Part shown: one piece after another, positions 1 through 64,000 of the stretch | How positions within the stretch are numbered: position 1 is the stretch's first letter | How the letters are laid out: every line of letters starts with the position of its first letter | Origin: a bacterium | Lineage (GTDB): Bacteria > UBA8248 | NCBI GenBank assembly: GCA_965199855.1 | Contig: OZ241326.1 | Coordinates: 2,367,486 to 2,431,485 of the forward strand | Direction: 5' to 3' | Length of the DNA stretch: 64,000 nucleotides | Program-made: the position numbers and the translations under genes | The notes under the pieces: generated by a model | The model's input: only the letters and a program-made list of their open reading frames with translations | Told to the model about the DNA's origin: nothing | Databases searched by the model: none

Positions 1-1888
1 AGGCCGCTACGCCGTATTCCTCCATCTCCTTTCGGGGAAGATAGACGCGCCCCCGCCCGGCGTCCTCCCAGACGTCCCGCAGGATATTCGTCATCTGGAG
101 CGCCCTCCCCAGAGATACGGCGTAATCCTTCGCGGACTCGGACGCCACCCCGAAGACGCCCAGACAGGCCAGCCCCACCGCCGAGGCCACCTTGTCGCAA
201 TAGGCTTCCAGTTCCCGGAAATCCTCGAATCTCCGCTCCTCGAGGTCCATCGCCACTCCGTCGCAAATCGCCTCGAAATGCTCCTGCGGCAAGTCGTATT
301 TCCGCGCCGCCCGGGCGAGCTCCGCGATGATCGGGTGGGCCGGACTCTCATCTCCCAAACGCGCCGCGGCATCCCTCCATTCGCGCAGCAGGATTCTTTT
401 TCCGGAAACCTCGCCCGGCTCGTCGGCGATGTCGTCGGCCATGCGGCAATAGGCGTAGATCGCGATGATGGCGCGCCTTTTCTCCGCCGGCAGGGTGAAA
501 AAGGAGAGGTAGAAATTCGAGCGGCTCTGGCGAACGAGCCAGAGGCAATATCTGCGGTTCAGCTCCTCTTCCGCGCGAGCGTCCACGAGAGATTCGAGCC
601 GATGAATCGGGCGAAACGCGGCGAGAAACGACTTGGCCTTGTCCCGCCTGTTCAGCTTCGGCGAACCGGCGCAGACGTTCCACTCCTCGCGGGAAATCGC
701 ATCGAGCGCCGCCGCGCCGCCCCGCCAGATCGCCCGAAACTCGCGGCCCGACCTGCCGCGAATCCTGCGAAAAAGGGGCAGGCCCTCCCGGAAGTGGCGC
801 TTCGTTCTGTTGATGTGATGCACGAGAAGGGCGCGCAGCTGGGGCGTCGCCGCATCCTTCAGCAAATCATCGTCGGACACGCCGAACTTCCTCATGTCGT
901 CCTGGGGCATATAGATGAGGTTCCGCTCGGCGTTTTCCCTGATATCCTGCAAATGGTTCGCAATCTGCAGGCCCGTGCATATCGCGTCCGACGCGCGAAA
1001 GGCGGCCGCGCCGCGCGCGCCGTGCAACATGAGATAAATCCGCCCGACGGGGTGCGCGGAGCGGCGGCAATAGTCGATCAGCGCCTCGTAGTCCGGATAC
1101 CTGGATACCGTGACGTCCTGCCGAAAGGCGGAGAGCAGATCCTGAAAAGGCCGCAGGGGAAGATCGAACAGGCGAATCGTATGGGAAAGCGCCGCGAAAA
1201 CGTCCCTCTTCGCCCCTCCTCCCTTGGCCTCGACGAGCTCTTCCTCCCATTCGTCGAGACGGGCGAGCCGCTCGGCCGGAGGCGCGGCCGCATCTGATAT
1301 GTCGTCCGTGCTTCTGCAAAACGCATAGACCGCGAGGATGTGCGGCCTCAGCTTCGGCGGCAGCAGCCGTGAAGCGACAGGGAAATTCTCGGGGTGGGCG
1401 TCCACGATTCTCCGACATGCGTCATAGGCGGCGCCTGCGTCTTCCCGATCGCTTTTTCCGTTTTTTCCCGAACCGGGTATCTCCTCGCCTCGTCTCAGAG
1501 ACTCTATCAGGGGCGCGTCGGCCGGCAGAAAATCGAAATCCCCCAGCGCGAAAGGATGCGCCCATTCATGTCCGCTCACCCCCAGATTCCTCGCCGTCCC
1601 GCTCTTCCACTCGCAGTCATAGAAGCGGAGGTGGACGGCGCGGTCGGGGTAACGATGATGCGTCTTCCAGCGAAGACGCCCGACGCGGGCCTCGATGCCG
1701 AGCTCCTCGCAAATCTCCCGCCGCAGCGCCTCCCGGGGGTTCTCGCCGGGTTCCACCTTTCCGCCGGGAAACTCCCAGAGGCCGGGCATCTGTCCGCCCT
1801 GCGGGCGGCGGCAGACGAGAACGCGCTCCTCGCGCCAGACGATTCCGGCGACGACGCTAAGCTCCAAAGCGGCGGCTTCTTCTTTCAT
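1..1888 (-). CDS. NUDIX (MutT-like) hydrolase fused in frame to HpnC-like hydroxysqualene synthase and HpnD-like presqualene-diphosphate synthase; partial, 3' end beyond the window start
   Basis: Hand translation of the minus strand starts at ATG 1888-1886 in a TGAATG overlap with the upstream gene. The frame is not in the ORF track. It begins MKEEAAALELSVVAGIVWREERVLVCRRPQGGQMPGLWEFPGGKVEPGENPREALRREICEELGIE, a perfect Nudix box Gx5Ex7REUxEExGU. A linker IPGSGKNGKSDREDAG follows, then the HpnC signature ENFPVASRLLPPKLRPHILAVYAFCRSTDDISD ... LQIANHLQDIRENAERNLIYMPQDDMRKFGV. With no stop it continues into the HpnD signature RSNFYLSFFTLPAEKRRAIIAIYAYCRMADDIADE ... LQMTNILRDVWEDAGRGRVYLP. Codon phase (tops congruent 1 mod 3) was verified at 1888, 1519, 1441, 973, 778, 718 and 478. 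Confidence 0.8.
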   Translation of the reverse strand, partial: MKEEAAALELSVVAGIVWREERVLVCRRPQGGQMPGLWEFPGGKVEPGENPREALRREICEELGIEARVGRLRWKTHHRYPDRAVHLRFYDCEWKSGTARNLGVSGHEWAHPFALGDFDFLPADAPLIESLRRGEEIPGSGKNGKSDREDAGAAYDACRRIVDAHPENFPVASRLLPPKLRPHILAVYAFCRSTDDISDAAAPPAERLARLDEWEEELVEAKGGGAKRDVFAALSHTIRLFDLPLRPFQDLLSAFRQDVTVSRYPDYEALIDYCRRSAHPVGRIYLMLHGARGAAAFRASDAICTGLQIANHLQDIRENAERNLIYMPQDDMRKFGVSDDDLLKDAATPQLRALLVHHINRTKRHFREGLPLFRRIRGRSGREFRAIWRGGAAALDAISREEWNVCAGSPKLNRRDKAKSFLAAFRPIHRLESLVDARAEEELNRRYCLWLVRQSRSNFYLSFFTLPAEKRRAIIAIYAYCRMADDIADEPGEVSGKRILLREWRDAAARLGDESPAHPIIAELARAARKYDLPQEHFEAICDGVAMDLEERRFEDFRELEAYCDKVASAVGLACLGVFGVASESAKDYAVSLGRALQMTNILRDVWEDAGRGRVYLPRKEMEEYGVAA

Positions 1889-2716
1889 TCAGGCGCCTCC
1901 CGCCTCCTTCCGCGCGGCCCCCTCCTCCGCGCGCTTCGACAATCGCGCCAGCGTGCTGGAGAACACGACCGGCTCCGCCCGGGGCAGGGCTTCGGCCAGC
2001 GCCTTTTCATTCTCGAAGCGGGCGCCGGGGATGATCCATCCGGGCGTTTGCAGCTCCACCGAGCCCATGGAAAACGGCCATGGGGAGATTTCCAGATCGT
2101 TCGCGCCCGAGGTTCTCACCTTCAGGCCGCCCTGCGTCAGCGGGTGGACGGCGTCGTCGGGCGGGGTGATCTCGGGCGCGCGGCACGCCAGCAGGGAGAG
2201 CGTGTCGCAGGCCCTGAGCAGCGCCGCGCCGCTCTCAATCGAGTCCCTGGACTCCGGCTCGATGCGGGCGTCGAGCGTCTCGCGCCGCTTCGCCTCGGCG
2301 TGAATGAAGCCGCTCAGCAGCCTGGAGACCTCCTGGGGCGCGCCCCGCCTGCCTCCGGCGGCGAGCGAGGCGAAATGGACGCTGACCAGATAGCCGGAAA
2401 ACGGATGGAAGGACGCGCATGAATCAATGCCCTCCGCCCATATTTTCACGGCCTCATCCGCCGTGACCCCGAAAAAGCTGCATGGCAGACTCGTCACGTC
2501 GTCCCATTTCGGCGTAGCGTCCGAGCGGCACCATCCCACGTCGTGGTTGTCCACGGCGAAGAGAACTTTCTCCCTGGCCCCGGCGGGCGGGGCGGGGAGC
2601 GACTCGATGCCCGTCCACTTTCGCGCGATCGTCCCCGCCGCCCTGGCGTGATCATGCTGGGAAATGAGGCAAACGTCATTCTCTCTCGGACGAACTATCA
2701 TGCGGCGCACCTGCAA
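1889..2716 (-). CDS. conserved hypothetical protein (possibly DUF3891-like), translationally coupled to the downstream NUDIX-HpnCD gene
   Basis: 275-aa ORF with mixed composition (MIVRPRENDVCLISQHDHARAAGTIARKW...). Its stop codon overlaps the start of the next gene (TGAATG). The overlapping plus-strand ORFs are antisense to real minus-strand genes. Confidence 0.5.
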   Translation of the reverse strand: MQVRRMIVRPRENDVCLISQHDHARAAGTIARKWTGIESLPAPPAGAREKVLFAVDNHDVGWCRSDATPKWDDVTSLPCSFFGVTADEAVKIWAEGIDSCASFHPFSGYLVSVHFASLAAGGRRGAPQEVSRLLSGFIHAEAKRRETLDARIEPESRDSIESGAALLRACDTLSLLACRAPEITPPDDAVHPLTQGGLKVRTSGANDLEISPWPFSMGSVELQTPGWIIPGARFENEKALAEALPRAEPVVFSSTLARLSKRAEEGAARKEAGGA

Positions 2717-2938
2717 ACGCGGCGGCTAGGACGCGGACGGCCTGCCGGCTTCCCCGTCGCGGGGAACTCCGTCGCATTGTAGGCGCCCGGGGAAAATCCG
2801 GCAACCGCCATGGCGTCCGAGAAGGGAACGGCGCGCGAGCCGGGCGTCCACTTGAAGGGACGCATGAAAAATACGTAACCTTGCCGGAAGGCAACGCGCG
2901 AGCCCGAACTCCCGAGAAGAGGAAGCCGCAAGCCGACT

Positions 2939-4375
2939 ATGAGCGAGAAGAACTCCCCGCAAGACCCCGGTTCGGTCGGCCTGACGAGGACGCGGACGAT
3001 AACGCTGCCCGATCCGTTCAGGACGGATTCGGGCGAAACGCTGCCCGAAGTCCGCGTCGCCTACGAGACATACGGCGAGCTCTCCCCCGGCGGTGACAAC
3101 GCCGTCCTCGTCATCCACGCCTTGACGGGCGACGCGCACGCGGCGGGCTTCCACAGCGAGGCTGATCCGCGCCCCGGCTGGTGGGATCCGATGATCGGCC
3201 CCGGCAAGGCCATCGACACCGAAAAATACTTCGTCGTCTCCTCCAACAACCTGGGGGGATGCGCGGGCACGACGGGGCCCGGCTCCATAAATCCCGCCAC
3301 GGGGAAGCCCTACAACATGCGCTTCCCCGTCATCACGGTGGAGGACACGGTTCGAGCGCACAGGCTGCTCCTCGAGCGCCTGGGGGTAAAGCGCCTCAGG
3401 ACGGTCATCGGCGGCTCCCTCGCCGGGATGCAGACCCTGGAGTGGGGTCTGCGCTACGGGGACTTCTGCGACTCCGTCATCCCGGTCGCGGCCGCCGCCC
3501 GCCTGGATCCCATGGGAATCGCGTGGGGCAAAATCGCCCGCAGGGCCATTACGGCGGACGCCGCCTGGAAAAGCGGCGACTACGCCCCCGGCCAGGGGCC
3601 GCGCAAGGGCCTGAGCGCGGCGCGGATGCTGGCCCACGTCACCTACCTGAGCCGGGGAATCATGTGGGAGAAATTCGGGCGCGAGACGCGGGACAAGGAC
3701 GCGATGCTGGCGGACATCGCCTCCCGCTTCGAGGTGGAGAGCTATCTCGACCACCAGGGCGAGAAATTCGTCGATCGATTCGACGCCAACTCGTATCTGT
3801 ATATCTCCCGCATGATGGACCTCTACGACGCCTCGCTGGGCTTCGAGAGCCTGGAAGCCTCCCTCTCCCGCCTGAGCGCCAAGTGCATGCTCGTGTGCTT
3901 CATCTCCGACTGGCTCTTCCCGCCGGAGAGAAGCATTGAGATGGCCGAGGCGCTGCGAAAGCTCGGGCGTGAGGTGGAGCTGCACACCGTGGAATCCACC
4001 TACGGTCACGACGCCTTTCTGGTGCAATACGACAAGCTCACCGAGATCGTCGGCGGCTTTCTGGAAAGGCTCGAAAGGGGCGGGGCGATCGGCATCGACG
4101 CGACCCCCGTCCCCCCGGGGTGCCGCCGCCTCGTTCTCTCTTTTCCCGGCGACTTGGCGGACAAACCCGTTTTGTGGGAACTCGGCGAGAGATACTCGTT
4201 TTCCGTCAACGTGGCGAGAAGCGAGCTCGACGCCCGCTCGGGCTGGCAGGTATGCGAATTCCAAGGAGACGCGGAGGAAATCGCGCGCGCGGCGGCGGAA
4301 CTCAGAAGCATGGGCGTCTGGGTCGATGCGGGAGGGCACGACGCCATCGACCACGATCGCGCCGAAGTGGTATAA
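2939..4375 (+). CDS. metX: homoserine O-acetyltransferase MetX with a ~90-aa C-terminal extension domain
   Basis: VAYETYGELSPGGDNAVLVIHALTGDAHAAG...GGSLAGMQTLEW is the classic MetX alpha/beta-hydrolase core. At 478 aa it exceeds the usual ~370-400 aa; the extra tail is ...LVLSFPGDLADKPVLWELGERYSFSVNVARSEL... Confidence 0.85.
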   Translation: MSEKNSPQDPGSVGLTRTRTITLPDPFRTDSGETLPEVRVAYETYGELSPGGDNAVLVIHALTGDAHAAGFHSEADPRPGWWDPMIGPGKAIDTEKYFVVSSNNLGGCAGTTGPGSINPATGKPYNMRFPVITVEDTVRAHRLLLERLGVKRLRTVIGGSLAGMQTLEWGLRYGDFCDSVIPVAAAARLDPMGIAWGKIARRAITADAAWKSGDYAPGQGPRKGLSAARMLAHVTYLSRGIMWEKFGRETRDKDAMLADIASRFEVESYLDHQGEKFVDRFDANSYLYISRMMDLYDASLGFESLEASLSRLSAKCMLVCFISDWLFPPERSIEMAEALRKLGREVELHTVESTYGHDAFLVQYDKLTEIVGGFLERLERGGAIGIDATPVPPGCRRLVLSFPGDLADKPVLWELGERYSFSVNVARSELDARSGWQVCEFQGDAEEIARAAAELRSMGVWVDAGGHDAIDHDRAEVV

Positions 4376-4450
4376 ATCAGGGAGCGCGGCCCGGAACATA
4401 AAGATCGCTTTCTTTTCTCAAACCCGCAAACACAAGACGGAGACGATCCG

Positions 4451-5083
4451 ATGAGCGCACTGAAAGAACCCATCGTCGTGGTGAAATACTCGGATTACAC
4501 GTGACCGTTCTGCTACGTCGCCACCGTGGGTGGCACGCCCGTGATCGAGGAAGACTCCGACGTGGTCGTCGAATGGGTCAGCTGGGAGGGCAGACCCCCC
4601 GGGCAGGATTTCGCCGGCTACACGCCCGAGCAGAAAAAAGAGAACTACGAGAACCACCACAAGCCTCTCGCCGAGAAATACGGCGTGCCGCTCCGCCCGG
4701 CGGGGGCGGACTACCGCACGACGGGCCTCCACATGGCCACCTACTACGCCCGGGACAAGGGAAAATTCAGGGAATTCCGGGATCGCTGCTACAAGGCGCG
4801 CTGGGTGGACGACCTCGACCTCGAGGACGCGGAGACCATCGCCGCGCTCGGCGAGGAGGTCGGCCTGGCCGGGCAGGAAATCAAGGCCGTCATCGCCGAG
4901 GGGCGCTACATCGGCGCCCTGCGCAGCCAGCGCGCCCAGGGCAAGGGTCTGGGCATTTTCGGAATCCCCACCTTCGTGGTGGAGGGCAAGCTCTTCTGGG
5001 GCAAGGACGTCATCGACGACGTGCGCGCCGAGGTCGCCCGCGTCCGGCGGGAGCGGCTCGAAAAGCAAGAGGAAGAGGGCTAG
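4451..5083 (+). CDS. DsbA-like thiol-disulfide oxidoreductase selenoprotein (UPFC active site), 210 aa including Sec
   Basis: The ATG at 4451 gives MSALKEPIVVVKYSDYT-TGA(4502-4504)-PFCYVATVGG..., continuing in frame into track ORF 4526..5083. The TGA sits exactly at the first Cys of the DsbA CPFC motif. A GC hairpin gccacc-gtg-ggtggc (4520-4534) lies 15 nt downstream of the TGA, consistent with a bacterial SECIS. The GIFGIPTFVV DsbA motif is present. Confidence 0.7.
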
Positions 5084-5219
5084 CCGCTCCCTCCTTGCGC
5101 TCAGGGGCCGTCCCCGCGCGAAGCAGGCGCCGCCTCGGCGGGCTGCGCCCGCCTCACCCTTTCAGCACTGGTTCCGCAGGCCGGAGCTCCCGGCCCCGAC
5201 ATTTCGAGGAGAGAACCCG

Positions 5220-6812
5220 ATGGCGCAATTCGACGGCATCATCATCGGCGCGGGCCACAACGGCCTGGTGTGCGCGGCCTATCTCGCGCGGGCGGGGCTG
5301 AAGGTCGCCGTCCTCGAAAACGAACCCGAAATCGGCGGCGGATCAAGCACGAAGGAATTTCTCCTGCCAGGCTACCGCTCGAACATGCACGCGAATTTCT
5401 TCATCGGCCTCGACGATTTTCCCATCGTCAAGGATTTGGAGCTGAACAAACACGGCTTCAGGTGGCTTACGCCGGACGCCCAGCACGCCGCGCTCTATCG
5501 GGACGGCACGGCGATTCTCCTCCATCGGGATCCGGAGAAAAGCGCCGCTTCCATCTCGAAATTCTCCCGAAAGGACGCTGAATCCTACGTCTATCTTCAC
5601 AGGCGATTCGCCGTGGAGCTCGCCCCCCTCATGCGCAGCTTCCTGTTTCATCCGCCGCTGCCTCCGGGAGAAATCGCCGAGCGGATGGAGAGCGAAGCGG
5701 GTCGGGAGGTTCTGGGCTTCGCGAAGACGTCCATCTTCGAGGCTATCGAATCCCACTTCGAGCATCCCAAGATGCGCGCGCTTTTCTTCCTCTTCTCCCA
5801 CGCCATCACGGTGGAGGACGCGCCGGGCACGGGCATTTTTCTCCCGAGTCTGTTCTCCACCCACACGACGCTCGGCCTTCCGGTGGGAGGCGCCCTCCAG
5901 TTGCCGCTGGCGCTCGAGCGCATCATCCTCCAGAATGGCGGCGTCGTCCTCAGAAACAGCCGCGTCCGCGAAGTGACGCGCGAAGCCGGCCGCGCGGCGG
6001 GCGTCGCGCTCGAAAACGGAGAGAGGATGACGGCGGGGCGGTTCGTCGCCTCCAGCCTCAACGCGCCGGCGTCCATCCGGATGGCGGGAGAGGACGCCTT
6101 CCCCGACGAGGTGAACGAGAAGGCGCGAAACTGGGACTGGGGCTTCCACTCCCTCAGCACGCTGCATCTCGCCCTGGCCGAGCCTCCGAAATACGCGGCG
6201 GAGGACTTCGACCCGGACGTGGTCCGCGCCTACAACGTCATCTTCGGCGCGGATTCGGGCGAGGAGATGGCCGAAAACGCGCAGGAGCGCAAGAGCGGCG
6301 CCCTGCCCTCGCGCCCTATGGGCAACGGCGCGTGCAACAGCCGGCACGACCCTTCCTACGCGCCCGCCGACGGGCACGTCGCCTTCTGGTGGCCGGGCGC
6401 GCCCTACGACCTCAGGGACGGCGGCCCCGAAAAATGGGATGAGATAAAGGAGGAATACGCCGAGCGTCTGGTGGGCGCGTGGCGAGGCTACGCCCCGAAC
6501 CTCACGCCCGGGAACATTCGCGCGGCGAAGCTCTACACCCCGCTCGACGTGGAGCGCGGGAACGGGAACATGGTGCGCGGCGGCGTGCGCATGGGCGCCT
6601 ATATTCCCGAGCAGCTGGGCGTCAACAGGCCCCATCCCCTGCTCTCCGGCATGAGGACGCCGCTGGAAGGGTTTTATCTGTGCAGTTCGAGCTGCCAGGG
6701 GGGCGGCCTGAACGGAGCGCCCGGCTACAACGCGGCGGGCGTCATCGCGGACGACCAGGGCGTGGAGAAGTGGTGGGAGCCGCTGCCCGCGCCCGCGTCG
6801 CCCGCGCTCTAG
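5220..6812 (+). CDS. CrtI/phytoene-desaturase-family FAD-dependent oxidoreductase
   Basis: N-terminal Rossmann fold MAQFDGIIIGAGHNGLVCAAYLARAGLKVAVLE; 530 aa with amine-oxidase/CrtI-like architecture. Confidence 0.75.
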   Translation: MAQFDGIIIGAGHNGLVCAAYLARAGLKVAVLENEPEIGGGSSTKEFLLPGYRSNMHANFFIGLDDFPIVKDLELNKHGFRWLTPDAQHAALYRDGTAILLHRDPEKSAASISKFSRKDAESYVYLHRRFAVELAPLMRSFLFHPPLPPGEIAERMESEAGREVLGFAKTSIFEAIESHFEHPKMRALFFLFSHAITVEDAPGTGIFLPSLFSTHTTLGLPVGGALQLPLALERIILQNGGVVLRNSRVREVTREAGRAAGVALENGERMTAGRFVASSLNAPASIRMAGEDAFPDEVNEKARNWDWGFHSLSTLHLALAEPPKYAAEDFDPDVVRAYNVIFGADSGEEMAENAQERKSGALPSRPMGNGACNSRHDPSYAPADGHVAFWWPGAPYDLRDGGPEKWDEIKEEYAERLVGAWRGYAPNLTPGNIRAAKLYTPLDVERGNGNMVRGGVRMGAYIPEQLGVNRPHPLLSGMRTPLEGFYLCSSSCQGGGLNGAPGYNAAGVIADDQGVEKWWEPLPAPASPAL

Positions 6813-7210
6813 CTCCCGGATTCGGGGATCATCGCCACCGCCTCGATCTCCACGATGTCGTCCTGGTTCAGCGCGCTCACCTCCACGATGGTGCGCGCGG
6901 GGAGGTTCGGCCCGAAGTATTCCTCATACAGCCGGTTGACGACCGGACGATGGGCGTTCATGTCCCGCACATAGACGACGGTGGAAACGAAGGTCGCCAG
7001 GGACGCCCCCGCCGCCTCCGCGATGGCTTTCAGATTCTCGAGCGCCCTTCTCGCGCGAGCCTCGATGCTCCTCTCGACGAGCTCCCCCGTTTCGGGGTCG
7101 ATGCCGCGCTGGCCGGCGATGAACAGCAGATTCCCCGCCCGGCGCGCCTGAACGAACGGCCCAGTGGGCGAAGGCGCGCGGCCCGTCTGAATGGTTCGAG
7201 GCGACTCCAA
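6809..7210 (-). CDS. ridA: RidA/YjgF family reactive-intermediate deaminase
   Basis: 133 aa; GPFVQARRAGNLLFIAGQ...ARTIVEVSAL is typical of RidA. Confidence 0.8.
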   Translation of the reverse strand: MESPRTIQTGRAPSPTGPFVQARRAGNLLFIAGQRGIDPETGELVERSIEARARRALENLKAIAEAAGASLATFVSTVVYVRDMNAHRPVVNRLYEEYFGPNLPARTIVEVSALNQDDIVEIEAVAMIPESGS

Positions 7211-7274
7211 GACGCCCCCCGATTGAAGGAGGAAGAACAGACGCGCGAGCGGCCTGTTTCGGCTTCGCGCCGCG

Positions 7275-7499
7275 CTATTTCTTCTTGCCTTTGGGCAGCT
7301 CCGCCGGAAACGCGATTTTGAGCCATTGCCGCGTCAGGATGGTCGCGGCGTTCTCGTCTTTTCCGGGAATGAACGCTATCGGCTCCTTCGGCTGCGCGCC
7401 TTCCCGATCCAGCATGAAGACGTCGACGCCGAACCCATAAAGATCGTGCTCGCGGGTCTGAAGATTGTATTTCACCCCGTTGTTCGTCAGTTCGCTCAT
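7275..7499 (-). CDS. small hypothetical protein (74 aa), lower GC than its flanks
   Basis: Clean ORF MSELTNNGVKYNLQTREHDLYGFGVDVFMLD... with local GC about 57%. Confidence 0.4.
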   Translation of the reverse strand: MSELTNNGVKYNLQTREHDLYGFGVDVFMLDREGAQPKEPIAFIPGKDENAATILTRQWLKIAFPAELPKGKKK

Positions 7500-7664
7500 C
7501 TCGAATCATCCCCTCAAAACCGCTTGCGAAAACCGGACGATGGCGATTCCAGCGCTTCCCAGCATAGCGGACGGCGCGAATCGCCGCAAATTCGGGCGGG
7601 CGCGCGCCTCGAATCCGGCCGTTCTTGACCCTCTCCCGGCTCTGTGATACACGCAACGGCCCAT

Positions 7665-7739
7665 GGGCCGTTAGCTCAGTGGCAGAGCGCTGCCTTCACA
7701 CGGCAGAAGTCACTGGTTCAAATCCAGTACGGCCCACCA
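7665..7739 (+). tRNA. tRNA-Val (anticodon CAC)
   Basis: Cloverleaf: acceptor gggccgt/acggccc, anticodon stem ctgcc/ggcag with loop ttCACac, T-loop ttcaaat, encoded CCA. Confidence 0.85.
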
Positions 7740-7854
7740 CAGGAATTTTATCGTTCATCTTCCCGACCGTCTCCCAAGCGAAGCGCCCTCCGCGCCGCCC
7801 CTCGCGGGCGGACGCGCCCGCGCATCCTTCCGCCGCGCTTCCAGGAAAACCGCC

Positions 7855-10407
7855 TCACATCATGCTTATCGGGTCCACGTCCACCGCCAGCTGAACGGAG
7901 GAAAACGCCGCCTGCGCGTCGAATTCGGCCGCCAGCGATTCGAGCGCCTCGCCCAGGCGCCTCGACGTCCTCGCCTTGAGAATCATGTGATGCCGCCATA
8001 CGCCGCGCGCCTTGGGAACCGACGCCGGCGCGGGACCCAGGCATTCGACCTCCTCCGCTCCGGCGGCGCGCTTTTTCAGAAAGGAGGCCGTCCACTCGGC
8101 CGACTGCGCGGCCAGCCGCCCGTTTTTCGACTCGAAACGAAGCCGCGCCAAGCGTCGATACGGCGGATAGCCCATCCGCTCCCTCGCCAGAGCCTCCCGC
8201 CGGTAGAAGCCCGCGTAATCGTGCGCGCGCGCGCACTGAATCGCAAAATGATCCGGCCGGAACGTCTGGATGATGACCTCGCCCGGCAAATCGGCGCGCC
8301 CCGCCCGGCCGGCCACCTGCGTCAGCAGCTGGAAGGTGCGCTCACTCGCCCTGAAATCCGGCAGATGAAGCCCCACGTCGGCCACGACGACGCCCACGAG
8401 CGTCAGCTTGGGGAAATCATGTCCCTTCGCCGCCATTTGCGTTCCGATGAGGATGTCAGCCTCCCCGCTTCGCATCGCCCCGAATATCCGCTCATGCGCC
8501 CCCGCACGGCGGGTCGCGTCGCTGTCGATTCGCAGCACGCGCGCGCCCGGAAACCGCGCCTTCGCCGCCTGCTCCACGCGCTCCGTTCCGACCCCGAAAT
8601 AGCCCACCCGCCCGCCGCCGCAGGAGGGACATTCACCGGGCGGACGCGCGCTGTAATCGCACCAGTGGCACTGCTCCCTTCCCCCGCCTTCCCGGTGAAA
8701 CGTGAGGGGAATGGCGCAATGAGGACACTGAAGCGCCTCGCCGCAGTCGCGGCACAGGATGGTCGAGGAAAATCCGCGCCGGTTCAGAAACAGCAGCGTC
8801 TGCTCGCCTCTCGCCAGGCGATCCCGGATGGCCTCGGACAAATCGGGCGTGAGGAGCTCGGGCGCCCCGGATCGCGCGCCGGCCTCCTTTCTCAAATCCA
8901 CCAGCCGCACCTTCGGCAGCGCGCCGCCCGTCGGCCGACCGGACAGTTCGCAAAGCCTGTAGCGCCCGCTTCTCGCGCTCGTATAGCTCTCGATGGAGGG
9001 CGTCGCCGAGCCCAGAACGACCGGAACGCCCAGATTCCTGGCGCGCACGATGGCGGTGTCCCGCGCGTGGTAGCGCGGCGATTCCTCCTGCTTGTAGGAG
9101 CCGTCGTGCTCCTCGTCCACCACAATCAGCCCCAGATTCGGAATCGGGGCGAAAACGGCGGACCGCGCGCCCACGACGATGGGCGCGTCTCCCTTTTTGA
9201 CGCGCCGCCACGCGGCGAGACGCTCCCTGTCTGAATATGCGCTGTGCAGGCAGACCGCCAGACGGCCGAAGCGCTCCTGGAACCGCCCCAGCAGCTGAGG
9301 AGTCAGGCCGATTTCCGGCGCCAGGATCAGCGCGCCCAGACCATTGTCGAGCGCCTCCTGCGCGAGCCGCATATACACTTCCGTCTTTCCGCTGCCCGTT
9401 ACGCCGTGAAAAAGGGTGACCGAAAAAATTTTCGCCCCCACGTCCCCCCTCACCGCCCGGAACGATCCCTCCTGCTCCTCCGTGAGAACGGGCAAAGCGG
9501 CGCCGCGCGCGACAGCGTCCGCCCCTCCAGACGTCCCGTTCGCCCCATCCGGCGCGAGGGCCTCCTCCACCTCGATCCATCCTTTTTTCTCCAGGGCCGC
9601 GCAGGCGGCGCGCGCGCCCCGCAAGCGGGCTTCCAGGTCTCGCAACGGCATCCGCCCGCCTTCCGTCCCGCCCAGAAGGCGCAAGACCTCCGCCTGCCGC
9701 TCCGCGCGATTCTCCAGGCGCCTCCACGCATCCCCCGAAGGCTTCCTGAGCAGACGCGCGCATCTGACCTTTCTCGGCCCGGCGCCGCCCACGGACTCGA
9801 CGCTCTTCTCCACCAGACCCGCATCGAGAAGACGCGCAAGCTCCGGGCGCGTTCCCCGTCCGAACGCCGCCGCGAGAGAGGGGAGGGTTCTCGGGCGTCC
9901 GCGAAGCCCCGCCAGAATTCGCGTCCTGAGATTCCCTTTCGCCTCCGGGGATGCGAGACCGGGCAGCCCCAGGCCGCCTTCCTCGAGGGCGGCTTCGCGC
10001 CGGCCGGCCGCGCTCAGCCGATAGCGTTCCACGGTCTTCTTCTCCCGGTGGGCCGGAAGAGCGAATTTGAGAGCTTCCCCCCAGCCGCAGCAGTAATACC
10101 GCGACACCCACCTGGTGAGCTTCAGAAGCTCCGGCGTGAGCAGAGGCTCCTCGTCGATCATCTCCAGAACGGGCCGGATGGAAGCGGGCGCGACGCCCGC
10201 GGGCGGCCGCTCGCTCGGCGCGCCGAGGACGTATCCCGTCAGCTTCCTCTTTCCCAGGGGAACCAGGACGCGCAGCCCGGGCGCGAGCCGCTCCGCGAAC
10301 TCCGGAGACGCGCGATAGGTGAGCGATTCGAGATGGGGCACGCTGAGGGCGACCTCGACGTAGCGGCTTCGCGGCTCGCCCGCCTCTTTTTTGAGGGCGT
10401 ATTTCAC
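7855..10407 (-). CDS. priA: primosomal protein N' (PriA replication-restart helicase)
   Basis: 850 aa with helicase motifs GVTGSGKTEVY and DEEHDGSYKQEESPRYHARD, plus a Cys-rich zinc-binding region. Confidence 0.85.
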   Translation of the reverse strand: MKYALKKEAGEPRSRYVEVALSVPHLESLTYRASPEFAERLAPGLRVLVPLGKRKLTGYVLGAPSERPPAGVAPASIRPVLEMIDEEPLLTPELLKLTRWVSRYYCCGWGEALKFALPAHREKKTVERYRLSAAGRREAALEEGGLGLPGLASPEAKGNLRTRILAGLRGRPRTLPSLAAAFGRGTRPELARLLDAGLVEKSVESVGGAGPRKVRCARLLRKPSGDAWRRLENRAERQAEVLRLLGGTEGGRMPLRDLEARLRGARAACAALEKKGWIEVEEALAPDGANGTSGGADAVARGAALPVLTEEQEGSFRAVRGDVGAKIFSVTLFHGVTGSGKTEVYMRLAQEALDNGLGALILAPEIGLTPQLLGRFQERFGRLAVCLHSAYSDRERLAAWRRVKKGDAPIVVGARSAVFAPIPNLGLIVVDEEHDGSYKQEESPRYHARDTAIVRARNLGVPVVLGSATPSIESYTSARSGRYRLCELSGRPTGGALPKVRLVDLRKEAGARSGAPELLTPDLSEAIRDRLARGEQTLLFLNRRGFSSTILCRDCGEALQCPHCAIPLTFHREGGGREQCHWCDYSARPPGECPSCGGGRVGYFGVGTERVEQAAKARFPGARVLRIDSDATRRAGAHERIFGAMRSGEADILIGTQMAAKGHDFPKLTLVGVVVADVGLHLPDFRASERTFQLLTQVAGRAGRADLPGEVIIQTFRPDHFAIQCARAHDYAGFYRREALARERMGYPPYRRLARLRFESKNGRLAAQSAEWTASFLKKRAAGAEEVECLGPAPASVPKARGVWRHHMILKARTSRRLGEALESLAAEFDAQAAFSSVQLAVDVDPISMM

Positions 10408-11372
10408 GGACGGGGCGTCCCGCCGCTCAGGATGACGTCCAGATGCGCCCGGGTGAGATTCCGCCCGCTCAGGATTCCGGCGACCCGCCTGCCCCGCAAG
10501 TCCATCTTCATGGCGGCCGCCGTCGCGGCGGCGCCCGCGCCCTCGGCGATGACGCGAGCCTCCGAGACGAGCAGGCGTATGGCCTCGCAGAGCTCCTCCT
10601 CGCTCACCAGGACGACTTCGTCCACATATCGCCGGAGCATCGAAAAGGTCAGTTCAAAGGGCGTTCTCGTGGCGAGGCCATCCGCGAAGGTGTTCGCCGC
10701 AGGCTCGGAGAGCATCTCGCCCGCGTGAAAACTCCGGAACACGGCGGGCGCGTTCGCCGCCTGAACGCCCACGACGCGAATGCCGGGGTTCACGCTCTTG
10801 GCGACGAGGCCGGCGCCGCACGCCCCGCTCCCTCCGCCCAGGGGAACGATGATGACTTCGATCTCCGGTTCGGTCTCCAAAATTTCCAGGGTCTGGGTCG
10901 CCACGCCCGCGATGAGATGCGGCTCGTTGGCCGAGTGCACGTAGCGCATACCCCGTTCGCCGCATTGCGCCTCGCACCACTCCCTCGCCTCGTCGAAATC
11001 CTTCCCGACGAAGGCGACTTCCGCCCCCAGTCTCCTGATGGACGATATTTTATCCGGATTCGCCCCGCGCGGCGCGGCTATCAGCGCCTTGACCCCGAAA
11101 ATTCTCGCGGCGTAGGCGATGGATTGGCCGTGGTTGCCGGTCGAGGCCGTGATGAGGCCCGCTCTTTTCTCCTTCGGCGAAAGTCGTGAGACGAGATTCA
11201 AGCCGCCTCGGACCTTGAACGCGCCGATGGGCTGCATGGACTCGAATTTCACGAAATACCGGCACCCCAAACGCTCCGACAGCGCCTCCACCTCGTGAAA
11301 GGGAGTGGGGCGCAGGTAGGGGGCGATGCGCTTTCGCGCCTGCAAGACGTCCTCGAACGTGGGCGCGCTCAT
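10404..11372 (-). CDS. PLP-dependent threonine/serine dehydratase (IlvA/TdcB-like, no regulatory domain)
   Basis: FKVRGGLN around the PLP lysine; glycine-rich GGGSGACGAG loop; 322 aa. Confidence 0.8.
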   Translation of the reverse strand: MSAPTFEDVLQARKRIAPYLRPTPFHEVEALSERLGCRYFVKFESMQPIGAFKVRGGLNLVSRLSPKEKRAGLITASTGNHGQSIAYAARIFGVKALIAAPRGANPDKISSIRRLGAEVAFVGKDFDEAREWCEAQCGERGMRYVHSANEPHLIAGVATQTLEILETEPEIEVIIVPLGGGSGACGAGLVAKSVNPGIRVVGVQAANAPAVFRSFHAGEMLSEPAANTFADGLATRTPFELTFSMLRRYVDEVVLVSEEELCEAIRLLVSEARVIAEGAGAAATAAAMKMDLRGRRVAGILSGRNLTRAHLDVILSGGTPRP

Positions 11373-11483
11373 GGAGCCTCCCGGCGGCGGGCGTATCTCC
11401 GTATCCTTATAGCAAAACTTATCGCAAAATAGGCGGCGCGGGGAGCGGCCGTCTCTGATTGGCGCTCGCCGGAAGCGGGAATG

Positions 11484-11512
11484 TTGACCCGTCTTCGCGC
11501 ACGGACTAGAAT
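11484..11512 (+). promoter_or_regulatory. sigma70-like promoter (TTGACC, 17-nt spacer, TAGAAT) upstream of 11558..11887
   Basis: ttgacc at 11484-11489, a 17-nt spacer, tagaat at 11507-11512, about 45 nt upstream of the ATG. Seen in the sequence only. Confidence 0.35.
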
Positions 11513-11557
11513 GTCCTCGCGCATGAGGCCATCACGCTGCCGTGGAGGGTTGTCGCC

Positions 11558-11887
11558 ATGAAAAGCGCCCTGGAAATCGCGATGGAGAAGACTTCCGCCA
11601 TCGGGGAGGAAGCGCGTCGGGAGCTGGAAAAACTCACCCCCGGGCAAAAAAGCAGAATCGAGGAAATCAAAAAGCGCTACGAGGGAAAAATCGCCGAAAA
11701 AGACGTTCTCCACCAGCAGGAACTGTCGAAAATGACGGGGGGCGCGCCCATTGAAGCCGTAGAAGCGCAACTGGAGTCCGAGGCCAAAGAGGCGCTCGCC
11801 GCGTTTCGCCGGAAATTCAGGGAAGACCGCGACGCGCTGGAAGCGGAGCGCGACGCGGAGATAGAAGCCATCCGAAAAGAAGGCTGA
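11558..11887 (+). CDS. hypothetical charged/coiled-coil protein (109 aa)
   Basis: Good RBS (ggaggg); balanced composition; the long minus-strand ORF opposite it is compositionally implausible. Confidence 0.5.
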   Translation: MKSALEIAMEKTSAIGEEARRELEKLTPGQKSRIEEIKKRYEGKIAEKDVLHQQELSKMTGGAPIEAVEAQLESEAKEALAAFRRKFREDRDALEAERDAEIEAIRKEG

Positions 11888-12003
11888 GCGGGCGATGCGG
11901 AGCGCGCGCGCGGGCCGGGAAGCCTGCGGGAGCGCGGACGGCGCCCTCGCCGGTCGGATCATCAAACGCATGAACTTCGGGAAAGCGAACCGGGAGACGC
12001 CGG

Positions 12004-12414
12004 ATGCCTCGCTCCGTTAGGATATTCGAGAGAACCTGGCTGTGCGCCTGGCTCATCGGAATCGTCGTCGCCACGATCGTCCATCCCGGCATGGTCAGCG
12101 CGGCATCCGGCATTTTTGGCGATCTGGCGCGGCTGTTCGTCGTTTTTTTCCAGATCTTCACCTTGGGCTTCACCCTGCTGTTCGTTCTCCTCGCCTCCAG
12201 AAAACGGAACAGGATCGCCATGCGGACCTTGATCGCCTTCTTCGGGGTGGGGCTCGTTTTCTACATCCCGCAGCTCTTCGTCATTTCCGAGGCCGGGATG
12301 CTGGGGGTACTCTCGTCCGTCCAGCTGCTGATGCAGTGCGTGGGCGTCTATTTCCTGCTAACCGAGGAGAGCCGCGACTGGTTCAACGGGACGGATCTCT
12401 ATCCGGCGAACTGA
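12004..12414 (+). CDS. hypothetical integral membrane protein (136 aa, about 4 TM)
   Basis: Hydrophobic segments WLCAWLIGIVVATIV, LFVVFFQIFTLGFTLLFVLL and LIAFFGVGLVFYIP. Confidence 0.5.
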   Translation: MPRSVRIFERTWLCAWLIGIVVATIVHPGMVSAASGIFGDLARLFVVFFQIFTLGFTLLFVLLASRKRNRIAMRTLIAFFGVGLVFYIPQLFVISEAGMLGVLSSVQLLMQCVGVYFLLTEESRDWFNGTDLYPAN

Positions 12415-12474
12415 AAGCGCGAAGCCTCTCCGTTGAATCTCCTTAACCTTCGGCCCCGCCGCGCGCGCGGACCG

Positions 12475-13248
12475 CTAGATGTTCGAGCGGCTTTGCGAGC
12501 CGTCCACGCTCCAGCAGGCCCCATGCACCAGACTCGCCCTCGGACTCACCATGAAGACGGCCACGGCGGAGAGCTCCTCCACTCGCCCGAACCTGCCCAG
12601 GGGCATTTCCGAATCCATAAAGCCCTTCAGACCGTCGGGCGCCTCGTCCATCCGTCGCTCCCAGACCCCTCCCGGAAAGAGGATGCTGCCGGGCGCAATC
12701 GAATTCACGCGAATGTTGTCCTCCGCCGTCTGCTGGGCGAGGCCCTTGGAGAAGCTGATGAGCGCGGCCTTGGAGGCGTTGTAGGTTATCGCGCCCCTCG
12801 ATTCGCGGCCATAGATGGAGGCGACATTCAGGATGGCGCCGCCGCCCCTTTTCTTCATCTCCGGCACCGCGAGGCGCGAGAGCGTCACCGCGTGATACAG
12901 GTTGAACTCGAAGCCCTCGCGCCATTCCGCGTCCGTGATGTCGAGAAACGCCTTGGGGCTACTGCCCCCGACGTTGTTCACCAGAATATCGACGCCGCCG
13001 AACGCATCAAGCGCCCTTTGCAAGAAAACCTCGGGGACGCCCTCCCGCGTCACATCGCCGACGAAGCCCGCCGCGCGGCCGCCGTCCAGCGCGTTCAACT
13101 CGGCAAGCGCCTCGTTCAGGCGCTCCTCCCCCCGCGCGCTGATCGCCACGTGGCAACCCTCGCCGACCAAGTCCCTGGCGATGTGAAAGCCGATGCCCCG
13201 GCTGGCGCCCGAGATCATCGCCACCTTGTCGGCGAGCATCAAATCCAT
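12475..13248 (-). CDS. SDR-family oxidoreductase (3-oxoacyl-ACP reductase-like)
   Basis: GASRGIG cofactor motif, NNVG, and YNASKAA catalytic Y-x3-K. Confidence 0.85.
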   Translation of the reverse strand: MDLMLADKVAMISGASRGIGFHIARDLVGEGCHVAISARGEERLNEALAELNALDGGRAAGFVGDVTREGVPEVFLQRALDAFGGVDILVNNVGGSSPKAFLDITDAEWREGFEFNLYHAVTLSRLAVPEMKKRGGGAILNVASIYGRESRGAITYNASKAALISFSKGLAQQTAEDNIRVNSIAPGSILFPGGVWERRMDEAPDGLKGFMDSEMPLGRFGRVEELSAVAVFMVSPRASLVHGACWSVDGSQSRSNI

Positions 13249-13307
13249 CGCTTCTCCTCCCGAGCGGAGAGGCCGAAAGCGCGCCCCTCCGCATCGCCCG
13301 ACCGCCG

Positions 13308-14492
13308 CTAGACGGGTTCGTCGAGCGTCTGGGCGGCGCGCAGCAGCGTCATCGAGTCCGTTCCGTCGCCGTGCAGGAAGGTGAGGAGGTCGCGCATCAT
13401 CTTCTCCGTCGGCGTCTCCTTCATGATGCCGATGCCGCCGAGAATGTCCGTGGCGAAGCGAATCGTCCTGAGCGCCACCTGATCGCTGAATACCTTCCCG
13501 TAGCGCGTGAAGCGCGTGTTGAAGCTCTCATCGTTCTCCACGCCCCAGCAAATGCGCCACATGAACTGCTCGGCCACCTCGATGTTCATCAGCATCTCGG
13601 CGAGCTGGTGCTGCATCACCTGATGCTCGATGATGGGCTTGCCGCCCTGGACGCGCTCCTTCGCGTGCTGGAGGCAGAAATCGTAAATCCCCCGGGCGAT
13701 GCCCGTGTTGCAGGCGGGAAGCTCCGCGCTGCCGCGAAACACCGTGGCGAAGGTGTGAAAGCCCCTGTTGACCTCGCCCAGGACGTCGTCCTTGTGCACG
13801 CGGACGTTGTCGTAGTAGCTCTCCGCGTTGGGATAGAGACGATAGCCGAGCTTGTCGTGCACGTTGCCGTAGGTTACGCCCTCCTGATCCCCGCGCACGA
13901 GAAAGCACGTGGTGCCCTCGTGCACCGGCGCGTCGGGGTTCGTCCGCGCGAATACCAGCAAAATCTTCGCCCAGCTCGTCAGCGAGGTGAACCGCTTCGC
14001 CCCGTTGATGACGTAGTAGTCGCCGTCCTCCACCGCCGAGGTCTTGAGGCCCAGTTTGGGGTCGGGCTGGCGGTAGAGATTGTCCGCGCCGTAGTCCGGC
14101 TCCGTCATCACGAAGGAGCCCACGCAGTCGTGATCCTCCACGAACATCCTGCCCCACTTCTCGAGCTGCGCCTCCGTCCCGCACTTGAAGAGCGCGTTCG
14201 ACATCTTCCAGCACTGGCTCAGGCACTTGATGACGCCGATCTCTATCTGCGCTCCCGTCCAGAGGCACAGAGCCTTCGTCGTAGTGTCGGCGCCGATGCC
14301 GCCATGCTCCTCCGGCACCGCCATGGTGCGCAGGCCGAGCTTCGACGCCTTGTTGAGAAGCTCGCCCGGGTAGCAGTCCTTCGGGTCAGGCCGCCTGTCC
14401 ATCTCCGCGGCGACGGGCGCCACCTCGCGCTCCATGAAGTCGCGGGTGAGATCGGCCAGCGCCAGCTGCTCTTCAGTGAATGGGTATTGCAT
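13308..14492 (-). CDS. acyl-CoA dehydrogenase family protein
   Basis: 394 aa; FTEEQ start and acyl-CoA dehydrogenase fold motifs (YVINGAKRFTS..., C-terminal ...ILGGIGIMKE). Confidence 0.8.
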   Translation of the reverse strand: MQYPFTEEQLALADLTRDFMEREVAPVAAEMDRRPDPKDCYPGELLNKASKLGLRTMAVPEEHGGIGADTTTKALCLWTGAQIEIGVIKCLSQCWKMSNALFKCGTEAQLEKWGRMFVEDHDCVGSFVMTEPDYGADNLYRQPDPKLGLKTSAVEDGDYYVINGAKRFTSLTSWAKILLVFARTNPDAPVHEGTTCFLVRGDQEGVTYGNVHDKLGYRLYPNAESYYDNVRVHKDDVLGEVNRGFHTFATVFRGSAELPACNTGIARGIYDFCLQHAKERVQGGKPIIEHQVMQHQLAEMLMNIEVAEQFMWRICWGVENDESFNTRFTRYGKVFSDQVALRTIRFATDILGGIGIMKETPTEKMMRDLLTFLHGDGTDSMTLLRAAQTLDEPV

Positions 14493-14677
14493 GGCTCCCC
14501 CCGAATCGGTGGACGAAAATCCCGCGCCTCAGGCCGCCGCGCCGCTTCTGGTTATCCTCTCGGCCGCATGGTGTCAACGCCCATCCGCCCGCGCGCGGCG
14601 AAAGCGGCGGGCGCCGCGGCCGCCTCCCCAGGCGGGCGATTCGGGCCGCGCGCCCTCCTCCGGGGCTTCGCGAGCCA

Positions 14678-15367
14678 TCACGCTCGGGGATAGGGGAGCG
14701 GGTCCCGTTCGCCGATTTCCTCGAAGCCCCTTCGCCTCAGGACGCAGGCGTCGCACGCGCCGCAGGGCCGCCCGACGCCCAACGGGTCGTAGCAGGTGTG
14801 GGTGAGGGAAAAATCCACTCCCAGCTCCAGCCCCCTGCGCGCGATGTCGGATTTTCGCATCGCGCTCAGGGGCGCGTGAATCGCAAGCGGCGCGCCGCCC
14901 GCCCCCGCCTTCGTGGCCAGACGCGCCATGCGCGCGTAGGCTTCGATGTATTCGGGGCGGCAGTCGGGATAGCCCGAATAATCGAGCGCGTTCACCCCGA
15001 TGAAAATGTCGCGCGCGTCCTTCACCTCGGCCAAGGCGAGGGCGTAGCTCAGAAAAATGGTGTTCCGCGCGGGCACGTAGGTGACGGGCACGCCCTCCCC
15101 GATGTCCTCGCGCTCCTTGGGAACCTCGATGTCGTCGGTGAGCGCGCTCCCGCCGATGGCGCGCATGTCGATGGGCAGCACGGCGTGGCCGGCCGCGCCG
15201 ACCTGCTCCGCCACGCTCTTCGCGGCCAGAAGCTCGCACCGGTGCCTCTGCCCGTAGTCGAAGCTCAGCGCCTCGCAGAAGAATCCCTCCTGGTTCGCGA
15301 TCGCCAGGGCGACGGCCGAATCCATGCCGCCGCTCAGGAGGACGACCGCCGCTCTTTTCCCGTTCAC
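14678..15367 (-). CDS. queC: 7-cyano-7-deazaguanine synthase QueC
   Basis: [10 protein letters not shown]-loop, YVPARNTIF, and C-terminal zinc cysteines [10 protein letters not shown]. Confidence 0.85.
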
Positions 15368-15543
15368 GCCCGGAATTCCTCCCCCGCCCCCGGTCCGGCG
15401 GAATGAACCACCCTCCCCGGGAAGTCGCTTTCAACATGCCGCCGTATCCATAGCGCGGCGTTCATATTAAAGTATGGAGGCGGCGCGCGGCAAAGAGACT
15501 CCACGAGAAGGCGCGAATCCACCGCCCGAGAAGGAGAACCCCC

Positions 15544-15945
15544 ATGACGCGGGACGAGGCGCTGGCCTTTTTGAGCGAACAGCATCACGGCGTCCTGAGC
15601 ACCCTGCTCAAGGACGGCAGGCCGCACCCCACGCCCATCGCGTTCGCCTACCGGGAAGGAGTCGCGGAATTCTCCATGACCTGGGATCGCGTGAAGGCAA
15701 GAAACCTCCAGCGCGACCCGAGGGCGACTCTTTGCGTCCTCCCCGAGAGTAGTTTTTACCCCTATCTTTGCGCGGAAGGAGAAGCCGCGCTCATTGAGGA
15801 TCCTGACGGACTCGGGAACCTCGGCCTCTACCGGCGCATCACCGGAAAGGAGCCTGACGATCGCGACGAATATCTCCGGGCGATGAAGGATGAGAAGCGG
15901 CTCGTGGCGCGGCTTCGCGTCACGCGCGTGTATCCGCTCGATTGA
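15544..15945 (+). CDS. PPOX-class (pyridoxamine 5'-phosphate oxidase-like) FMN/F420-binding protein
   Basis: 133 aa; HGVLSTLLKDGRPHPTPIAF is typical of the split-barrel PPOX class. Confidence 0.65.
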   Translation: MTRDEALAFLSEQHHGVLSTLLKDGRPHPTPIAFAYREGVAEFSMTWDRVKARNLQRDPRATLCVLPESSFYPYLCAEGEAALIEDPDGLGNLGLYRRITGKEPDDRDEYLRAMKDEKRLVARLRVTRVYPLD

Positions 15946-16129
15946 GGCGCGCTGCAAGACGGCGCGCCCGGGATAGACGGAGAGCGAAGCCCATGCGCGC
16001 GTCGCCGGCGCCTGCCCGCCCTTCACCGCGCTTTTCAGGCGACAAGGCGACGCAGGGCGCGGCCAAGGCGAGCGATCTCCGCTTCGTGCTATGTTCGGGG
16101 AAATCCATCGAACGGAGGAGGATGCTTCC

Positions 16130-16447
16130 ATGGCGGTCACCGCAATCGTTCGCTTCACGCTTCCCGAAGGCAGAACCCGCGAGGAGACGGCCGCGGCCTT
16201 CGAGAAATCCGCGCCTCTCTACAGGGACGTTCAGGGGCTGGTGCGCAAATACTATCTCGTGTCCGAGGACGCGCGCACCGGCGGCGGGGTGTATCTCTTT
16301 GAATCGCGCGCGGACGCCGAGCGGCTCTACGACGACGCCTGGCGCGCCGGGCTGCGCGAGCGTCTGGGCGTCGAGGCGAGCGTGGAATACTTCGACTCGC
16401 CCGTCATCGTGGACAACGAAGCGGGAGCGATCTCCACCGCGTCCTGA
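16130..16447 (+). CDS. YdhR-like putative monooxygenase (dimeric alpha+beta barrel)
   Basis: MAVTAIVRFTLPEG...GGVYLFESRADAERLYDD resembles the YdhR family. RBS ggagga precedes the ATG at 16130. Confidence 0.55.
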   Translation: MAVTAIVRFTLPEGRTREETAAAFEKSAPLYRDVQGLVRKYYLVSEDARTGGGVYLFESRADAERLYDDAWRAGLRERLGVEASVEYFDSPVIVDNEAGAISTAS

Positions 16448-16553
16448 AAGAGACCGCCCGCGCCGCAAGCATCGGCGGCGCTCGTCGATTCCATGAAAAT
16501 GGGCGGGACTGCGAAAAAATCAGAAAACGGCTGACTTTCCCCACAAAACAATC

Positions 16554-17246
16554 TTACTCCTGGCCCGCCGCCGCTCTCGACAGAATCTCCCGAAAGCCCT
16601 CATACACCGCTTCGCCGAAGGCGGGCGGAGGGCGGACTTCCGTCAGTTTTCCGCCCTCTATCGTCTTCTCGGATGCGTATGGGTTATGAACGGCCTCCCC
16701 GTTCGGGAGGATCAGGGTAGGGCTGGTCATCGGCAGGCCCTCCTCGTCCCGCAGACGCATGGCTTCCCGGCAGTCGTCCATCACGCCTTCCTCGTATGCG
16801 CCCGATTCCAGGTCCGCACGCACCCTGTCGGCGTCGAGGCCTGCCTCCCCGGCGATTTCGCAAAGAACCGACTGCTCATCCACCCGCCTGCCCTCGAAGA
16901 AAAAGCCGCGCCGTATAGCGAGGTCGAACGCGCGCGCCTTTTCCGGATCTTGCGTCCAGGCGCTCGCGCAGGCCTGAAAAGCGGGAATCGTGCTTCTCAC
17001 ATATTCGTCATGCGGCCAGCTTCTGCACGGGGCGAGCGGCTCCTGCACCGCCACCAGAGGCCACTCCTGATCCACGATGTGGCGAGGCGCCGGGCGGTCG
17101 TTGATGATTTCGAGGGGAAACGCGCGCCATTTGAGGCGCAGCTTCTCCCGGAAGGCGGGCATCACCCTGTCCAGCCGCGCCGCGGCCATATATGCCCAGG
17201 GTCAATGGTATTCGTGAAAAATTTCGACAACCGCCGGATTCGCCAT
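16554..17246 (-). CDS. DsbA/FrnE-like thioredoxin-fold selenoprotein (UPWA active site), 230 aa including Sec
   Basis: Minus-strand ATG at 17246-17244, with RBS GGAGG 7 nt upstream. It gives MANPAVVEIFHEYH-TGA(17204-17202)-PWAYMAAARLDRV..., in frame with track ORF 16554..17189. The TGA is at the first Cys of the DsbA-family CPWC motif, and the second position is Ala. Phase was verified base by base. Confidence 0.65.
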
Positions 17247-17385
17247 ACCGCCTCCTCGCTGAGAACTTAAAAGTAACTCTTTCATCCTGACGCCCCGACG
17301 CCCCGCGCGCAACCCGCCGGGGATTCAGGCGCGCGGCCGCGGCTTCTTCCGCCGCCTTGATGCGCTCGCCGAAACGTGTGATACG

Positions 17386-17829
17386 ATGAAGGATATTCGA
17401 GGAGACGCCCGCATGAACCCCGACAGCCGGGCCATCGCCGACATTCTTTCAGCCGCCGGGACGATAGCCGTGGTCGGCCTCTCGGCCGATCCTTCCCGGA
17501 CGAGCCACCGAATCGCCGCCTATCTCCAAGAGGCGGGCTACCGCGTCATTCCCGTGAACCCCAACGTCGAGCGCGTCCTCGGGGAAAAGGCGCATTCTCG
17601 CCTCGGCGAGATCGAGGAGCGCGTCGATATCGTCAACGTGTTCAGACGCTCCGGGGAAATTCCGGCCCTGGCGGACGAGGCGCTGAAAAAGCGCCCGCGC
17701 GCGTTCTGGATGCAAAAGGGCGTCTCGCATCCTGCGGCCGCGCGCCGCCTCGAGGTGGCGGGAATCGCCTCGATTCAGGACCTCTGCATCAAGGTCGCCC
17801 ACCGCGGCCTCGCCCCCACCCCTCTATGA
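17386..17829 (+). CDS. CoA-binding domain protein (YccU-like)
   Basis: IAVVGLSADPSRTSHRIAAYLQEAGYRVIPVNP. Confidence 0.75.
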   Translation: MKDIRGDARMNPDSRAIADILSAAGTIAVVGLSADPSRTSHRIAAYLQEAGYRVIPVNPNVERVLGEKAHSRLGEIEERVDIVNVFRRSGEIPALADEALKKRPRAFWMQKGVSHPAAARRLEVAGIASIQDLCIKVAHRGLAPTPL

Positions 17830-17899
17830 GAGCGGGCCGCTGCGATTCTCCCGAAAATTTCATCGCTACGCGCTCCTGGCGCTCGCCGCGCTGACGGCG

Positions 17900-18685
17900 A
17901 TGGGAATTCCGTCTTTTCTGGAAAACGTTCTTCTGTATCACCCCCACCGGGAGCTCGACCTGACGCCCGAAAGCTACGGCGTCCCATACGAAGACGTCCG
18001 TTTCCGCGCCGCTGACGGCGCGCGACTTCACGGCTGGCATGTTGCGCCGAAGGAGGCGGGCGGCCCGGTTCTCCTGTGGGCGCACGGCAACGCCGGCAAC
18101 CTCTCGCACCGGGCGGAGAACATCGCGCTCATTCAAAGGGAGCTGGGCGCGGGCGTCTTCGCGTTCGACTACCGGGGCTACGGGAAAAGCGAGGGCAGAC
18201 CGAGCGAGGATGGCCTCTACGCCGACGGCAGGGCCGCCCACGACTGGCTGCTGGCGCGCGCGCCGCGTGAGCGCGTTTTCCTGTTCGGCCGCTCGCTGGG
18301 CGCGGCCGTGGTCGTCCGACTCGCCTCGGAGGGAAGAAAGGCGCGCGGCCTCATCCTGGAGAGCCCTTTCGAGAGCACCCTCGCCATGGGCAAGAAGATG
18401 TTTCCCTTCCTGCCGGTCGGCTGGCTCGTCTCCAAGAAGTTCGACAATGCGTCCATGCTCCCGCAAGTGAAGACGCCCCTGCTGATCCTGCACGGCGACC
18501 GGGACGGCATCGTGCCCCACGCCCAGGGGAGACGGCTCTTCGAGGCGGCGCGCGCGCCCGGCAAGCGCTTCTTCACCATCGAGGGGGCGGGCCACAACGA
18601 CACGTATCTCGCGGGAGGCGCGCTCTACTGGAAGGCGTGGCGGGATTTTCTGCAAAACCCCGAGGGCGGGCGAAGCGGGAGCTGA
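17900..18685 (+). CDS. alpha/beta-fold hydrolase
   Basis: Nucleophile elbow GRSLG and the LILHGDRDGIVP catalytic-triad region. Confidence 0.75.
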   Translation: MGIPSFLENVLLYHPHRELDLTPESYGVPYEDVRFRAADGARLHGWHVAPKEAGGPVLLWAHGNAGNLSHRAENIALIQRELGAGVFAFDYRGYGKSEGRPSEDGLYADGRAAHDWLLARAPRERVFLFGRSLGAAVVVRLASEGRKARGLILESPFESTLAMGKKMFPFLPVGWLVSKKFDNASMLPQVKTPLLILHGDRDGIVPHAQGRRLFEAARAPGKRFFTIEGAGHNDTYLAGGALYWKAWRDFLQNPEGGRSGS

Positions 18686-18760
18686 GCAAAGAGTCCGCGC
18701 CCGGCGTCTTTCTCCGCGCTCTTCCGTCCGCGTGGAGCGGCGCGCCGCCGAAGGCCGGCC

Positions 18761-19546
18761 TCAGGGCTTTCGCGCCCGCCGCCTCTCTCGAAACTCCTCC
18801 ACCAGCCGCTCGTGACGCGCGCTGGCGAGAAATCCCTCGACGAACGGGCCGGCCGGATGGTTCACGAGATTCTCCGGCGCATCGACCTGAACGATCGCCC
18901 CCTCGCGCATCACGGCGATTCGGTCGGCGATTTGAAAAGCGTCGGAAAGATCATGCGTCACGAGCAGGCTCATCGCCCCGAGCTCCTCGTGCACCCGCCT
19001 CAACTCCTTGCGGACCTCGACCCTGGCGACCGGGTCGATGTTCGCCATGGGCTCATCAAGGAGAAAAACGCGCGGAGGAATGGCGATGGCGCGGCCGATC
19101 GCCACCTTCTGCCGCTGGCCCGCGCTCAGACCGCCCGGGCGGCGGCCAGCCCAGCTCTCGCCGATCCCCAGGCGGCGCATCACGCCGCGCGCGCGCTCGT
19201 TCAGGGCGCCAGGCAGCCACCCGCGAATTTTCAGGGCGAAACCCAGGTTAGAGTGTCTCTTCGGGTCGAACACCTTCATGTGCGGCCACAGGGCGTAGCT
19301 CTGAAACACCAGTTGAATCCCGCGCCGGCCGGGCGGCACGCCGTTCATCCGCGCCCCGTCGAGGTAGATGTGGCCCGCGTCCTCGTCCTCCACGCCGGCG
19401 ATCAGGCGCAGCAGGGTGGATTTCCCGCAACCGGTCGGCCCGACGAGCGCCATGAATTCCCCGTCCTCCAGCGTGAGGGAGAGGCCATCGACCGCCCGCG
19501 CGCCGTCGAAATCCTTTCTGAGTCCCACAATTCTCAAAGGGCTCAC
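18761..19546 (-). CDS. ABC transporter ATP-binding protein
   Basis: Walker A GPTGCGKST, signature LSAGQRQKV, Walker B VFLLDEP. Confidence 0.85.
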   Translation of the reverse strand: MSPLRIVGLRKDFDGARAVDGLSLTLEDGEFMALVGPTGCGKSTLLRLIAGVEDEDAGHIYLDGARMNGVPPGRRGIQLVFQSYALWPHMKVFDPKRHSNLGFALKIRGWLPGALNERARGVMRRLGIGESWAGRRPGGLSAGQRQKVAIGRAIAIPPRVFLLDEPMANIDPVARVEVRKELRRVHEELGAMSLLVTHDLSDAFQIADRIAVMREGAIVQVDAPENLVNHPAGPFVEGFLASARHERLVEEFRERRRARKP

Positions 19547-19684
19547 CGGCCTGCCTCGCTGTGAAAAAGGGGGGTTGGTTTGTGAGAATCACGGCGCCGG
19601 ACAGCGCGCGCTCCGCTCCCGCCGGCCTTTCGGCGCGGCGTCCGGCCCCATCCCGGAGGCGGGTCGTCTCCTCCCGACGCTTCC

Positions 19685-20032
19685 CTATCCGCTCTCGGGG
19701 GCGAGGCTGTTCAGCTTCTCGACGCCCGGCGTGAAAATCTCCTCCAGAACGAGCTCCCCCTCGCCCGCGTTTCGCGTGGAATGCTCCTGGTTCGGCGGAA
19801 AGACCACGACGCCGCCCGGCCCGAGCGTCACCTCCCGTCCGCCGCAGGCGAACCGCGCCTTTCCCTCGAGAACAATCGTCATCTGCTCGTTCGGATGCGA
19901 ATGGGGGTTGTACATGTCCACGCCCGCGCGAATCGTCTGGCGAAGCACGGTAAGATTCTCCCCCGCCGCCACCCGCTGCGCCCGCTCCCCGGTGTCATGC
20001 GCCGCCATCTTCCCGAAATGATAGACTCTCAC
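19685..20032 (-). CDS. cupin-domain protein
   Basis: 115 aa; HSHPNEQMTIVLEGKARF...GGVVVFPPNQEH, a two-His cupin motif. Confidence 0.65.
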   Translation of the reverse strand: MRVYHFGKMAAHDTGERAQRVAAGENLTVLRQTIRAGVDMYNPHSHPNEQMTIVLEGKARFACGGREVTLGPGGVVVFPPNQEHSTRNAGEGELVLEEIFTPGVEKLNSLAPESG

Positions 20033-20182
20033 GCTTCCCTCCGCCCGGATGGCTGAAAATTCGATGGAAAATGCGGACCCCGCGTTATGGAATCGCTCCC
20101 CTCATCGTATAGAAGTATTTGCATCCCCTCAATCGTTCTCTTAGAGTATTCTTACGCCTTCCCCCCCGCTCTGGAGACCGTG

Positions 20183-20707
20183 ATGAAGCGAATCCGCATC
20201 CCCGTCATCGCCGCCGCCCTGGCGGCCGCCCTGTGGGCGATACATCCGGCGACCTCCTCGGGGCTCGGGCCCGGCGCGCCCGCCCCCGAACTGAAGGGCG
20301 GCCCCTGGCTGGGCGTCGAGAAGCCCCTTCAACTGAAGGAGCTGCGCGGCAAGGTCGTGCTTCTCGACATGTGGACGTTCGGCTGAATCAACTGCGTGCG
20401 GGAGATTCCCGCGCTGCGCTCGTGGCACGAGCGCTACGGGGACAAGGGGCTGGTCGTCATCGGAAACCACGCGCCCGAGTTCGGCTTCGAGAAGAGCAGG
20501 GCGAACGTGGAGAAGGCCATCGCCAAGCTCGGCATCGCCTACCCCGTTGTGATGGACAACGGGTTCGTCAACTGGAACGCCTACGGCAACCGCTACTGGC
20601 CGACGAAATACCTGATCGACAAGAAGGGAATCGTGCGCTTCAAGGCGATTGGCGAGGGGGGCCACGAGCGCGCCGAGGCGATGATCAAGAAGCTGCTCGC
20701 CGAGTGA
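20183..20707 (+). CDS. periplasmic thioredoxin-like (TlpA/redoxin-type) selenoprotein with a UINC active site, 174 aa including Sec
   Basis: Signal peptide [19 protein letters not shown], then ...[15 protein letters not shown](20384-20386)[10 protein letters not shown]... The TGA joins track ORFs 20087..20386 and 20396..20707, which share one frame. It aligns with TlpA WCxPCRxEMP as U-x-x-C. A hairpin gcggga-gat-tcccgc (20398-20412) lies 11 nt after the TGA. Confidence 0.65.
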
Positions 20708-20830
20708 TGGAGACGGAAAAGCGGGCGCGTGGTTCGGCGCGCCGCTTTATCTCTTCATCCGGGCGGGCCTCCTGCGGGGATGGCGGAGCGGACGCCTCTC
20801 GCCGAAGCGAAGCGTCGGGAGGTGAGCGCG

Positions 20831-21123
20831 TGAGCGAGCGCGAACGGGCGGAATTCACGCTTCCCACCCGGCTGGCGAGGCGCAGGCTCCTCGTGGGGAG
20901 GCTGGCGCTGGGCGTCGTCTGCGCCAACGCTCTTCTCGCTCTCGCCGCCGCATATCTGCTGAGCGGGCCGATGGCCTGGGCGACGAGCTTCCGGCTCGGC
21001 TTTCTCGGCTGGGCGGGCGTCCTGTTTCCCGCCTCCCTCATGCTGGCGGTTCCGGTGATGGCGCCTCTCGTCATCAGACTGCTGAAGCCGCCGACGGAGG
21101 AAGCGCCCGGAGAGCGAAAATGA
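20831..21123 (+). CDS. small hypothetical membrane protein (GTG start)
   Basis: RBS gggagg precedes a GTG start; two hydrophobic helices (LALGVVCANALLALAAAYLL, GWAGVLFPASLMLAVPVMAPLVI); only the C-terminal part of the Arg-rich 334-aa track ORF is retained. Confidence 0.35.
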
Positions 21124-21432
21124 AGGCGGGCGAGAAGCGAAAAAAAGACGCCGCGGGAAGCGCGCCTGCGTGGAGGGCTGGAGCGCGATTCGCCACTGGC
21201 GGGGGGCGAGCCTCGCCGACGAACGTGGGCTGGCAGCGCCCGAAGTTCCTCCGCTGCGTCTTCTTCACGAACGAGGACGCGGGCGGCTTCTCTGGGAGAA
21301 GCGGGACTACCCGCGCTGCTACGGATTCTGACCTAGAAGCCCCCCGGCGCGTCTTGACAACGCCCTCCCGCCGCCTTCATATAGAGGGGGAATTTCAGCG
21401 CAAGCCCCAGTCCCCATGAGGTCCCCTCTCGC

Positions 21433-21507
21433 TCCGGCGTAGCTCAACGGCAGAGCAATCGGCTGTTAACCGATGGGTTGTAGGTTCGAATCCTACCGCC
21501 GGAGCCA
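21433..21507 (+). tRNA. tRNA-Asn (anticodon GTT)
   Basis: Acceptor tccggcg/cgccgga, anticodon stem atcgg/ccgat with loop ctGTTaa, T-arm gtagg-ttcgaat-cctac, discriminator G, encoded CCA. Confidence 0.85.
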
Positions 21508-21577
21508 TGGGGGAGGGGGGCAACGGGCCGCCCATTGCAAGTTCTTGACTCCAAGACCGGCGAAAGGAGGCTTGACC

Positions 21578-23455
21578 GTGCTCTTTGCGGAAGCCAAAGA
21601 TAGGATCCGGAGCTGGATTCGCCGCCTTATCAAGTGGCTGACCAAGCCCGAATATCCCACAGAGGCACCCGAACCAATTCCATCGAACGAGGCAAGGCCG
21701 GAGACAACCCACATACTGGCGTCTCCCCCAACTACGGCATCGCCAAAGTCAGAACCGGCCTCTCCTTCCGACCCAGGCGAAGGCACCGACGCGGAACCCA
21801 AGACAACGGACGATTCAGCAAGCAAAGAAGAGCCCAAGAAAGAACCGCGCAAGATAGGACCGAGACGTATCAAGCCGGACAACAATCGCCAAAAACCAAA
21901 TCGCCCCGCACAACTCACCCGCCCCTTCACTCCCAGGGCGGAGTTGCTCTGCCGCCAAGCTCGGGGTTCATCCTGGGAGTTAATTCTGTCCGTTCCCGAA
22001 GAATGCGGCATTGTGAAAATACAACATGACAACAACCCCTTGTCAGTCGACGAAAACGGCGAATGTCGCCCGTCATCATTCTCCGGCACCCTGAAAGTTG
22101 AATACAGCGACGGAAAAACTGACGAGATTATCCCATTGGTCTGCGACAAGACGCCGCTGGTTTTTAAAATGCGGAACGGCTGGCAAGGGTCTGGCCGCAA
22201 AATTAGCGGAATTACTCGTGGGCACTTCATTGTTTTCACGCCTGCTGAATGGAAGCGAACGGGTCGCGTTCCGGTAGAAGCCGAGAACTGCGTGGACGCT
22301 GACTTCCGGGCGCACTACTTCCATGCGCGCAAGAACGACGCAAACGATGAAATTGGCGGATTTAAGGAATATGAAGTCCCGTTGACCCCAACCGGATTCG
22401 AGTTGGAAGGTACTAGAATTTTCGATGATTCTGAAGATGGGGAACTATTCGTTGATACAGTTCCAAGGGTGAAGCCCGCGTCCGGCATCGTCTGGGCGCG
22501 CGTGGGCGAAGAGCGGCAGAGAGGCTGGTCTGGAGAAAATTTCAGACCCGATGACAAATCTCTCAAGAAAGTTCTGAATGGCCGCCAGAGGCGATTTTAT
22601 GTCCGCGTCTATGACGACGCGCCCAAGTTGATGGACAGCGGCGAGTTCCGCTATTACGCGGATCTGCAAGATATTCAGGTGAATGGCGTATCGTATTCGC
22701 AGGACATGCTGTTGCTCCCCACGTCGGACGGGCATTCGCCAACAAGACTGCAATTCATTGCCCGGAATGGAGAGCTGATCTCCCAAGATCGGCTGGAATT
22801 GAAAGGAAACAACCCTCACGCGGCCATTACGCCAGATGGCGTTTTGACAATAGCCCCACACCCGGATGGCGATGAAATAACCTTAGTCTTAAAAGCCAAT
22901 ACAAGTAGCGTGGCCGTCAAGCTCCACTTGCCGCGCGTCTGGTGGAGGCTTGAGCGATCAGGAGAGGAGCCAAGCAGGTGGGGCGACCAACCCCTAAATA
23001 TGACGCGCGATGAGTTTCGAGATCGGGCCAATAAGAGCACCGTGATAAAATTGCGATTGCCTTCACGCATCAAATCTGCCGATGTGGGATTTGGTGATAA
23101 TCTGGACCGGAGACTTCCCATAGGGGACGGATTGCCACTTGGGAACTTTATCGATTATACGGAAATCGACAATCCATCAAGTGAAGAGGTCGAACTGCGA
23201 ATTCGATGCAATAGTGAAAGGCTAACTCTAATCCAACTTGCCGCTGACTTACCTGCCCCTACAAAGAAGCCTCTAACAAACAATATGCCAGACACTTGTC
23301 CAAGCGGCAACAAGGGATTCAGCTGCGGCGAATTGCGGAAGGCCAATCTCACAGCCGCCGATGCGAAACGCTTGCAATTACGTATCGACAGGCGACGCCG
23401 CAGCGAACACAATAGCAATATAGACAGGCTCATGGAGATTGGAAACGATGCCTGA
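21578..23455 (+). CDS. island protein A: 625-aa protein of unknown function (N-terminal amphipathic helix, Pro/Thr/Ser/Glu-rich linker, ~480-aa beta-rich C-terminal region)
   Basis: The track ORF starts inside the tRNA; the likely true start is GTG 21578, with GGAGG 8 nt upstream. The protein runs VLFAEAKDRIRSWIRRLIKWLTKPEY..., then a PTS/E-rich segment, then ...GHFIVFTPAEWKRTG... No nuclease, methylase, ATPase or other catalytic motif was recognised by eye. It overlaps gene B by 8 nt. Confidence 0.6.
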   Translation: MLFAEAKDRIRSWIRRLIKWLTKPEYPTEAPEPIPSNEARPETTHILASPPTTASPKSEPASPSDPGEGTDAEPKTTDDSASKEEPKKEPRKIGPRRIKPDNNRQKPNRPAQLTRPFTPRAELLCRQARGSSWELILSVPEECGIVKIQHDNNPLSVDENGECRPSSFSGTLKVEYSDGKTDEIIPLVCDKTPLVFKMRNGWQGSGRKISGITRGHFIVFTPAEWKRTGRVPVEAENCVDADFRAHYFHARKNDANDEIGGFKEYEVPLTPTGFELEGTRIFDDSEDGELFVDTVPRVKPASGIVWARVGEERQRGWSGENFRPDDKSLKKVLNGRQRRFYVRVYDDAPKLMDSGEFRYYADLQDIQVNGVSYSQDMLLLPTSDGHSPTRLQFIARNGELISQDRLELKGNNPHAAITPDGVLTIAPHPDGDEITLVLKANTSSVAVKLHLPRVWWRLERSGEEPSRWGDQPLNMTRDEFRDRANKSTVIKLRLPSRIKSADVGFGDNLDRRLPIGDGLPLGNFIDYTEIDNPSSEEVELRIRCNSERLTLIQLAADLPAPTKKPLTNNMPDTCPSGNKGFSCGELRKANLTAADAKRLQLRIDRRRRSEHNSNIDRLMEIGNDA

Positions 23456-26400
23456 AACTCGTGACATTGAGAGATGGGTTGATACGATTGGTGCTCGCTA
23501 CGAAAATTATTTGAAAACCTCGTTTTACTTCAAGGACTCGAAACTCCGTGAATCGTTTCAACATGCGTTACAGGGTGGCCGCCTGCTGAAAGGGCCTTTT
23601 CCCGAACCGGCGCGCGACTTCAAAAAAGGCGTAGACGCGAGGCAACTGGCGAAAGAATGTTTTCCTGACAGGGGCGGCGCTCTACTTCCGGCATTACGGA
23701 AAGGCGCTTTGTATGTCCATCAAGAGCGCGCCGTGCGTTGTACTCACACAGACCAGCGGAACATCGTGGTCGCCACCGGTACCGCCAGCGGCAAGACGGA
23801 GAGTTTTCTCTACCCGATTCTGTTCGAGTTGTACCGCCAATACTTGGCGGGAGAACTCAGCGAGCCCGGCGTGCGGGCCATGATCCTGTATCCGATGAAC
23901 GCGCTCGCCAACGATCAAAGAGAACGCCTTGGCGAAATTTGCGAGCAGCTACGCAAGGAGGGTTCAGATTTTGCCCCCATTTTCGGACAGTACATCGGAC
24001 AAACACCCGAAGATCAAAGAGACCGTCGGCGTAACGCCTCTACTCGGGAAGAGGAACGCCTGCCCGGCGAGTTGGTTTTCCGGGAAGAGATGCGGAACAA
24101 TCCGCCGCATATCCTGCTGACCAATTATTCCATGCTGGAATACCTTCTTATTCGTCCGAGCGACAGCCCGCTTTTCGACGTAGACCGAGGCAAACACTGG
24201 CAATTCATCGTGCTTGATGAAGCTCACCAGTACCGGGGCGCCAAAGGGATGGAGATGGGCATGTTAATCCGGCGTCTCAAGCAACGGTTGCGCGATGGAG
24301 GGCGCGAAGATCGTTTCCGCTGCATCGCCACCAGCGCGACCATCGCCACCGGCGAAGGCGAAGAAGACAAACAGGTCGTCGCGAAATTCGCCGAGGAACT
24401 CTTTGCCGAGCCTTTTCGGACATCCGGCATCATTTTGGGAGAACACGAACAACAGTCACTCAAAAAGGAGCCGCGTCGCTTCCATGCGTTCGCGCGCGCC
24501 TTGGAAGGGGCTTTTTTGCTCCATGATGACGGTGAGGATGCGGTCATCCTCAATCGCAAGAGAGAGGTTGGGTGCCGCGCCGAGCCCTTGGAAATCGCGT
24601 TATGCCGGGAATGCGGACAACACTATTACGTCGGCCGGGAAAATGATGGCAAGTTGAAAGAAGCGGTGCGAGATCCCAGTCATCCGAAATTTGGCGTGGA
24701 TTATTACCTGCCATTGGAAAGCGATAATGCCGCTTCTCATGTCTTATGCCGATGCTGCGGCCAACTCTCCGCCGACGGGTCTGCTTGCGATTGCGGCGAC
24801 AGCGCCTCAATTCTCGTCAAGAAGTGCGAATCTCATAAAGAACATCCGGATCACCTGAAGAAATGCGAAGCCTGCGGCTATAGCCGCGGCGGCATCGGCG
24901 ACCCTGTTCAGGAAATCGTGCACGGCTCCGACGGCCCCAACACCGTCATCGCGACCGCCCTTCACGAGTTGCTACCGGAAAGCAGGCGCAAGGTGCTGGC
25001 GTTCGCCGACAGTCGGCAGGAGGCCGCGTTCTTCGCCTGGTATGCTCAGGACTCCTATACGGAGGTACGCGACCGCAATTTGATGTTGCGCGCTTTGAAG
25101 GCTGGGGCAATCGATTCTGAAGGACTGTCCATTGACGACCTCAAAAACCGACTGTTCAAACAGTGGGAACAGTCTGGTCTGTTTGAGAGAGCGGATACCA
25201 GGGAAAGCAAGGACCGAAAGGTGCTGACGGCAATCCTCGGAGAAGCGTTGACGGACGAGAAGAGGCTGTCCTTAAGTGGAGTCGGTTTGGTCAGGTGGTT
25301 CGTCAAAATCCCGGACGACTTGAGACCGCCGGCCTCAATGCTGGAGCCGCCTTGGAATCTAACGGATGAAGAAGCGCGCCGCCTTCTCGCATATCTTTTA
25401 GACGAGTGGCGTGTGCGCTACGCCTTGGCTTTGCCGGACGGTGCAGGGACCCCGTTATGGAACGACGTATCACCCCTGCGGCGGCAACAGGCTTACGGTC
25501 TGGGCACCCCCGGCAAAAGAAAAAACATCGCAGAATGGGGCAGCTCCCAATCCGCAATCGTTGGTCACTTCCTGCGCCGGCTCCTTATGCGAAATGGACA
25601 GTCCGGCAATGACGACCATTCACAATCGATCATGCTGATGAAGGATGTATGGAGCGCATTGCGCGAGCGGGATAAAAAATATGGCCAAAAAGCCGACCAA
25701 ATTCTTTCGTCCGCTAACACAAACGGGACATTCCGCCTCAACTCGCGCTGGCTGCGGACCAAGCTCGCCGAGCCATCTGAAATTTGGGAGTGCGACACGT
25801 GCGCAAGCCTGAGCACCCACAACATTCACAACATCTGTCCTCGAAACGGATGCCCCGGAAATCTGTCGCCTGCCGGCCAATCACGGCTTGAAGAAAACCA
25901 CTATCGAATCCTTTACGAAAAACCCGGCCTGCCACCCACGCTATGCGCTGAAGAACATACGGCTCAAATCGAAAGCAGCGAGGCGCGCCAGAGACAGGAT
26001 CGCTTCAAAAGCGGACAAATACACCTCCTCAGTTCCTCAACCACGTTTGAGGTTGGCGTCGACTTGGGCGATCTCGAGGTCGTATTCCTCCGCAACGTGC
26101 CGCCGGAGCCGTTCAACTATACCCAGCGCGTCGGGAGGGCGGGACGCCGAGAAACGCCGGGATTGGCGCTGACCTACTGCCGCCGCAACCCACATGACTT
26201 GTACCACTACGAAGACCCGGAAAAGCGCGTGATAGAGGGAAAGGTGCAACCCCCAAGGCTCCGGATGACCAACGACAAAATCATCTCCCGGCACATGGCC
26301 GCCGTCGCTCTGTCCGCATTTTTCAAGAATGAGGGAAACGAGGAACGCTTCAGGAATGTCGAATCCTTCATCGGCGATTGGGAGAATCCTCGCGCCGTTT

Positions 26401-27716
26401 CGGACCTGAAGCAGTTTTGCGAAAACAACGAGGCGTTGAAGAATTCGCTACTCCGGAGCGTGCCGGAAGCCATGCGCGAAACAACCGGACTCAACAGCAA
26501 TGATTGGATTAAAATCATCGCCGGCCCGGACAGCCGCCTTGACCGAGCCGAGAAAGAAGTTTCCGACGACTATCAGCGCATGGAAGCGCTTGAAAAAGAG
26601 TACTCGGACAACAGCAAATATAGCGACGCGAAACGTATCAAGCAACGGAGGGATACCATCGCTAACGAACAAACCTTGACCTTCCTCTCACGCAAAGCCG
26701 TAATTCCCAAATATGGCTTTCCGGTTGACGTGGTGGAACTCGATACCCGGGAACTCGATACCCGGCCGCAAAACAGAAGTTCGGCAAGAGTATCGTTGCA
26801 AAGAGACCTGTCTCAAGCCATTGCCGAATATGCGCCGGGCGGTAAAGTCGTGGCGAACAAGCAAGAGTGGGAATCATGCGGTGTAAAAGTAATTTCCGGA
26901 AAGCAATTTCCGGTCAAGCGTTACGCTTACGACGATGCCCGCTATTTTCAGCAATGTGATGAAGAGGGCAATCTTCCAAACAGCAGAAGCAGAAGATACC
27001 TTTCTCCGGTCTTCGGTTTCGTGACACCGCTATTTGAGAAACCCAAGAAGCCGCGGGGACGAGCGCAACGCCTATACACAACACGACCGTTTTTTCCGGG
27101 TTTTGATGAAGAACCGGAATCCAAGGACCTGTTCGGGATTACGGTAACAAAAGCGCAACCGGGAAGCTTGGTCATCCTGTGCGAGGGGCGGAATCAGAAA
27201 GGGTTCTATATTTGCCGCACTTGCGGAAGCCACATGACGAAGCCAGCGAGCGCGCACAAGACGCCGGCAGGATCCAAATGTACCGAGAGATTAGAGAAAT
27301 TTTCGCTCGGGCACGAGTTGGTTACGGATGTAGTGCGCCTGCAATTTTCAGACTTGGGCGACCAGTGGGACGCTTACTCCCTCGCTTACGCCATACAGCT
27401 GGGCGCGTCGAAAACAATGGATGTGCCGGACACGGACTTGAACGTCACTATCACTGGCGACAAAGCATCGGACGAGACGGCGATTGTCTTATATGACAAT
27501 GTTCCCGGCGGTGCCGGTCTGGTGGCGCAGTTGGAACACGAGGGTATATTTCGAGAAATGCTCGGCAATGCCCGAGAACGGGTACAAGGCGGATGTGGCT
27601 GTGACTCAAGTTGCTACGGTTGTCTGCGCAGCTACCGCAACCAGTTCGCGCACCCGCACTTGAATCGCAAAAGAGCTCAAGCCTTTTTACCCGCCGTAGG
27701 CGTCGGGGCGGAATAG
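23448..27716 (+). CDS. island protein B: large DExH-box SF2 helicase with a Zn-ribbon insertion and C-terminal DUF1998/MZB Cys4 domain (DruE/MrfA/DrmA-like)
   Basis: The track start at 23439 is TTG; ATG 23448 gives MPETRDIERW... Motif I VVATGTASGKTESF, Ia ILYPMNALANDQ, II VLDEAHQY, III ATSATI, VI QRVGRAGRRETPG. An insertion between the RecA-like halves carries four CxxC pairs (LCRECGQHYY..., CRCCGQ, CDCGD, CEACGY). The C-terminus CRTCGSH...C..GGCGCDSSCYGCLRSYRNQFAHPHL matches the DUF1998 signature. Confidence 0.85.
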   Translation: MPETRDIERWVDTIGARYENYLKTSFYFKDSKLRESFQHALQGGRLLKGPFPEPARDFKKGVDARQLAKECFPDRGGALLPALRKGALYVHQERAVRCTHTDQRNIVVATGTASGKTESFLYPILFELYRQYLAGELSEPGVRAMILYPMNALANDQRERLGEICEQLRKEGSDFAPIFGQYIGQTPEDQRDRRRNASTREEERLPGELVFREEMRNNPPHILLTNYSMLEYLLIRPSDSPLFDVDRGKHWQFIVLDEAHQYRGAKGMEMGMLIRRLKQRLRDGGREDRFRCIATSATIATGEGEEDKQVVAKFAEELFAEPFRTSGIILGEHEQQSLKKEPRRFHAFARALEGAFLLHDDGEDAVILNRKREVGCRAEPLEIALCRECGQHYYVGRENDGKLKEAVRDPSHPKFGVDYYLPLESDNAASHVLCRCCGQLSADGSACDCGDSASILVKKCESHKEHPDHLKKCEACGYSRGGIGDPVQEIVHGSDGPNTVIATALHELLPESRRKVLAFADSRQEAAFFAWYAQDSYTEVRDRNLMLRALKAGAIDSEGLSIDDLKNRLFKQWEQSGLFERADTRESKDRKVLTAILGEALTDEKRLSLSGVGLVRWFVKIPDDLRPPASMLEPPWNLTDEEARRLLAYLLDEWRVRYALALPDGAGTPLWNDVSPLRRQQAYGLGTPGKRKNIAEWGSSQSAIVGHFLRRLLMRNGQSGNDDHSQSIMLMKDVWSALRERDKKYGQKADQILSSANTNGTFRLNSRWLRTKLAEPSEIWECDTCASLSTHNIHNICPRNGCPGNLSPAGQSRLEENHYRILYEKPGLPPTLCAEEHTAQIESSEARQRQDRFKSGQIHLLSSSTTFEVGVDLGDLEVVFLRNVPPEPFNYTQRVGRAGRRETPGLALTYCRRNPHDLYHYEDPEKRVIEGKVQPPRLRMTNDKIISRHMAAVALSAFFKNEGNEERFRNVESFIGDWENPRAVSDLKQFCENNEALKNSLLRSVPEAMRETTGLNSNDWIKIIAGPDSRLDRAEKEVSDDYQRMEALEKEYSDNSKYSDAKRIKQRRDTIANEQTLTFLSRKAVIPKYGFPVDVVELDTRELDTRPQNRSSARVSLQRDLSQAIAEYAPGGKVVANKQEWESCGVKVISGKQFPVKRYAYDDARYFQQCDEEGNLPNSRSRRYLSPVFGFVTPLFEKPKKPRGRAQRLYTTRPFFPGFDEEPESKDLFGITVTKAQPGSLVILCEGRNQKGFYICRTCGSHMTKPASAHKTPAGSKCTERLEKFSLGHELVTDVVRLQFSDLGDQWDAYSLAYAIQLGASKTMDVPDTDLNVTITGDKASDETAIVLYDNVPGGAGLVAQLEHEGIFREMLGNARERVQGGCGCDSSCYGCLRSYRNQFAHPHLNRKRAQAFLPAVGVGAE

Positions 27717-28010
27717 CCGAAAACACTTTCATTGAGGTTCGTTGGGCGGCTTTTTCGAATTGCAACGCCCCCCTAGTCCCGGCGGTAGCCCCGGCATTTG
27801 GCGAGGATGGCGCCGTCGCGCGAGAACCACTCGGCGGTGAAGCCCGTCCCCTTGGGCAGAAACTTCACCAGGAGCAGGCCCTCGCTCCTGCCGCGCCGCC
27901 AGCGATACCACGAGCCCCTGGAGTCCCGCCCGTCCAGTTTGAGTCCCGTCCTCTTGAGGCGGCTGCCCTGGATGAAGCCCTCCTTCTCCCGGAAGCCGGC
28001 GGCGATGCCC

Positions 28011-29030
28011 TCATCCCTCCCTTCGCCCTCGCAGATGCCGCGAAATCCGCGCCAGCCCGAGGCGAAGCGGAGACGGGGCGCGGCGGAGAGCAGGCGCTTG
28101 TTGCGCCGCTTGATCTTCTTCCTCTCCGTTCTGATCGCATCCTTTATCTCCCATTTGTCGAACCAGCCGAAGGCGAGGGTGTTGATCGCGGCGGAGAGCG
28201 CGTCCTCCTCCTTCTTCTCGCCGGGCGCGGGGGTTGAGCTGTCCCGGAACGTAGTAGCGCCGCGCCTTGTCGGCGATATTCCGCGCGCGGCGGACGCGCC
28301 CGGGCCCCGCCGGGTGCGTCCTGAAATAGGCGCGGCCCCTGCCCGGCCCGCGCGCCCAGAGGCGCGAGGCGGCGTAGGGGTCGTAGCCGGCGAGCGCCGC
28401 GTAGAGAATGCCCATCTTGTCCGCCTCCTCCTCTTCCTTGAAGGAGTAGGTCGCGCCCCTGCCCTTCCGACCCGTCCTTCCGCCGGCGAGGTTGATGAAC
28501 GTTTGCGAGGATACGCGATCGGAGACGTGGGAGGCCGCGTTGTGGGCCATCTCGTGGCCGATCACCGCGGCGAGCTCCTCGTCGTCCAGGTCGTCGGTCA
28601 GGCCCGTGAAGAACACCATCTTGTTGCCGCCGAGAGCGGCCGCGTTCCAAAGCGGGTCGTCAAAATAGACGAACCTGACGGAGCGCTCGATCTCGTCCGC
28701 CGCGTGGCTCGCGGAGACCACGCGATGGAAGACGCGCGCGAGGCGCTCGTAGCGAGGGTCGAAGGGCGACACCCGCCTCGCTCCGGGCCGCGCCCCGATT
28801 TTTTCGGGATTGCGGATAATCTCCCTCATCCGCCTCTCGGAGGCGCGGACTTCCGCGGCCCGGGGGATGAAGTTGGGCGAGCGCTCCCCCGCGCTCGCGC
28901 CGCGCCTGCCCGGGGCACCGGGTTCCCGATACCGCTCGAGGATCGCGTCCGCCTGCGAGATGAGGTCAACGAGCTCCGCGCACGCGCTCATAGAAAGCGA
29001 GAGAAGCAGGAGCGCCGCCAGATTTCTCAT
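28011..29030 (-). CDS. M48-family zinc metallopeptidase lipoprotein (C-terminal tail uncertain)
   Basis: Signal/lipobox LLLLSLSMSAC; HEMAH zinc motif (HExxH) in AVIGHEMAHNAASH; downstream THPAGPGRVRRARNI. The last ~100 aa are low-complexity Arg/Gly-rich, so the true stop may lie earlier. Confidence 0.65.
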   Translation of the reverse strand: MRNLAALLLLSLSMSACAELVDLISQADAILERYREPGAPGRRGASAGERSPNFIPRAAEVRASERRMREIIRNPEKIGARPGARRVSPFDPRYERLARVFHRVVSASHAADEIERSVRFVYFDDPLWNAAALGGNKMVFFTGLTDDLDDEELAAVIGHEMAHNAASHVSDRVSSQTFINLAGGRTGRKGRGATYSFKEEEEADKMGILYAALAGYDPYAASRLWARGPGRGRAYFRTHPAGPGRVRRARNIADKARRYYVPGQLNPRARREEGGGRALRRDQHPRLRLVRQMGDKGCDQNGEEEDQAAQQAPALRRAPSPLRLGLARISRHLRGRREG

Positions 29031-29115
29031 CGCGCGCCTCCTTTTCGGGCCGGCGGCCAGCGAGAGCCGGCGGCCGCTCCCTCCCGGCTTCGGCCGCGGC
29101 GCCTCGCCCGAAGAT

Positions 29116-30333
29116 TCAGACCATCATGCCCGCCAAAGCCGCCGTGAGCCAGGACGCCAGCGCGCCCGCGACCATCGCCCGCAGCGCGAGTTTCGCCAGA
29201 TCGCCCCTGCGCTCGGGCGCGAGCCCCCCGATGCCGCCCACCTGGACGCCGATGGAGGCGAAATTTGCGAAGCCGCACAGGGCGTAGCTGGCGATGACCG
29301 CCGTGCGGTCGGAGAGGGCGCCGGCGGCGTGCAGCTCGCTCAGGTTGTGGTAGGCGATGAACTCGGTGAGGACGACCTTCTCTCCCATCAGCCGTCCCAG
29401 AACGTCCGCCTCGGCCCAGGGCGCGCCCATCGACCACGCCAGGGGGCGGAACGCCCAGCCGAGAATTTGCTGCACGCTCAGGCCCGCGAGGTCCAGCGCG
29501 CCGTTGATCATGGCGACGAAGGCGACGAAGGCCACCAGCATGACGGCCACGTTCATCACGAGCGTCAGCCCCTCCGCCGCGCCGCGCGTCATGGCCTGGA
29601 TGAGGTTGGCGTCGGGACGCTCCATCTCTATCCGCGCGTCGCCCAGGGTCTCCGGCGTCTCCGTCTCCGGGAAGACGATTTTCGCCATCACGAGCGCGGC
29701 GGGGGCGCTCATGATGGAGGCGGCCATCAGGTGGCCGGCGATTCCCGGCACGTCCTTCAGCATCCCCGCATAGACGGCCAGCAGCCCGCCGGTCATGGTG
29801 GCGAAGCCGCCGGTCATCACCGCCATGAGCTCGGAGGAGGTCATCCGCCCGAGGAAGGGCCGCACGACCAGGGGCGCCTCCGTCTGCCCGACGAAGATGT
29901 TGGCCGACACGCTCAGCGTCTCCGAGCCGCTCGTCCCCATGAACCTGCGCATGACGATGGCGATTCCGCGCACGACGGGCTGCATGACGCCCAGGTGGTA
30001 GAGCACGGCCATGAGCGAGGAGAGAAAGATGATGACCGGCAGAAAGCGGAAGGCGAGGTTGAACAGCGCGGGCTCGACGTTGCCCGTCTGGACGGAGCGG
30101 AAGATGAACGCGGTGCCCTCGTCGGCGAAGTTCAGGAGCTTGCGGACGAAGCCGTCCACCGCCGCGAAGAACGGCCGGCCCGCGGGCGTCTTCAGGATGA
30201 GGACGGCGAAGAGAAGCTGCAGGCCGAGACCCGCGGCGACGACGCGCCTCGATATGGCGGCGCGGTCGCGGGACATGGCGTAGGCGGCGCCAAGCAGAAC
30301 GAGGATGCCCAGAATCCCGACGAATCTCCCCAT
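29116..30333 (-). CDS. NupC/CNT-family concentrative nucleoside transporter
   Basis: Multi-TM protein with CNT hallmark motifs around GQTEAPLVVRPFL and YALCGFANFASIGVQ. The start was placed at the internal Met (MGRFVGILGILVLL). Confidence 0.75.
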   Translation of the reverse strand: MGRFVGILGILVLLGAAYAMSRDRAAISRRVVAAGLGLQLLFAVLILKTPAGRPFFAAVDGFVRKLLNFADEGTAFIFRSVQTGNVEPALFNLAFRFLPVIIFLSSLMAVLYHLGVMQPVVRGIAIVMRRFMGTSGSETLSVSANIFVGQTEAPLVVRPFLGRMTSSELMAVMTGGFATMTGGLLAVYAGMLKDVPGIAGHLMAASIMSAPAALVMAKIVFPETETPETLGDARIEMERPDANLIQAMTRGAAEGLTLVMNVAVMLVAFVAFVAMINGALDLAGLSVQQILGWAFRPLAWSMGAPWAEADVLGRLMGEKVVLTEFIAYHNLSELHAAGALSDRTAVIASYALCGFANFASIGVQVGGIGGLAPERRGDLAKLALRAMVAGALASWLTAALAGMMV

Positions 30334-30469
30334 CGCGCCTCCTTCGGCGGGCGGGAAACGGCGTGAAGCGATATCAAAAAATGTAGCACCCCCGCCCGCG
30401 AACGCAAAGCCGCGCGCGGTGATCCGGCCTCCATTGGACATTGGCGAACCGTCCGCGGCAACGGCCGCG

Positions 30470-31231
30470 TCAGGCGCCCGCTTCCTCCGCCAGCGCCTCG
30501 GCGGTCCGCGCGATGAGGGCGAGGTCCCGGGGTCTCGAGAGTCTGTGATCGCCGTCCTTTACGAGCGTCAGGCGCGCGTCTCCGCCCTCGAGGGCGTTCG
30601 CCAGGCGAAGCGAGGTCTCCCATGGCACGCTTTCATCGCGCATTCCGTGAATGAGGCGAACGGGCTGTGTCAGCCCGATCCCGCCGCGCAGGAGCAGGTG
30701 GTTCGCTCCCTCGTCCAGCAGGCTCCGGGTGATGGGGTAAGGCGGCTCGTAGTCGGAGGCGCGCATGAAAAAGCCGCGTTCGGCCAGCTCCGCCCGCGCG
30801 GCGTCGTCGAGCCTGCTCCTTATCAAATCCTCCGTGAAGTCGGGGGCCGCCGCCACGCCCACCAGCCCCCGCACACGATCGGGCCGCGCCAGGGCGGCGA
30901 GCAGCATGATCCACCCGCCCATGCTCGAGCCGACGAGCACCTGGGCCCCCCGGGCGACCTCATCCAGAACCGCGACGGCGTCCTCCGCCCACGCCCCGAT
31001 GGTTCCCTCCTCGAACGCTCCCGAGGACTCTCCATGTCCGCCGTAGTCGAAGCGGACGTAGGCGCGTCCCGCGCGCCGGCAGCGCGCCTCGAGCGCGCTC
31101 GCCTTCGTCCCGCTCATGTCCGAACGGAAGCCGCCCAGGAACATCAGCCCGGGGGACTTCCCCTCCAGCCGAAAAAAGGCGAGCGAGGCCCCGCCCGGCC
31201 GGGACAGAAATCTTGAGCCGGCGCGCGGCAT
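30470..31231 (-). CDS. alpha/beta-fold hydrolase
   Basis: GSSMGG nucleophile elbow; 253 aa. Confidence 0.7.
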   Translation of the reverse strand: MPRAGSRFLSRPGGASLAFFRLEGKSPGLMFLGGFRSDMSGTKASALEARCRRAGRAYVRFDYGGHGESSGAFEEGTIGAWAEDAVAVLDEVARGAQVLVGSSMGGWIMLLAALARPDRVRGLVGVAAAPDFTEDLIRSRLDDAARAELAERGFFMRASDYEPPYPITRSLLDEGANHLLLRGGIGLTQPVRLIHGMRDESVPWETSLRLANALEGGDARLTLVKDGDHRLSRPRDLALIARTAEALAEEAGA

Positions 31232-31240
31232 CTTTCTCGT

Positions 31241-31774
31241 CTAGGAGGATTTCTTCAGGTGATCGAGCAGGCCGGCGGCGACGCTCCGGATGGCGGCTTC
31301 CGCCTCCGGGTCCGCGCAGCGCCCCTTCTCGTCGAAGCGCTTGTGAACGCTCCCTAACGAGGCCTGGACGGGCAGAACCTCCGCGCCGACGTGGGTGAGG
31401 ATGTGCCGCAGGTGCGAGAGGGCGTCGTCCGCGCCCGGCCCCATCGCCACGCCCAGGATGGCGACGCTCCCGCCCTCGAGAGTGGAGGGATAGCCCAGAT
31501 TGTCTATCGCCAGCTTGAGGGTGCTGCTGACGCTGCCGTGATAGACCGGCGTCCCGATGAGGATTCCCGCCGCCCCCGACACGAGCCCCCGCAGGGCTTC
31601 GGGGTCCTTCGAGTCGCTCGGCTCGCCCGGCAGGGGCAGGTCGAGCTCGCCCAGATGAATCCGGGTGATCGCGAAATCGCCCTTCTCCAGTTCGTCCAGG
31701 GCGATCGCCAGCGCCTTGTCCGTGTTGTTCCCCGGCCGGCGGCTGCCGCCGAAAACGAGAATGTAGGGAGTCAC
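31241..31774 (-). CDS. NAD(P)H-dependent FMN reductase
   Basis: ILVFGGSRRPGNNTDKAL flavodoxin-like N-terminus; ...IGTPVYHGSVSS. Confidence 0.75.
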   Translation of the reverse strand: MTPYILVFGGSRRPGNNTDKALAIALDELEKGDFAITRIHLGELDLPLPGEPSDSKDPEALRGLVSGAAGILIGTPVYHGSVSSTLKLAIDNLGYPSTLEGGSVAILGVAMGPGADDALSHLRHILTHVGAEVLPVQASLGSVHKRFDEKGRCADPEAEAAIRSVAAGLLDHLKKSS

Positions 31775-31793
31775 GTCCGGCGCTTGCGCTTGA

Positions 31794-32900
31794 TCAGGCG
31801 GCGACGCCCGCGGGATCGGGCAGCGCGACGGGGGCGGTGTCCTTGAGCAGCGGCAGAACCTCCCTGCCGAAAATCTCCGCTTCCTCCCTGTGCGGCCATC
31901 CGTTCATGATGAAGTGCCGCACGCCCGCGTCGTAATACTCGCGGATGGTGGCGGCGACCATCTCCGGCGTGCCGACGAACATCGTGCCCGCCCCTCCGCG
32001 CACCCGGTTCACCCCCATCCAGATGGTGTCGGTGAGCCACAGGCTCCCGCGGGAGCCCATCTCGTTGATGCGCATCTGGCCGGTGGATTCGGTGTTGTTC
32101 TTCATGTCGGCCCAGGTTCCCGTGTTGGCGATGTCGCTCCTGTCGATGAGCGCCTCGGCGGCGCGCGCCGCCTCCTTCCTCGTCTCGCGCACGCAGACCA
32201 GATGGCGGACGCCGTAGCGCAGCGGACGCTCGCGGTCGTATTTTTGGGACTCCCGCGCGCCCTCCTCGATGTCCCTGGCGACCACCTCGGGCTCGGCGGC
32301 ATACATGACGTGCACGTCCCCGTATTCCCACGCCACCCGCTTGCCCGCCTGCGAGCTTCCCGCCAGGAAAATCGGGGGGTTGGGCTTCGTCACCCGCTCC
32401 GGGAAGATGGACGCGCCCTCGATCTCGAAAAATTTCCCCTTGTAGTCCATCGGCCCCTCCGAGCGCCAGAGCCTGCGCACCACGTCGAGAAACTCGCCCG
32501 TGCGCTCGTAGCGGTCGTCGTGGGGCATGAAGTCCCCGTATCGCTTCTGATCGACGGGCGTGCTGCCCGTCACCACGTTCAGGGAGCAGCGTCCGCCCGT
32601 GAGGTAGTCGAGGCTGTTCGCCTGCTGCGCCGCATAGACCGGGCCGGTGATGCCGGGTCGGAAAGCCACGAGAAACCTGATTTTTTTGGTTCTTCCCGAA
32701 ATCGCGCCCGCCGTCGTCCAGGCGTCGATGCAGTGCGTGCCGCACGGCACGAGGATGTTGGCGAAGCCCGCCGCCTCGGCCGCCGCCGTCACCTGGGCGA
32801 GATAATCCAGCGTGGCGGGGCGATCCGGCGTCTTCTGGTTCACCTGGCTGCCGTCGCCCGCCCTGTGGGAGCAAAGCGCCCAGATGTATTCGGTGGACAT
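31794..32900 (-). CDS. LLM-class (luciferase-like) flavin-dependent monooxygenase
   Basis: 368-aa TIM-barrel LLM family (..LDYLTGGRCSLNVVTGS..); adjacent to the FMN reductase, suggesting a two-component monooxygenase. Confidence 0.75.
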   Translation of the reverse strand: MSTEYIWALCSHRAGDGSQVNQKTPDRPATLDYLAQVTAAAEAAGFANILVPCGTHCIDAWTTAGAISGRTKKIRFLVAFRPGITGPVYAAQQANSLDYLTGGRCSLNVVTGSTPVDQKRYGDFMPHDDRYERTGEFLDVVRRLWRSEGPMDYKGKFFEIEGASIFPERVTKPNPPIFLAGSSQAGKRVAWEYGDVHVMYAAEPEVVARDIEEGARESQKYDRERPLRYGVRHLVCVRETRKEAARAAEALIDRSDIANTGTWADMKNNTESTGQMRINEMGSRGSLWLTDTIWMGVNRVRGGAGTMFVGTPEMVAATIREYYDAGVRHFIMNGWPHREEAEIFGREVLPLLKDTAPVALPDPAGVAA

Positions 32901-33146
32901 ATCCCCCTCCCGCGCGCGAAGAAAGCGCCCGCGTCTTACCGCTCACGCCTGCGCTTCCTCGTCAGGATAAAGGCATTTTCACGGCGGATCAAGATAGCGG
33001 AGCGGGCGGGCGGCGCAAGGACGCGCCCCGGGAGGCGAAGCGCATCCGCGAAATCCGGCGCGGCAGGCTCGGCAGGAAGCGCGCTCCGACCGGCGAGGCG
33101 GCCCAACGTCCCGGAGGCGGCTCGCTCGCCGGCCGATGGAGCGGGT

Positions 33147-33725
33147 CTAAGGCTCCTTGTCCAGGACGACCAGATAGCGCCGCTCCCGCCTGCGCTCGAC
33201 GACGACGCCGCGGCGCTCCATGCGGTATCCCGGCAGCCGCAGCCACAGGGAATGCTCGCCCGGAACGAGTGTCGATATCTCGAGCGTCGGTTCCGCCTTT
33301 CCGTAATACCGGCTGTTGACGAAGACCTCGGCGCCCGGCGGGTTCGAGCGGACGACCAGGCGGCCGAAGCCGTCTTTCGTCAGCCTCACCTTCAGGGGAA
33401 CCTTCTCCGCGCGCACGTCGAACTCCACGACCTGCGCGACTCGGCCCGGAAATTCCGCCCGCAGCGAATGACGCCCGTAGGCCACGCCCTTGATCTCAAG
33501 GGGCTTTCGGGCGTATGCGACCCCGCGCGGATTGCCGTCGAAGATGACGGCCGCCCCGTCGGGTTCGCTCGTCACCACGACGATGCCCATGCCCCGCGGA
33601 ATTTCGGCGGCCTTCTTTCCCAGACATCCGCCGCCCGCCGCCAGAGCGCAAAGCGCGAACGCCATGATCGTCGGGCGGATGCGATTTCTCCCCGCGCGCC
33701 TCGAAGCCAAGCGTCTCTCCTCCAT
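33147..33725 (-). CDS. PEGA-domain (lipo)protein
   Basis: Two PEGA-like repeats (VVTSEPDGAAVIFDG; VRSNPPGAEVFVNS). The start was moved to an internal Met preceding the hydrophobic signal MAFALCALAAGGGC. Confidence 0.55.
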   Translation of the reverse strand: MEERRLASRRAGRNRIRPTIMAFALCALAAGGGCLGKKAAEIPRGMGIVVVTSEPDGAAVIFDGNPRGVAYARKPLEIKGVAYGRHSLRAEFPGRVAQVVEFDVRAEKVPLKVRLTKDGFGRLVVRSNPPGAEVFVNSRYYGKAEPTLEISTLVPGEHSLWLRLPGYRMERRGVVVERRRERRYLVVLDKEP

Positions 33726-33894
33726 GTTCAGGCCCCTCTCTCCTCTCGAATCCCGCGTTTCAGCGTAACGTATCCTGTTTGGCCGGGGAGTGGAAGCCGC
33801 CTCCGAAGACGAACCCCGGACGCGCTTGCCGATTCGCGGCGCATGGGGAATGATGCGGCGCGAGCGTGAGGCGCCCATGGGGAGAGGCCGCGCA

Positions 33895-35598
33895 ATGCGG
33901 GGACACCTGAGAGGACTGACGAGCTACGGCGATCCGGGCTTCAGCGCTTTCGCGCGGGGCGCCTACGCGCGGGGGTTCGGCCTCACGAAGGAGGACCTGG
34001 AAAAGCCCATCGTCGGCATCGCCCAGACCTGGAGCGAGCTCAACCCCTGCCATCGCCACCTGCGGGAGATCGCCGAGGCCGTCAAGCGCGGCGTCTGGCA
34101 GACGGGCGGCCTGCCGCTGGAGTTTCCCACCATTTCGCTCGGCGAAATGTATATGAACCCGACGGCCATGTTCTTCCGCAACCTCCTCTCGATGGACACC
34201 GAGGAGATGATTCGCGGACAGCCCATGGACGGCGTGGTGCTGCTCGGCGGATGCGACAAGACGCTGCCCGCGCAGCTCATGGGCGCGGCCAGCGCGGGCA
34301 TCCCCGCCATCTGCGTGACGGCGGGACCGATGATCGGCGGAAGGTTCGAGGACAAGACGCTGGGGGCGTGCTCGGACTGCCGCGGGATGTGGAGCGAATA
34401 CCGCGCGGGCGGCCTCGACGACGCGCGCCTCGAGGAGGCCCAGGGCGCGCTCTTCCCCTCGGCGGGCGCCTGCATGGTGATGGGAACGGCGAGCACCATG
34501 GCCTCCCTCGCCGAGGCGATGGGCATGATGCTCCCCGGGCTCGCGGCGATTCCGGCGGTGAATTCGCGCCGCATCCGCCTGGCGGAGCAGAGCGGGCGGC
34601 GCATCACCGACCTGATCGAGAAGAACCTCACGCCCGACGGAATCATCACGCGCGAATCGCTCGAAAACGCCATCCGCGTGCTCATGGCGGTGGGCGGCTC
34701 CACGAACGCCGTCGTTCACCTGCCGGCCATCGCCGGAAGGCTGGGCATCGACCTCCCCCTGTCCGTCTTCGATGACATCTCCCGCGAGACGCCGCTGCTG
34801 GGAAGCGTCCGCCCCTCGGGCGAGAAATACCTGATGGAGGATCTGGCGGCGGCGGGCGGGATTCCGGTCGTGATGAAGGAGCTCGAACCCCTCCTGCACG
34901 GCGAGTGCATGACGGTGACGGGCGGAACCGTCCGGGAAAACCTGTCGAGCGTCCCCAGGGCGCAGGCTTGGCAGGACGTCATCCGCCCCCGGGAGAAGCC
35001 CCTCTCCCCCGAGGGCGGCCTCGTCATCCTGAAAGGCTCGCTCGCGCCCGACGGGGCGGTCATCAAGGTTTCGGCGGCCAGTCCCGGTCTGCTGAGGCAC
35101 ACCGGCCCGGCGGTCGTCTTCTCCTCGCTCCAGGATTTGATCGAGCGCATTGACGACCCCGACCTCCCCGCGACGGCCGAGAGCGTCTTCGTGCTCCAGA
35201 ACGCGGGGCCGCTCGGCGCGCCCGGCTTCCCCGAGGCAGGCTCCCTGCCCATTCCGAAGAAGCTGCTCGAAGCCGGCGCGCGCGACGTCGTCCGCGTCTC
35301 GGACGCGCGCATGAGCGGCACGGCGTCGGGAACCATCGCGCTGCACGCCGCCCCCGAAGCGGCCGCGGGCGGGCCCCTCGCCCTGGCGCGGGACGGGGAC
35401 ATGATAACCCTCGACGTCCCGAGCCGCAGGCTCGACCTGAACGTCCCCGATGAGGAACTCGCGCGCCGCCGCGCCGCCTGGAAGCCGCCGCCGCCCCATT
35501 ACGAGCGGGGCTACGGCAGGCTGTTTCTCGAAAACGCGCTCCAGGCGCCCCAGGGGTGCGACTTCGGCTTTTTGAGAAAGACGCCGCCCGAAGCGTGA
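33895..35598 (+). CDS. IlvD/EDD-family dehydratase (dihydroxy-acid / sugar-acid dehydratase)
   Basis: KPIVGIAQTWSELNPCHRHL, the [Fe-S] ligand region CDKTLPAQLMGAA, and ...MSGTASGTIALH. Start at MRGHL, with an RBS upstream. Confidence 0.85.
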   Translation: MRGHLRGLTSYGDPGFSAFARGAYARGFGLTKEDLEKPIVGIAQTWSELNPCHRHLREIAEAVKRGVWQTGGLPLEFPTISLGEMYMNPTAMFFRNLLSMDTEEMIRGQPMDGVVLLGGCDKTLPAQLMGAASAGIPAICVTAGPMIGGRFEDKTLGACSDCRGMWSEYRAGGLDDARLEEAQGALFPSAGACMVMGTASTMASLAEAMGMMLPGLAAIPAVNSRRIRLAEQSGRRITDLIEKNLTPDGIITRESLENAIRVLMAVGGSTNAVVHLPAIAGRLGIDLPLSVFDDISRETPLLGSVRPSGEKYLMEDLAAAGGIPVVMKELEPLLHGECMTVTGGTVRENLSSVPRAQAWQDVIRPREKPLSPEGGLVILKGSLAPDGAVIKVSAASPGLLRHTGPAVVFSSLQDLIERIDDPDLPATAESVFVLQNAGPLGAPGFPEAGSLPIPKKLLEAGARDVVRVSDARMSGTASGTIALHAAPEAAAGGPLALARDGDMITLDVPSRRLDLNVPDEELARRRAAWKPPPPHYERGYGRLFLENALQAPQGCDFGFLRKTPPEA

Positions 35599-35638
35599 GC
35601 CGCCCGCCCCGAAAAACGCCCGACGGGATTTTCACCCC

Positions 35639-36370
35639 ATGTGCGGACGCTTCACCCTCACCGAACCCGCCCCCTGGCTCGCGGAAATCCTGGGGCCGGG
35701 CGCGGAGAGCCCAGAGGCGCTCGGAGAGATTCCCCCCCGCTACAACGCCGCGCCGGGGACGGAGATTCACATCGTCCGGGCGGCGGGGGAGACGCCGCGC
35801 GAACTCGCCCGCGCCCGCTGGGGGCTGGTTCCCCACTGGGCGAGAAGCCCCGACTTCGCCGCCAGGACCATCAACGCGCGCGCGGAGACGGCGGCGGAGA
35901 AGCCCGCCTTCCGCGCCGCCTTCCGCCGCAGGCGCTGCCTCGTGCCGGCGGACGGCTTCTACGAGTGGGCGGGAGATTCAGGAAAAAAGCGCCCCTGGTT
36001 CATCCACCTGAGCGGCGGGAGACCCTTCGCCTTCGCGGGTCTTTGGGAGTCCTGGCGCGGAGCGGACGGGGCGCGGCTCGATACCTGCGCGATTCTCACG
36101 ACGGAGGCGAACGAGCGGCTCGCCGCCCTCCATCCCCGGATGCCCGTCATCCTGCCCGAAAGCGCCCATGGCGCCTGGCTCGACCCGAAGGCGGGCCGCG
36201 CCCCGCAGGCGCTACGGGCGCTCCTGGGTCCCTGGCCGGCGGAGGACTTCGCCTGCTATCCCGTGGGCGAGCGGGTGAACAGCCCCGGAAACGACGACCC
36301 CGCCTGCCTCGAAAGACTCGCCCCGGAAGCCGCCCCGCCGCCGCGCCAGGGGTCGCTCTTCGGGGATTGA
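35639..36370 (+). CDS. SOS-response-associated peptidase (SRAP/YedK abasic-site processing protein)
   Basis: MCGRF N-terminus with catalytic Cys2; ...RYNAAPGTEIHIV...LVPADGFYEW. Confidence 0.85.
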   Translation: MCGRFTLTEPAPWLAEILGPGAESPEALGEIPPRYNAAPGTEIHIVRAAGETPRELARARWGLVPHWARSPDFAARTINARAETAAEKPAFRAAFRRRRCLVPADGFYEWAGDSGKKRPWFIHLSGGRPFAFAGLWESWRGADGARLDTCAILTTEANERLAALHPRMPVILPESAHGAWLDPKAGRAPQALRALLGPWPAEDFACYPVGERVNSPGNDDPACLERLAPEAAPPPRQGSLFGD

Positions 36371-36399
36371 CCGGAGAGCGGCCCAGGCGGGACGCCGGG

Positions 36400-38520
36400 T
36401 CCGCCCCCGGCGTGAGGGCCTTCGGGCGGGGAGGCTCCGTCTCGATCCGTCTCGGTTCCCGGCCCCCGTCGGGGCGCAAGTGCGGGCGGATGCGCGCAAA
36501 CGCCGCGGCCTTGCGAAATGACCTCTCCGGGAGCCTCTTTTTCGCACAATCCTTTTATTTTCAATGACTTGATATTTTTTCCGCGCTCCGAAGGGTCTTG
36601 AATTTGTCGAATAAAGGCGCGAATTTGCGGGATAAAGGCGTGAATTTGTCGGATTTTGTCGAAAATAGGATTGTTTTCATCATGGCGCGGACGACGCGCG
36701 AACGCCGCGCCTGAAACGCGCAGGGGCGCCCCCTCCTCGGCGCCGCCCCACAACTCCCGAGCCGCCCGTCGCCGGACGACAACCCCCGGATTCCGCAATC
36801 CTTCCTTCTCATCGGAATTGACGACGCGGGAACGGCGCGGGGCGACAAACGCCCTGACCCGCGCCCACGCCTTCGTCATCATTCGTATTCCGAAACCCAT
36901 GCGTTCGCCTCCTCCTTCTCGCGGCGGATTCTCGCGCATTCAGGGGAAAGCCCGACAGGCGCAAATGCGGGCAAATGCGCAATCGATTCCGAATGGGCGG
37001 AAGGATTCTCCCGATGCGGGGAGAGACGCGGGCGGACAACCACAGGGGGTTGTCCCTACGGGGCCGGATGGCGTGATTCACCCGTAGGGGACGCATATAT
37101 GTGTCCCGCGCCGTTCCCGTTTGTGGCGCGGGCGGTTCTCGAACCGCCCCTACGGGGTTTTCGCGCGGCGGCGGGACGGGAATCTGGCGAAGGACAACCA
37201 CGGGGGTTGTCCCTACGGGCCAAGGCATCGCCAACCCACAACGGGGCGCAAGAATGCGCCCCCTACGGGAATCGGATGGCGTGATTCGATTGTAGGGGCG
37301 GTTCGCGAACCGCCCGTTTGGGGATGGTTGCCTATGGGTGATGATGGGGCGTAGGGGCGGCCCCTCCCCGGGGCCGCCCCACAATTCGGGAACCGCCCGT
37401 TTTGAAGGAAGACAATCAAAACCCTGGATTCCGGCCTTCGCCGGAATGACGGCGGAATGAGGACGCGGTGCGGACAACCACAGGGGGTTGTCCCTACGGC
37501 GGGGCGCATGAATGCGCCCCCTACGGCGAGGGTTTCCCCTCCGGCGCGCGCCGCCGCAAAACCCGTCATTCCGGCGAAGGCCGGAATCCAGAACCGGGGC
37601 GCGCGGCGGCAAACGGGCGTTCCCGGTCAATCCATGCGCGGGTTCATGGTTCCGTAGGGGCGGCTCGCGATTGGCGGGGCGGGTCGTTCACGAACGACCC
37701 CTACGGGATTGTCGCGCGGCGGCGGGACGGGAATCCGGCGAAAGACAACCCCCCGTGGTTCGCTACGGAGGGCGAGCGCGGTTCGCCTCCGCAGGGGCGG
37801 CCCCTTCCCGGGGCCGCCCCACAATTCGTGAACCGCCCGTTTTGAAGGAAGACGATTAAAACCCTGGATTCCGGCCTTCGCCGGAATGACGGCCGGGGAT
37901 GCCCCTTACGGCGGGGAACGCGGGGTTCATGGTTCCGTAGATGAAACGCGAGAGCGTTTCCATTCATGCGTCCCGCGCCGTTTCCGTTGATTCGATGCGG
38001 GCGGTTCTCGAACCGCCCCTACGGGGTTTTCATCCGGCGGAATGAGGACGCGGTGCGGACAACCACAGGGGGTTGTCCCTACGATTTGATCCGCGTTATC
38101 GCCGGGCCCGCAACGGGCGCAAGAATGCGTCCCCTACGAAACTGTCGCCGCCCTCGCCTTTGTAGGGGACGCATATATGCGTCCCGCGCCGTTTTCCATC
38201 AATGGCGACGCGGGCGGTTCGCGAACCGCCCCTACGGGGTGGGTCGTCTATGGATGACGACGACGGGCCGCCCGTTTTGACGGGAAGACAATCAAACCTC
38301 CGGATTCCGGCCTTCGCCGGAATGACGGCCGGGGATTCCCCCTACGGCGGGGAACGCGGGGTTTGTGACTTCGCAGGGGCGCCCCCTCCCCGGGGCCGCC
38401 CCGCAATTCGGGAACCGCCCGTTGGGGAGCGGCCAGCCTCGCCGGGTTCCGCAATCCCTCCGCCCCGTCGGGGAATCTCTCCTCCTTCGGGCGGGACGGC
38501 TCCTCACGCCAGCCTTCTCA
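36400..38520. repeat. large cluster of REP/BIME-like mosaic palindromic repeats (GTAG/CTAC-headed palindromes of at least 6 unit types)
   Basis: Units recur many times here and at four other loci, each flanked by gtagg/cctac. Examples: ggacaaccacagggggttgtccctacgg, cggttcgcgaaccgcccctacgg, ggcgcatgaatgcgccccctacgg, attccggccttcgccggaatgacgg, ggcggcccctccccggggccgcc, ggattccgcaatccctccgcc. Confidence 0.85.
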
Positions 38521-39397
38521 CCCCCGGGAATTCCTCCTCGACGCGCAGGTCGCGCTCGTCGTGGCCGGCGAAGAGGAGGCCGGGGGAGGCCGCCATGTCC
38601 TTCACGGCGTCCAGGGCGCGCAGGGCGTCGTCCACGTGGACGTGGACGCCCGGCGGAATCATCGACTCGAAGCTGCGGTAGAGACAGGCCGCGTCCACCG
38701 CCAGCGCCGCCCAGCCCCCCTTCGCCCGGAAGCGGACGACCTGGAGGCCGGGCGTGTGCCCGCCCACCCGGTGGAGGCGGACGCCGTCGGCGATTTCCGC
38801 CTCGCCGTCCACGAGCTCCAGGCGGCCCGCCTCCAGCAGCCGCTCGGCTTCCGCCAGATCGCCCAGAAAATGGTTGAGGAAGTGGTATGCGCCCGCGTCG
38901 CTCCGCCAGAAGTCGAGCTCGCGCCTCTGGAGCCAGAACCGCGCGGAGGAGAACAGCCGGGGCGAGGCGAAATGATCCCAGTGCAGGTGGCTCACGACGA
39001 GCCGCTCCACCTCCGAGGGTCTGAGTCCGAAATGCGCGAGAAGCTCCCGCTGGGAGCGGTAGCCCTCGTAGTCGGGATTGCGCGCCCGCTGCGCCTCCTC
39101 GCCGAAGCCGGTGTCCACCACCACGGGCGCGCCGCCCCCCTCGGGCATGAGCAGCCAGAAGAAGTAGGGCAGCCGCCGCGTCCGCCCCGACTCGCTCAGA
39201 TACAGCAGCCAGGAGGCGTCGCACCGACGCCAGCCCTGGCACAGGGCGTAGAGCCGCCAGGTCGCCTCGCGCAAGATGCGGTCCTCCCCCTTTTGTTGTC
39301 CGCGCCCGCCGATTATGCCATTATTTTCGAGGACGCGAACTTCTACGGCCCGGACAACCGCGAACCACCCCCGAAGGGCGCCTGTCTTGGACAACAT
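38504..39397 (-). CDS. MBL-fold metallo-hydrolase (AHL-lactonase-like)
   Basis: HLHWDH (HxHxDH) zinc motif in VVSHLHWDHFAS. The N-terminal start is uncertain; the annotated Met of the track ORF would overlap mrpA. Confidence 0.7.
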   Translation of the reverse strand: MLSKTGALRGWFAVVRAVEVRVLENNGIIGGRGQQKGEDRILREATWRLYALCQGWRRCDASWLLYLSESGRTRRLPYFFWLLMPEGGGAPVVVDTGFGEEAQRARNPDYEGYRSQRELLAHFGLRPSEVERLVVSHLHWDHFASPRLFSSARFWLQRRELDFWRSDAGAYHFLNHFLGDLAEAERLLEAGRLELVDGEAEIADGVRLHRVGGHTPGLQVVRFRAKGGWAALAVDAACLYRSFESMIPPGVHVHVDDALRALDAVKDMAASPGLLFAGHDERDLRVEEEFPGVRRLA

Positions 39398-41732
39398 CCT
39401 CATCGCCGTGTTCTTCCCGTTTCTGGCGGCGCTCATCGTCCCCCGGTTCGCCGCGCGATTCCGCCGGCGCGCCGCGTGGTTCGCCATGGCGGCGCCCCTC
39501 GCAAGCCTCGGGGCGCTGCTCTCCCTCTACGGCGAATGGGCGGCGGGGGGCGGGAAGACCCTCGTCCGCCCCCTCTCCTGGGTGCCGGCGGCGAACGTGG
39601 AAGTCTCCTTCATGACGGACGGCCTGAGCCTCATGTGGGGCTTTCTGGTGGCGGGCATGGGCGCGCTCATCGTCCTCTATTCGCATTGGTATCTCCCCGA
39701 AGACGAGGCGCTCGGGCGCTACTACGGCTTTCTGCTCGCCTTCATGGGGTCGATGCTCGGGGTGGTGTTCTCGGATCACCTGCTCTCGCTCTTCATCTTC
39801 TGGGAGCTGACGAGCGTCACCTCGTTCTTCCTCATCGGCTTCTGGTCGGAGCGCGGCGCCTCGAACTACGGCGCGGCCAAGGCGATTCTCATCACCGGAA
39901 GCGGGGGGCTCGCCATGCTGGGGGGCTTCCTGCTCCTGGGCGAGGCGGCGGGCGAGTGGCGGCTCTCGCGGCTCATCCTCACGCCCGACGCGGCCGCGAA
40001 GGTCTCCCTGGGCGTCTTCCTGCTCATCATCCTGGGGGCGGCGACCAAGAGCGCGCAGTGGCCCTTCCACATCTGGCTGCCGAACGCCATGGAGGCGCCC
40101 ACGCCCATCAGCGCCTTCCTGCACTCGGCGACGATGGTGAAGGCGGGGGTCTATCTGCTCTCGCGCTTCTACCCGATTCTGGGGGCGCACCCCGCCTGGG
40201 GCTACGTCGTGACGGGCTTCGGCATGACGACGATGATCGCGGGCGGCCTGCTCTCCCTGCGCGCCCATGACCTCAAGGCCATCCTCGCCTACGGGACGAT
40301 CAGCCAGCTGGGCCTCCTCGTCACCTTCCTGGGCTACGGGGGGCGGGGCGCCGTCGTGGGCGCGACGCTCCACCTCTACAACCACGCGGCGGCGAAGGCG
40401 GCGATGTTCATGACGGTGGGCGTCATCGACCACGAGGCGGGCACGCGCGACGCGCGGCTGCTGGGGAACCTGCGGAAGCTCATGCCGAAAACCCACCTCC
40501 TCGCGCTCCTCGCCGCGCTCAGCCTCATCGGCGTCCCGCCCCTGGGCGGCTTCATCACCAAGGAGATGCTCTACGAGGCGAGCCTGCGCCCCGGAGGCCC
40601 GGGCGCGTGGGGCTGGTTCTGGCCCTGGCTCACCGTTCTGGCGGGCGCGTTCACCGCGCTCTATCACCTGCGCTTTCTGGGCGAGCCCTTCTGGCGGGCG
40701 GCCGAGGGGGAGGCGCCGAAGCGCCCGCACGACCCGCCCTGGGGGATGCTCGCCGCCCCCGCCGCCCTCGCGCTCCTCGCGCTCGCCTTCGGCCTGGCGC
40801 CGTGGATCATCCAGGACGCCCTCGTCGCGCCGGCGGCGGAGGCGACCCTGGGCGGAGGCGCGCGGCTCGACCTCCGCCTGGGTCTCTGGCACGGGGTGAA
40901 CGCGCCCCTGCTCATGTCTGTCCTCACCATGGCGCTGGGCACCGCGCTCTACTTCGGCTTCGCGCGCGTGAAGGCGCTGCTCGACGCCTCGGCGCGCGCG
41001 TGGGGGAGCGCCCCCGCTCCCGACAGAATATACGACGCCTGCATCGGCTGGATGCGCGGCGGGGCGCGGGAGATCCTCCTCCTCCTCCAGGACGGGAACC
41101 TGAGAAGATACATGCGCTGGACGATGGCGGCCCCCGCCGTCCTCGTCCTGGGCGTCGTCTGGCCGATGCGCTGGGGGGAGAGCGTCTTTCCCCGGACGCT
41201 CGAGGGCGTCTCGCCCCTCCTCGTCGTGATCGCGGCGATGATCGCGGCCTCCGCCCTCGCCACGGCGCTCTTCCGGCGGCGCATCCCGGCGATTCTCTCC
41301 CTCGGCGTGATGGGCTATTCCATCTCGGGGCTGTATCTGCTCCTCAAGGCGCCGGATCTGGCGCTCACCCAGATCATGGTCGAATCGGCCTCGGTCGCGC
41401 TGTTCCTGCTCGTGTTCCGGCGCCTGCCCGAGCTCGAACCCGTCCCCTCCTCCCCCGCCAGAAAGGCGCGGGACTGGGGAATCGCCGCCGCCCTGGGCGC
41501 CTTCACGGCGCTGGGCATGGCCGCCGCCATGAACGCGCACCACTTCCGGACGATCGCGGACTACTTCATGCGCACGAGCAAGCCGGTCGCCGGCTTCAAG
41601 AACGTGGTGAACGCGATCATCGTCGACTACCGCGGCTACGACACGCTGGGGGAGATTACCGTGCTCGTCATCGCGGGCATCGCCATCTACGCCCTCACGC
41701 GGCTGACGGGGGGGGTTCGATGGGATCACTGA
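39383..41732 (+). CDS. mrpA: Na+/H+ antiporter subunit MrpA/MnhA (with fused MrpB-like domain)
   Basis: NuoL-like multi-TM protein ([28 protein letters not shown]). Start uncertain (TTG 39383 proposed); the track ORF begins upstream in a GC-rich leader. Confidence 0.8.
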
Positions 41733-42157
41733 TTCTCCAGACGGTCGCGCCCGTCGTCCTCCACCTGACGCTCCTGTTCTCGCTCTTTCTGCTCCTCTAC
41801 GGCCACAACCAGCCGGGGGGCGGCTTCATCGCGGGGCTGATGACGGCGGTGGGCGTCATCCTCCAGTGGGTGGCGGTGGGCGCGGAGGAGGGCCGGCGGC
41901 GCTTCCACTGGCCCTACGAGACGATTTTCCTGCTCGGGCTGGCGCTCTCCACCCTCACGGGCCTGTGGGGCTATCTCAAGGGGGCGTATCTCAAAAGCTC
42001 GATCTACCGCTTCGTCCTGCCGTTCATCGGCGAGGCGGAGCTGTTCACCGCGTTTCTGTTCGACGTAGGAGTCTATGGCGTGGTGGTCGGGGTGGTGATG
42101 TCCATCCTCACCAACCTGTGCCCGCCGCCGGAGGGGACGAACCCCCAGGGGCGGTGA
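41720..42157 (+). CDS. mrpB: Na+/H+ antiporter subunit MrpB/MnhB
   Basis: The ATG at 41720 overlaps the mrpA stop; 145-aa membrane protein ([40 protein letters not shown]). Confidence 0.75.
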
Positions 42158-42228
42158 CGCCCGCGGGGGGCGGAGCTTCCGGCGTCCGCCCGCCCCGCCG
42201 GACGAGAAGAAGCGGAGGAGGAAGGGCC

Positions 42229-42579
42229 ATGGTCTGGACGCTGGCGGCGACGATAGGCGCGCTGGTCGCGGTCGCCTCCTATCTCATCATGCAGCGCAGA
42301 ATCATCCAGGTCGTGCTGGGCATGTCGGTGCTCAGCCACGCCGCGAACCTGATGATCGTCGCCTCCGGCTGGGTGGGGGACGGAAAAGCCCCCATCGTCC
42401 CCAAGAAGGAGGGCTTCCTCGACCCGTTCCTCTACGTGGACCCCCTGCCCCAGGCCATGGTGCTGACCGCCATCGTCATCAGCCTCGCGGTGACGGCGTT
42501 CCTGCTCGTCCTCGCGCTCTTCGCCTACCGCAGGTTCGGGACGGACGACATCGACAAAATCAGGAGGCTCAGGGGATGA
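42229..42579 (+). CDS. mrpC: Na+/H+ antiporter subunit MrpC/MnhC (NuoK-like)
   Basis: MVWTLAATIGALVAVASYLIMQRRIIQVVLGMSVLSHAANLMIV. Confidence 0.8.
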   Translation: MVWTLAATIGALVAVASYLIMQRRIIQVVLGMSVLSHAANLMIVASGWVGDGKAPIVPKKEGFLDPFLYVDPLPQAMVLTAIVISLAVTAFLLVLALFAYRRFGTDDIDKIRRLRG

Positions 42580-44051
42580 GCGCCCTCTTCCCCCTGCTCG
42601 TCGTCTGGCCGCTCGCCACGGGCGTCGTTCTCTTCCTCGTCCGCAAAAGGCGCGCCCTCCAGGAGAGCCTGAGCCTCCTCTCGCTGCTGGCGAACCTGAT
42701 GCTGGCCGTCGCGCTCCTGAGCGCCACGGCGGACGGGACGATATTCGTCCACAGGATGGGGCTGTGGCCCTTCCCCTACGCCATCGTTCTCGCCGCCGAC
42801 CGGCTCGCCGCCACGCTCCTGTGCCTCTCCGCCTCCATCGTGGGGGCGTGCGCCGTGTTCGCCGGAAGCTACCTCACCGACGAGCAGCGCAGGGAGGCCT
42901 TCAGCCCCCTGCTGCATTTTCTCCTGATGGGGATGCAGGGCTGCTTCATCACGGGCGATCTGTTCAACCTGTTCGTCTTCTTCGAGGTCATGCTCATGGC
43001 CACCTACGCGCTGCTCGGCTTCCACTACAGCCTCGACCAGCTCGAGATGGCCTTCAAATACGTCTGCCTGAACCTCATCGCCTCGGCCCTGTTCCTGATC
43101 GGCGTCTCGCTGCTCTACGCCCAGACGGGCACGGTGAACATGGCGGACCTCGCCGGGAAAATCGCGCTCCTGGGCCCCACGCCCCTCGTCGTGGCGACCG
43201 CCCTCGTCTTCATCTTCACGTTCAGCGTCAAGGCGGCCATCTTCCCCATGCACCTGTGGCTGCCCTCGGCGCATTCGATATCGCCCACCCCCGTCAGCGC
43301 CATCCTGGCGGGCGCGCTCGTCAAGGTGGGCCTCTACGCCGTCATCCGGTGCGCCACGCTCATCTTCCCGGCCGCGTTCCTGGAGCTCCAGCCGGGCCTC
43401 ATCGCCCTCGGGCTGTGCACCATCGCCATGGGCGCGCTCGGCACCCTCTCGCAGACGAGCCTGAAGCGCATCCTCGCCTACAGCACCATCAACCAGCTCG
43501 GCTACATCGCCTTCGCGGTCGCCCTGCTCTCGCAGGCGGGGCTGGCGGCGGCGGTCTTCTACATCGCCGCCCACGCCTACCTGAAAAGCGCGTTGCTGCT
43601 GGGGGCGGGCCTCAGCCAGAAGCTCACCGGCACGGTGGACCTCGAGGAGATGGGCGGCATGATGGGCAAGGCGCCCTTCGCCAGCCTCCTGATGCTCGTG
43701 GGCTTCCTCTCCCTGGCGGGCTTCCCGCCCTTCGCGGGCTTCTTCGCCAAGCTCTTCGTTCTGCAGGCGGGGTTCGCGCAGGGGGCGACCCTCGCGACGG
43801 GCGTCGCCCTGGGGTTCGGCGTCATATCGCTCTACTACAACTTCACGACCTATCAGCGCTACGCCTGGGGAACGGGCGGAGGCGAGGTCGCCGCGGCGTC
43901 TCCCGCCCTCTACGGGGCCGCGGCCTTTCTCTCCGCCTTCGCGGTCATCTTCGGGGCGGGCGCGTTCTGGCTCTTCGAGTGGGCGCAGCTCGTGGCCGCC
44001 CAGATCACGAGGCCGGAGCTCTACGTCGCCGCCATGCGGCAGGCCGGATAG
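42576..44051 (+). CDS. mrpD: Na+/H+ antiporter subunit MrpD/MnhD (NuoN/M-like)
   Basis: 491-aa multi-TM protein with AIFPMHLWLPSAHS; its start overlaps the mrpC stop. Confidence 0.85.
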   Translation: MSALFPLLVVWPLATGVVLFLVRKRRALQESLSLLSLLANLMLAVALLSATADGTIFVHRMGLWPFPYAIVLAADRLAATLLCLSASIVGACAVFAGSYLTDEQRREAFSPLLHFLLMGMQGCFITGDLFNLFVFFEVMLMATYALLGFHYSLDQLEMAFKYVCLNLIASALFLIGVSLLYAQTGTVNMADLAGKIALLGPTPLVVATALVFIFTFSVKAAIFPMHLWLPSAHSISPTPVSAILAGALVKVGLYAVIRCATLIFPAAFLELQPGLIALGLCTIAMGALGTLSQTSLKRILAYSTINQLGYIAFAVALLSQAGLAAAVFYIAAHAYLKSALLLGAGLSQKLTGTVDLEEMGGMMGKAPFASLLMLVGFLSLAGFPPFAGFFAKLFVLQAGFAQGATLATGVALGFGVISLYYNFTTYQRYAWGTGGGEVAAASPALYGAAAFLSAFAVIFGAGAFWLFEWAQLVAAQITRPELYVAAMRQAG

Positions 44052-44062
44052 GAGAACAGCGG

Positions 44063-44536
44063 ATGCCGCTCGCCGCCCTCGCCCTCGTCATCGCCGCCCT
44101 GTGGATCTTCCTTCACGGCAGCGCCACGCCCGGGCGCTTCTTCGTGGGCCTCGTCATGGCCGCCCTCATCATCGGCTTTCTGAGAAAATCCTGCTACGAG
44201 GAGCGGACGTTCCTGCGGCTCGGCAGCTACGCCCGATACCTGAGAAGCTTCGCCTGGGAGCTCCTCGCGGCGAATCTGCAGGTTCTGAGAATCGTCCTAA
44301 GCCCCCGGCTGTCGATTCGCCCGGGCATCATCTCCTACCGGACGGTCTGCAGGACGCCCCTGGGGGTGACGATGCTGGCCAACTCCATCACCCTCACCCC
44401 CGGAACGCTGAGCGTGGACGTGTCCGAGGATCACGCGACGATCTTCGTCCACACCCTGGACATCGACCACCCCGACGAGGTCGCCGCCGGCATCCGGGAG
44501 GGGCTGGAGCGCCCCATCGCGGGAGCGGTGGAATGA
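44063..44536 (+). CDS. mrpE: Na+/H+ antiporter subunit MrpE/MnhE
   Basis: MPLAALALVIAALWIFLHGSATPGRFFVGLVMAALIIGFL...TLTPGTLSVDV. Confidence 0.75.
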   Translation: MPLAALALVIAALWIFLHGSATPGRFFVGLVMAALIIGFLRKSCYEERTFLRLGSYARYLRSFAWELLAANLQVLRIVLSPRLSIRPGIISYRTVCRTPLGVTMLANSITLTPGTLSVDVSEDHATIFVHTLDIDHPDEVAAGIREGLERPIAGAVE

Positions 44537-44802
44537 TCGCCGCCGCCGTCCAGATCAGCCTCGTCATGCTGGGCCTCTCGGTGGCGCTGGCGTTCGTCCG
44601 CCTCGTCAAGGGCCCCACGACCTCCGACCGCGTCGTGGCCGCCGACGCCATCGCCACGAACGTGCTGGGCGTCATCGCCCTCTACGCGATACAGACGGGC
44701 AACGGCCTGTTCATCATCGCCGCCCTCGCCCTGGCGATTCTGAGCTTCGTGGGGACGACGGCGTACGCGAAGTTCCTGGAGAGGGGGAGAATCATTGAGT
44801 GA
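44533..44802 (+). CDS. mrpF: Na+/H+ antiporter subunit MrpF/MnhF
   Basis: MIAAAVQISLVMLGLSVALAFVRLVKGPTTSDRVVAADAIATNV; overlaps the stop of mrpE. Confidence 0.75.
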   Translation: MIAAAVQISLVMLGLSVALAFVRLVKGPTTSDRVVAADAIATNVLGVIALYAIQTGNGLFIIAALALAILSFVGTTAYAKFLERGRIIE

Positions 44803-45178
44803 GGCCCTCGCCTGCGCCCTCCTGCTCATCGGCGCGTTCTTCATGCTGGTGGCGAGCGTCGGGCTTCTGCGCCTGCCGGACGTCTATTGCCGGATGCACG
44901 CCGCCACCAAGGCGACCACCTTCGGAATGCTCGGCATCCTCCTGGGGGCGAGCCTCGTGTTCCAGAGCGCGGCCGTGACGACGCAGGCGCTCCTCGCCGT
45001 CTTCTTCCTGTTCCTGACCGCCCCCGTCGCCGCGCACCTCATCTCGCGCGCCGCCTACAAGCGCGGCCCCGACCTTTGCCCCGAGACCACGCACGACGAA
45101 TACGGCGAATACCTCAGGAAGCGAGAGGGCGCGGCCGGGGAGGAGGAAGCCGGCGGCGAGGGGCGGGAAAGCCCTTGA
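44795..45178 (+). CDS. mrpG: Na+/H+ antiporter subunit MrpG/MnhG
   Basis: MSEALACALLLIGAFFMLVASVGLLRLPDVYCRMHAATKATTFG. Confidence 0.8.
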   Translation: MSEALACALLLIGAFFMLVASVGLLRLPDVYCRMHAATKATTFGMLGILLGASLVFQSAAVTTQALLAVFFLFLTAPVAAHLISRAAYKRGPDLCPETTHDEYGEYLRKREGAAGEEEAGGEGRESP

Positions 45179-45196
45179 AAAAGCGCGGCGAGGCGC

Positions 45197-46045
45197 ATGG
45201 CTGAGCCGAAGAGCGTCTTCATCGAAAGGGGCGGCGTCCGGCTTCACGCCCTGGATCACGGGGGCGAGGACAGGCCCGTTCTCCTCATGCTGCACGGCGC
45301 GGCGGCCCACGCGCGCTGGTGGGATCACGCCGCGCCCCGCTACGGGGACATCCTGCGGCCGGTGGCGACGGATCACCGGGGCCACGGCGACAGCGCGTGG
45401 CAGAGCGAATACCGCTTCGAGGACCTCCTGGGCGACCTCGCCGCCTGGGTGGCGTGGGCGACCGGGGCGGCGGGCGGGCGGAAGCCCTGGCTGCTGGCGC
45501 ACTCGATGGGCGGCGTCGTCGCCCTCAACCTCTTCGCCCTCGCTCCGCCCGAGGCGGCGGGCCTCATCGTCGTGGACGCCCCGCTCCGGACCACGGGCGA
45601 AATCCTCGCCGAGGTGCGCGCCTTCGGGAGGCGGCCCGAGAGGCCCTGGGCCTCGCGGGAGCTTTTCGTGGAAAAATTCAGGCTCCTGCCCTCATCGGAC
45701 AGGGCGGATCCGGCCGTCATCGCCCACATCGCGCGCCACGCCGTGCGGCGCGGCGGCGAGGACGCCTGGACGGTGAAGGCGGACAGGCGGTTTCACCTCA
45801 CCCGCCCCGAGACCGACCAGCGGCCCGGCTGGCTGAAAGTCGGGACGCCCGCCCTGCTCGTGGCGGGGGGGATGTCCGACCGCCTGAAGGAGGAGGGCTT
45901 CGCCTGGATGCGCGAAAACGCGCCGGGCGTGGAGATCGCGGTGATTCCGGGAGCGCATCACCACGTCTTCATCGACGCGCCGGAGGAGTTCATCCGCGTG
46001 ACGCGGGCGTTTCTGAAAAGGGAGATTTCCCGCGCGTCCGAATGA
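45197..46045 (+). CDS. alpha/beta-fold hydrolase
   Basis: LMLHGAAAHARWWD...LLAHSMGG nucleophile elbow. Confidence 0.75.
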   Translation: MAEPKSVFIERGGVRLHALDHGGEDRPVLLMLHGAAAHARWWDHAAPRYGDILRPVATDHRGHGDSAWQSEYRFEDLLGDLAAWVAWATGAAGGRKPWLLAHSMGGVVALNLFALAPPEAAGLIVVDAPLRTTGEILAEVRAFGRRPERPWASRELFVEKFRLLPSSDRADPAVIAHIARHAVRRGGEDAWTVKADRRFHLTRPETDQRPGWLKVGTPALLVAGGMSDRLKEEGFAWMRENAPGVEIAVIPGAHHHVFIDAPEEFIRVTRAFLKREISRASE

Positions 46046-46237
46046 GGAGGGCGGAGCGCGCGCCGGGCATGGTAAGTTGCCCCGGGAGGGGCGGCAAGCG
46101 GGCTGCGCCTCCTGTTAGACAAGGCGGACGGACGGGGGCGGGATGGCGAAGCTCATGGACGGCGCGGGCGATATGGCGTCCCTTCCGGGCTCGCTCGACG
46201 GCGGGCCTCTCCTGAAAATCGAACGGGAGGAGAAGGC

Positions 46238-47446
46238 ATGAAGAAAACGCGGCTCCTGACGGGGTGGGCGTTGACGCTGATCATGGCGGGATGCGCTGCG
46301 CCCACCATGAAAGTTCCGCCCGTGACGAAGTACGAGCAGAGGGAGGAGGCCAGGAAGCAGATAGCGATGGCTTCCAGAAGAACCCCGCTGAAAATGAGGA
46401 AGAACGAGAAGAACCTCGATCCGGAGAAGTGGCTGAACGAGATCGCCTATCAGATTTATCGAGCGAACGCCGAGTTTTGCGACAAGACGAGATTCATATC
46501 GGGATTCAGCTGGGAGAGCAGGCCGTATCTCTACAAGGGGGCGTTGGGAGATCGGGCGGCCTACGTCCTTCAGGTGTACGAGGACTCTCCGGCGGAGAAG
46601 GCGGGCTTGAAGGAAGGGGATCGGATTATCAGGATAAACGGGCATTATTTGGGGACATCAGGCGCGGGCGGGAAGAATATGCTTGAAAATCATTTCAGGC
46701 AGGGGGGGATGACGAACCAGCTCGTGGTGGACAGGGGAGGGACAAGGAGGGGAGCGCCGGCGGAACTGGTGGAAATAAGCGTAGGACAGACCAGGAACTG
46801 CGACTATCCGGTTCACATAAAGCCGGACGGCAAGGTCAACGCCTACACCGACGGGAAGAAGATCGTCTTTACCACGGGGCTGTTGAAGTTCGCGGACACC
46901 TCGGAGGAGCTGGCGTTCGTGCTCTCCCACGAGTTGGCGCACATCATCGAGAAGCACGTGGACAAGTCGAAAGCCAACACGTTCATCGGCGCCGGAATTG
47001 GAGCGGCGGTAGGAGCCGCGCTGGGGGTATTGCTGGACGCCGGACGTTCCCGATCTTCCGGCGGAGAGAAGAAAAGGACGACGAATTACGCCGAGAGACT
47101 GGGGACGGTGGGGATGGCGGCCGGAGCGATAAAGGGAAGACTGGCGTACTCCCCCGAGTTTGAAGGAGAGGCCGACTACATCGGGGTGTATTTGATGGGA
47201 AGGGCGGGATACGAGCTCGACAACGTAGCGGGGTTCTGGAGAAGGATGGGAGCGAAGCATCCACAGGCGATTATGCACAGCGTTACGCATCAGCCGACGG
47301 CGAAAAGGTTCGTGGCGGTGGAAAAAGCGGTAAGAGAGTTCAAGTGGAAGCAGAGCCGGGGGGAGAGGTTGATTCCGGAGAAGAAGGCGTTCTCGACGGG
47401 GAGCTACGCTGAATCCGAACATGGGAACGAGGGAGAAGGCAACTAG
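46238..47446 (+). CDS. M48-family metallopeptidase lipoprotein with internal PDZ-like domain (lower-GC gene)
   Basis: Lipobox LIMAGC; HELAH zinc motif (FVLSHELAHIIEKH); PDZ-like AEKAGLKEGDRIIRINGH; local GC about 56-58%. Confidence 0.7.
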   Translation: MKKTRLLTGWALTLIMAGCAAPTMKVPPVTKYEQREEARKQIAMASRRTPLKMRKNEKNLDPEKWLNEIAYQIYRANAEFCDKTRFISGFSWESRPYLYKGALGDRAAYVLQVYEDSPAEKAGLKEGDRIIRINGHYLGTSGAGGKNMLENHFRQGGMTNQLVVDRGGTRRGAPAELVEISVGQTRNCDYPVHIKPDGKVNAYTDGKKIVFTTGLLKFADTSEELAFVLSHELAHIIEKHVDKSKANTFIGAGIGAAVGAALGVLLDAGRSRSSGGEKKRTTNYAERLGTVGMAAGAIKGRLAYSPEFEGEADYIGVYLMGRAGYELDNVAGFWRRMGAKHPQAIMHSVTHQPTAKRFVAVEKAVREFKWKQSRGERLIPEKKAFSTGSYAESEHGNEGEGN

Positions 47447-47518
47447 ATTCAACCCGGGATGGAGCCTCTCCCCTCCGCCGGAGGTCGGCCCCGCCCGCCT
47501 CGCTCCGTCCGCGTCCTT

Positions 47519-47785
47519 CTACGCTCTCAGGACGGGTATTCTTCCGTTCGCGCAATCCCGATCAATATCCAGATACCGGACGAGTTTTTTCACGTGGCCC
47601 GGCTCGATCTCCGCGTTCTCCGATATGCGCTTCCGGCCATGCTCTCCCCGGGGAAAGGACGGGTATGTCTTCCCGCCGTAATGGAAGCGCAGAAAATGCG
47701 GCGTCGGCTTGTACACATAGCCGGGGGCGCATTCATCCAGCATGTCGAAAACGGCCTTGAGCTTCACCCTGCCGACCGAGGGCAC
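47519..47785 (-). CDS. HicA-family (YcfA-like) putative mRNA-interferase toxin
   Basis: 88 aa. VKLKAVFDMLDECAPGYVYKPTPHFLRFHYGGKTYPSFPRGEHGRK...IEPGHVKKLVRYLDI aligns by eye to the HicA consensus (GSHhifrhpdg...PhH...lkkgtlrsilkqagl). Confidence 0.45.
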   Translation of the reverse strand: MPSVGRVKLKAVFDMLDECAPGYVYKPTPHFLRFHYGGKTYPSFPRGEHGRKRISENAEIEPGHVKKLVRYLDIDRDCANGRIPVLRA

Positions 47786-47788
47786 GGG

Positions 47789-48280
47789 TCAGGCGGCGAT
47801 GAGGGCCGTCGGAGGATCGATGAGGTTTTCCTTCGCGTTTTCTTTCGGACCGATTCTCTCCAGCGCCACCCTGGCGATGACGACGCGCGCCGGGGAGTCG
47901 GCCGACTTCCTCGGCATGTCCTTCCGCCGGATTTTTCCACTCCGCACCTCTTCCACCGCCCGGCTCCACAGCGCCTGCGTTTCCGCGCAGGATTCGGAGA
48001 AGAACGCCCGCGCTCCGGCCCTGAAGTCCTTGAAGCCGGCCGCCTCTTCGGCGACGTCCTCGAGCACGTTGAAAAAGGCGCGCCGGAAGTTCATGTATGC
48101 TTCGCGCTCGTTTTCGCCCGACGCGGCCAGCCCGCCCGGCGTGACGCCGTAGAGCCACACGCGCCGGCTCGCTCCCCTGCCTTCGAGCTCGCCCAGAACG
48201 CGGCCCCTCGCGCGCACGTCGGCCAGAAAGCCCTTGCCGAACACCTTGTCCCTGAAATCGAACAGGAACGGATACCTCAT
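47789..48280 (-). CDS. HicB-like putative antitoxin partner (start moved to MRYPF)
   Basis: MRYPFLFDFRDKVFGKG...GVTPGGLAASGENEREAYMNFRRAF resembles the HicB N-terminal domain. RBS aaagggggcg precedes the ATG. A 3-nt gap separates it from the HicA-like gene. Confidence 0.4.
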   Translation of the reverse strand: MRYPFLFDFRDKVFGKGFLADVRARGRVLGELEGRGASRRVWLYGVTPGGLAASGENEREAYMNFRRAFFNVLEDVAEEAAGFKDFRAGARAFFSESCAETQALWSRAVEEVRSGKIRRKDMPRKSADSPARVVIARVALERIGPKENAKENLIDPPTALIAA

Positions 48281-48402
48281 TTCGCCCCCTTTTTTTCTCT
48301 GCTGGATGTCGCGCCTGCAGAATGCAACACGACGTCTCAACGTCGCCACCGCCCCGGCGGCTCGTCAAGTCCCGCCTTGAAGCCCCCGCGTCGTCTCCCG
48401 TC

Positions 48403-50082
48403 TCACTCCGTCACCGCCAGGGGCGCCATGGCCTCGATGTCGCTCACGCAGTCGATGACGACGGGCCGGTTCGCGCTGAACGCCTGATCGAGCGCGCTTT
48501 CGAGCTCGCCCGGCTTCTCCACGCGGATGCCGAGGGCGCCCATCGTCCCGGCGATTTCGGCGAAGTTCACCGCGTTGAGCTTCCACAGCTCGCCGGCCTG
48601 CTCGGTCTGCGCGCCGCCGTAGGCGCGGTCGAAGCCGCGCTTGGACTGGTTGCCCGAGGCGTTGTTGTTCACGAGGGTCACCGCGTTGATCTTCCAGCGC
48701 GCGGCGGTCTCGATTTCCGGGAGGTGGTACCAGAAGCCCGAATCGCCGTTGAAGGCGAACACGGGCCGGTCGGGGAGGGCGCACTTGGCGCCCAGCCCCG
48801 CCGGGAAGGCCCAGCCCAGATGCCCCGCGCTCCGGATGTAGCTCTGCTCCGGGTGCGAGAGGTCGTACATGCCGCCCATCCACATGCCCGAGTGGCCCGT
48901 GTCGGCGAGCACCACGCAGTCGGAGGGCAGATGCTCCGTCAGCTCCCGGCAGATGCGCTCGGGGCGCATGGGCGCGGCGTCGGATTCGAGATATTCGCGG
49001 AACTCCTCGCGCCACCCCGCCACGAAGCCCCGCGCCTTCTCCGCCCAGCCCGCGCGCGAGGCGGCGGACTCCCCGCTCGCCGCCTCCGCCATTTTCCGCA
49101 GGCTCGTCCTGGCGTCTCCCAGAACCGCCGCCCGGAGGGGGTAGTTGCGCGCCAGAGCCTCGGGGTCGATGTCCAGCTGGACGGCGGGCGTCCCGATGGG
49201 AGGGACGGCCCAGAAGTGGGTGGTCATGCCGCCCGTCTCGGTGCCGACGAAGAACGCCAGATCCGCCGCGTTCACCACACGGTTCGCGCTTTTTCTCGAA
49301 TAGGTGCCCACGACGCCCACGGAGAGGGGATGATTGCCCGGAATGCTGTCCTTGCCGTTCAGGGAGGTCGCCACCGGAACGTTCAGCTTCTCCGCCAGGG
49401 CGATGAGCTCGGCGGACGCTCCCGAGGCGCGAACGCCGCCGCCCGCGACGATGACGGGCCGCTCCGCTCTTTCCAGCAGCGCGACCGCCGCCTTCACGCG
49501 CTCGGGCTCGGGCTCGGGCCGATAGGGGGGCAGCGCTCTGAAGTCCTCCTCGATGATCACCTCCATCTCGGCTTCCTCCACGTCGAGCTGCCCCTCGTTT
49601 CCGGCGAACTGGAGATGGACGGGGCCCGGGCAGCCCGAGGTCGCCGCGCGGAAGGCCTGGCGCAGCATATCGGGAAAGCGCGACACGTCGTCCACCGTGG
49701 CGTTGAACTTCGTCACCGGCTCGAAGGCGGGGACGTCGTCCACCTCCTGATAGACCTTTCGGAACTTTGTCTCCGGCAGGCGCCCTCCCGTGAAGGCGAG
49801 GACGGGAGACTTCGCCAGGAAGGCGTCGCGCAGGCCGGCCGCCAGATTCAGCGCGCCGATGACCTGCGCCATGCAGACGCCCGGCTTCCGGCCCGCGCGC
49901 GCGTAGCCGTCCGCCATGTAGGCGGCGGACTTCTCGCCGTGGGTCTGGATGCGGGCGATGCCCGTTCGCTCCTCCATCTCGGCCATCGAGCGCCTGAGAA
50001 CGGCGGGAACCATGAACGTGTGGGTCACGCCGTAGCCCTTGAGCATCTCGGCCATGACGCGGGCGCCTGTCATCCTGGGCAT
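48403..50082 (-). CDS. thiamine-diphosphate-dependent enzyme (acetolactate-synthase-like large-subunit family)
   Basis: 559 aa with three TPP-enzyme domains; TPP-binding GDSGFWYHLPEIETAARWKINAVTLVNNN. Confidence 0.8.
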   Translation of the reverse strand: MPRMTGARVMAEMLKGYGVTHTFMVPAVLRRSMAEMEERTGIARIQTHGEKSAAYMADGYARAGRKPGVCMAQVIGALNLAAGLRDAFLAKSPVLAFTGGRLPETKFRKVYQEVDDVPAFEPVTKFNATVDDVSRFPDMLRQAFRAATSGCPGPVHLQFAGNEGQLDVEEAEMEVIIEEDFRALPPYRPEPEPERVKAAVALLERAERPVIVAGGGVRASGASAELIALAEKLNVPVATSLNGKDSIPGNHPLSVGVVGTYSRKSANRVVNAADLAFFVGTETGGMTTHFWAVPPIGTPAVQLDIDPEALARNYPLRAAVLGDARTSLRKMAEAASGESAASRAGWAEKARGFVAGWREEFREYLESDAAPMRPERICRELTEHLPSDCVVLADTGHSGMWMGGMYDLSHPEQSYIRSAGHLGWAFPAGLGAKCALPDRPVFAFNGDSGFWYHLPEIETAARWKINAVTLVNNNASGNQSKRGFDRAYGGAQTEQAGELWKLNAVNFAEIAGTMGALGIRVEKPGELESALDQAFSANRPVVIDCVSDIEAMAPLAVTE

Positions 50083-50170
50083 TCGCGGTGTCTCCTCATC
50101 GAAAAGTCTCGGGAAAAGCGCTCAATCGCCGGCTCGGGGATTCATGGGAAATACGGAACAGGGATATCAG

Positions 50171-51076
50171 TTACGCGGGAGAAAATCCAGCGCCCAGCGC
50201 GCCGCGCGCGGCGGCGGGAATCTCGCGCATGTCCTCCACCACGACGGCGCCCGCCTCCTCGAGCATCGCCTTCTTTCGCGCCGGAGAGCCTTCGCCGCGC
50301 TCGATGATGGCCGCCGCGTGGCCGAAGCTCGCCCCGCGCGGGGCGGACTCGTGAACCATGCCCGCGATGAAGGCGACCACCGGCTTCGTGAAGCCTCCCT
50401 CGCCCATCAGCCGCGCCGCCTCCTCCTCGAAGCAGGAGCCGGGCTCCCCGAACAGGACGACGCACTCCGTTTCGGGATCATCCTGGAGCAGGGGCATGAG
50501 ATCGGCGAAGGAGGAGCCGATGAGCGCGTCGCCGCCCACGCTCACGTAGGCGCTCTGGCCGATTCCCTCCCGGCTCAGGAGCCAGCAGGTCTCGCTGCCC
50601 ATCCCCCCGCTTCGGCTCAGCACGCCCACCGGCCCCCGCCGGAACAGGAGGTTCGTGACCGCCAGGTCGCCGCCCACGCCGCCCATCTTGGCGCGTCCGG
50701 GGCAGATGACGCCCTGGCTGTTCGGGCCGATGAGCCGCGCCCCCGCGCGCCGGGCGCGGGCGATCATCCGCGCCGCGTCGTGTTGCGGCAGCCCCTCGGC
50801 GCAGACGAGAATCAGCCCGACGCCCGCCTCCGCCGCCTCGATGGCCGAATCCGCCGCCGCGGCCGCCGGCACGAACAGGACGGCGGCGTCCGCCGGATGC
50901 GCGTCCAGGGCGTCGGCGAAAGAATCATGGACGGGGACGCCGTCGCAGTCCTCGCCCCCGCGGCCCGGCACCACGCCCGCGACCACCCGCGTCCCGTATT
51001 TCCGCATGAAGCCCGCGTGGGCGCGCGCCTGCCAGCCGGTGATGCCCGCCACGACGACGCGCGTCGCCTCGTCGAT
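50171..51076 (-). CDS. succinyl-CoA-synthetase alpha-subunit-like (CoA-binding) protein
   Basis: TRVVVAGITGWQARAHAGFMRKYGTRVVAGVVPGRGG and SRSGGMGSE; proposed TTG start overlapping the upstream stop. The track merges it into an Arg-rich 448-aa ORF. Confidence 0.65.
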   Translation of the reverse strand: MDEATRVVVAGITGWQARAHAGFMRKYGTRVVAGVVPGRGGEDCDGVPVHDSFADALDAHPADAAVLFVPAAAAADSAIEAAEAGVGLILVCAEGLPQHDAARMIARARRAGARLIGPNSQGVICPGRAKMGGVGGDLAVTNLLFRRGPVGVLSRSGGMGSETCWLLSREGIGQSAYVSVGGDALIGSSFADLMPLLQDDPETECVVLFGEPGSCFEEEAARLMGEGGFTKPVVAFIAGMVHESAPRGASFGHAAAIIERGEGSPARKKAMLEEAGAVVVEDMREIPAAARGALGAGFSPA

Positions 51077-51084
51077 GAGGGCGC

Positions 51085-52326
51085 TCAACGCCCGCCCCCC
51101 GTCCGGGGCGCGCCGCGCTTCAGCGCCTCGACCTGGGCGACGATGCGCCCTGCGGCCTCCTCGAGCGTCGCCTCCGCGCCCAGATACTGAAGCCCCGGGC
51201 ACGTCCGCGCGATCTCGCGCGCCTCCTCGCCGCCCGCGCCCGCGAAGCGGACGATGAAGGGGAAGGCGGCGAGATCCACCCCCGTCTCCCGGACGGCGCG
51301 GACGATGGCGCGGACCTTCAGCTGCACGCGCGAGAAGCTCGTGATGTTGCTCCCCGCCAGCGCGCCCCTGACGCCGGGCATCTTCAGGATTTCCTTCGCG
51401 ATCAGGAAATACTTCTCCTCCAGCGGCCCCGGCGTGATGTCGAACGCCGTCGCCGGCTTCCCGCCCAGGCGCGCCATCACGTCGAGGAGATACAGGCCGC
51501 CTCCGCCCCCGCTCCACAGCAGGGCGATCTCCCCGCCCTCGAACTCCGTGAAGCGCGCCGCGCCGCGGGGCGGCACGCGGGCGTCTATCTCCGCGACGCG
51601 CGCCTCGAGAGGGGTGGGCGGGCGCCAGCCGCCGAGGGAGTCCTCATCGAGCAGCGCCTCCAGTTCGGGATGGCGAAACAGCGCGTCCGCGTCCAGATCG
51701 AGCGCGCACGCGGCGGCGGCGACCTCGCCGCTCTCCTCCAGGACGAGCGGGTTGACTTCCAGAAGCCGCGCCTCCGTCCGGCGAAACAGCGCGAAGCAGG
51801 CGTGAGCGGCGAGCACCGCGCGATAGAGCGCCTCCCCGCTCAGCCCGCAGGCGCGCAGAAAGGAGACGCACGCCTCCTCGCTCAGCCCCTCCAGAATATC
51901 GACCTCGATCCGCTTGAGCGCGCCCGGGTTCTCCTCCAGCAGCGTCTCGACCTCGACGCCGCCCTCGGCGCTGAACATGACGAGCGGCCCGCGCGAGGCG
52001 CTGTCGAAGGAGACGGAAAGATACCACTCCCGCTCGATCGCGAGCCGCTCCTCCACCAGAACGCGCCTGACAGGAAAGCGGCGCGCGACGCCGCCCAGCA
52101 GCTTCCGCGCCGCCCGCTCCGCCTCCTCCGGAGTATCCGCCGGCAGAATCGCCCCCGCCTTGCCGCGCCCGCCCACGGGCGCGAGCGCCTTCACCATGAC
52201 GGGCGCGCCGATGCGGCGCGCGGCGCCGGCCGCCTCGGCGGGCGTTCGCGCCGCGCGGCCTTCGGGGACGCGGACGCCCGCGTCCCCCAGCAGCGCTTTC
52301 GCCTTGTCCTCATAGAGGCGGGGCAT
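51085..52326 (-). CDS. succinyl-CoA-synthetase beta-subunit-like ATP-grasp protein
   Basis: MPRLYEDKAKALLGDAGVRVPEG...VMVKALAPVGGRGKAG ATP-grasp N-domain; 413 aa. Confidence 0.75.
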   Translation of the reverse strand: MPRLYEDKAKALLGDAGVRVPEGRAARTPAEAAGAARRIGAPVMVKALAPVGGRGKAGAILPADTPEEAERAARKLLGGVARRFPVRRVLVEERLAIEREWYLSVSFDSASRGPLVMFSAEGGVEVETLLEENPGALKRIEVDILEGLSEEACVSFLRACGLSGEALYRAVLAAHACFALFRRTEARLLEVNPLVLEESGEVAAAACALDLDADALFRHPELEALLDEDSLGGWRPPTPLEARVAEIDARVPPRGAARFTEFEGGEIALLWSGGGGGLYLLDVMARLGGKPATAFDITPGPLEEKYFLIAKEILKMPGVRGALAGSNITSFSRVQLKVRAIVRAVRETGVDLAAFPFIVRFAGAGGEEAREIARTCPGLQYLGAEATLEEAAGRIVAQVEALKRGAPRTGGGR

Positions 52327-52358
52327 TCGCTCTCACCCGAACGCGGGAGGGGGACGCT

Positions 52359-53165
52359 CTACAGGATGGCGACGGGGCGGACGGGCGAGCCGGTGCCGCC
52401 GCGTATCTTGAGCGGCAGGCAGACGAAGAGGAACTCGCGCGCCCGCGCCCGGCTCAGCTCCTCCAGCATCGCCACCTCGAGCAGGTGGACGCCGCGCTCC
52501 ACGAGCAGATGGCAGTGCACCGGCAGGGAGGGGGCGGGCAGAACCTCGACCGCGAAGTTGTCGCTCCCCGCCATGAAGACGCCCGCGTCGGAGAGCCACC
52601 GCGCGGCGTCCAGGTCGATTCCGGGGACGCCTCCCTTCTGGAAGTAATAGTCCCGGCCCGGCCAGTGGCGCATGTGGCCGGTGCGAATCAGGACGACGTC
52701 GCCCTCCTCCACCCGCGCGCCCTGGGCGCGGGCGGTCGCCTCGAGCTCCGCCTTCGTTATGGGGCGGCCCGCCTCGAGGACGTCCTTCTTGAGGTGCGCC
52801 GCCGCGTCCAGCATCACCCCGCGCCTGACGACGGGCGCCACGCTCTCGATTCCGTGGACTCTCAGCCCCTCCGTCTTGCTCTGGGAGGCGGCGGCGTCCG
52901 CCCCGCCGTGAAGCTTCATCTCCCGCGAGACGTGGCCCAGGGCGTCGATGTGGGTTCCCGTGTGGCCGGTGCAGAAGATCGCGTCCACCGCCGCGCACGC
53001 CCCGTCCGCATACATGAAGTCGCCGTGCTCCCGGATCATCGAATACCCGAAGGGGCCGTGGAGCGGCACGTGGGGCATTCCGGGGAAAAGCTCCACCCCC
53101 AGGTCGAACACCCTGCCGCCGCGCGCGATGGCGCGCAGGTCTTCCATGTCCATCGCTTCCTCCAT
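52359..53165 (-). CDS. cyclase-family protein (kynurenine-formamidase-like)
   Basis: HTGTHIDALGH metal-binding motif. Confidence 0.75.
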   Translation of the reverse strand: MEEAMDMEDLRAIARGGRVFDLGVELFPGMPHVPLHGPFGYSMIREHGDFMYADGACAAVDAIFCTGHTGTHIDALGHVSREMKLHGGADAAASQSKTEGLRVHGIESVAPVVRRGVMLDAAAHLKKDVLEAGRPITKAELEATARAQGARVEEGDVVLIRTGHMRHWPGRDYYFQKGGVPGIDLDAARWLSDAGVFMAGSDNFAVEVLPAPSLPVHCHLLVERGVHLLEVAMLEELSRARAREFLFVCLPLKIRGGTGSPVRPVAIL

Positions 53166-53292
53166 CGGGCGTTCGGGCGCCGGAAGCCCCGGCTTCGGTT
53201 TTCGTCATTGTATCTTTGCGCCCCGCCCCCCGACAAGGTAAAGAGGGCGGGAGAGAAGAAGCCCTCGCTGGACTTTCCGGGATCGGCGGCGC

Positions 53293-53712
53293 ATGAATTT
53301 CTCTGCATACGTTCATCCGGCCTTTCAGATCGCCACGCTCTCGCTGTGTCTGCTCACTCTGGCGAACGGCCTGCGGGTCAGGCGCGCCCGGCGGGGGAGG
53401 CTGTCCGGCAGGGCGGGAATCGCCCGCTTCCACGTGAGGCTCGGGCGGTGGCTCGCCGCTTTTTTCTCGACGGGCTACGCGCTCGGCCTGGGCGGGATGC
53501 GCTTCGCCCTGGAGGAGCCGCTTTACGAGACGGCGCACGGCTACTTCGCCACCCTCGCCCTGGGCCTTCTGTGGACGACGGCCTGGCTGGGGCGCAGGCT
53601 GCGAAAGGCTCCGGGCAGGGACGATCTGCGGCAGATTCACGCCTTCTGCGGCTTCCTCGCCGTCTTCGTCTCCCTGTTCGTCTCGTTTCTGGGGATGCGG
53701 CTGCTCCCCTGA
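53293..53712 (+). CDS. DUF4079-like integral membrane protein
   Basis: 139 aa, four predicted TM segments. Confidence 0.5.
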   Translation: MNFSAYVHPAFQIATLSLCLLTLANGLRVRRARRGRLSGRAGIARFHVRLGRWLAAFFSTGYALGLGGMRFALEEPLYETAHGYFATLALGLLWTTAWLGRRLRKAPGRDDLRQIHAFCGFLAVFVSLFVSFLGMRLLP

Positions 53713-53731
53713 CGCCCGGAATTCCGCTAGA

Positions 53732-54940
53732 ATGGAGGCGCCGCCCGGTCTCGGCTGCGCCCCGCCTCCTTTCGCGTCCCCCGGCGAGGCGAAGCCATCC
53801 CGCGAGGGGGAGCGCCCTTTGCGACCCGAAACCGAAAAGCGCGCGCCGAAGCCCTCCTCCGGGCGAGGCGGAATCCCTGGGGGAAAGCCGGGGCTTCTCC
53901 CCGCGCTCGCGCTTCTCGCCGCGGCGCTCTGGGCCGCGGCCCCGGCCCGGGCGGCGAGCCCCCCGGCGCGAAACCCCTGCGCGGTCAATCCCCCCGCGGC
54001 GAATCCATCCGGCGGAAACCCCTGCGCGCCCTCAAGAAGCCCGCGCCCCGAAGCCGCCGGGGGAGGAAACCCCTGCGCGCCCCGGAATCCCCGCGCCGGA
54101 GACGCCGGCGCGAAGGCGGGGACGAATCCGCAGGGCGGCAGGCTTTTCGATCCCTTCGCCGACGACGCGGGGCGGGCGGGCGGCGAAAAACCCCCTCCGC
54201 CGCCTCCGTCGCCGGGCGGGGGCGTCCAGTGGGGGGAGAGCCGGGCGGGCGTCGCGCGGCCGCGCTACCTCTTCACCCAGCGGCCCGACGCCAGCGTGCG
54301 CGACGCCGTCGCGCGCGGCAGGCGGGCGTTCAGGCGCGCGGGTTGCGTGGGTTGCCATCCCCGGGGGCGCACCATCTACGGCCACGCGGCGGACGTGACG
54401 GGCGCGACGCATCCGTTTCCCATCCCCACCCTCATCGGCGCGGCGGAGCACTTTCCGCGCCTGGGCCCGGCGGGACGGGCGCTCAGCGTCGGGCAGTTCA
54501 ACGACTTCTGCGCCACGACCTTCCTGGGCGAGCCGCCCATGGACCCCTATTCGCAGAAATACAAGGACCTGGAAGCCTACGTGGTCTCGCTCTCTCCCGA
54601 ACGCTACGAGCGGATGCTCGCCTGGGAGGCGAAGCGCAAGGCGCTCGCGCGGGCCATGCGGGGGACGCCGGGACCGGGAGCGGGCGGCGGCGCTTCGACG
54701 CCTTCTTCCGGCGGGGGAGAGAAGCCCGCCGCGCCGACCGCGCGAATCCCCGGCGGGGGCGGAGGGAAACCGGTCGGGGGAAACCCCTGCGCGCCCTCGA
54801 ATCCGCGCGCGGGGAAGCCCGGCGCCGCCCCAAGCGCCCCCGCCGGGGTCAACCCTTGCGCCCCCCGAAATCCATGCGCGGCGAAAAATCCCTGCGCGAT
54901 TCCGAACGCGCGCGCGAAAAACCCCTGCGCGAAGCCGTAG
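53732..54940 (+). CDS. secreted mono-haem c-type cytochrome domain protein flanked by tandem 'G-NPCA-P' repeats
   Basis: Signal-like LLPALALLAAALWAAAPARA; single CxxCH (RAGCVGCHPRG); at least 9 NPCA motifs (NPCAVNPP, GGNPCAPS, GGGNPCAPRNPRAG, GGNPCAPSNPRAG, VNPCAPRNPCAAKNPCAIPNARAKNPCAKP). The N-terminal start is uncertain. Confidence 0.55.
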   Translation: MEAPPGLGCAPPPFASPGEAKPSREGERPLRPETEKRAPKPSSGRGGIPGGKPGLLPALALLAAALWAAAPARAASPPARNPCAVNPPAANPSGGNPCAPSRSPRPEAAGGGNPCAPRNPRAGDAGAKAGTNPQGGRLFDPFADDAGRAGGEKPPPPPPSPGGGVQWGESRAGVARPRYLFTQRPDASVRDAVARGRRAFRRAGCVGCHPRGRTIYGHAADVTGATHPFPIPTLIGAAEHFPRLGPAGRALSVGQFNDFCATTFLGEPPMDPYSQKYKDLEAYVVSLSPERYERMLAWEAKRKALARAMRGTPGPGAGGGASTPSSGGGEKPAAPTARIPGGGGGKPVGGNPCAPSNPRAGKPGAAPSAPAGVNPCAPRNPCAAKNPCAIPNARAKNPCAKP

Positions 54941-54959
54941 GGCAGGCGCCTCCTGTCGT

Positions 54960-55520
54960 TGTCCTTCTTGAATAAGAAACTGTAGGGGGACAAGCCGCAG
55001 CTTGTCCTCCCTGCGCAAAATCAAGGCGCGGCCGCAGGGCCGCATTCATGCGCTTCGTTCGAGGGCCGGCGGTGAAGACGCCCCGGCCTCCCGCAGGGGG
55101 CGTTCGCGAACGCCCCGCCGCCTGCGATGCGAATCCTTCCCAAAAACGGGCGGCCGCAGGAGTCGCCCCTACGGAACGTCCCCCACGGGGGACCATCCCA
55201 AACGGGCGGTTCGCGAATTGTGGGGCGGCCCCGGGGAGGGGTCGCCCCTACGGAAACCTGAAAACCCCGCCCCCGCGCCAACGGGGACGCGCCCCGCCGT
55301 AGAGGCAACCCCCGTGGCTGTCCTTCGCTGGGTTCCCGTCCCGCCGCCGCGCGAAAATCCCGTAGAGGGCGTTCGAGAACGCCCCGCCCGGCTCCGGCTT
55401 CCGGCGAAGGCCGGAATCCAGGGGGTTGGTTTTCTTCCACGCAAACCCTGCGAAGGCGAGTCGTCGGGAATGTAGGGGCAGCCCCGCGGCTGTCCTTCGC
55501 TGTCGGCATGGGCAGGCGCG
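54960..55520. repeat. REP/BIME-like palindromic repeat cluster
   Basis: Contains cggttcgcgaa, ggcggccccggggaggggtcgcccctacgg, attccggccttcgccgga and tgtaggggcagccccgcggctgtcc units. Confidence 0.8.
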
Positions 55521-55624
55521 GGGGGCCTGTCCCCGTGAGGCCCTTTGACGCCCTCCTTGCCGCGCCGCCTTCGCTCTGCTAGCGTTGCCGCGAATCCATT
55601 TCTCATCATCGGGAGGAGCGCGCG

Positions 55625-56146
55625 ATGGCGGAATTCACCGTGGCGAATTTCAGGGACGTCTCCGGGGGGCTCCAGGAGGGCCAGTTCGCCGTGGGCGAGC
55701 GGAAGAAGGCGAGCGGCCTGGCCGACCTCGACCCCATCTACGGGCAGCTGCTGGACATGCCGATCACGGTCACGCTCGGGCTCGTCGGCCCCGACGGGCG
55801 GGTGAACCTCACGCCCATGTGGTTCGACTACGAGGGCGACATGATTCTGGTGAACACCGCCGCGCACCGGGCGAAATGCGGATGGATACGCGCGAACCCG
55901 CGGCTCACCATCCTCCTCGTCAACCCCGAGAACCCCTACCACTGGATGAGCGTGAAGTGCGAGGTCGTGAACGAAATCCGCGAGGGGGAGCCGGGCGGGG
56001 AGCGGGCCGCCGAGCAGCTCGACCGCATCTGGACGAAATACACGGGGCAGGAGCCGCCCTACGCGCTGCGCGATCCCGTCATCGACGAGAAGCGCGTCCT
56101 CTTCGAGTGCCGCGTGGACAGAATCGCCACCTTCGGAAAGCCCTGA
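55625..56146 (+). CDS. PPOX-class F420/FMN-binding split-barrel protein
   Basis: 173 aa; ...RVNLTPMWFDYEGDMILVNTAAHRAKCGWIRANPRLTILLVNP. Confidence 0.65.
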   Translation: MAEFTVANFRDVSGGLQEGQFAVGERKKASGLADLDPIYGQLLDMPITVTLGLVGPDGRVNLTPMWFDYEGDMILVNTAAHRAKCGWIRANPRLTILLVNPENPYHWMSVKCEVVNEIREGEPGGERAAEQLDRIWTKYTGQEPPYALRDPVIDEKRVLFECRVDRIATFGKP

Positions 56147-56306
56147 GGCCGGGGGGCGCGCCGCTTCGCGTCATCGATGCGCGCGTCTCTTGCGGGAGGC
56201 GCGAAGCTGCGCGGCGCCGAAGCGATGGCGGGGAGGAATGGAAACGGCCTTTTCAACGTCTTCAGCGACCCCGAGTTTCCAAAACCCTGAATCTACCGTT
56301 GCGCTA

Positions 56307-56732
56307 TCAGAGTTCCCAAAGCTCCACATCAGACGGAATCATGTGGAAGCAGGCGCGTCTGAAATAGGAAAGCAGAGTCTCGCCCGTAGATTTCCTCACG
56401 CTCCGCTCAACGATAAATATCTTCCGATAAGCCTTGGGAGCCATGTGAAAATGGAACATGGCTTCCGCCCAGTTTTTCATCTTCGCGCTTGGAACATTCC
56501 CCCCTGCTGTCCAAGTGTGCGATTTGCATTCCACGATGATTTTGGGACGCTCTGATCCAAAATCGAACGTGTGCTCCTTCTTGTCCTTCTTGGCTCGTCC
56601 AAGCCCCACCGCCAATTTGAAGTTGGATTCCAAATCGAGGCCATGCTTGGCCAGCGCCCTCTTGGCCTTCTTCTCAAATTTCCGTCCGACATCCGCATTG
56701 CTGTTCGCGCCCTCGCGCTGATGATTCGCCAT
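56307..56732 (-). CDS. small PD-(D/E)xK nuclease-fold protein (Mrr-cat/restriction-endonuclease-like), low-GC gene
   Basis: 141 aa; HTFDFGSERPKIIVECKSHTW gives a D...E-x-K arrangement; local GC about 52% versus ~70% flanks. Confidence 0.5.
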   Translation of the reverse strand: MANHQREGANSNADVGRKFEKKAKRALAKHGLDLESNFKLAVGLGRAKKDKKEHTFDFGSERPKIIVECKSHTWTAGGNVPSAKMKNWAEAMFHFHMAPKAYRKIFIVERSVRKSTGETLLSYFRRACFHMIPSDVELWEL

Positions 56733-56744
56733 ATTCTTCCTCCT

Positions 56745-57872
56745 CTACCAGACGCAGCCGCGGGCGGCGACGGGAATGACGACCTCGAGGACGCCCTCCT
56801 CCGTCCCGCCGCGAATTCCATGATAGACGTCGTAGAGGTTGATGGTCGGGTCGCAGTGGCTGGGCTGGAACAGGAGCGTCTCGCCGATTTCGGGACGCCG
56901 GGCGGAGGGCGAGAGCGTCAGCACGCCGTGCTCGTCCGAGGCGCGCGCGTGCTCGGCGCCCTCGAGCTCCAGGCAGGGGGCGAGCCCGCTGTCCGAGGCG
57001 AGCGCCTTGTGGCCGGCGTCCACGACGGCGCGGTCGGACGAGGCGCTCACCACCGTCGTCAGCACGAACAGGGCGGGCCGGAAGTCGTCGTAGGCTTCGG
57101 AGTCCTCGCCGCCGATGCTGCGGTAGTGGGAGTCCATGAAGAGGTAGCTGCCCGCCTGGAGCTCGTTCAGAACGCACGCTTCCGCGTCCCAGCGCCAGGA
57201 GCCGGTGCCGCCGCCGCTTCTGATCTCCGTGGAAAGCCCGGCGGCGCGGAAGGCGGCTATGGTCTCCTCCATCAGCGCGATGGCGCGCGCATAGACCGCG
57301 CGCCGCTCGGCGAAGCCCTCCACGTGCTGCGCCGCGCCCTGATACGCCTGAATCCCCCGGAGCGCGAGCCCGGGCAGCCTCTCCACGCGCTCGGCCAGCT
57401 CGACGGCCGCCGCCCCCGGCGCGACCCCGCAGCGCCCCTGGCCTACGTCCACGTCCACGAGCGCGCCGATCTCCGCCCCCGCCTCCACGGCGGCCTCGGA
57501 GAGCATGGCCGCCCCCCGCGGGTGATCTACCACCGCCGCGATCCGCGCGTGGCGCGCAAGGGCGGCGAGGCGCCCGAGCTTCGAGGCGGCGGCGACCTCG
57601 CTGCTCACCAGCGCGTCCTCCACGCCGCCCGCCACCATCACCTCCGCCTCGCTCACCTTCTGGCAGCACACGCCCACCGCGCCCAGGGCGATCTGCTTTT
57701 TCGCCAGCCAGGGGCTCTTGTGCGTCTTGGCGTGGGCGCGCAGGCGGACGCCCGTGCCCTCCAGGCGCGCCGCCATGCGCGCGAGGTTCTCCTCCATGGC
57801 GTCGAGGTCGATGAGCAGGGCGGGGGTTTCGAGCTCGCGCGCGGGCGTCCCGACCCTCTGGCTCGGTCGCAT
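56745..57872 (-). CDS. alanine-racemase-N-domain / DSD1-family PLP enzyme (D-serine deaminase or D-threonine aldolase-like)
   Basis: LLIDLDAMEENL...RAHAKTHKSPWLAKKQ (PLP-binding Lys); 375 aa. Confidence 0.75.
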   Translation of the reverse strand: MRPSQRVGTPARELETPALLIDLDAMEENLARMAARLEGTGVRLRAHAKTHKSPWLAKKQIALGAVGVCCQKVSEAEVMVAGGVEDALVSSEVAAASKLGRLAALARHARIAAVVDHPRGAAMLSEAAVEAGAEIGALVDVDVGQGRCGVAPGAAAVELAERVERLPGLALRGIQAYQGAAQHVEGFAERRAVYARAIALMEETIAAFRAAGLSTEIRSGGGTGSWRWDAEACVLNELQAGSYLFMDSHYRSIGGEDSEAYDDFRPALFVLTTVVSASSDRAVVDAGHKALASDSGLAPCLELEGAEHARASDEHGVLTLSPSARRPEIGETLLFQPSHCDPTINLYDVYHGIRGGTEEGVLEVVIPVAARGCVW

Positions 57873-58199
57873 GGAGAATTCTCCCCGGGGAAGGGGCGCG
57901 GCCCGAACCGCGGGACAACGGCGCGGGCCTCGGGCGCGAAAAGCGAAAGGGACGAATTCAGGGGATAATACCCCGGGGATCAGGCAAAGGGAAGCGCAGC
58001 CGGCGCCCCTCGCTCCATATCCGCAAGCCCGGCGTCAGCGCGAGGGTCTCGCTTCGCTCCCTGGCGAATTGTTTCCTCGCGTCCATGCTGCGAACATAAA
58101 AAAAGCCACCAAGGTCCGCGTCATCGAGAAACATCCTCAATGAGAGGCGTGGCGGCTACGTTGGAGAAAACGTATCCGCGCATCGCATTCACGTCAAGG

Positions 58200-58500
58200 T
58201 AAAAGCGAATCCGAAAAGGCGAGAGCATATCTGACGCGCGCTGAAGGATATTTCGCTTTTCATCGTCATTGCGGCGAAAGCCGCAATCCAGGACCGACGG
58301 GAAAACAAGGGATTCCGCAATCCCTCCGCCTGGTCGGGATTGACGCCGGAATGACGACGGGGGACGCGGGCTTTATGATTCGTAGGGGCGGTTCGGGAAC
58401 CGTCCGTTTTGGAACGGCAACCCCCGGATTCCGCAATCCCTCCGCCCTTCCGGGTAGGGTGGGACGACTTGCCCGGCGTCCCTTCCTGCCGCATGATGGG
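58200..58500. repeat. REP/BIME-like palindromic repeat cluster
   Basis: ggattccgcaatccctccgcc (x2), gacgccggaatgacgacg and tcgtaggggcggttcgggaaccg units. Confidence 0.75.
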
Positions 58501-58539
58501 GTGGTTTTGCGCCGCCCCGCTCGCGTTCGGAGGACTTTC

Positions 58540-59430
58540 ATGCGCACCAAGGCGGACGATCTCCTCGAGGGCGCCATCGACGTCCACGCCCACATCTTCC
58601 CGCAGGTGTTCGTCGAGGAGTCCGGGCGCGTGCTGGATCACGAATGGGCCGAACTCGCCCGCGACGCCGGGATGCGCGGCTTCGTGATGAAGAGCCACCT
58701 GTGGCCCACCATGGCGCAGGCGCGTATTCTGAACGAGGTCTATCCCGACGTCGCCGCCTTCGGCGCCATCGTCCTGAACGCGAACGTGGGCGGGCTTTCG
58801 CCCTTCGCGGCGGAGAGCGCGGTTCGCCTGGGCGCGAAGGTCATCTGGATGCCCACCTACTCCGCGGCGAACGACATCGCGGTCGGCGCCTACAGCGCGC
58901 GCATCGCGGAAGCCTACCGCCGGCCGCCCCCGGACGCGGGCCTCGCCGTCCTGGACGAGGACGGCGCGGTTTCGCCCGACGCCGAGGCCGTCCTCGAAAT
59001 CGCCCGTGACGCGAACGTCGCCGTGGCGACCGGCCATCTCTCGGCCGACGAGGGCGTCGCCCTCGCGCGGCGCGCCCGCGAGATCGGGCTGGAGAAGTTC
59101 ATCTTCACCCATCCGATCATCTTCATCGTGCGCGCGAGCGAGGCGCAGCTGCGCGAGGTGGCGGATATGGGCTACATCATCGAGTTCACCTGGATCTCCG
59201 CCTTTCCGATGTGGCGCGACCTCGACCCCTGGGAGGTGGCGCGAACCGCGCGCGCCCTGGGCCCCGAGCGCTGCGTGATGAGCACGGACGCGCAGCTCGA
59301 CCTCAACCCCCCGCCGCCCGAGATGCTGCGGATGTTCATCGCCACCATGCTGCGCCTGGGGTTCGGCGAGGACGAGATTCGCTGGATGACGCAGCGAAAC
59401 CCCGCCCGGCTGATGGGCCTGGAAGGATGA
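58540..59430 (+). CDS. amidohydrolase-2 family TIM-barrel metal-dependent hydrolase
   Basis: AIDVHAHIFPQ... N-terminal His pair; start at MRTKADD with RBS ggagga. The track ORF begins 63 codons upstream inside a repeat. Confidence 0.75.
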   Translation: MRTKADDLLEGAIDVHAHIFPQVFVEESGRVLDHEWAELARDAGMRGFVMKSHLWPTMAQARILNEVYPDVAAFGAIVLNANVGGLSPFAAESAVRLGAKVIWMPTYSAANDIAVGAYSARIAEAYRRPPPDAGLAVLDEDGAVSPDAEAVLEIARDANVAVATGHLSADEGVALARRAREIGLEKFIFTHPIIFIVRASEAQLREVADMGYIIEFTWISAFPMWRDLDPWEVARTARALGPERCVMSTDAQLDLNPPPPEMLRMFIATMLRLGFGEDEIRWMTQRNPARLMGLEG

Positions 59431-59933
59431 GAGGCGCGCGCGGCGGCGCCCGCTCCGCCGGCTTCCGGGGAGGAGCGGGCCTCCGCGGGACGGGGCTGAT
59501 TCTCTGCGCGGCGGCCCTCCTTCTCCTCGCGCCTGCGGCCTCGGGCGCGGAGACGCTCGTCATCGCCCTCACCCAGACGGGCTGCCAGTTCCTCGAACCC
59601 GAAGGCGGGGATCGCGGCTTCCGGCCCGAAAGGGCGGCCGACTGCCGGCGCGTCAACGCCGAGACCGGGGCGCGGCGCCTCGCCGCCGCCCGGACGATGA
59701 CGCTCCGGCCCGGCCGCTACGTCTTCCGGGTGACGAACCGGAGCGTGCCCTACGAGCTCGGCTTCTACCTGCGCGGGGCGGGCGTCGGACGCCTCACGCT
59801 GCCCAAAGTCTCGGGCGGCGGCATCGCGCGCGGGCGGACGCGCGACTACGCCGTCACCCTGACGGAGGGCGAGTATCGCTACTCCTGCCCCCTGAACCCG
59901 ACGCCCGACTACAGACTGCGCGTGAGAAACTAG
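59427..59933 (+). CDS. secreted hypothetical protein (168 aa)
   Basis: Signal peptide ...LILCAAALLLLAPAASGAE; ATG overlaps the upstream stop (GATGA). It corresponds to the C-terminal part of track ORF 59211..59933. Confidence 0.5.
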   Translation: MRGARGGARSAGFRGGAGLRGTGLILCAAALLLLAPAASGAETLVIALTQTGCQFLEPEGGDRGFRPERAADCRRVNAETGARRLAAARTMTLRPGRYVFRVTNRSVPYELGFYLRGAGVGRLTLPKVSGGGIARGRTRDYAVTLTEGEYRYSCPLNPTPDYRLRVRN

Positions 59934-59939
59934 CCGCGG

Positions 59940-61040
59940 CGCGCCGGGACGCATGAATGCGCCGCGCGTTCGTAGATGGAATCGCCTTCGCATTCGTAGG
60001 GACAGGTCGCGACCTGCCCCTACACAAAACATGAACGCCCCGCCGCCTCCGATGCGAACGCCTCTTGAACACGGGCGGCCATTCCTTGCGGAACCGTCCC
60101 CGCGCCCCGGTTCTGGATTCCGGCCTTCGCCGGAATGACGGGCTTTGAGTCGCGCCCGCCGGGATCGTAGGGACGCCCCCCTGTGGTTGTCCTTCCGCCG
60201 TAGGGGCGGTTCGTGAACCGCCCACATCGCCATCAATACAAAACGGCGCGGGACGCATGAATGCGTCCCCTACAAAACCGTCGCACCCTCCCCGCCGTAG
60301 GGGGCGCATTCTTGCGCCCCGCCCTGTGGTTGTCCGCCCGCGTTCTTCCTCCGTCGGGACGATCCTTCCGCCCTGTCGGAATGGATCGCGCATTTGCCCG
60401 CATTTGCGCCTGTCGGGCCTTTCCGCGAACGCGCGAGAATCCGCCGCGAGGGGGAGGCGGCGAGCATGGGTTTCGGGAAGCGGATGATGACGAAGGCGGG
60501 GGCGCGCGTCAGGGCGTTTTTCGCCCTCGGCCGTTCTCGCGTCGTCAATTCCGATGAAGAGGCAAGATTGCGGAATCCGGGGGTTGTCGTCCGGCGACGG
60601 GCGGCTCGGGAGCTGTGGGGCGGCCCCGGGGAGGGGCCACCCCTGCGCGTTTCAGGAGTGACGCGCGCGCGTCGTCCGCGTCATAATAAAGACGACGCTA
60701 TTTTCGACAAAATCCGACAAATTCACGGCTTTATCCCGCAAATTCGCGCCTTTTTTCGACAAATTCAAGACCCTTCAGGGCGCGGAAAAAACATCAATAC
60801 ATTGAAAATAAAAGGATTATGGGAATCAGGGGGCGCCGGGAGGGGGTATTTCGCAAGGCCGCGGCATTTGCGCGCATTTGCCCGCACCCGCGCTTCCCGC
60901 GCGCTGAGGCGCCGCCCGGCCAACCCCCCGCAGAGGCTGCTCTCCAGGAAGCGGCGGGCGCGGCGGCTTGCGGCTTTTCGCGAAAGGCGCGATGATGAGG
61001 CGTCCTTTTGGCGAACGGATTTTCCCTTGAACCCATGAAG
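59940..61040. repeat. REP/BIME-like repeat cluster including the inverted copy of the ~0.5-kb 36.42-36.94 kb segment
   Basis: The reverse complement of 36420-36935 aligns by eye to 60460-60990. Matching stretches include atgggtttcgg..gatgatgacgaaggcg..gtcagggcgttt..cgtcgtcaattccgatga..gattgcggaatccgggggttgtcgtccggcgacgggcggctcgggag..tattttcgacaaaatccgacaaattcacg. Confidence 0.8.
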
Positions 61041-61050
61041 GAGAGCGCCC

Positions 61051-61383
61051 ATGAGCAGCGAGCTTGCGGCGAAGGAGTGCGTCCCCTGCAAGGGCGGCGT
61101 CCCCCCGCTCAAGGGAGACGAACTCACCGCCCTCCAGGAGCGGCTGGGCGGCGGCTGGCGCGTGGTGGACGAGCATCACCTGGAGAAGGAATACCGGTTT
61201 CCCGACTTCCGCGCGGCGCTCGACTTCACGAACCGCGTGGGCGAGATGGCCGAGGAGCAGGGCCACCACCCCGACGTCCATCTGGCGTGGGGGAAGGTCG
61301 GAATCACCATCTGGACGCACAAGATAGACGGGCTGACGGAGAGCGACTTCGTCTTCGCGGCGAAGGCGGACAGCGTTCTGTAG
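61051..61383 (+). CDS. phhB: pterin-4a-carbinolamine dehydratase
   Basis: 110 aa; ...EEQGHHPDVHLAWGKVGITIWTHKIDGLTESDF is the signature [EDKH]-x3-H-[HN]-P. Confidence 0.85.
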   Translation: MSSELAAKECVPCKGGVPPLKGDELTALQERLGGGWRVVDEHHLEKEYRFPDFRAALDFTNRVGEMAEEQGHHPDVHLAWGKVGITIWTHKIDGLTESDFVFAAKADSVL

Positions 61384-61443
61384 GAAGCCGCGGCTTTCAG
61401 CCGGGGGCGCGGGGCGGCGTCCCCTTTCCTTTCGGGGCGGGGC

Positions 61444-62523
61444 GTGCGGATCGCCTTCCTGAACTCCTGGATGCTCGACGCGGCGCGGGGCTCCGGCACG
61501 GCGGCGGCCATCGCGGGCCTGGCGGACGGGCTGGAGGCGAACGGCCACGAGGTGGAGATCGTCGGCCCGCGCGAGCGCGCCTCGAGCCTTCTCCTCCAGC
61601 GGCTCCTCTACAACTTCGAGCTCGGGGAGCGGCTCCCTCCGGACGGCTTCGACCTCGTCACGGGCTTCGACATCGACGGCTTCTGGCTGGACGTCCGCGC
61701 CCCCTTCGTCGTCTTTCTGCACGGCGTGGCGGCGGACGAGATGCGCTTCGAGCGCGGCGCGCCGCGCCGGTATCTCCGCGCCCTCTCCCACCTCGAGCGC
61801 GCCAACGCGCGGCGCGCGGGCAGGGTCCTCCTCACCAGCGAATACAGCCGCCGCGCGGCCTGCGAGGCGTATGATCTTCCGCCGGAGAAGGTCGGCGTGG
61901 TTCCGAACGGGATTCATCCGGCCCACTGGGAGCGCGTCCGGCGGATGAAGGGGCCGCCGGGCCGGACCATCCTCTCGGTGGCGCGGCAGTATCCCCGGAA
62001 GAACACGCGGAGCCTGATTCGCGCCATGCCGCGGGTGCTCGCCGCCCTCCCCGACGCGAGGCTGCGCGTCGTGGGCGGGGGACCGAGCCTGGGCGCCCTG
62101 CGAAGGCAGGCGACCAGCCTGGGGCTGGGCGGGGCGGTGACGCTTCTGGGCGAGATTCCCGACGATGAGGCCGCGCGCCTGGAATACGCGGCGGCGGACG
62201 TGTTCTGCCTCCCCTCGCTCCAGGAGGGCTTCGGCATCGCGTTTCTGGAGGCCATGGCGGCGGGGCTGCCCGTCGTGGGGCTGCGCGCCGCGGCCGCGCC
62301 CGAGGTCGTGGGCGAGGCGGGCGTTCTCCTGCCGCCCGGGGACGCCCCCGGCGGGGAGGCCGACGCGCGCGCCCTGGCCGACGCGCTCATCGGCCTCCTG
62401 AAGGACGAGGCGCTGCGCGAGAGGCTCGGACGCGCCGGCGCCGCGCGCGCGGCGGCCTACGACTGGCGCGCCGTCGCCCGCCGCTTCCTGGAGGAGGCCG
62501 CGCCCCTCCTTGCGGCTCCGTAG
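61444..62523 (+). CDS. GT4-family glycosyltransferase
   Basis: C-terminal E-x7-E region ...PSLQEGFGIAFLEAMAAGLPVVG; GTG start. Confidence 0.8.
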   Translation: MRIAFLNSWMLDAARGSGTAAAIAGLADGLEANGHEVEIVGPRERASSLLLQRLLYNFELGERLPPDGFDLVTGFDIDGFWLDVRAPFVVFLHGVAADEMRFERGAPRRYLRALSHLERANARRAGRVLLTSEYSRRAACEAYDLPPEKVGVVPNGIHPAHWERVRRMKGPPGRTILSVARQYPRKNTRSLIRAMPRVLAALPDARLRVVGGGPSLGALRRQATSLGLGGAVTLLGEIPDDEAARLEYAAADVFCLPSLQEGFGIAFLEAMAAGLPVVGLRAAAAPEVVGEAGVLLPPGDAPGGEADARALADALIGLLKDEALRERLGRAGAARAAAYDWRAVARRFLEEAAPLLAAP

Positions 62524-63180
62524 GGGCGACCCCTCCCCGGGGCCGCCCCGCAATTCGGGAACCGTCCTCATTCAAGGGGCATTCGCATCACGGGCGGCGG
62601 GGCGTTCCCGAACGATCCCTGCGGGATTTTCACGCATCGGCGGGGCGGGATGCGGCGAAGGACAATCCCCGTGGTTGTTCGCTGCGGAGGGCGGGCGCGG
62701 TTCGTCTTCGTAGGGGCGGTTCGAGAACCGCCCGTTTTGAAGAAAGACAATCAAAACCCTGGATTCCGGCCTTCGCCGGAATGACGGGTTTGAGGCGGCG
62801 CTCGCCGGAGGGGAAATCCTCGCCGCCGTTCGAGCGGCGTCTTCAAACAGGGAAAGGGTTGGCCTTTCGTCGTCATTCCGGCGAAGGCCGGAATCCCGAA
62901 CCGGCGCGCGCGGCGGAAAAGAGCCTTTCCGGCCCATCCATCCGTGGGCCGCGTATATGCGCCCCGCGTTGTTTTTCATGGACGGCGACGCGGGCGGCCT
63001 TCGCGCGAACCGCCCCTACGGGATTTTCGCGCCTTGCCGGCGCGCGAACCCGGCGAAGGACAACCACAGGGGGTTGTCCCTACGCCCCACGTCTTTCGGT
63101 GACAAAAAACGGGCGCGGGGATCGTCGGTGGATCCCCGCGCCCGGTTTCTTCAAATGCGGGCGGTTCGCGCGAAGGCCGC
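62520..63180. repeat. REP/BIME-like palindromic repeat cluster
   Basis: gtaggggcgacccctccccggggccgcc, cggttcgagaaccg, attccggccttcgccggaatgacgg (both orientations) and ggacaaccacagggggttgtccctacg. Confidence 0.8.
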
Positions 63181-63188
63181 CCGCGCGC

Positions 63189-64000
63189 CTAGAACTTCAC
63201 GCCGAGGCTCGCGTCGCCGCCGTATTGGTTCGTGTCGCTTCCGCTCGCCTCGTAGTGGCCGGAGACGGTGAGCGCCGCGCTCTCGCCCAGCGCCACGGTG
63301 CCGCCCACGACCACGCGCGCCGTCGTCGGCTCGACCTTCGTCCAGATTCTGGCGTCGGCGACCTTCACGGTCGTCTCGTCGGAGAGCTCGCGCTCGATGT
63401 CCGCCGAGAGGAACGCCCGCGCGCCCCGCCCCCACGCCTCCAGGGTGAAGCCCGCCCGCGCCCGCGCGCTCCGCGCCTCCCGCAGCGAGACCCGCGCGGC
63501 GGAGCCGACCGAATCCGCGAAGTCGTCCAGGTCCGCCGACGACCAGACCAGGCCCAGGCGCGGGGTGACGGTGATCGCGCCGCCGGCGAAGGACATCCTC
63601 CGCCCGACCTCGACGCCCGCCGCCGCGCCCGCGCCGCTCGCGTCCTTCTCCAGCGCGCCGCTGATGGTCGAGGCGATCTCGGCCTCGAACCAGGTCGCGT
63701 GCCCGGAGAAGTCCAGATGGAAGCCGCCCCACGCCCAGGTCGCCGAGGCGCCCGCGCCCGCGCCGTTCACGACGATCTCGCCCGTGCCGGACATCTTCGC
63801 CTTCGCCTTCAGAACGTGCGCCGAGAGGCCGAAGCGGGAAATCCTCCCGCCCAGGTCAACCCCCGCGCGCCCGCCGGATATGCTGTAGTCGTAGCTGAGC
63901 TCCTCCGCCGAGGCCGCCTTGTCCGCCTTCCACTCCCCGCGCGACGCCTCCCCGCGCGCCCAGAAGCCGCTCGCCCCGCGCGGGGCGGAGGTGCGCTCGG
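63189..64000 (-). CDS. autotransporter / outer-membrane beta-barrel domain protein (C-terminal part; gene continues beyond the window end)
   Basis: Ends ...YGGDASLGVKF with a C-terminal aromatic residue; alternating-hydrophobic beta-strand pattern. The frame stays open upstream of the track Met (..VLKAKAKMSGTGE..). Confidence 0.6.
   Translation of the reverse strand, partial: ERTSAPRGASGFWARGEASRGEWKADKAASAEELSYDYSISGGRAGVDLGGRISRFGLSAHVLKAKAKMSGTGEIVVNGAGAGASATWAWGGFHLDFSGHATWFEAEIASTISGALEKDASGAGAAAGVEVGRRMSFAGGAITVTPRLGLVWSSADLDDFADSVGSAARVSLREARSARARAGFTLEAWGRGARAFLSADIERELSDETTVKVADARIWTKVEPTTARVVVGGTVALGESAALTVSGHYEASGSDTNQYGGDASLGVKF

Follow-up and report, generated by a model that had tools for sequence, protein, structure and literature searches.

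At the start of the window, by which we mean the whole 64-kb stretch of DNA that was analysed, lies a minus-strand gene that encodes a Nudix hydrolase domain, an HpnC-type domain and an HpnD-type domain in a single polypeptide (Table 1). Translation of the minus strand from position 1888 to position 1 gave 629 codons with zero stops, and the start codon (ATG, 1888–1886) abuts the stop codon (TGA, 1891–1889) of the upstream gene. The fusion gene was missed by the ORF track because its frame runs off the start of the window; the ORF lister omits by design any ORF that runs off an end. In contigs that are 99 % identical to the window the full-length protein (P0001) has 718 residues. A Pfam search of the translated frame placed a NUDIX/NUDIX_4 match at residues 13–129 and two SQS_PSY stretches (total E = 2.8e-129) in the same frame. 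The initial annotation had described a Nudix–HpnC–HpnD frame running without a stop from ATG 1888, and the frame, the domain identities and their order are all borne out.

Table 1. Features of the fusion locus (positions in the window; all on the minus strand).
Feature	Position	Strand	Details
Nudix–HpnC–HpnD fusion gene	1..1888	(-)	3' end beyond window start; 629/718 codons inside window
HpnD (presqualene diphosphate synthase-type) domain	2..538	(-)	aa 451–629; 89 aa more outside window
Linker 2, HpnC to HpnD	539..613	(-)	aa 426–450; conservation 0.70, ungapped, confidently modelled
HpnC (hydroxysqualene synthase-type) domain	614..1423	(-)	aa 156–425; TIGR03464
HpnC second Asp-rich motif, D-I-R-E-N	932..946	(-)	Asn319 (AAC, 934–932) instead of Asp
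Linker 1, Nudix to HpnC	1424..1492	(-)	aa 133–155; conservation 0.53, lowest of all segments; length varies
Nudix hydrolase domain, MutT/NudG subfamily	1493..1861	(-)	aa 10–132; NUDIX_4 76.9 bits, NUDIX 70.6 bits
Nudix box GKVEPGENPREALRREICEELGI	1694..1762	(-)	aa 43–65; exact GX5EX7REUXEEXGU
DUF3891 protein, upstream operon partner	1889..2701	(-)	270 aa; PF13030 E = 3e-39; TGA abuts fusion ATG
GGAGG ribosome-binding site	1896..1900	(-)	7 nt 5' of ATG 1888, within DUF3891 gene end; read from sequence

The three-domain fusion gene is genuine and occupies one frame across a set of Nitrospinota-like bacteria that are uncultured. This uninterrupted ORF, encoding ~719 aa, was found in 23 further species-representative genomes (L001–L023), which are MAGs labelled Nitrospinota or Tectomicrobia with complete chromosomes among them, and in three contigs that are 99 % identical to the window (L052–54). 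The Nudix–HpnC–HpnD architecture accounts for 46 of the 120 top protein clusters, and dN/dS is 0.07–0.24 in each of the three domains, indicating purifying selection. One or two single-base indels separate the apparently split copies in the long-read contigs L056 and L058 from nearly identical genomes in which the gene is intact: L056, whose name indicates 3x coverage, carries two one-base insertions in homopolymers when compared with L002 (97.8 % identical), and L058 has one gap relative to L007 (99.6 % identical). That the single frame is an artefact of assembly or sequencing which joins truly separate nudix, hpnC and hpnD genes, as the split versions in L056, L058 and L057 might suggest, is effectively refuted by the unbroken frame common to 26 independent assemblies, by the single-base nature of the splits in L056 and L058 and by the conservation of the protein across the domain junctions.

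The DUF3891 gene lies directly 5' of the Nudix in 23 of 23 genomes, in L052–L054, in L056 and in L055, a genome that has no hpnC, hpnD or hpnE. Downstream lies hpnE in L002–L023, where it begins 4 nt past the end of the fusion, and in L056; it is absent beside the fusion in the sub-lineage to which the window belongs (L001, L052–54). A tblastn search with HpnE from L056 found no hpnE in the 64-kb window, a search with SHC from L059 found no shc in the window or at any fusion locus, and a Pfam scan of ten long ORFs from other parts of the window yielded unrelated families only. The hopanoid setting in which the initial annotation placed the gene therefore has no local support. One candidate for HpnE, a 530-aa FAD oxidoreductase at 5220–6812, was rejected as its 29-bit match to the HpnE model covers the dinucleotide-binding motif only; it is a distant member of the CrtO/CrtI family that is found also in genomes bearing hpnE. 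An ORF listed at 2726–4399 on the minus strand has no Pfam match, and the actual gene at this place is MetX on the plus strand.

The HpnC and HpnD domains

Both synthase domains can be assigned to their families with NCBIfam models. The isolated HpnC domain of P0001 scored 301.3 bits against TIGR03464 (cut-off 250.45), while the HpnD model gave 189 bits on the same segment, which is below the score of the HpnC model. The closest solved structure to this domain is 4HD1, named 'squalene synthase HpnC' (E = 2.5e-55). The part of the HpnD domain that lies in the window scored 224 bits against TIGR03465 over 178 of 267 model positions, and the complete domain, taken from the 99 %-identical P0001, scored 286.9 bits (cut-off 278.6). 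Both Asp-rich motifs of HpnD, DDIAD (residues 485–489) and RDVWED (residues 604–609), are intact and invariant in the family. By family assignment, HpnD would join two molecules of farnesyl diphosphate into presqualene diphosphate, from which HpnC would then make hydroxysqualene. Databases label these proteins simply as 'squalene synthase HpnC', which is an incomplete annotation.

The joining of HpnC to HpnD is a known architecture. A single hpnCD gene is already known from Acidobacteria, Actinobacteria and Alphaproteobacteria (Sinninghe Damsté et al. 2017, PMC5462960), and an HpnC–HpnD fusion makes up 58 of the 120 top database clusters, so that an HpnC–HpnD polypeptide is not the rarity that it was initially taken for. 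Relatives without a Nudix, at 40–46 % identity, lie within shc–hpnCD–hpnE clusters, and this distribution suggests that the hpnCD fusion predates the joining of the Nudix. The addition of the Nudix was also called unusual. The literature searched contained no description of a fusion between a Nudix and either HpnC or HpnD, and searches for a Nudix together with HpnC, HpnD, squalene synthase or hopanoid returned nothing relevant. Only the joining of the Nudix is thus without a published description, and it is confined to one lineage.

The Nudix domain and the probable origin of the fusion

Membership of the Nudix superfamily is clear, as the Pfam score of 70.6 bits far exceeds the PF00293 cut-off of 21.1. 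The Nudix-box residues E49, R57, E58, E61 and E62 show no variation among 28 family members, and the domain as a whole, with a mean column conservation of 0.79 and a dN/dS of 0.07–0.21, is conserved to the same degree as the synthase domains. The nearest solved structures are 3EES (BdRppH of Bdellovibrio), 2RRK (NudG; E = 2.4e-21) and 1MUT (MutT), and the nearest stand-alone homologues are all MutT-like proteins. NudI and NudJ match weakly (PDB search, E ~1e-8 to 1e-3, mostly in the Nudix-box region), and no chain among those listed in this search was named as a prenyl-diphosphate hydrolase. The residues aligned with MutT R23, E34, F35, K39, D77 and R78, which are nucleotide-site residues of the MutT/NudG family, are retained. 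Asn119 of E. coli MutT, the residue that reads the 8-oxoguanine base, aligns with a family-invariant Asp124 ('FLPAD'), which matches the 'PAD' of NudG.

These likenesses suggest a Nudix domain of the nucleotide type, within the MutT/NudG family. The isolated domain of P0001 reached no NCBIfam equivalog cut-off: it scored 88.8 bits against the MutT model TIGR00586 (cut-off 97.9), 86.8 bits against PRK10776 (cut-off 148) and 92.4 bits against the NudG/Orf135 model PRK10546 (cut-off 156). The top NCBIfam match was NF006530 (PRK08999-type) at 120 bits, over the N-terminal 132 of 315 model positions. The box itself fits the Nudix pattern exactly, but the label 'canonical MutT' in the initial annotation is too strong given the score below the TIGR00586 cut-off and the Asp in place of Asn119.

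The arrangement of the three domains differs among relatives and forms a comparative series. In the distant relative L057 the Nudix has a gene of its own, which shares the overlap GTGA with hpnCD, a state seen on one MAG contig that could itself reflect a one-base error. In L002–L023 the Nudix is fused and hpnE follows; in the window sub-lineage it is fused, hpnE is missing and HpnC is altered; in L055 the Nudix stands alone. The MetX, DUF3891 and Nudix trees place L055 inside the clade that carries the fusion; this genome retains no trace of the lost hpnC, hpnD and hpnE and keeps an intact 137-aa Nudix that terminates within the segment corresponding to linker 1 and has a dN/dS of 0.12–0.20. 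Elsewhere, HpnC is joined to other upstream genes, encoding a PNP_UDP_1 phosphorylase-family domain, a glycosyltransferase or LytB. No independent Nudix–HpnC fusion or neighbourhood was found in other taxa: the ±10 kb around hpnC contained no Nudix-box ORF in 28 other taxa, and among 1.84 billion representatives at 50 % identity only 2 cover a Nudix together with HpnC.

The most likely origin of the fusion is a read-through of translationally coupled operon neighbours in the order DUF3891–nudix–hpnCD–hpnE, because the DUF3891 stop codon abuts the ATG, hpnE starts 4 nt after the fusion, the separate genes of L057 overlap by GTGA and HpnC has been joined to other upstream genes. The Nudix domain also appears to be autonomous, since L055 keeps it alone under selection and since linker 1 is variable and, with a pLDDT below 50 at residues 136–149 of the AF2 model, predicted to be disordered.

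Proposed function of the fused protein and comparison with known systems

The explanation that we favour, at a probability of roughly 0.6, is that a MutT/NudG-type Nudix was fused by read-through onto HpnC–HpnD in a genuine 718-aa gene and serves as an autonomous hydrolase, not in channelling. An ordinary HpnC–HpnD pair would already have been fused before the Nudix arrived, and a preceding, coupled nudix gene would have joined hpnCD by read-through. The resulting Nudix, its catalytic box intact, would be tethered through a flexible linker of ~20 residues and would probably hydrolyse (deoxy)nucleoside triphosphates, so that the benefit of the fusion would be co-expression and not substrate channelling. 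It was initially thought that the fusion may channel or proof-read diphosphate intermediates. This idea has no positive support, and the arrangements in L055 and L057, the linker that is variable and predicted to be disordered, the retained nucleotide-site residues and the survey of 28 taxa are all counter-indications. The persistence of the intact fusion down to ~49 % identity counts against the explanation that we favour. Fused genes are functionally related more often than not (Yanai et al. 2001, as cited in PMC5462960).

The copy in the window raises a separate question about HpnC. HpnC proteins have two Asp-rich motifs that bind metal, DDxxD and QDxxxD; in this copy the first is present (D195, D196 and D199; RSTDDISD), and the second reads QDIREN, with QDxxxN in place of QDxxxD. 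Position 319 is Asp in 81 of 82 other HpnC domains, and the lone exception looks misaligned; among the 84 HpnC domains, Asn at this position is restricted to P0001 and P0002, which represent the window sub-lineage. N319 aligns with the final Asp of the DxxxD motif in 4HD1, in the phytoene synthase 5IYS and in CrtM 8IS6. T194 and S198 flank the first DD, and the sub-lineage has unique changes at both Asp-rich motifs. Changes at sites that are otherwise invariant in the family fall in HpnC (9 of 92) and not in the Nudix and HpnD domains (0 of 106; Fisher p = 8e-4). With these motifs and without the adjacent hpnE, the product in the window sub-lineage may be something other than squalene. In this sub-lineage hpnE was lost from the operon and the HpnC active-site motifs were altered while the domain stayed under selection, and the window copy perhaps no longer feeds the standard squalene pathway.

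It is possible, though we would bet against it, that the squalene module of this sub-lineage is decaying or repurposed, with an HpnC that, its Mg-binding motif changed to QDxxxN and hpnE gone, would be catalytically dead or make another product and a protein that is kept for its Nudix and/or its HpnD. The lack of hpnE beside the gene in L001 and L052–54 and the failure to detect it in the 64-kb window are consistent with such a course, as are the uniqueness of N319, the T194 and S198 substitutions, the concentration of changed invariant sites in HpnC and the related L055, which is already without the whole module. However, HpnC in the sub-lineage has a dN/dS of 0.16 with zero stops or frameshifts at a dS of ~0.38, the domain scores above its equivalog cut-off, hpnE may have been relocated in the genome and an Asp to Asn exchange is able to keep metal binding. 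Decay or repurposing in this sub-lineage is compatible with the explanation favoured above for the remaining clade.

Somewhat less probable still is a role for the Nudix in prenyl-diphosphate chemistry, in which the domain would hydrolyse farnesyl diphosphate or presqualene diphosphate to the monophosphate and so serve the tethered synthases as a valve on flux, as a detoxifier or as a proof-reader. Plant NUDX1 uses GPP or FPP as substrate. The fusion is conserved, the Nudix has the same orientation as hpnCD and hpnE and is tightly coupled to them throughout the lineage, its catalytic residues are invariant and its substrate is not fixed by family, as it scores below the MutT and NudG equivalog cut-offs; a bacterial precedent is provided by E. 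coli NudB, NudF, NudI and NudJ, which hydrolyse DMAPP or IPP (PMC12359138). On the other side are L055, where purifying selection has kept the Nudix alone following the deletion of hpnC, hpnD and hpnE, the variable tether that is predicted to be disordered, the match to nucleotide-binding positions of MutT/NudG, the MutT-like nature of all nearest stand-alone homologues and the lack of any Nudix–hpnC linkage in 28 other taxa. In addition, destroying the substrate of a fused partner would be futile without regulation. The MutT/NudG subgroup is not known to hydrolyse prenyl diphosphates.

That the sub-lineage protein was rewired as a new three-step enzyme after the loss of hpnE is improbable. 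HpnD would make presqualene diphosphate, and the remodelled HpnC (QDxxxN, RSTDDISD) and/or the Nudix would convert it to a product that is not hydroxysqualene, perhaps to presqualene mono-phosphate or alcohol or to dehydrosqualene. The product might supply the conserved CrtO/CrtI-like oxidoreductase three genes away. In its wider form, this improbable reading would have bacteria recruit a Nudix of the MutT type for the chemistry of prenyl diphosphates.

Were farnesyl or presqualene diphosphate the substrate of the Nudix, bacterial squalene synthesis would have its first built-in element of hydrolytic control, one that could also be of use in terpenoid engineering. The evidence is contrary to this and points to a clean natural case in which coupled operon neighbours fused without necessarily sharing a pathway, which is a caution for the 'Rosetta-stone' prediction of function. 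The series formed by L057, L002–L023, the window sub-lineage and L055 is a ready resource on the contribution of each domain.

The fused protein can be compared with several known systems. The HpnCD proteins of Acidobacteria subdivision 2, Actinobacteria and Alphaproteobacteria carry HpnC followed by HpnD in one polypeptide, as the fusion does, and in most relatives hpnE likewise comes next downstream. In contrast to the published HpnCD, the fusion has an additional N-terminal Nudix of ~135 residues with a linker and lies outside any shc/hopanoid cluster, and the window sub-lineage is without hpnE and has changed HpnC motifs. With the bacterial route to squalene that uses the three enzymes HpnC, HpnD and HpnE (Pan et al. 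2015, as cited in PMC12583986 and PMC5462960) the fusion shares synthase domains that score above the equivalog cut-offs of both TIGR03464 and TIGR03465; it differs in that these domains are covalently joined, hpnE is missing at the locus and the second HpnC motif ends in Asn.

For the Nudix domain, the closest comparison is with MutT (1MUT), NudG/Orf135 (2RRK) and BdRppH (3EES). The NUDIX_4 fold family and a perfect Nudix box are common to both, the WEFPGGK and PDR motifs of the MutT/NudG types are present in the fusion and the 'PAD' is as in NudG. The domain differs from MutT/NudG in its scores below the cut-offs, in the Asp at the position of MutT Asn119 and in being joined to isoprenoid synthases. 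Proteins of the PRK08999 type (NF006530) have, as here, a MutT-like domain N-terminal to an unrelated enzyme-like domain; their C-terminal partner is different, and the score of the fusion lies far under the cut-off of 245, so it is not a member. With NudB, NudF, NudI, NudJ and plant NUDX1 the domain has the superfamily and the cleavage of diphosphate esters in common, and these enzymes would provide the model for its mechanism if it did act on prenyl diphosphates; its own closest relatives are all nucleotide enzymes.

The Nudix-HpnC-HpnD gene and its domains

Read on the minus strand from window position 1888 down to 1, the translation runs for 629 codons without a stop, the 3' end of the gene being cut by the window start. 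GGAGG is read directly 7 nt ahead of the start codon. The gene is absent from the ORF track because ORFs that run off the window end are left out by the lister by design. Pfam returned NUDIX/NUDIX_4 at aa 13-129 and two SQS_PSY stretches (E = 2.8e-129). A full-length protein of 718 aa that is 99 % identical to the window copy (P0001) is present on three metagenome contigs, and it was divided into three parts that were each scanned on their own. The middle part scores 301 bits against the HpnC equivalog model (cut-off 250) and the C-terminal part 287 bits against the HpnD model (cut-off 278.6). For the N-terminal part the only matches are MutT/NudG-type models, every one below its cut-off (PRK08999, 120 bits against 245; NudG, 92 against 156; MutT, 88.8 against 97.9). 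The Nudix box of the fusion, GKVEPGENPREALRREICEELGI, is a perfect GX5EX7REUXEEXGU. These results confirm the gene described in the initial annotation, a stop-free frame with a Nudix and two synthase domains that the ORF track had missed.

Column conservation was computed over 39 full-length family members, and the means are 0.79 for Nudix, 0.80 for HpnC and 0.74 for HpnD. The mean is 0.53 for the linker between Nudix and HpnC (aa 133-155), which also varies in length, and 0.70 for the linker between HpnC and HpnD. An AlphaFold2 model of the fusion (28 sequences; mean pLDDT 88, pTM 0.76) has residues 136-149 below a pLDDT of 50 and a confidently modelled HpnC-HpnD junction; the Nudix domain appears from this model to be flexibly tethered and not docked. 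The dN/dS of each domain is 0.07-0.24 (Nei-Gojobori, three pairwise comparisons), and all three are thus functional.

Coordinates of the fusion gene, its motifs and the loci compared
Feature	Sequence	Position	Strand	Remark
Fusion start codon ATG	window	1888-1886	minus	directly 3' of upstream gene's TGA (1891-1889)
First Asp-rich motif region of HpnC	window	1295-1321	minus	RSTDDISD; RxADDxAD elsewhere
Second Asp-rich motif of HpnC	window	932-946	minus	QDIREN
Changed Asn codon AAC	window	934-932	minus	within second Asp-rich motif
MetX	window	2939-4375	plus	homoserine O-acetyltransferase
557-aa ORF	window	2726-4399	minus	opposite MetX; no family matches
530-aa FAD oxidoreductase	window	5220-6812	plus	
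Separate Nudix gene	L057 (GCA_046759145.1)	77-502		GTGA overlap
hpnCD gene	L057 (GCA_046759145.1)	499-2343		GTGA overlap
Stand-alone Nudix gene	L055 (ENA ERZ25068762 ctg152746)	6001-6414		ends inside Nudix-HpnC linker
Apparently split fusion	L056	1581-3742		
Apparently split fusion	L058	1755-3916		

The locus and the role of the Nudix domain

One genome per species was scanned, and 23 further genomes (L001-L023) proved to have the same architecture at 49-85 % identity. By record title they are Nitrospinota, Nitrospinaceae, Candidatus Tectomicrobia or plain 'bacterium', and several are complete chromosomes. The Nudix box is strict in all except the two most distant, where only its final Gly differs. 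The neighbourhood is kept lineage-wide, with a CrtO-like oxidoreductase, DsbA and MetX on one strand and DUF3891 followed by the fusion divergent on the other.

Four states of the locus were found. In L057, a more distant Nitrospinota MAG (46 % identity), the Nudix is a gene of its own (141 aa) that overlaps hpnCD (614 aa), with hpnE next; this arrangement, seen on a single contig, represents either the state before fusion or an assembly error of one base. In L002-L023 and the additional locus L056, a 451-aa hpnE begins 4 nt after the fusion. In the window, in three 99 %-identical contigs (L052-L054) and in L001, a cold-shock gene directly follows the fusion, and hpnE was not detected within ±10 kb of it, nor in the rest of the 64 kb window. 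In L055, a contig of 2.9 Mb whose synteny is identical, the locus holds only DUF3891 and a 137-aa stand-alone Nudix (73 % identical), and no remnant of hpnC, hpnD or hpnE. L055 is placed inside the fusion clade by all three neighbour-joining trees (MetX, DUF3891 and Nudix), and the fusion is present in both outgroups, L021 and L022, with hpnE complete in the former and cut by the contig end in the latter; hpnC, hpnD and hpnE were thus lost secondarily in L055. The stand-alone Nudix is under purifying selection (dN/dS 0.12-0.20). More distant, Nudix-less hpnCD genes lie in shc-hpnCD-hpnE clusters, so the C-D fusion is older than the Nudix fusion. Most likely, the Nudix domain would have reached HpnCD through fusion of operon neighbours rather than as a channelling device.

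The closest solved relatives of the Nudix domain are Bdellovibrio BdRppH (3EES), E. coli NudG/Orf135 (2RRK) and MutT proteins, and its nearest stand-alone homologues (<=50 % identity) are all small proteins named MutT or 8-oxo-dGTP diphosphatase by their sources. Because of these relatives and names and the residues retained from MutT, taken with the loss in L055, the best-supported reading is that the domain would be an autonomous nucleotide-type pyrophosphohydrolase, and its constant partner would be DUF3891 and not HpnCD. The initial annotation had proposed instead that it may channel or proof-read diphosphate intermediates of hopanoid or squalene synthesis. There is precedent for Nudix action on prenyl diphosphates, since E. 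coli NudB, NudF, NudI and NudJ hydrolyse DMAPP or IPP (PMC12359138), but the fusion loci offer no positive evidence for it, the closest relatives are nucleotide-type and L055 keeps the Nudix without the synthases, so that we consider this role unlikely. Taken as a whole, the interpretation in the initial annotation is only partly supported. shc was detected neither in the window nor at a fusion locus, and a specific hopanoid link is therefore not shown.

Several observations concern the neighbouring genes. The 530-aa oxidoreductase was considered as HpnE and rejected; its relation to CrtO/CrtI is distant (166 bits, where the cut-off is 1000). It is 85-93 % identical across the lineage, more than its neighbours, and is present in the hpnCDE-less genome too. 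MetX is extended at its C-terminus by ~100 aa that carry the annotation NIL domain (PF09383); such a MetX-NIL fusion is unusual, and it is kept across the lineage. One protein in the surroundings has invariant His and Asp residues that hint at a metal site; a guess that it is an HD-domain protein found no support. The G+C-rich window yields many long spurious antisense ORFs, such as the one opposite MetX, and ORF length alone is thus no evidence of a gene here. Finally, according to Santana-Molina et al. 2020, Nitrospina-type bacteria possess Sqs and in no case HpnCDE, whereas hpnCD(E) is present in Nitrospinota- or Nitrospinaceae-titled MAGs (L010, L011, L013-L015, L022), which suggests either that another lineage bears this label or that the earlier survey was incomplete.

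An altered HpnC site in the window's sub-lineage

The HpnC motifs were surveyed in fused and free-standing HpnC domains, 84 in all, with identities reaching down to ~35 %. Of these, 81 have QDxxxD as the second Asp-rich motif; of the exceptions, P0108 looks misaligned, and P0001 and P0002, which belong to the window's sub-lineage without an adjacent hpnE, have the altered motif. The Asn aligns with the last Asp of DxxxD in HpnC 4HD1, phytoene synthase 5IYS and CrtM 8IS6. Changes unique to the sub-lineage flank the first motif too, where A194 (82/82 other HpnC domains) and A198 (80/82) are both replaced. Family-invariant sites are changed at 9 of 92 positions in HpnC versus 0 of 106 in Nudix and HpnD (Fisher p = 8e-4). 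The HpnC dN/dS between two sub-lineage members is 0.16, and the domain is altered rather than abandoned. The motif changes coincide with the loss of adjacent hpnE (window, L001, L052-L054). It is very improbable that the protein was rewired to process PSPP in the sub-lineage without hpnE, or that a MutT-type Nudix was recruited to prenyl diphosphates.

Integrity of the fusion and comparison with known systems

The fusion is not a sequencing artefact: all 23 species genomes share a single unbroken frame of ~719-734 codons, and the gene appears split in L056 and L058, both long-read contigs, because of two single-base homopolymer insertions against the 97.8 %-identical L002 (L056, whose name indicates 3x coverage) and one gap against the 99.6 %-identical L007 (L058).

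The architecture had been called unusual, which holds for the Nudix addition (46 of the 120 best database clusters, all one family) but not for the HpnC-HpnD half, which occurs without Nudix in 58 of the 120 and was described in 2017 as a fused hpnCD gene in Acidobacteria subdivision 2, some Actinobacteria and Alphaproteobacteria (PMC5462960). When the Nudix and HpnC portion was searched exhaustively against 1.84 billion representatives at 50 % identity, only 2 of them spanned both domains. In other phyla, 28 loci were examined to ±10 kb around hpnC/hpnD and none had a Nudix-box ORF, and the literature search returned no relevant paper joining Nudix with HpnC, HpnD, squalene synthase fusions or hopanoids. 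What is new here is the Nudix, added to an HpnCD fusion that was already known; this domain-architecture variant is confined to one uncultured lineage and is already in public databases, though under-annotated. Other database matches join the N-terminus of HpnC to a PNP_UDP_1 phosphorylase-family domain (P0343, 521 aa), to LytB (P0394, 467 aa) or, in HpnC-HpnD proteins, to a family-2 glycosyltransferase (P0330 and P0083, 946 and 954 aa); the joining of hpnC to whatever gene precedes it thus seems to be a recurrent accident of tight operons.

In a HMMER alignment, the Nudix domain of the fusion shares R23, E34, F35, K39, D77 and R78 with E. coli MutT. The position of H28 is His in most family members and Gln in the window. 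We take all of these positions, and N119, to have nucleotide-binding roles, as in the MutT/Orf135 literature. At N119 the domain differs from MutT: the position is an Asp that does not vary in the family ('FLPAD'), and it corresponds exactly to the 'PAD' of NudG.

Follow-up and report, generated by a model that had tools for sequence, protein, structure and literature searches.

The question raised by this locus is whether a TGA codon at positions 4502–4504 terminates translation or is read as selenocysteine (Sec). The codon lies within the 64-kb stretch of DNA that was analyzed (hereafter the window), and an earlier note had assigned it to a gene at 4451–5083. Every coordinate of that frame holds. 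The start codon (ATG, 4451–4453) and the stop codon (TAG, 5081–5083) were read from the sequence of the forward strand, on which the gene and all its parts lie, as was a Shine–Dalgarno-like GGAG (4439–4442) positioned 8 nt 5′ of the ATG. The full-length coding sequence (4451–5083) specifies a protein of 210 residues, a DsbA-like (FrnE-type) thiol-disulfide oxidoreductase in which Sec is proposed for position 18. The 17 sense codons 5′ of the TGA read MSALKEPIVVVKYSDYT, the TGA itself is found in the context YSDYT-TGA-PFCYVAT, and PFCYVATVGG continues in frame down to the TAG. Codon 18 thus stands at the N-terminal nucleophile position of a UxxC (CxxC) redox motif, U-P-F-C, the resolving Cys of which is encoded by TGC (4511–4513) in the window and by TGC or TGT in 33/33 of the aligned genes described below. 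With high confidence, 4451–5083 is assigned as a genuine Sec-containing DsbA-like thiol-disulfide oxidoreductase that has been mis-called as a truncated protein.

The mis-call is readily traced. In a mechanical list of ORFs the gene begins at a GTG codon (4526–4528, Val26) and is 185 aa long, and nearly all of the database homologues are annotated as proteins of 173–192 aa that start at, or just past, the position of a hairpin, the apical loop of which is this same GTG in the window. The truncation to 4526 that had been attributed to gene callers is therefore borne out. A look-up of the exact 185-aa sequence gave no entry. Codon 26 is GTG in 19/33 orthologues and GTC, GTT or GTA in the remaining 14/33, and since another Val codon is used in these 14 the GTG at 4526 is not a conserved start.

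The read-through protein was matched by the Pfam DSBA family (PF01323) with an E-value of 4.3e-26 and a score of 92.3 bits (gathering cut-off 25.6). The alignment spans residues 10–194 of the protein and positions 2–189 of the 191 in the profile, and because the match starts at residue 10 the DSBA domain needs the N-terminal extension together with the redox motif (U18-P-F-C21). An AlphaFold model of a full-length orthologue, P0029, had a pLDDT of 91.6 and a pTM of 0.86, and in this model position 18 falls between strand 8–14 (β1) and helix 19–33 (α1). The model places position 18 at the canonical nucleophilic-Cys site of thioredoxin-fold CxxC proteins. A Foldseek search of the PDB ranked FrnE first (TMq 0.79–0.82), followed by HCCA isomerases, kappa-class GSTs, the cytosolic DsbM and periplasmic DsbAs. 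FrnE was also the closest solved structure by sequence (E 1e-11), and its CPWC aligned on U-P-F-C. The Pfam match, and the first place of FrnE by both sequence and fold, agree with the earlier description of the product as DsbA-like. In NCBIfam the one match, with a (seleno)lipoprotein model that is unrelated, was weak and sub-threshold (29.5 bits where 190 is required), and the clade is covered by no curated NCBI model.

A signal peptide is absent, the N terminus (MSALKEPIVVVKY) entering β1 directly and without a hydrophobic leader. The C terminus is a charged, Cys-free helix (RRERLEKQEEEG), and there is no Cys beyond residue 113. The product is probably cytoplasmic and is FrnE-type by fold, with Sec as the predicted first residue of its redox motif.

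The coding status of the 17 codons 5′ of the TGA was assessed by comparison among related loci. In total, 33 genomic loci were taken from GTDB representative genomes, of which 32 include the 5′ end of the gene; these 32, from Nitrospinota, UBA8248 and Tectomicrobia MAGs, were aligned with the window gene to give a set of 33 genes. Across this set the entropy at the three codon positions was 0.23/0.12/0.91 for codons 2–17, matching the 0.28/0.21/0.92 observed for codons 29–60, while the 45 nt located 5′ of the ATG gave 1.5/1.4/1.5 and thus no periodicity. The residues kept among the orthologues in the upstream part are M-x-x-L-x-E-P-I-V-V-V-K-Y-S-D-Y/F-T, and similarity stops at the ATG. The orthologous loci have a GGAG or GGAGG with unchanged spacing to the ATG, within upstream sequence that is otherwise not conserved. 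The earlier note had named a non-coding character of these 17 codons as the outcome that would speak against its reading; what was seen is third-position variation, which shows that they are coding.

The TGA itself is strictly conserved. It occupies codon 18 in 33/33 aligned genes, and it is also found in locus L034 and in the second copy of the gene at locus L026, a deep-sea MAG that carries two tandem copies, each with the TGA and the hairpin; all 35 related genes therefore have TGA. A search of 5.8 billion proteins returned 54 close clusters, with 52–91% identity, and the names attached to them include Nitrospinota, Nitrospinaceae, DsbA family protein and HCCA isomerase. The closest orthologue, at locus L001 on OZ251456.1, is 91% identical. 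The sole match of 210 aa was P0029, which has W at the TGA position. The contig that encodes it reads TGA at this point, so the W is the product of a code-4 gene call. The clade is well separated from other proteins: when 1.84 billion cluster representatives were scanned without a profile, E was ≤1e-31 for its members and ≥1e-24 for the next relatives.

The residue that the TGA replaces could be identified from more distant homologues. Among the full-length Cys homologues inspected, the nearest share 22–29% identity with the window protein, and Cys is present at the Sec position in 11 of the 12 full-length Cys-form homologues that were aligned, in motifs of the form CPFC, CPWC or CPYC/CPYS. 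C21 is almost invariant in the same alignment. The proposal that the TGA stands in place of the first Cys of a CPFC motif is thus consistent with the CPFC and CPWC homologues and with the CPWC of FrnE. Within the clade, no Cys orthologue was found among the 54 close protein clusters or the 35 genes.

A stem-loop begins shortly after the TGA (4516–4537), and is considered here as a candidate SECIS. The earlier note had described a perfect 6-bp hairpin with a GUG loop lying 15 nt past the TGA, and exactly this was found: the upper stem is the perfect inverted repeat GCCACC/GGTGGC (4520–4525 paired with 4529–4534), its apical loop is GUG (4526–4528), and the spacer occupies 4505–4519. The larger structure adds a lower stem of 3 bp (4516–4518 paired with 4535–4537), separated from the upper stem by a 1-nt bulge at 4519 that may be C, G or A among orthologues. 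The minimum free energy (MFE) is -11.8 kcal/mol, a value that includes the lower stem and the bulge, and RNAalifold arrives at an identical consensus fold. The hairpin was judged by published consensus values for the bacterial SECIS (bSECIS), namely an apical loop of 3–9 nt and an upper stem of 4–16 bp (PMC13188914), a G within the first two loop positions that is usually followed by G or U (PMC13188914), and a distance of 16–37 nt between UGA and loop with an MFE of -7.5 kcal/mol or lower (PMC13188914). It lies within all of these ranges, with a loop of 3 nt, a stem of 6 bp, a UGA-to-loop spacing of 21 nt, and an MFE of -11.8 kcal/mol.

When 28 distinct sequences were analyzed with RNAalifold, the 4516–4537 structure was recovered, and no alternative conserved structure was present within the 69 nt past the UGA. 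Paired cells amounted to 95% with the true 3′ partners, as against 26–58% when the partners were slid. Folding z-scores relative to shuffled sequences were 0.54 (69 nt), 0.06 (41 nt), -1.88 (22 nt) and -2.12 (15 nt), and the folding energy of the hairpin is unremarkable for such GC-rich sequence. Of the 1437 TGA triplets in the window, 4.9% are followed, at SECIS spacing, by a hairpin with 6 or more perfectly paired bp and a small loop starting in G, so that the hairpin taken by itself is weak evidence. It is therefore conservation across 35 genes, and not thermodynamics, that makes the hairpin more than a chance occurrence. No compensatory base changes were seen in any pair among the orthologues, the stem being invariant and the shuffle controls uninformative; because an invariant stem allows no compensatory change, the structural evidence rests on the conservation of synonymous sites.

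To quantify this conservation, 39 four-fold degenerate codon columns were compared in which the amino acid is conserved across 32 distinct coding sequences. Third-base entropy was zero in 4/39 columns, and three of these four are the stem codons GCC24, ACC25 and GGT27. The hypergeometric estimate for at least three of four invariant columns falling on the four stem codons is ~0.002. The remaining stem codon, codon 28, is GGC in 29/32, with one exception, GGT, that keeps a G·U pair, and the loop codon 26 (GTN) varies freely, with a third-base entropy of 1.5. GGT is the rarest Gly codon elsewhere in these genes, and GGT27 is the only synonymous choice that makes a Watson–Crick pair with the A of ACC, since with GGC this A would face a C. 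The triloop hairpin is sequence-frozen in genes with third positions ranging from AT-rich to GC-rich; even in L034, where other codons are strongly A/T-ending, GCCACC-GTA-GGTGGC is retained. This evidence is tempered in that the conserved stem coincides with the strongly conserved peptide ATVGG, and the G-U of the loop is in any case fixed by the Val codon.

Searches against Rfam at gathering thresholds returned only two tRNAs in the whole window, and a permissive search of 4440–4640 gave only chance snoRNA-like matches (E >3), with no family that fits. Bacterial SECIS elements escape this type of search.

The capacity of the organism to decode Sec was considered next. No tRNA-Sec was found within the 64-kb window by Rfam or by ARAGORN, the latter giving only a tRNA-Val and a tRNA-Asn, and no SelA, SelB or SelD domains were present in the 20 larger ORFs of the window, which were searched against Pfam in two batches. 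A sample of 64 kb decides neither the presence nor the absence of the Sec machinery. TGA terminates 30/48 of the other crude gene calls in the window, several of which have Pfam domains that reach the C terminus, and because TGA is a normal stop in these genes the genetic code is standard and not reassigned.

A systematic scan of the window for TGA codons with coding signal on both sides brought out a single further convincing case, a second UxxC gene, for a secreted ResA/TlpA-like redoxin, with an ATG at 20183, a TGA at 20384–20386 in the motif MWTFG-U-INC, and a stop codon at 20705–20707. Many homologues of this gene (20183–20707), at 49–63% identity, read MWTFGCINC, and a database entry of 98% identity ends just past the TGA position. 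A hairpin starts 17 nt past this TGA; it has 10 bp with a bulge and a GAU triloop, an MFE of -16.3 and a z-score of -3.97. Other in-frame TGA codons with high GC3 were also inspected in the window, and all but those at 4502 and 20384 belonged to shadow frames or gene junctions.

Relatives of the organism are documented users of Sec. BSepDB, which covers only species with a Sec pathway (PMC13326102), includes three UBA8248 ('Nitrospinota') MAGs among its ten most selenoprotein-rich organisms (PMC13326102), and one MAG, FO_M_Nitrospinota_01, has 54 selenoprotein genes in that database (PMC13326102). The latter is the very MAG that carries the orthologue at locus L027. In addition, COGs for SelA and SelB are enriched in bins of sponge symbionts, including a Nitrospinae bin of 69.7% GC (PMC5649159). 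The second Sec gene, the standard code and the Sec-using relatives indirectly support Sec decoding by this organism. The two UxxC genes (4451–5083 and 20183–20707) would mark it as a Sec user, and place it in a clade that has been reported to be among the most selenoprotein-rich bacteria.

Several other accounts of the locus have to be weighed against Sec at codon 18. The gene might be just the 185-aa ORF from GTG 4526, the 17 preceding codons being a 5′ leader or a small uORF that ends at the TGA, and this is how the mechanical ORF list and the public callers, with nearly all homologues at 173–192 aa, present it. Such a product would, however, be deprived of strand β1 and the entire DSBA redox motif, its start codon differs in 14/33 orthologues, and the codons upstream of the TGA are in frame, conserved in amino acid sequence, variable at third positions and headed by a conserved Shine–Dalgarno sequence and ATG; this start is considered highly improbable. 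Alternatively, the TGA could have arisen through faulty sequencing or assembly, or could have inactivated the gene and left a pseudogene; in favor of this, a lone in-frame stop in MAG-like sequence can be an error. The TGA is, however, shared by 35 genes from independent assemblies with protein divergence of up to ~40%, and the part of the gene 3′ of it is still under purifying selection. The data on TGA conservation effectively refute this explanation, the probability of which is close to nil.

The UGA could also be read through with an amino acid other than Sec, either because the code is reassigned (to Trp or Gly) or by a near-cognate Trp, Cys or Arg. A code-4 model fits locally, given the W in the ENA call for P0029, and the Sec machinery was not seen in the 64-kb window. 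Against this, TGA ends most of the Pfam-verified genes of the window, as expected of a standard code, and a codon located exactly at the catalytic Cys position marks Sec, as opposed to Trp or Gly; moreover, the TGA is adjoined on its 3′ side by a SECIS-like hairpin whose synonymous sites are constrained, and the relatives are published Sec users (PMC13326102). Read-through without Sec is thus thought very unlikely. Finally, Sec may be inserted with SelB recruited by something other than 4516–4537; the conservation of this hairpin would then reflect only the ATVGG peptide and codon preference, and the true SECIS would be elsewhere or non-canonical. Covariation is absent, the energy z-scores are unremarkable, and 12.6% of bacterial selenoprotein entries in BSepDB are without a canonical SECIS (PMC13326102), all of which would be in keeping with this view. 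Note, however, that the invariant GGT27 runs against codon preference at other conserved Gly codons, where T is rare, that the stem codons conserve G/C even in the AT-rich L034, and that position and loop suit the bSECIS model while RNAalifold shows no alternative in 69 nt. An element elsewhere is unlikely, if less remote than the explanations above, and the 4516–4537 hairpin is retained as the candidate SECIS of a Sec-containing protein. The frame, the domain, the alignment of Sec with Cys and the conservation of the TGA and hairpin all agree with the selenoprotein reading put forward in the earlier note, and from these we infer the insertion of Sec itself.

The mechanism proposed for the gene is as follows. 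Translation would begin at ATG 4451, 3′ of the GGAG. At UGA 4502, SelB·GTP·Sec-tRNA(Sec) would be recruited by the stem-loop at 4516–4537, the G-U-N triloop of which begins 21 nt past the UGA, and SelB is presumed to bind this structure. Sec would then be inserted in place of termination. In the folded protein, the selenolate at the N terminus of helix α1 may attack substrate disulfides or other oxidized thiols, and, by analogy with the CxxC chemistry of DsbA and thioredoxin-fold proteins, Cys21 would resolve the intermediate via a selenenylsulfide. The redox direction and the physiological substrate are likewise putative parts of this proposal.

DsbA-like UxxC selenoproteins (PF01323, COG2761) were first described in 2005 by Zhang, Fomenko & Gladyshev in the Sargasso Sea selenoproteome (PMC1088965). 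They are known from Anaeromyxobacter, Desulfovibrio and Desulfotomaculum, which are cultured anaerobes (PMC1794560), and reviews of 2022 and 2026 use the name 'DsbA-like protein form 1' (PMC9312934, PMC13188914). In common with that family, the window gene has the PF01323 domain, a UxxC motif with Sec first, and a SECIS-like hairpin with a G in a small loop. It differs in that its clade is a tight Nitrospinota/UBA8248/Tectomicrobia group in which all members found have Sec. By its domain and motif the window gene is assigned to the DsbA-like form 1 family, of which NIP15863.1 and AACY01178397 are published representatives. As DsbA-like UxxC selenoproteins have already been described, it counts as a new member of that family, and possibly as one that BSepDB already lists. 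The current understanding of selenoproteins is unchanged, and what is offered is a corrected annotation without new biology; the value lies in this correction, as essentially all public models either lose the active site or, as with the W of P0029, use the wrong genetic code.

FrnE of Deinococcus radiodurans (PDB 5CNW, 5CO3, 5CP1 and 5XWH), a cytoplasmic DsbA-like disulfide oxidoreductase, is the best match by both sequence and fold, and both proteins are without a signal peptide. FrnE has Cys (CPWC) where the window protein has Sec, and the identity is only 22–23%. In addition, FrnE is extended at its C terminus by a tail that bears a second pair of Cys residues, C239 being the one mutated in 5CP1. 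This second pair is absent from the window protein, which ends in a Cys-free charged helix and has its last Cys no later than residue 113; it is therefore regarded as FrnE-like in fold and not as a FrnE orthologue.

2-Hydroxychromene-2-carboxylate (HCCA) isomerases and kappa-class glutathione transferases are glutathione-dependent and are not known to use a CxxC dithiol. They have the DsbA-like fold in common with the window protein (TMq 0.73–0.80; 2imd, 3fz5, 3rpp), and some of the orthologues are labeled HCCA isomerase by JGI. Because the window protein retains a complete UxxC motif, this label is probably an annotation transferred at the level of the fold.

The SECIS of E. coli fdhF has been characterized experimentally as a stem-loop within the coding region 3′ of the UGA, with G-U in its loop and a bulged nucleotide in its 5′ arm. 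The candidate element in the window is alike in its position, in the G-U at the start of its loop and in the bulge of its 5′ arm (for the consensus see also PMC13188914). In contrast, it is shorter (6+3 bp), its loop is of 3 nt and its bulge is C, G or A. With these dimensions and its clean constraint at synonymous sites, the candidate SECIS would make a handy test of minimal SelB recognition outside Enterobacteria.

The apparent lack of a Cys orthologue in the clade, the compact and frozen SECIS candidate and a conserved linkage to metX go slightly beyond the textbook picture. The gene directly 5′ of the selenoprotein gene in the window (2939–4375, forward strand) encodes a homoserine O-acetyltransferase-like α/β hydrolase (MetX-like) with a C-terminal NIL domain (Pfam Abhydrolase_1 and NIL). 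A gap of 75 nt separates its end from the selenoprotein ATG, and a scan of 4200–5400 for promoters and terminator-like sites found none; co-transcription of the two genes is possible. One speculative reading of the universal placement directly 3′ of a MetX-NIL gene is that the enzyme specifically serves sulfur or selenium amino-acid metabolism in place of general disulfide exchange. A broader proposal, that the clade is an obligately Sec-dependent FrnE-like lineage, distinct from the published DsbA-like selenoproteins and perhaps with such a role, is speculative and rather doubtful. A metX-NIL-like gene lies directly 5′ of the selenoprotein gene, on the same strand, in loci L001–L029, and in most of these the next gene encodes an FAD-dependent oxidoreductase and is followed by a convergent RidA gene.

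A second selenoprotein gene is predicted in the window at 20183-20707 on the forward strand, and its product is, on sequence grounds, a secreted ResA/TlpA-like redoxin. The product matched the Pfam AhpC-TSA and Redoxin families, and the in-frame TGA (20384-20386) lies within the motif MWTFG-U-INC, while many homologues of 49-63% identity carry MWTFGCINC at the aligned site. Starting 17 nt 3' of the TGA is a hairpin (20394-20417) whose bulged stem of 10 bp is capped by a GAU triloop, and its minimum free energy was calculated at -16.3 kcal/mol (z -3.97). One database entry, 98% identical to the redoxin, ends early, after the TGA. The protein probably falls within selenoprotein families that have already been described, namely 'thiol-disulfide isomerase-like / redoxin UxxC'.

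The first selenoprotein gene, encoding the DsbA-like protein, is adjoined on its upstream side by a forward-strand gene (2939-4375) for a MetX-like homoserine O-acetyltransferase of the alpha/beta hydrolase type with a C-terminal NIL domain, and this arrangement is conserved in the orthologous loci L001-L029. The usual carriers of the NIL domain are MetN ABC-transporter ATPases, and the fusion of MetX with NIL may be a methionine-sensing module.

An AT-rich orthologue of the DsbA-like gene, L034 (867-1499 of ENA ERZ27292786 k119_1521670), retains the GCCACC-GTA-GGTGGC hairpin unbroken, though its codons elsewhere end in A/T. The ENA pipeline called this gene at full length with W at the TGA, that is, by code-4 translation, and the locus is an example of how selenocysteine genes are mishandled by metagenome gene callers.

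Duplicates and paralogues of the DsbA-like gene were also observed. In one deep-sea Nitrospinota MAG (L026) the gene occurs in tandem (2225-2860 and 2926-3560), and both copies keep the TGA and an identical hairpin. An additional paralogue of 62% identity is present in another gene context in three genomes (L030, L031 and L033; 2926-3576), where the final stem base is A (GGA) and the stem is only 5 bp. By eye, the ORF immediately 3' of the L030 copy appears IS-type transposase-like. Distant homologues of 600-1200 aa, including P0062, P0063, P0065, P0073 and P0081, each contain 4-7 separate DsbA-like domain matches, and these could be tandem-repeat DsbA proteins or else read-through gene calls.

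Finally, a forward-strand segment at 21433-27716 has a GC content of 0.56-0.58 versus 0.65-0.71 elsewhere in the window. It begins with a tRNA-Asn gene (21433-21507) and contains a 660-aa ORF (21473-23455), for which neither a Pfam nor a PADLOC match was obtained. The next gene encodes a DEAD-box helicase of 1425 aa; this protein carries an MZB/DUF1998 domain and matched the Druantia DruE models in PADLOC (E 3e-154). The segment looks like a Druantia-type defence island integrated at the tRNA gene.

Follow-up and report, generated by a model that had tools for sequence, protein, structure and literature searches.

DsbA-like selenoproteins have been known since 2005. One form, with the motif UxxC and of the COG2761/FrnE type (form 1), was first reported from the Sargasso Sea selenoproteome (PMC1088965) and also appears in a 2026 catalogue (PMC13188914). 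A second form (form 2), with the motif DxxUP, is annotated as belonging to the crotonase/enoyl-CoA hydratase family and is represented by MDP6049977.1 (PMC13188914, Table 1). Among relatives with Cys at the active site, FrnE of D. radiodurans (DR_0659; PDB 5CNW, 5XWH) is a cytoplasmic disulfide reductase whose CPWC site is regenerated by a C-terminal CxxxxC tail (PMC8945050). Proteins of the single-Cys, C-P-W-A type, such as D. radiodurans DR_2335 (PDB 7DK9/7DKA), have one conserved nucleophile and Ala, Ser or Gly at +3. The structure of DR_2335 has been solved and its function is unreported (PMC8945050), and this clade therefore offers no mechanistic precedent. Kappa GST, HCCA isomerase and the GSH-linked cytosolic DsbM share a DsbA-like fold with an inserted helical domain, place the key residue at the N-terminus of helix alpha-1, and use a low-molecular-weight thiol (as judged from Foldseek hits and entry titles).

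We analysed a minus-strand ORF (17246-16554) in a 64,000-nt stretch of bacterial DNA, hereafter the window. We consider it very probable that this ORF is an intact gene for a 230-residue cytoplasmic DsbA/FrnE-like selenocysteine (Sec) protein, with a SECIS-recoded UGA and a putative single-nucleophile mechanism, and that it represents the Sec branch of the single-Cys clade. As in form 1, the product matches PF01323, the predicted Sec lies at the N-terminus of alpha-1 and is followed by Pro, and the SECIS lies inside the CDS just past the UGA. By contrast with form 1, which has Cys at +3, the residue here is Ala in all 40 sequences that we compared; the flanking residues are H-E-Y-H rather than D-x-x, and two features, Cys74 and 4 inserted residues ahead of the cis-Pro loop, are specific to the family. 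Form 2 likewise belongs to PF01323 and has a U-P motif that is described without a +3 Cys, and may be another mono-selenol DsbA-like protein. However, on its published description the two would differ: position -3 is Asp in form 2 and Glu here (40/40), and the protein described here consists of one 230-aa domain and lacks a crotonase part. The U-x-x-A form is absent from the 2026 catalogue (PMC13188914), neither BSepDB nor Peng 2016 supplies, in its supplements, a list showing whether the family is catalogued, and NCBIfam has no model for it. We conclude that the gene probably adds a U-x-x-A subfamily to the known class of DsbA-like selenoproteins; it does not represent a new type of system.

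A conserved in-frame UGA

The complete selenoprotein CDS (16554..17246, minus strand) comprises 230 codons including Sec15 and encodes a DsbA/FrnE-like thioredoxin fold. Its start codon (17244..17246) is ATG in 37 of the 40 sequences, GTG in two and ACG in one, and the frame ends at a TAA (16556-16554). A Shine-Dalgarno sequence, GAGGAGG (17251..17257, minus strand), can be read directly from the sequence 4 nt 5' of the ATG. Most related loci have an in-frame stop 3-4 codons upstream of the ATG, indicating that the frame cannot begin earlier. The in-frame TGA (17204-17202) lies exactly 42 nt (14 codons) past the ATG. The ribosome binding site, the ATG and the TGA, as well as the distance between the last two, were thus all found on the minus strand as given in the preliminary description of this DNA. 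The frame translates as MANPAVVEIFHEYH*PWAYMAAARL..., and reads ..VVEIFHEYH-U-PWAYMAAARL... around the TGA. The UGA (17202..17204, minus strand) corresponds to Sec15, which lies where helix alpha-1 begins and is presumed to be the catalytic nucleophile. The product has no signal peptide, and we infer that it functions as a cytoplasmic DsbA/FrnE-type redox protein.

In tblastn searches, query residues 1-228 aligned in at least 38 related genomes. Our comparative set consisted of the 39 related loci that cover the TGA site together with the window gene (40 sequences). The TGA was kept in 39/39 related loci, giving TGA in 40/40 sequences. Residues H11, E12, Y13, H14, U15, P16, W17, A18 and Y19 were invariant in 40/40, with variation between synonymous codons on both sides of the TGA. 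The invariant residues upstream of the TGA, H11-E12-Y13-H14, belong to the N-terminal segment on whose conservation the preliminary description had made its reading depend. Judged from these alignments, conservation of the TGA and its flanks is far beyond chance, and the gene is fixed across a deep lineage whose genomes are labelled Nitrospinota or Tectomicrobia (GTDB UBA8248).

In the databases, all 63 clusters of the family are called N-terminally truncated, without the active site. Such calls treat the TGA as an ordinary stop, with a product made from the ATG at 17189 (a 211-aa ORF) and the 14 upstream codons serving as a leader ORF or left untranslated; the window gene does have an ATG at this position, codon 20. 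By contrast, codon 20 is Leu in 18/40 orthologous sequences, indicating that the alternative start, Met20 in the window, is lost there. Upstream of the TGA, 9 residues show little or no change while their codons vary synonymously; they correspond to beta-1 in the DSBA domain, and a protein begun at codon 20 would have neither this strand nor the active site. Moreover, the TGA column is Cys in 70/71 homologues, and the hairpin 3' of the TGA is under RNA-level constraint (described below). The ordinary-stop reading is already contradicted by these observations, and we regard it as extremely unlikely.

We also considered whether the UGA could be read without selenium, as Trp, Cys or Gly by near-cognate or suppressor decoding or under a variant code, or whether the locus could be a pseudogene or an assembly error. 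Consistent with these possibilities, none of selA, selB, selC and selD was found in the window (ARAGORN, Rfam, and Pfam on 20 large ORFs), in 42 loci or in ~600 kb of flanks. However, TGA is the stop of 26/42 predicted genes in the window and the commonest stop codon there, which argues against a global reassignment. Conservation of the TGA in 40 independent assemblies rules out error or pseudogene, and a conserved SECIS-type hairpin in a selenoprotein-rich lineage fits Sec. We give decoding without selenium, or a defective locus, hardly any credence.

A hairpin downstream of the UGA

A SECIS-like hairpin had been anticipated on the minus strand just past the TGA, and one is present at the predicted place under strong RNA-level constraint. 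This core bacterial SECIS hairpin, UGGCCGC-GGC-GCGGCUG (17172..17188, minus strand), is GC-rich and begins 13 nt past the UGA, with 20 nt separating the UGA from the GGC of the apical loop (17181-17179). The conserved core hairpin is contained in the RNAalifold consensus, and 90.8% of cells pair in the alignment of 38 sequences used for pairing counts. All four published bSECIS constraints are satisfied (loop GGC, stem of 5-8 bp, spacing of 20 nt, -9.5 kcal/mol); however, the same test is passed by 16% of all TGA triplets in the GC-rich window, and the SECIS call therefore rests on conservation. Single-sequence RNA folding was rejected as evidence, with z scores of -0.03 and -0.85, no better than shuffles.

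Codons 21-24 have synonymous entropies of 0, 0, 0 and 0.29 bits, as compared to values of 0.6-2.1 bits for the other ~63 comparable codons (conserved codons with a degeneracy of at least 4-fold). Only one base pair of the stem covaries, the rest being invariant; this is a compensatory change from G-C to U-A that combines an Ala to Ser substitution (GCG>UCG) with a synonymous change (CGG>AGG). It is the freeze of synonymous sites and this single compensatory pair that carry the weight of the argument for a SECIS. Single-sequence minimum-free-energy folds also contain a possible, weakly supported extension of the core hairpin by a lower helix, ACCCUG/CAGGGU (17164..17202, minus strand), in which 76% of cells pair (38 sequences) and which is missing from the RNAalifold consensus.

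In the proposed recoding event, SelB-Sec-tRNA(Sec) would bind the hairpin at 17188-17172. Both other selenoprotein candidates in the window have similarly located GC-rich hairpins, with loops beginning with G. The comparative evidence shows that UGA 17204-17202 should be read as selenocysteine by way of the SECIS hairpin within the CDS, and that, on the sequence comparisons presented here, this is a real selenoprotein gene that has been mis-annotated until now.

The active site and its likely chemistry

We aligned the protein with Cys-containing homologues, as the preliminary description had suggested. The Sec15 column is Cys in 70/71 distant full-length homologues, and Cys22 of FrnE also aligns there; by this alignment, predicted Sec15 occupies the attacking-Cys position of thioredoxin-fold oxidoreductases, at the N-terminus of alpha-1. 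Alignment to D. radiodurans FrnE (VDIWSDIACPWCYIGKRRF) places the TGA on the first Cys of CPWC and Ala on the second, in agreement with the substitution that had been read from the sequence. Ala18 (codon GCA, 17193..17195, minus strand) stands at the resolving-Cys position of CXXC in 40/40 sequences, such that the CXXC dithiol site is absent and the motif is U-P-W-A. Across the 40 sequences, Ala18 is encoded by GCA, GCG, GCC and GCT in 9, 17, 9 and 5 cases, respectively, and its invariance with all four codons in use indicates that selection acts on the amino acid.

Among the 71 distant homologues, the +3 residue is Ala in 38, Cys in 22, Ser in nine and Gly in two, i.e. Ala, Ser or Gly in 49/71. 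C-P-W-A is thus the commonest state in Cys relatives, suggesting that the mono-nucleophile site was not created when Sec was acquired. DR_2335 (7DK9) matches at E=1.6e-5, and its clade differs from the family in having Cys rather than Sec and in lacking Cys74. A rough NJ tree places the family within a set of CPWA/CPWC sequences, and no Cys orthologue is closer than 39% identity. These alignments assign the protein to the single-Cys (C-P-W-A) DsbA-like clade, as its Sec-bearing form. Two other mono-selenol DsbA-like relatives, SDIH-U-PWS (L045) and FDYV-U-PWS (L047), reach no more than 37% identity and fall on other branches of the rough NJ tree.

The assignment to the FrnE/DsbA-like proteins made in the preliminary description is borne out by Pfam, by the best solved relative and by the fold. 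Residues 6-165 match positions 1-162 of the 191 in the Pfam DSBA profile (PF01323; E=7.5e-14; score 52.4 bits, cut-off 25.6 bits); the matched region includes the TGA. Of the relatives with solved structures, FrnE comes closest in sequence (E=2.7e-9; profile E about 1e-18), and it does so in fold as well. Both proteins are cytoplasmic, and their beta-1/alpha-1 active-site architecture is alike (VDIWSDIACPWCY in FrnE versus VEIFHEYHUPWAY here). By contrast with FrnE, which combines CPWC with the CxxxxC tail, this family has U-P-W-A and no tail, at an identity of about 20%: the C-terminus, ..EGFREILSRAAAGQE, contains no Cys, and there is no conserved Cys column after residue 209 in the 40 sequences. 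In an AF2 model of residues 16-230 (pLDDT 86), which leaves beta-1 and Sec15 outside the modelled part, the predicted structure is a thioredoxin fold into which a helical domain is inserted, and it has a cis-Pro loop. The presumed cis-Pro loop, T174-S175-P176 (16719..16727, minus strand), lies in MTSPT columns that are invariant or nearly so and is preceded by the family-specific 4-residue insertion LPMT; in homologues and FrnE, the G-[ST]-P / V-P loop occupies the columns of S175-P176.

Ala at +3 precludes an intramolecular bond of the CXXC type, and a single-nucleophile route is therefore expected. The selenolate would attack a disulfide, an S-thiolated substrate or an oxidant, yielding a mixed selenenylsulfide or a selenenic acid, and an external low-molecular-weight thiol or reductase would then resolve this intermediate, in the manner of monothiol glutaredoxin-type or GSH-linked cytosolic DsbA-like enzymes. 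Cys74 could be an internal alternative for the last step. By analogy with these enzymes, we infer a single-nucleophile redox mechanism that is possibly helped by Cys74.

The preliminary description also stated that the protein has no resolving Cys. This holds for the CXXC position, which is Ala in 40/40, but not for the protein as a whole: a Cys at position 74, or else 72, is conserved in 40/40 and is a candidate remote partner. Cys74 (codon TGC, 17025..17027, minus strand) is a family-specific loop residue found in 39/40 sequences; the lone sequence without it has Cys72, and nine sequences carry both. Catalysis could accordingly involve two residues, with Sec15 resolved by Cys74 (or Cys72), in the loop between the thioredoxin and helical parts, and the resulting intramolecular selenenylsulfide then reduced by an external reductase, by analogy with atypical 2-Cys peroxiredoxins or GPx-type enzymes. 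The Cys74 column is F, W or Y in all Cys-type homologues, suggesting that Cys74 accompanies the Sec form, and model confidence in the loop is fair (pLDDT about 82). However, the U-P-W-S lineages L045 and L047 have no Cys in that loop, and a single Cys suffices for most Cys-type relatives. We consider this two-residue scheme possible, though well short of probable.

The best Foldseek matches to the model were FrnE, DsbM (solved with GSH), HCCA isomerase and kappa GST, with top hits at a probability of 1.0 and a TM score of about 0.6. The kappa GST (1r4w, 3rpn) and HCCA isomerase (3fz5, 2imd) matches are nearly equal to that of FrnE, and in both enzyme types the active site relies on one residue, placed as Sec is here. 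Their likeness could point to a thiol-transferase or isomerase of the kappa-GST/HCCA-isomerase type, in which Sec would activate a bound low-molecular-weight thiol or form a transient adduct with a small molecule. A defined ligand is also suggested by the strongly conserved motif R55-H-I-V-D-Q-E-W-P63 (17058..17084, minus strand), which is invariant in 40/40 except for His56, itself nearly so; the motif sits in the first helix after strand beta-2 (model residues 40-53, corresponding to protein residues 55-68) and probably belongs to a substrate or cofactor pocket. By contrast, sequence similarity is clearly higher to FrnE/DsbA-type proteins; kappa GST and HCCA isomerase match in fold only, with Sec aligning where the catalytic Ser would be. 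Identity to kappa GST, HCCA isomerase and DsbM is 11-20%, and the catalytic residue is Ser in GST kappa and the site is CXXC in DsbM. In addition, Sec is typical of redox catalysis, and the neighbourhood contains no linked pathway genes. We regard a transferase or isomerase function as unlikely.

A bolder reading is that this DsbA-fold enzyme depends obligately on Sec and has a new catalytic layout, in which the alpha-1 selenolate would work together with Cys74 of the distant loop, or with a novel low-molecular-weight thiol of UBA8248/Nitrospinota, through an inter-domain selenenylsulfide intermediate. We hold this to be a doubtful proposal. If true, the inter-domain selenenylsulfide would be one not seen in any characterised DsbA-like protein, and the new layout would assign a function to an entire uncharacterised clade, that of the single-Cys DsbA-like proteins.

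Selenoproteins in the window and the lineage

The window contains a second DsbA-type selenoprotein gene within 13 kb, as the preliminary description had reported: a plus-strand DSBA ORF with a TGA at 4502, reading ..KYSDYT-U-PFCY.. (Pfam DSBA, E=4e-26). Its U-P-F-C motif makes it form 1. We rejected the idea that the two genes are recent paralogues, as they have only the fold in common. A third thioredoxin-fold candidate, the TlpA-like UxxC gene with WTFG-U-INC, has its TGA at 20384, 3.2 kb from the gene, and keeps this TGA in 29 loci. The lineage is known from the literature to be rich in selenoproteins: BSepDB lists 48-54 selenoprotein genes in UBA8248 MAGs, among them FO_M_Nitrospinota_01, from which locus L025 comes. 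On the basis of the window's other selenoprotein genes and the literature on the lineage, the source genome presumably encodes the Sec machinery.

The conserved neighbours of the gene are divergent CoA_binding_2 and alpha/beta-hydrolase genes and, downstream, ydhR/PNPOx/QueC genes. We discarded this neighbourhood as a functional clue; it reflects lineage-wide synteny and chromosome order, and is absent from the most distant members (L035, L040). A scan for promoters and terminators gave nothing above background.

The gene leaves existing knowledge of Sec decoding and of the capabilities of the DsbA fold unchanged. With a family model that takes in the Sec codon, annotation would be put right throughout a phylum rich in selenoproteins, and the nearly frozen 13-nt hairpin provides a clean natural example of a SECIS in a lineage whose SelB is unstudied. 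The catalytic residue is marked out by Sec, whose presence implies redox chemistry, and the family therefore offers a handle on the single-Cys clade, for which a structure has been solved and the function is not known. Within this FrnE-related, single-Cys DsbA-like clade, Sec appears to have been recruited several times.

Reading frame and downstream hairpin

We found every element of the U-P-W-A gene described previously on the minus strand: by direct reading, a GAGGAGG at the Shine-Dalgarno position (17257-17251) precedes a start ATG (17246-17244), 14 sense codons (MANPAVVEIFHEYH) and an in-frame TGA (17204-17202), after which the frame continues as PWAYMAAARL... to a TAA stop at 16556-16554, for a total of 230 codons. 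The ORF listing gives only a 211-aa piece with its start at ATG 17189. With the internal stop replaced by Cys, the product matched the Pfam DSBA domain (PF01323, E=7.5e-14, profile positions 1-162) from residue 6, indicating that the 14 upstream codons encode strand beta-1 of the domain, which begins at that residue, and not a leader; no signal peptide was found in the protein. A search of 5.8 billion proteins returned 63 close relatives with coverage of at most 92%. All 63 are called with a start no earlier than the Met that follows the TGA, and none of them carries a selenoprotein annotation.

We next consider the corresponding loci, scanned in one genome per species with tblastn alignments from query residue 1. 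The 41 loci belong to MAGs that carry the labels Nitrospinota, Nitrospinaceae or Candidatus Tectomicrobia, or simply 'bacterium', and all 39 that cover the site have TGA at the same codon when translated. Compared codon by codon in the window and these loci (40 sequences), H11, E12, Y13, H14, the TGA, P16, W17, A18 and Y19 are invariant, with free variation among synonymous codons (CAC/CAT, GAA/GAG, TAC/TAT, four Pro codons, four Ala codons); the N-terminal conservation on which the preliminary description had staked its reading was thus borne out at H11-E12-Y13-H14. Purifying selection at the protein level continues through the TGA, and family identity is 51-86% across a deep lineage. At codon 20, 22 sequences have Met but 18 have Leu, and nearly half of the genomes therefore lack the 'annotated' start altogether; an in-frame stop 3-4 codons upstream of the ATG in most loci fixes the true start at that ATG. 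A reassigned genetic code was excluded, since TGA ends 26 of the 42 predicted genes in the window.

A search for a SECIS element on the minus strand, as proposed previously, also gave a positive result. From 38 distinct sequences aligned without gaps, RNAalifold predicted the hairpin UGGCCGC-GGC-GCGGCUG (window 17188-17172), 13-15 nt 3' of the UGA, with 90.8% of helix cells able to pair. One pair covaries, from G-C to U-A in two loci (L035 and L040), where an Ala-to-Ser change (GCG>UCG) accompanies a synonymous CGG>AGG. We measured synonymous entropy in the 40 sequences for all codons with a conserved amino acid and at least 4-fold degeneracy. Codons 21-24 (GCC GCG GCG CGG) gave 0, 0, 0 and 0.29 bits, the last value reflecting the compensatory AGG, and the remaining ~63 comparable codons gave 0.6-2.1 bits each. 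This synonymous-site constraint, which persists in AT-richer marine members, is the strongest signal for the putative SECIS hairpin. The hairpin agrees with all four published bacterial SECIS criteria (loop GGC, stem of 5-8 bp, 20 nt spacing, -9.5 kcal/mol), as do 16% of TGA triplets in the window (66.5% GC), and single-sequence folds of the region are no better than shuffles; the case for a SECIS rests on conservation, not fold. A longer candidate lower helix, ACCCUG/CAGGGU, around the hairpin is weakly supported. GC-rich hairpins with G-initial loops are similarly placed after the two other candidate Sec codons of the window.

Active site, fold and proposed mechanism

When residues 16-230 were searched exhaustively with HMMER, a further 261 homologues, all more distant, were recovered; the best full-length match of the Cys type is 39% identical. 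Among the 71 whose alignment extends to the active site, 70 have Cys at the TGA position; at +3, Ala is the commonest residue (38), followed by Cys (22), Ser (9) and Gly (2). Just four columns are invariant in an 18-sequence alignment (Cys/Sec15, Pro16, Arg24 and Phe116). Against FrnE of D. radiodurans (DR_0659, CPWC), the TGA aligns with Cys22 and Ala18 with Cys25, confirming that Ala stands in for the second Cys. The constant TGA, its invariant flanks and the Cys of distant homologues support the selenoprotein reading of the preliminary description. On these comparisons, we regard the U-P-W-A gene as a genuine selenoprotein gene, with the UGA evidently recoded to place Sec where the fold has its nucleophile, and its product as the Sec form of the single-Cys DsbA/FrnE-like clade.

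With an invariant Ala under selection at +3, a CXXC-type intramolecular bond is impossible, and the enzyme should therefore pass through an intermediate, either a mixed selenenylsulfide or a selenenic acid, that would be resolved by an external thiol or reductase, as happens in monothiol glutaredoxin-like proteins or in DsbA-like cytosolic proteins linked to GSH. Features specific to the family are the invariant H-E-Y-H ahead of Sec, the motif RHIVDQEWP (55-63; all residues invariant but the nearly invariant His56), a 4-residue insertion ahead of the T-S-P cis-Pro loop, and Cys74, present in 39 of 40 sequences (the exception has Cys72) at a position occupied by F/W/Y in Cys-type homologues. 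The main rival explanation is that Cys74 resolves Sec15; however, Cys74 is missing from other mono-selenol lineages (the more distant loci L045 and L047), and we consider this role doubtful.

The closest structural match to the AlphaFold model of residues 16-230 (mean pLDDT 86) was D. radiodurans FrnE, which has been solved with GSH as well; next came a Vibrio protein whose function is unknown and a putative Nitrosomonas disulfide isomerase, and then DsbM (a cytosolic disulfide reductase), HCCA isomerases and kappa GSTs. A second possibility, still less likely than resolution by Cys74, is that the protein acts as a transferase or isomerase in the manner of the last two. Among solved structures, the nearest in sequence are FrnE, SCO1869 and DR2335; a review of Deinococcus thiol reductases describes DR_2335 as DsbA-like, with one conserved Cys and without a reported function (PMC8945050). 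The FrnE-type C-terminal CxxxxC is absent from the U-P-W-A protein.

The U-P-W-A gene is solitary, flanked on one side by a divergent CoA_binding_2/alpha-beta-hydrolase pair and on the other by convergent ydhR-like genes. The divergent neighbours (17386-18685, plus strand; 147 and 261 aa, respectively) occur in most of the related loci L001-L039; six lack the CoA_binding_2 gene and have the hydrolase nearer. We rejected the neighbourhood as a functional clue: its order reflects lineage-wide synteny, and no functional link to the pair is shown.

Evidence on Sec use and other features of the window

No sel genes or tRNA-Sec were found in the window or the flanks of the fetched loci. Indirect evidence for Sec use by the organism is good. 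Two more thioredoxin-fold genes in the window have TGA at the catalytic Cys position. One is the other DsbA-type candidate noted previously (4451-5083, plus strand, TGA 4502-4504; MSALKEPIVVVKYSDYT-U-PFCYVA..., 210 aa; Pfam DSBA E=4e-26), which has the classic UxxC 'form 1' motif, DYT-U-PFC, and, ~20 nt beyond the UGA, a hairpin rich in GC (loop GUG/CGUGG), and which has the fold alone in common with the U-P-W-A protein. The second is a TlpA/ResA/redoxin-like candidate with a signal peptide and the motif WTFG-U-INC (~20180-20707, plus strand, TGA 20384-20386; Pfam AhpC-TSA 2e-13), divided into two ORFs by gene callers; its TGA is kept in 29 syntenic loci, in one of which (L033) the resolving Cys is Tyr. 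MAGs of the UBA8248 phylum (NCBI label Nitrospinota) are among the top ten bacteria by selenoprotein genes, with 48-54 (BSepDB, PMC13326102). One of these, FO_M_Nitrospinota_01, is the source of a locus carrying the U-P-W-A gene (L025).

Directly 3' of tRNA-Asn (21433-21507) lies a ~6.3-kb low-GC island (21508-27716, plus strand; 52-57% GC versus 66.5% for the window). Its 1425-aa DEAD/Helicase_C/MZB helicase matches PADLOC DruE (E=3e-154), so the island looks like Druantia type III; its 660-aa protein had no Pfam or PADLOC match. A contig with a 99% identical U-P-W-A gene (L042) has GmrSD_N and AAA_15/DUF3696 genes at the island site instead. The site is a variable defence island. Genes at 39276-44051 (plus strand) encode Mrp/Mbh-type cation:proton antiporter or complex-I-like membrane subunits (Proton_antipo_M, MbhD, MbhE) and look like ordinary metabolism.

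Relation to known selenoproteins

DsbA-like UxxC selenoproteins were described in 2005 (PMC1088965) and counted in 41 organisms in a 2016 study. A 2026 catalogue of 119 families plus subfamilies, in which different Sec motifs make different subfamilies, has two DsbA-like entries, namely form 1 (UxxC) and form 2 (DxxUP, with a crotonase-family annotation) (PMC13188914). The U-P-W-A protein fails the form 1 motif, having Ala at +3; compared by description only, it does not literally match form 2, with Glu at -3 in all 40 sequences and no crotonase part. The motif is not in the 2026 catalogue (by motif) and has no NCBIfam family. In other selenoprotein families, Sec motifs with a single nucleophile (UxxS, UxxT, UxxG, UxxV) are common.

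The catalytic position is likewise an in-frame TGA in three more distant, database-truncated DsbA-like hits: SDIH-U-PWS (L045, 1-135), SDYL-U-PWC (L046, 2-106) and FDYV-U-PWS (L047, 950-1099). In a rough NJ tree these proteins fall in other clades than the monophyletic U-P-W-A family, suggesting several independent Cys-to-Sec replacements in the DsbA-like clade. Unrecognised selenoproteins may be numerous among database entries that begin with 'M(A)AVRL' or 'MRL'. The U-P-W-A family is fixed over a deep lineage, and its members are systematically mis-annotated in truncated form. It would come as no surprise to a specialist; it is useful for annotation, and provides a lead on an uncharacterised clade.

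Follow-up and report, generated by a model that had tools for sequence, protein, structure and literature searches.

Thioredoxin-fold families with a UxxC active site are already listed in the catalogues of prokaryotic selenoproteins, and the catalogued redoxins of this kind share with the gene described here the matches to PF00578 or PF08534, the UxxC motif, a SECIS lying immediately downstream within the coding region and the existence of Cys homologues. Among proteins of solved structure, M. tuberculosis DipZ provides the closest described relative, its C-terminal thioredoxin-like domain (2hyx, 5cyy), which has a C-I-N-C active site and an extracytoplasmic location and is fused to a CcdA-type membrane domain. 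Related thioredoxin-like domains occur in human NHLRC2 (6gc1) and Arabidopsis SOQ1 (7djj), where they are fused to NHL repeats, and in B. subtilis YkuV (2b5x). TlpA, ResA and CcmG (DsbE) belong to the same superfamily and have in common with these proteins an exported reductant role and CxxC chemistry. At the RNA level, the bacterial SECIS (bSECIS) of the E. coli fdhF type is a hairpin that closely follows the UGA on its 3' side, within the coding sequence, with 16–37 nt between UGA and loop. The published criteria for such elements are a loop of 3–9 nt, a G in loop position 1–2, a distance of 16–37 nt from the UGA and a minimum free energy of ≤−7.5 kcal/mol (PMC13188914).

In this study, we report a redoxin gene found in a stretch of 64,000 nucleotides of bacterial DNA, hereafter the window. 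Its reading frame is interrupted by a single in-frame TGA, at 20384–20386, which is very probably a selenocysteine (Sec) codon in an exported thioredoxin-fold redoxin. We give a probability of about 0.88 to the reading of 20183–20707 as a single Sec-encoding gene. The elements of the gene are the following:

20173–20176, + strand: Shine-Dalgarno-like GGAG, 6 nt before the ATG at 20183, from direct reading of the sequence.
20183–20707, + strand: complete selenoprotein coding sequence, 174 codons plus a TGA stop, for a DipZ-type thioredoxin-fold redoxin (predicted).
20183–20257, + strand: predicted Sec-type signal peptide, with an MKRIR n-region, a hydrophobic core and an A-T-S/S-G cleavage site.
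20384–20386, + strand: UGA, predicted to encode selenocysteine (residue 68), where CxxC proteins have their nucleophilic first Cys.
20393–20395, + strand: TGC, the resolving Cys (C71) of U-I-N-C, an invariant column.
20600–20602, + strand: candidate cis-Pro codon in W139-P140-T, with W139 and P140 invariant and aligned to the YWPA of DipZ.
20705–20707, + strand: TGA, the true stop codon of the gene; the homologues of the clade all end here, in LLAE.

The first-pass annotation had proposed that the TGA joins two open reading frames, 20087–20386 and 20396–20707, and both were found to lie in the frame of the ATG at 20183. The GC3 was 0.90 before the TGA and 0.95 after it, so both sides look coding, and this TGA ranked first among the in-frame TGAs of the window under a strict filter requiring both sides to be coding. 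The N-terminus consists of the basic MKRIR, about 15 hydrophobic residues and then A-T-S/S-G, with A-G-A/S and A-R-A/S at the aligned cleavage sites of relatives (L002–L005). This arrangement resembles a cleavable signal peptide, and the predicted exported location is reasonable. In addition, the redoxin was conserved over its full length in L001–L005.

With Cys in place of the stop, the protein matched PF00578 (AhpC-TSA) at residues 31–153 with 50.6 bits (cutoff 26) and PF08534 (Redoxin) with 39.9 bits (cutoff 26.6). The best match by far among solved structures was the DipZ domain: residues 32–172 align to residues 55–198 of 2hyx (E 1.2e-44), with about 50% identity over 141 residues, and the two proteins have in common a W-x-[FY]-x-C-I-N-C block, an H-x-P-E-[FY] motif and a Y-W-P cis-Pro region. 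In this alignment the TGA falls on the opening Cys of the C-I-N-C active site of DipZ, which places a UxxC (U68-I-N-C71) together with a W139-P140 region aligned to the YWPA of DipZ. The columns C68, C71 and W139-P140 were invariant in 29 Cys-type homologues, and P140 would be expected to adopt the cis conformation. The next-best structures were the thioredoxin-like domains of NHLRC2, SOQ1 and YkuV, while ResA and TlpA were much weaker. According to its sequence, therefore, the redoxin is of the DipZ-C/NHLRC2/YkuV-type subfamily, with the motif W-T-F-G-[U/C]-I-N-C.

It had been claimed from the sequence alone that the TGA aligns to the WCxPC of the TlpA family. This holds as regards the TlpA-like redoxin superfamily and the position of the first active-site Cys; the subfamily, however, is that of DipZ-C (CINC), and TlpA itself (1jfu) was reached only with E 2e-5. 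TlpA proper (Bradyrhizobium-type) was rejected, as the motif is not W-C-x-P-C and the TlpA equivalog scored 31.6 bits against an NCBIfam cutoff of 230. The similarity to ResA was likewise weak (NCBIfam 65.8 bits, cutoff 170), and the window lacks any cytochrome c maturation or Sco/CoxB context. A full DipZ protein was also rejected. At 174 codons, the gene has nothing but the predicted signal peptide at its N-terminal end, with no fused CcdA/DsbD-type membrane domain and no NHL repeats as in NHLRC2 and SOQ1; therefore the redoxin, which stands alone behind its signal peptide, is a homologue of the DipZ thioredoxin-like domain and not itself a DipZ protein. Its further difference from DipZ is the predicted replacement of the first Cys by Sec.

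The distribution of Sec and Cys at this position was examined in a protein-based scan with one genome per species, which returned 42 loci. A TGA was present at exactly codon 68 in all seven of the closest species-level genomes (71–89% identity; L001–L007), which are metagenome-assembled genomes including one of Candidatus Tectomicrobia and one of Nitrospinaceae. The 31 more distant homologues, mostly from Chloroflexota, all had TGC or TGT at codon 68. The pattern M-W-T-F-G-TGA-x-N-C, searched as a degenerate DNA pattern, was found in at least 120 metagenome contigs; the matches listed comprised 116 distinct sequences, all of them full-length homologous open reading frames. It must be noted that Cys-type genes have Sec-type relatives at 80–89% identity, so that the two forms interleave. 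Thus the UGA has both Cys counterparts and UGA-containing orthologues in other genomes, with coding conservation on both of its sides. By this description the window gene adds one more well-supported case to the kind of UxxC redoxin that the catalogues cover.

From these features, 20183–20707 would encode one exported thiol-disulfide oxidoreductase, whose mature form, once the signal peptide is cleaved, would have about 150 residues. UGA-68 would be decoded as selenocysteine by a SelB-type factor carrying Sec-tRNA(Sec), presumably recruited by the structure of the mRNA at 20394–20414 and possibly aided by a second structure at 20416–20434. In the mature protein, the Sec at the solvent-exposed nucleophilic position of U-I-N-C would attack a disulfide or sulfenic acid of the substrate, Cys71 would resolve the intermediate to give an intramolecular selenenylsulfide, and this would be re-reduced by a membrane electron donor. 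No CcdA gene was found within ±10 kb of the redoxin, nor any gene for a CcdA/DsbD-type reductant nearby. The likely role of such a protein would be the extracytoplasmic repair or reduction of oxidised envelope proteins.

The genes downstream of the redoxin bear on this role. In the seven closest genomes the redoxin is followed on the same strand by a gene for a cytochrome b561-type membrane protein (PF01292), a conserved 93-aa open reading frame with two transmembrane segments, a molybdoenzyme gene and a tRNA-Asn. The ATG of the cytochrome b gene and the stop of the redoxin gene overlap in the sequence TGATG. The molybdoenzyme is a molybdopterin oxidoreductase with a Tat signal (PF00174), and its best NCBIfam match was MsrP with 73 bits, below the cutoff of 207. 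Counting only loci with enough flank, a homologue of this enzyme lay directly downstream on the same strand in 42 of 85 loci overall (27/56 Sec-type and 15/29 Cys-type) and never on the opposite strand. A bona fide MsrP (459 bits) adjoins the redoxin in one Cys-type locus (L013), which also has MsrQ (167 bits), and in one Sec-type locus (L066). The recurrence of MsrP-type neighbours across the family means that it is genomically tied to periplasmic methionine-sulfoxide repair. In the window the MsrPQ-type module is absent, as the partner genes have been deleted and only remnants are left at 20707–21420:

20707–21123, + strand: remnant of the ancestral operon, in which the cytochrome b ATG (TGATG) is fused by deletion to the two-transmembrane open reading frame at 20830–21123.
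21166–21420, + strand: decayed fragments of a gene for an MsrP-like molybdopterin oxidoreductase, of which L001–L007 have an intact copy.

Compared with L001, three deletions have cost the window the cytochrome b gene, about 860 bp of which are gone, and most of the molybdoenzyme gene. The same state was found in all assemblies of the window's species. The present role of the redoxin is therefore less clear than in its relatives. It could be argued from these shared deletions that the gene, although a genuine selenoprotein gene, is an orphaned relic in this species, its ancestral job having been lost together with its partners. We consider this improbable. The redoxin reading frame, the TGA and the structures that follow it are intact, and the Sec region is identical, in six assemblies of the species. 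Moreover, about half of the family members lack a molybdoenzyme neighbour anyway, which indicates that the redoxin is not strictly dependent on that enzyme.

The linkage, which extends across several phyla, also suggests a more specific proposal, which we put forward tentatively and regard as rather unlikely as a whole: that periplasmic repair modules of the MsrPQ type have, in the (U/C)INC DipZ-type redoxin, a third component of their own. As such, it could reduce sulfenylated or disulfide-bonded envelope proteins, or keep MsrP or the substrates of MsrP reduced. Sec may have been selected repeatedly in this setting for its resistance to irreversible over-oxidation by HOCl or H2O2, and the window's clade may have exchanged both its SECIS architecture, from one hairpin to two, and its partners, from MsrQ and MsrP to a cytochrome b561 and a divergent molybdoenzyme. 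In any case, little is known of the substrates of DipZ/NHLRC2-type thioredoxin-like domains, and the MsrP/MsrQ linkage gives a lead on their function that can be tested.

Directly after the TGA, two adjacent hairpins were identified:

20394–20414, + strand: hairpin H1, the favoured SECIS, with an 8-bp stem, one bulged C and an AGAU loop; it contains 20398–20412.
20416–20434, + strand: hairpin H2, an auxiliary or alternative SECIS, with a perfect 8-bp stem and a GGC loop.

A hairpin gcggga-gat-tcccgc had been reported 11 nt after the TGA in the first-pass annotation. It was confirmed at 20398–20412, but it is only the core of the larger H1, and H2 follows it. H1 has a spacing of 16–17 nt from UGA to loop, a G in loop position 1–2 and a free energy of −16.3 kcal/mol, and in the window's own minimum-free-energy fold its loop is GAU. 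The corresponding values for H2 are 37 nt and −12.4 kcal/mol. Each of the two hairpins falls within all four limits of the published bSECIS criteria (PMC13188914). As with the fdhF-type element, the structure is part of the coding sequence and follows closely on the UGA, its core hairpin starting 11 nt after it, but there is no sequence similarity to the fdhF element.

The RNA following the UGA in the window was more stable than its dinucleotide shuffles (z = −3.2). In a synonymous-recoding test, covering the 57 nt after the UGA with 1000 recodings sampled according to the codon usage of the window, the native fold of the window reached −27.8 kcal/mol and the recoded ones −15.8 ± 3.4 kcal/mol (z = −3.5); the fold beat the recodings in all eight genomes of the clade, with z from −2.7 to −3.9. 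In the alignment of these genomes, 99.2% of the pair cells were standard pairs, and those of H2 were paired in 100% of cases. Changes on both sides were observed at three pairs, all at synonymous third positions: one in H1 (G-C to C-G in L006 and L007) and two in H2 (C-G to U-A via U-G, and G-C to C-G). The observed covariation score was reached by 1 of 500 shuffles, with a power limited by an alignment of only eight sequences with 93% column identity, and all slid registers fell to 34–62% paired. The absence of a SECIS had been named beforehand as a result that would count against a selenoprotein; a structure resembling a SECIS does follow the TGA, and it is both conserved and covarying.

From its sequence and position, H1 is favoured as the predicted SelB-binding element, because H2 lies at the spacing limit of the bSECIS model and because one other NHAPEF-type sequence (L121) has a hairpin at the position of H1 with no equivalent of H2. 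For the same two reasons, H2 is less likely to be the sole SECIS. No Rfam SECIS match was obtained in the whole window at the gathering threshold or in 20300–20520 at E up to 10, which is weak evidence against a SECIS because bacterial elements are poorly modelled there. As a separate observation, the sub-threshold Rfam matches, e.g., to sbcD and RAGATH-24, were by chance only.

The pair of hairpins is found in the NHAPEF subtype, consisting of the window and L001–L007, which lacks the hairpin that is dominant in most of the family. In most Sec-type genes a single hairpin was found instead (94 of the 117 sequences folded among the matches listed, with the window included). It reads AUUCCCUC-GUU-GAGGGAAU, its loop starts 26 nt after the UGA and it is formed by the codons for I-P-S-L-R-E-W. 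Among the matches listed, several of these codons were nearly fixed in Sec-type genes (TCG in 101/103, TTG in 100/103 and AGG in 81/84) and the GUU loop was present in 102 of 109 Sec-type sequences. Cys-type genes, in contrast, encode the same residues with mixed codons and fold more weakly (−9.1 vs. −13.3 kcal/mol in Sec-type genes, p = 1e-6). Strong covariation in the family hairpin was observed at two pairs (U-A in 69 and C-G in 29; C-G in 85 and U-A in 19), with a Fisher p of ~1e-18 that overstates it, since the sequences are not phylogenetically independent. The pairing couples a synonymous change in Pro (CCC/CCU) to an Arg/Lys replacement, CCU occurring with AAG-Lys and CCC with AGG-Arg. 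Thus, pairing constrains the choice of codons and in places even the encoded amino acids. The Sec/Cys pairs at 80–89% identity make a clear case of frequent switching between the two forms. The family also offers a case of a SECIS rebuilt inside a coding sequence.

With respect to the machinery for Sec insertion, no tRNA-Sec was found by ARAGORN in the window or in 168 homologous loci, and Pfam searches of 20 further open reading frames of the window, together with the gene table, revealed no selA, selB or selD, genes that did not turn up in the 168 loci either. These negative results, together with the fact that structured RNA after a stop codon can likewise promote readthrough, are what could be said for readthrough of the UGA without Sec, either by near-cognate insertion of Trp or Cys or by a local recoding independent of SelB. 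We hold this to be very unlikely. The UGA occupies the catalytic Cys position of a redox motif, forming a classic Sec/Cys pair, and Trp or Gly at residue 68 would destroy the active site; the spacing of the hairpins, their loop G and the length of their stems also agree with the bSECIS model. Nor can the codon be reassigned, since the redoxin gene is itself terminated by TGA. A genome-wide reassignment of UGA (codes 4 or 25) was in fact ruled out, as both this gene and its neighbours end in TGA.

In this regard, it must also be considered that two further candidates with a TGA in the active site are present in the window:

4451–5083, TGA at 4502–4504: DSBA-family candidate (DYT-U-PFC) with the classic UxxC motif U-P-F-C.
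16554–17246, − strand, TGA at 17202–17204: DsbA-like candidate (HEYH-U-PWA), DSBA, with the motif U-P-W-A.

The suggestion that three thiol-disulfide selenoproteins lie within 16 kb is supported by these data, the TGAs at 4502, 17202 and 20384 spanning 15.9 kb. The strict GC3-based scan of the window flagged only the last of them; the DsbA-like candidates came from direct reading of the frames and were missed by the scan because their TGAs are near the N-terminus. In the gene with the TGA at 17202, the active-site TGA and a downstream hairpin are kept in the same eight genomes. Three conserved active-site TGAs in redox motifs within 15.9 kb of one window are hard to explain without Sec decoding. 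A Sec-rich redox proteome of the whole genome, which had also been suggested, goes beyond what 64 kb can show.

Gene callers have treated the locus as two genes, a 67-aa secreted peptide ending at the TGA and a 103-aa protein starting at the GTG at 20396, and a GTG is indeed available 9 nt downstream of the TGA. Homologues starting at this GTG, whose existence had been set down in advance as an argument against Sec, were looked for, and the equivalent codon was able to serve as a start in only 5 of the 116 Sec-type genes among the matches listed, being CTC in L006 and CAG, CGC or AAG elsewhere. Direct reading revealed no Shine-Dalgarno-like sequence before GTG 20396 comparable to the one before the ATG at 20183. 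In addition, the split would cut the thioredoxin fold at its active site, and in the alignment the two halves cover adjoining parts of one DipZ domain. Two separate genes are thus extremely improbable. Hardly any weight can be given to a pseudogene either, in which the TGA would have arisen by nonsense mutation, or by faulty assembly, in what was once a Cys-type gene: the splitting of the gene by public callers and the decay of the linked downstream genes in the window's species would fit it, but the TGA recurs in seven other species-level genomes, in six independent assemblies of the same species and in the 116 distinct metagenome sequences among the matches listed, the frame is intact with a GC3 of ≥0.9 on both sides, the changes in the last 20 codons before the TGA relative to the relatives are mostly synonymous, so that the upstream segment is translated, and the RNA structure after the TGA is conserved.

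The present case is a solid but ordinary selenoprotein call, whose value lies mainly in annotation and which leaves the general knowledge of selenoproteins unchanged. Mildly new are only the MsrPQ linkage and the replacement of the SECIS in the window's clade, neither of which was found described in the literature searched; within the limited coverage of these searches, neither a DipZ-type redoxin containing Sec nor a linkage of MsrPQ with a redoxin was the subject of any paper found. The redoxin is not covered by any NCBIfam selenoprotein model, the best match being WAxxUGC_long with 38 bits against a cutoff of 300. The warning that such genes are a pitfall for annotation was borne out, as every public assembly examined splits this one into products of 67/99 aa and 103 aa. 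With at least 120 metagenome contigs carrying this family, a model of it, together with the re-calling of genes by a Sec-aware procedure, would fix many records.

Immediately downstream of DipZ-type (U/C)INC redoxin genes, msrP (and msrQ) was found in about half of the loci fetched beyond the closest relatives (L008-L168), which were of Sec or Cys type. This linkage is spread across Chloroflexota-like and other lineages, and no description of it was found in the searchable literature. Two examples are as follows:

L013 (Cys-type locus), 6462-8160: redoxin-msrP linkage
L066 (Sec-type locus), downstream of TGA 492-494: redoxin-msrP linkage

In L013, the family SECIS hairpin persists in near-intact form (AUUCCCUCGUUGAAGGAAU) in the Cys-type gene, within the 72-nt stretch from its TGT codon, and this suggests a recent Sec-to-Cys conversion in this locus. 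In addition, several pairs of Sec- and Cys-form redoxins share 80-89% identity.

Downstream of the redoxin gene of the window, the segment 20707-21420 presented three deletions relative to the corresponding region of a sister species (L001, 6525-8618), by which the gene for a cytochrome b561 was lost, along with the greater part of one for an MsrP-like molybdopterin oxidoreductase. A small conserved ORF with two TM segments (20830-21123) is now fused in frame with the cytochrome b start codon.

Two further candidate selenoproteins are encoded in the window:

16554-17246, - strand: second candidate, DsbA-like, TGA at 17202-17204
4451-5083, + strand: third candidate, DSBA-family, TGA at 4502-4504

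The former matched Pfam DSBA with 52 bits and translates around its TGA as ...EIFHEYH-U-PWAY...; its motif is U-P-W-A and not UxxC, similar to the 'DsbA-like form 2 (xxUP)' of the published catalogue of prokaryotic selenoproteins. The TGA was kept in the seven closest species-level genomes and in same-species assemblies, and a conserved hairpin (GGCCGCG-GCG-CGGCU) starts about 18 nt 3' of the UGA. The DSBA-family candidate (Pfam, 92 bits) reads ...KYSDYT-U-PFCY..., a UxxC motif, with a hairpin approximately 10-30 nt 3' of its UGA.

Two other regions were observed:

39276-45178, + strand: Mrp/Mnh-type multisubunit cation:proton antiporter cluster (two Proton_antipo_M, MbhD/MbhE, PhaG_MnhG)
21508-27800: low-GC island directly 3' of tRNA-Asn (21433-21507)

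The antiporter cluster appears to have no relation to the selenoprotein finding. The island has a GC content of 52-57%, compared with 65-70% in its flanks, and encodes a DruE-like helicase of 1,425 aa (PADLOC DruE, E ~3e-154; Pfam DEAD, Helicase_C and MZB), preceded by an ORF of about 600 aa for which no annotation could be obtained. It is probably a Druantia-type defence island with tRNA-Asn as its integration site. In other same-species assemblies, this tRNA-Asn site is occupied instead by HNH, HicAB or DUF6998 genes.
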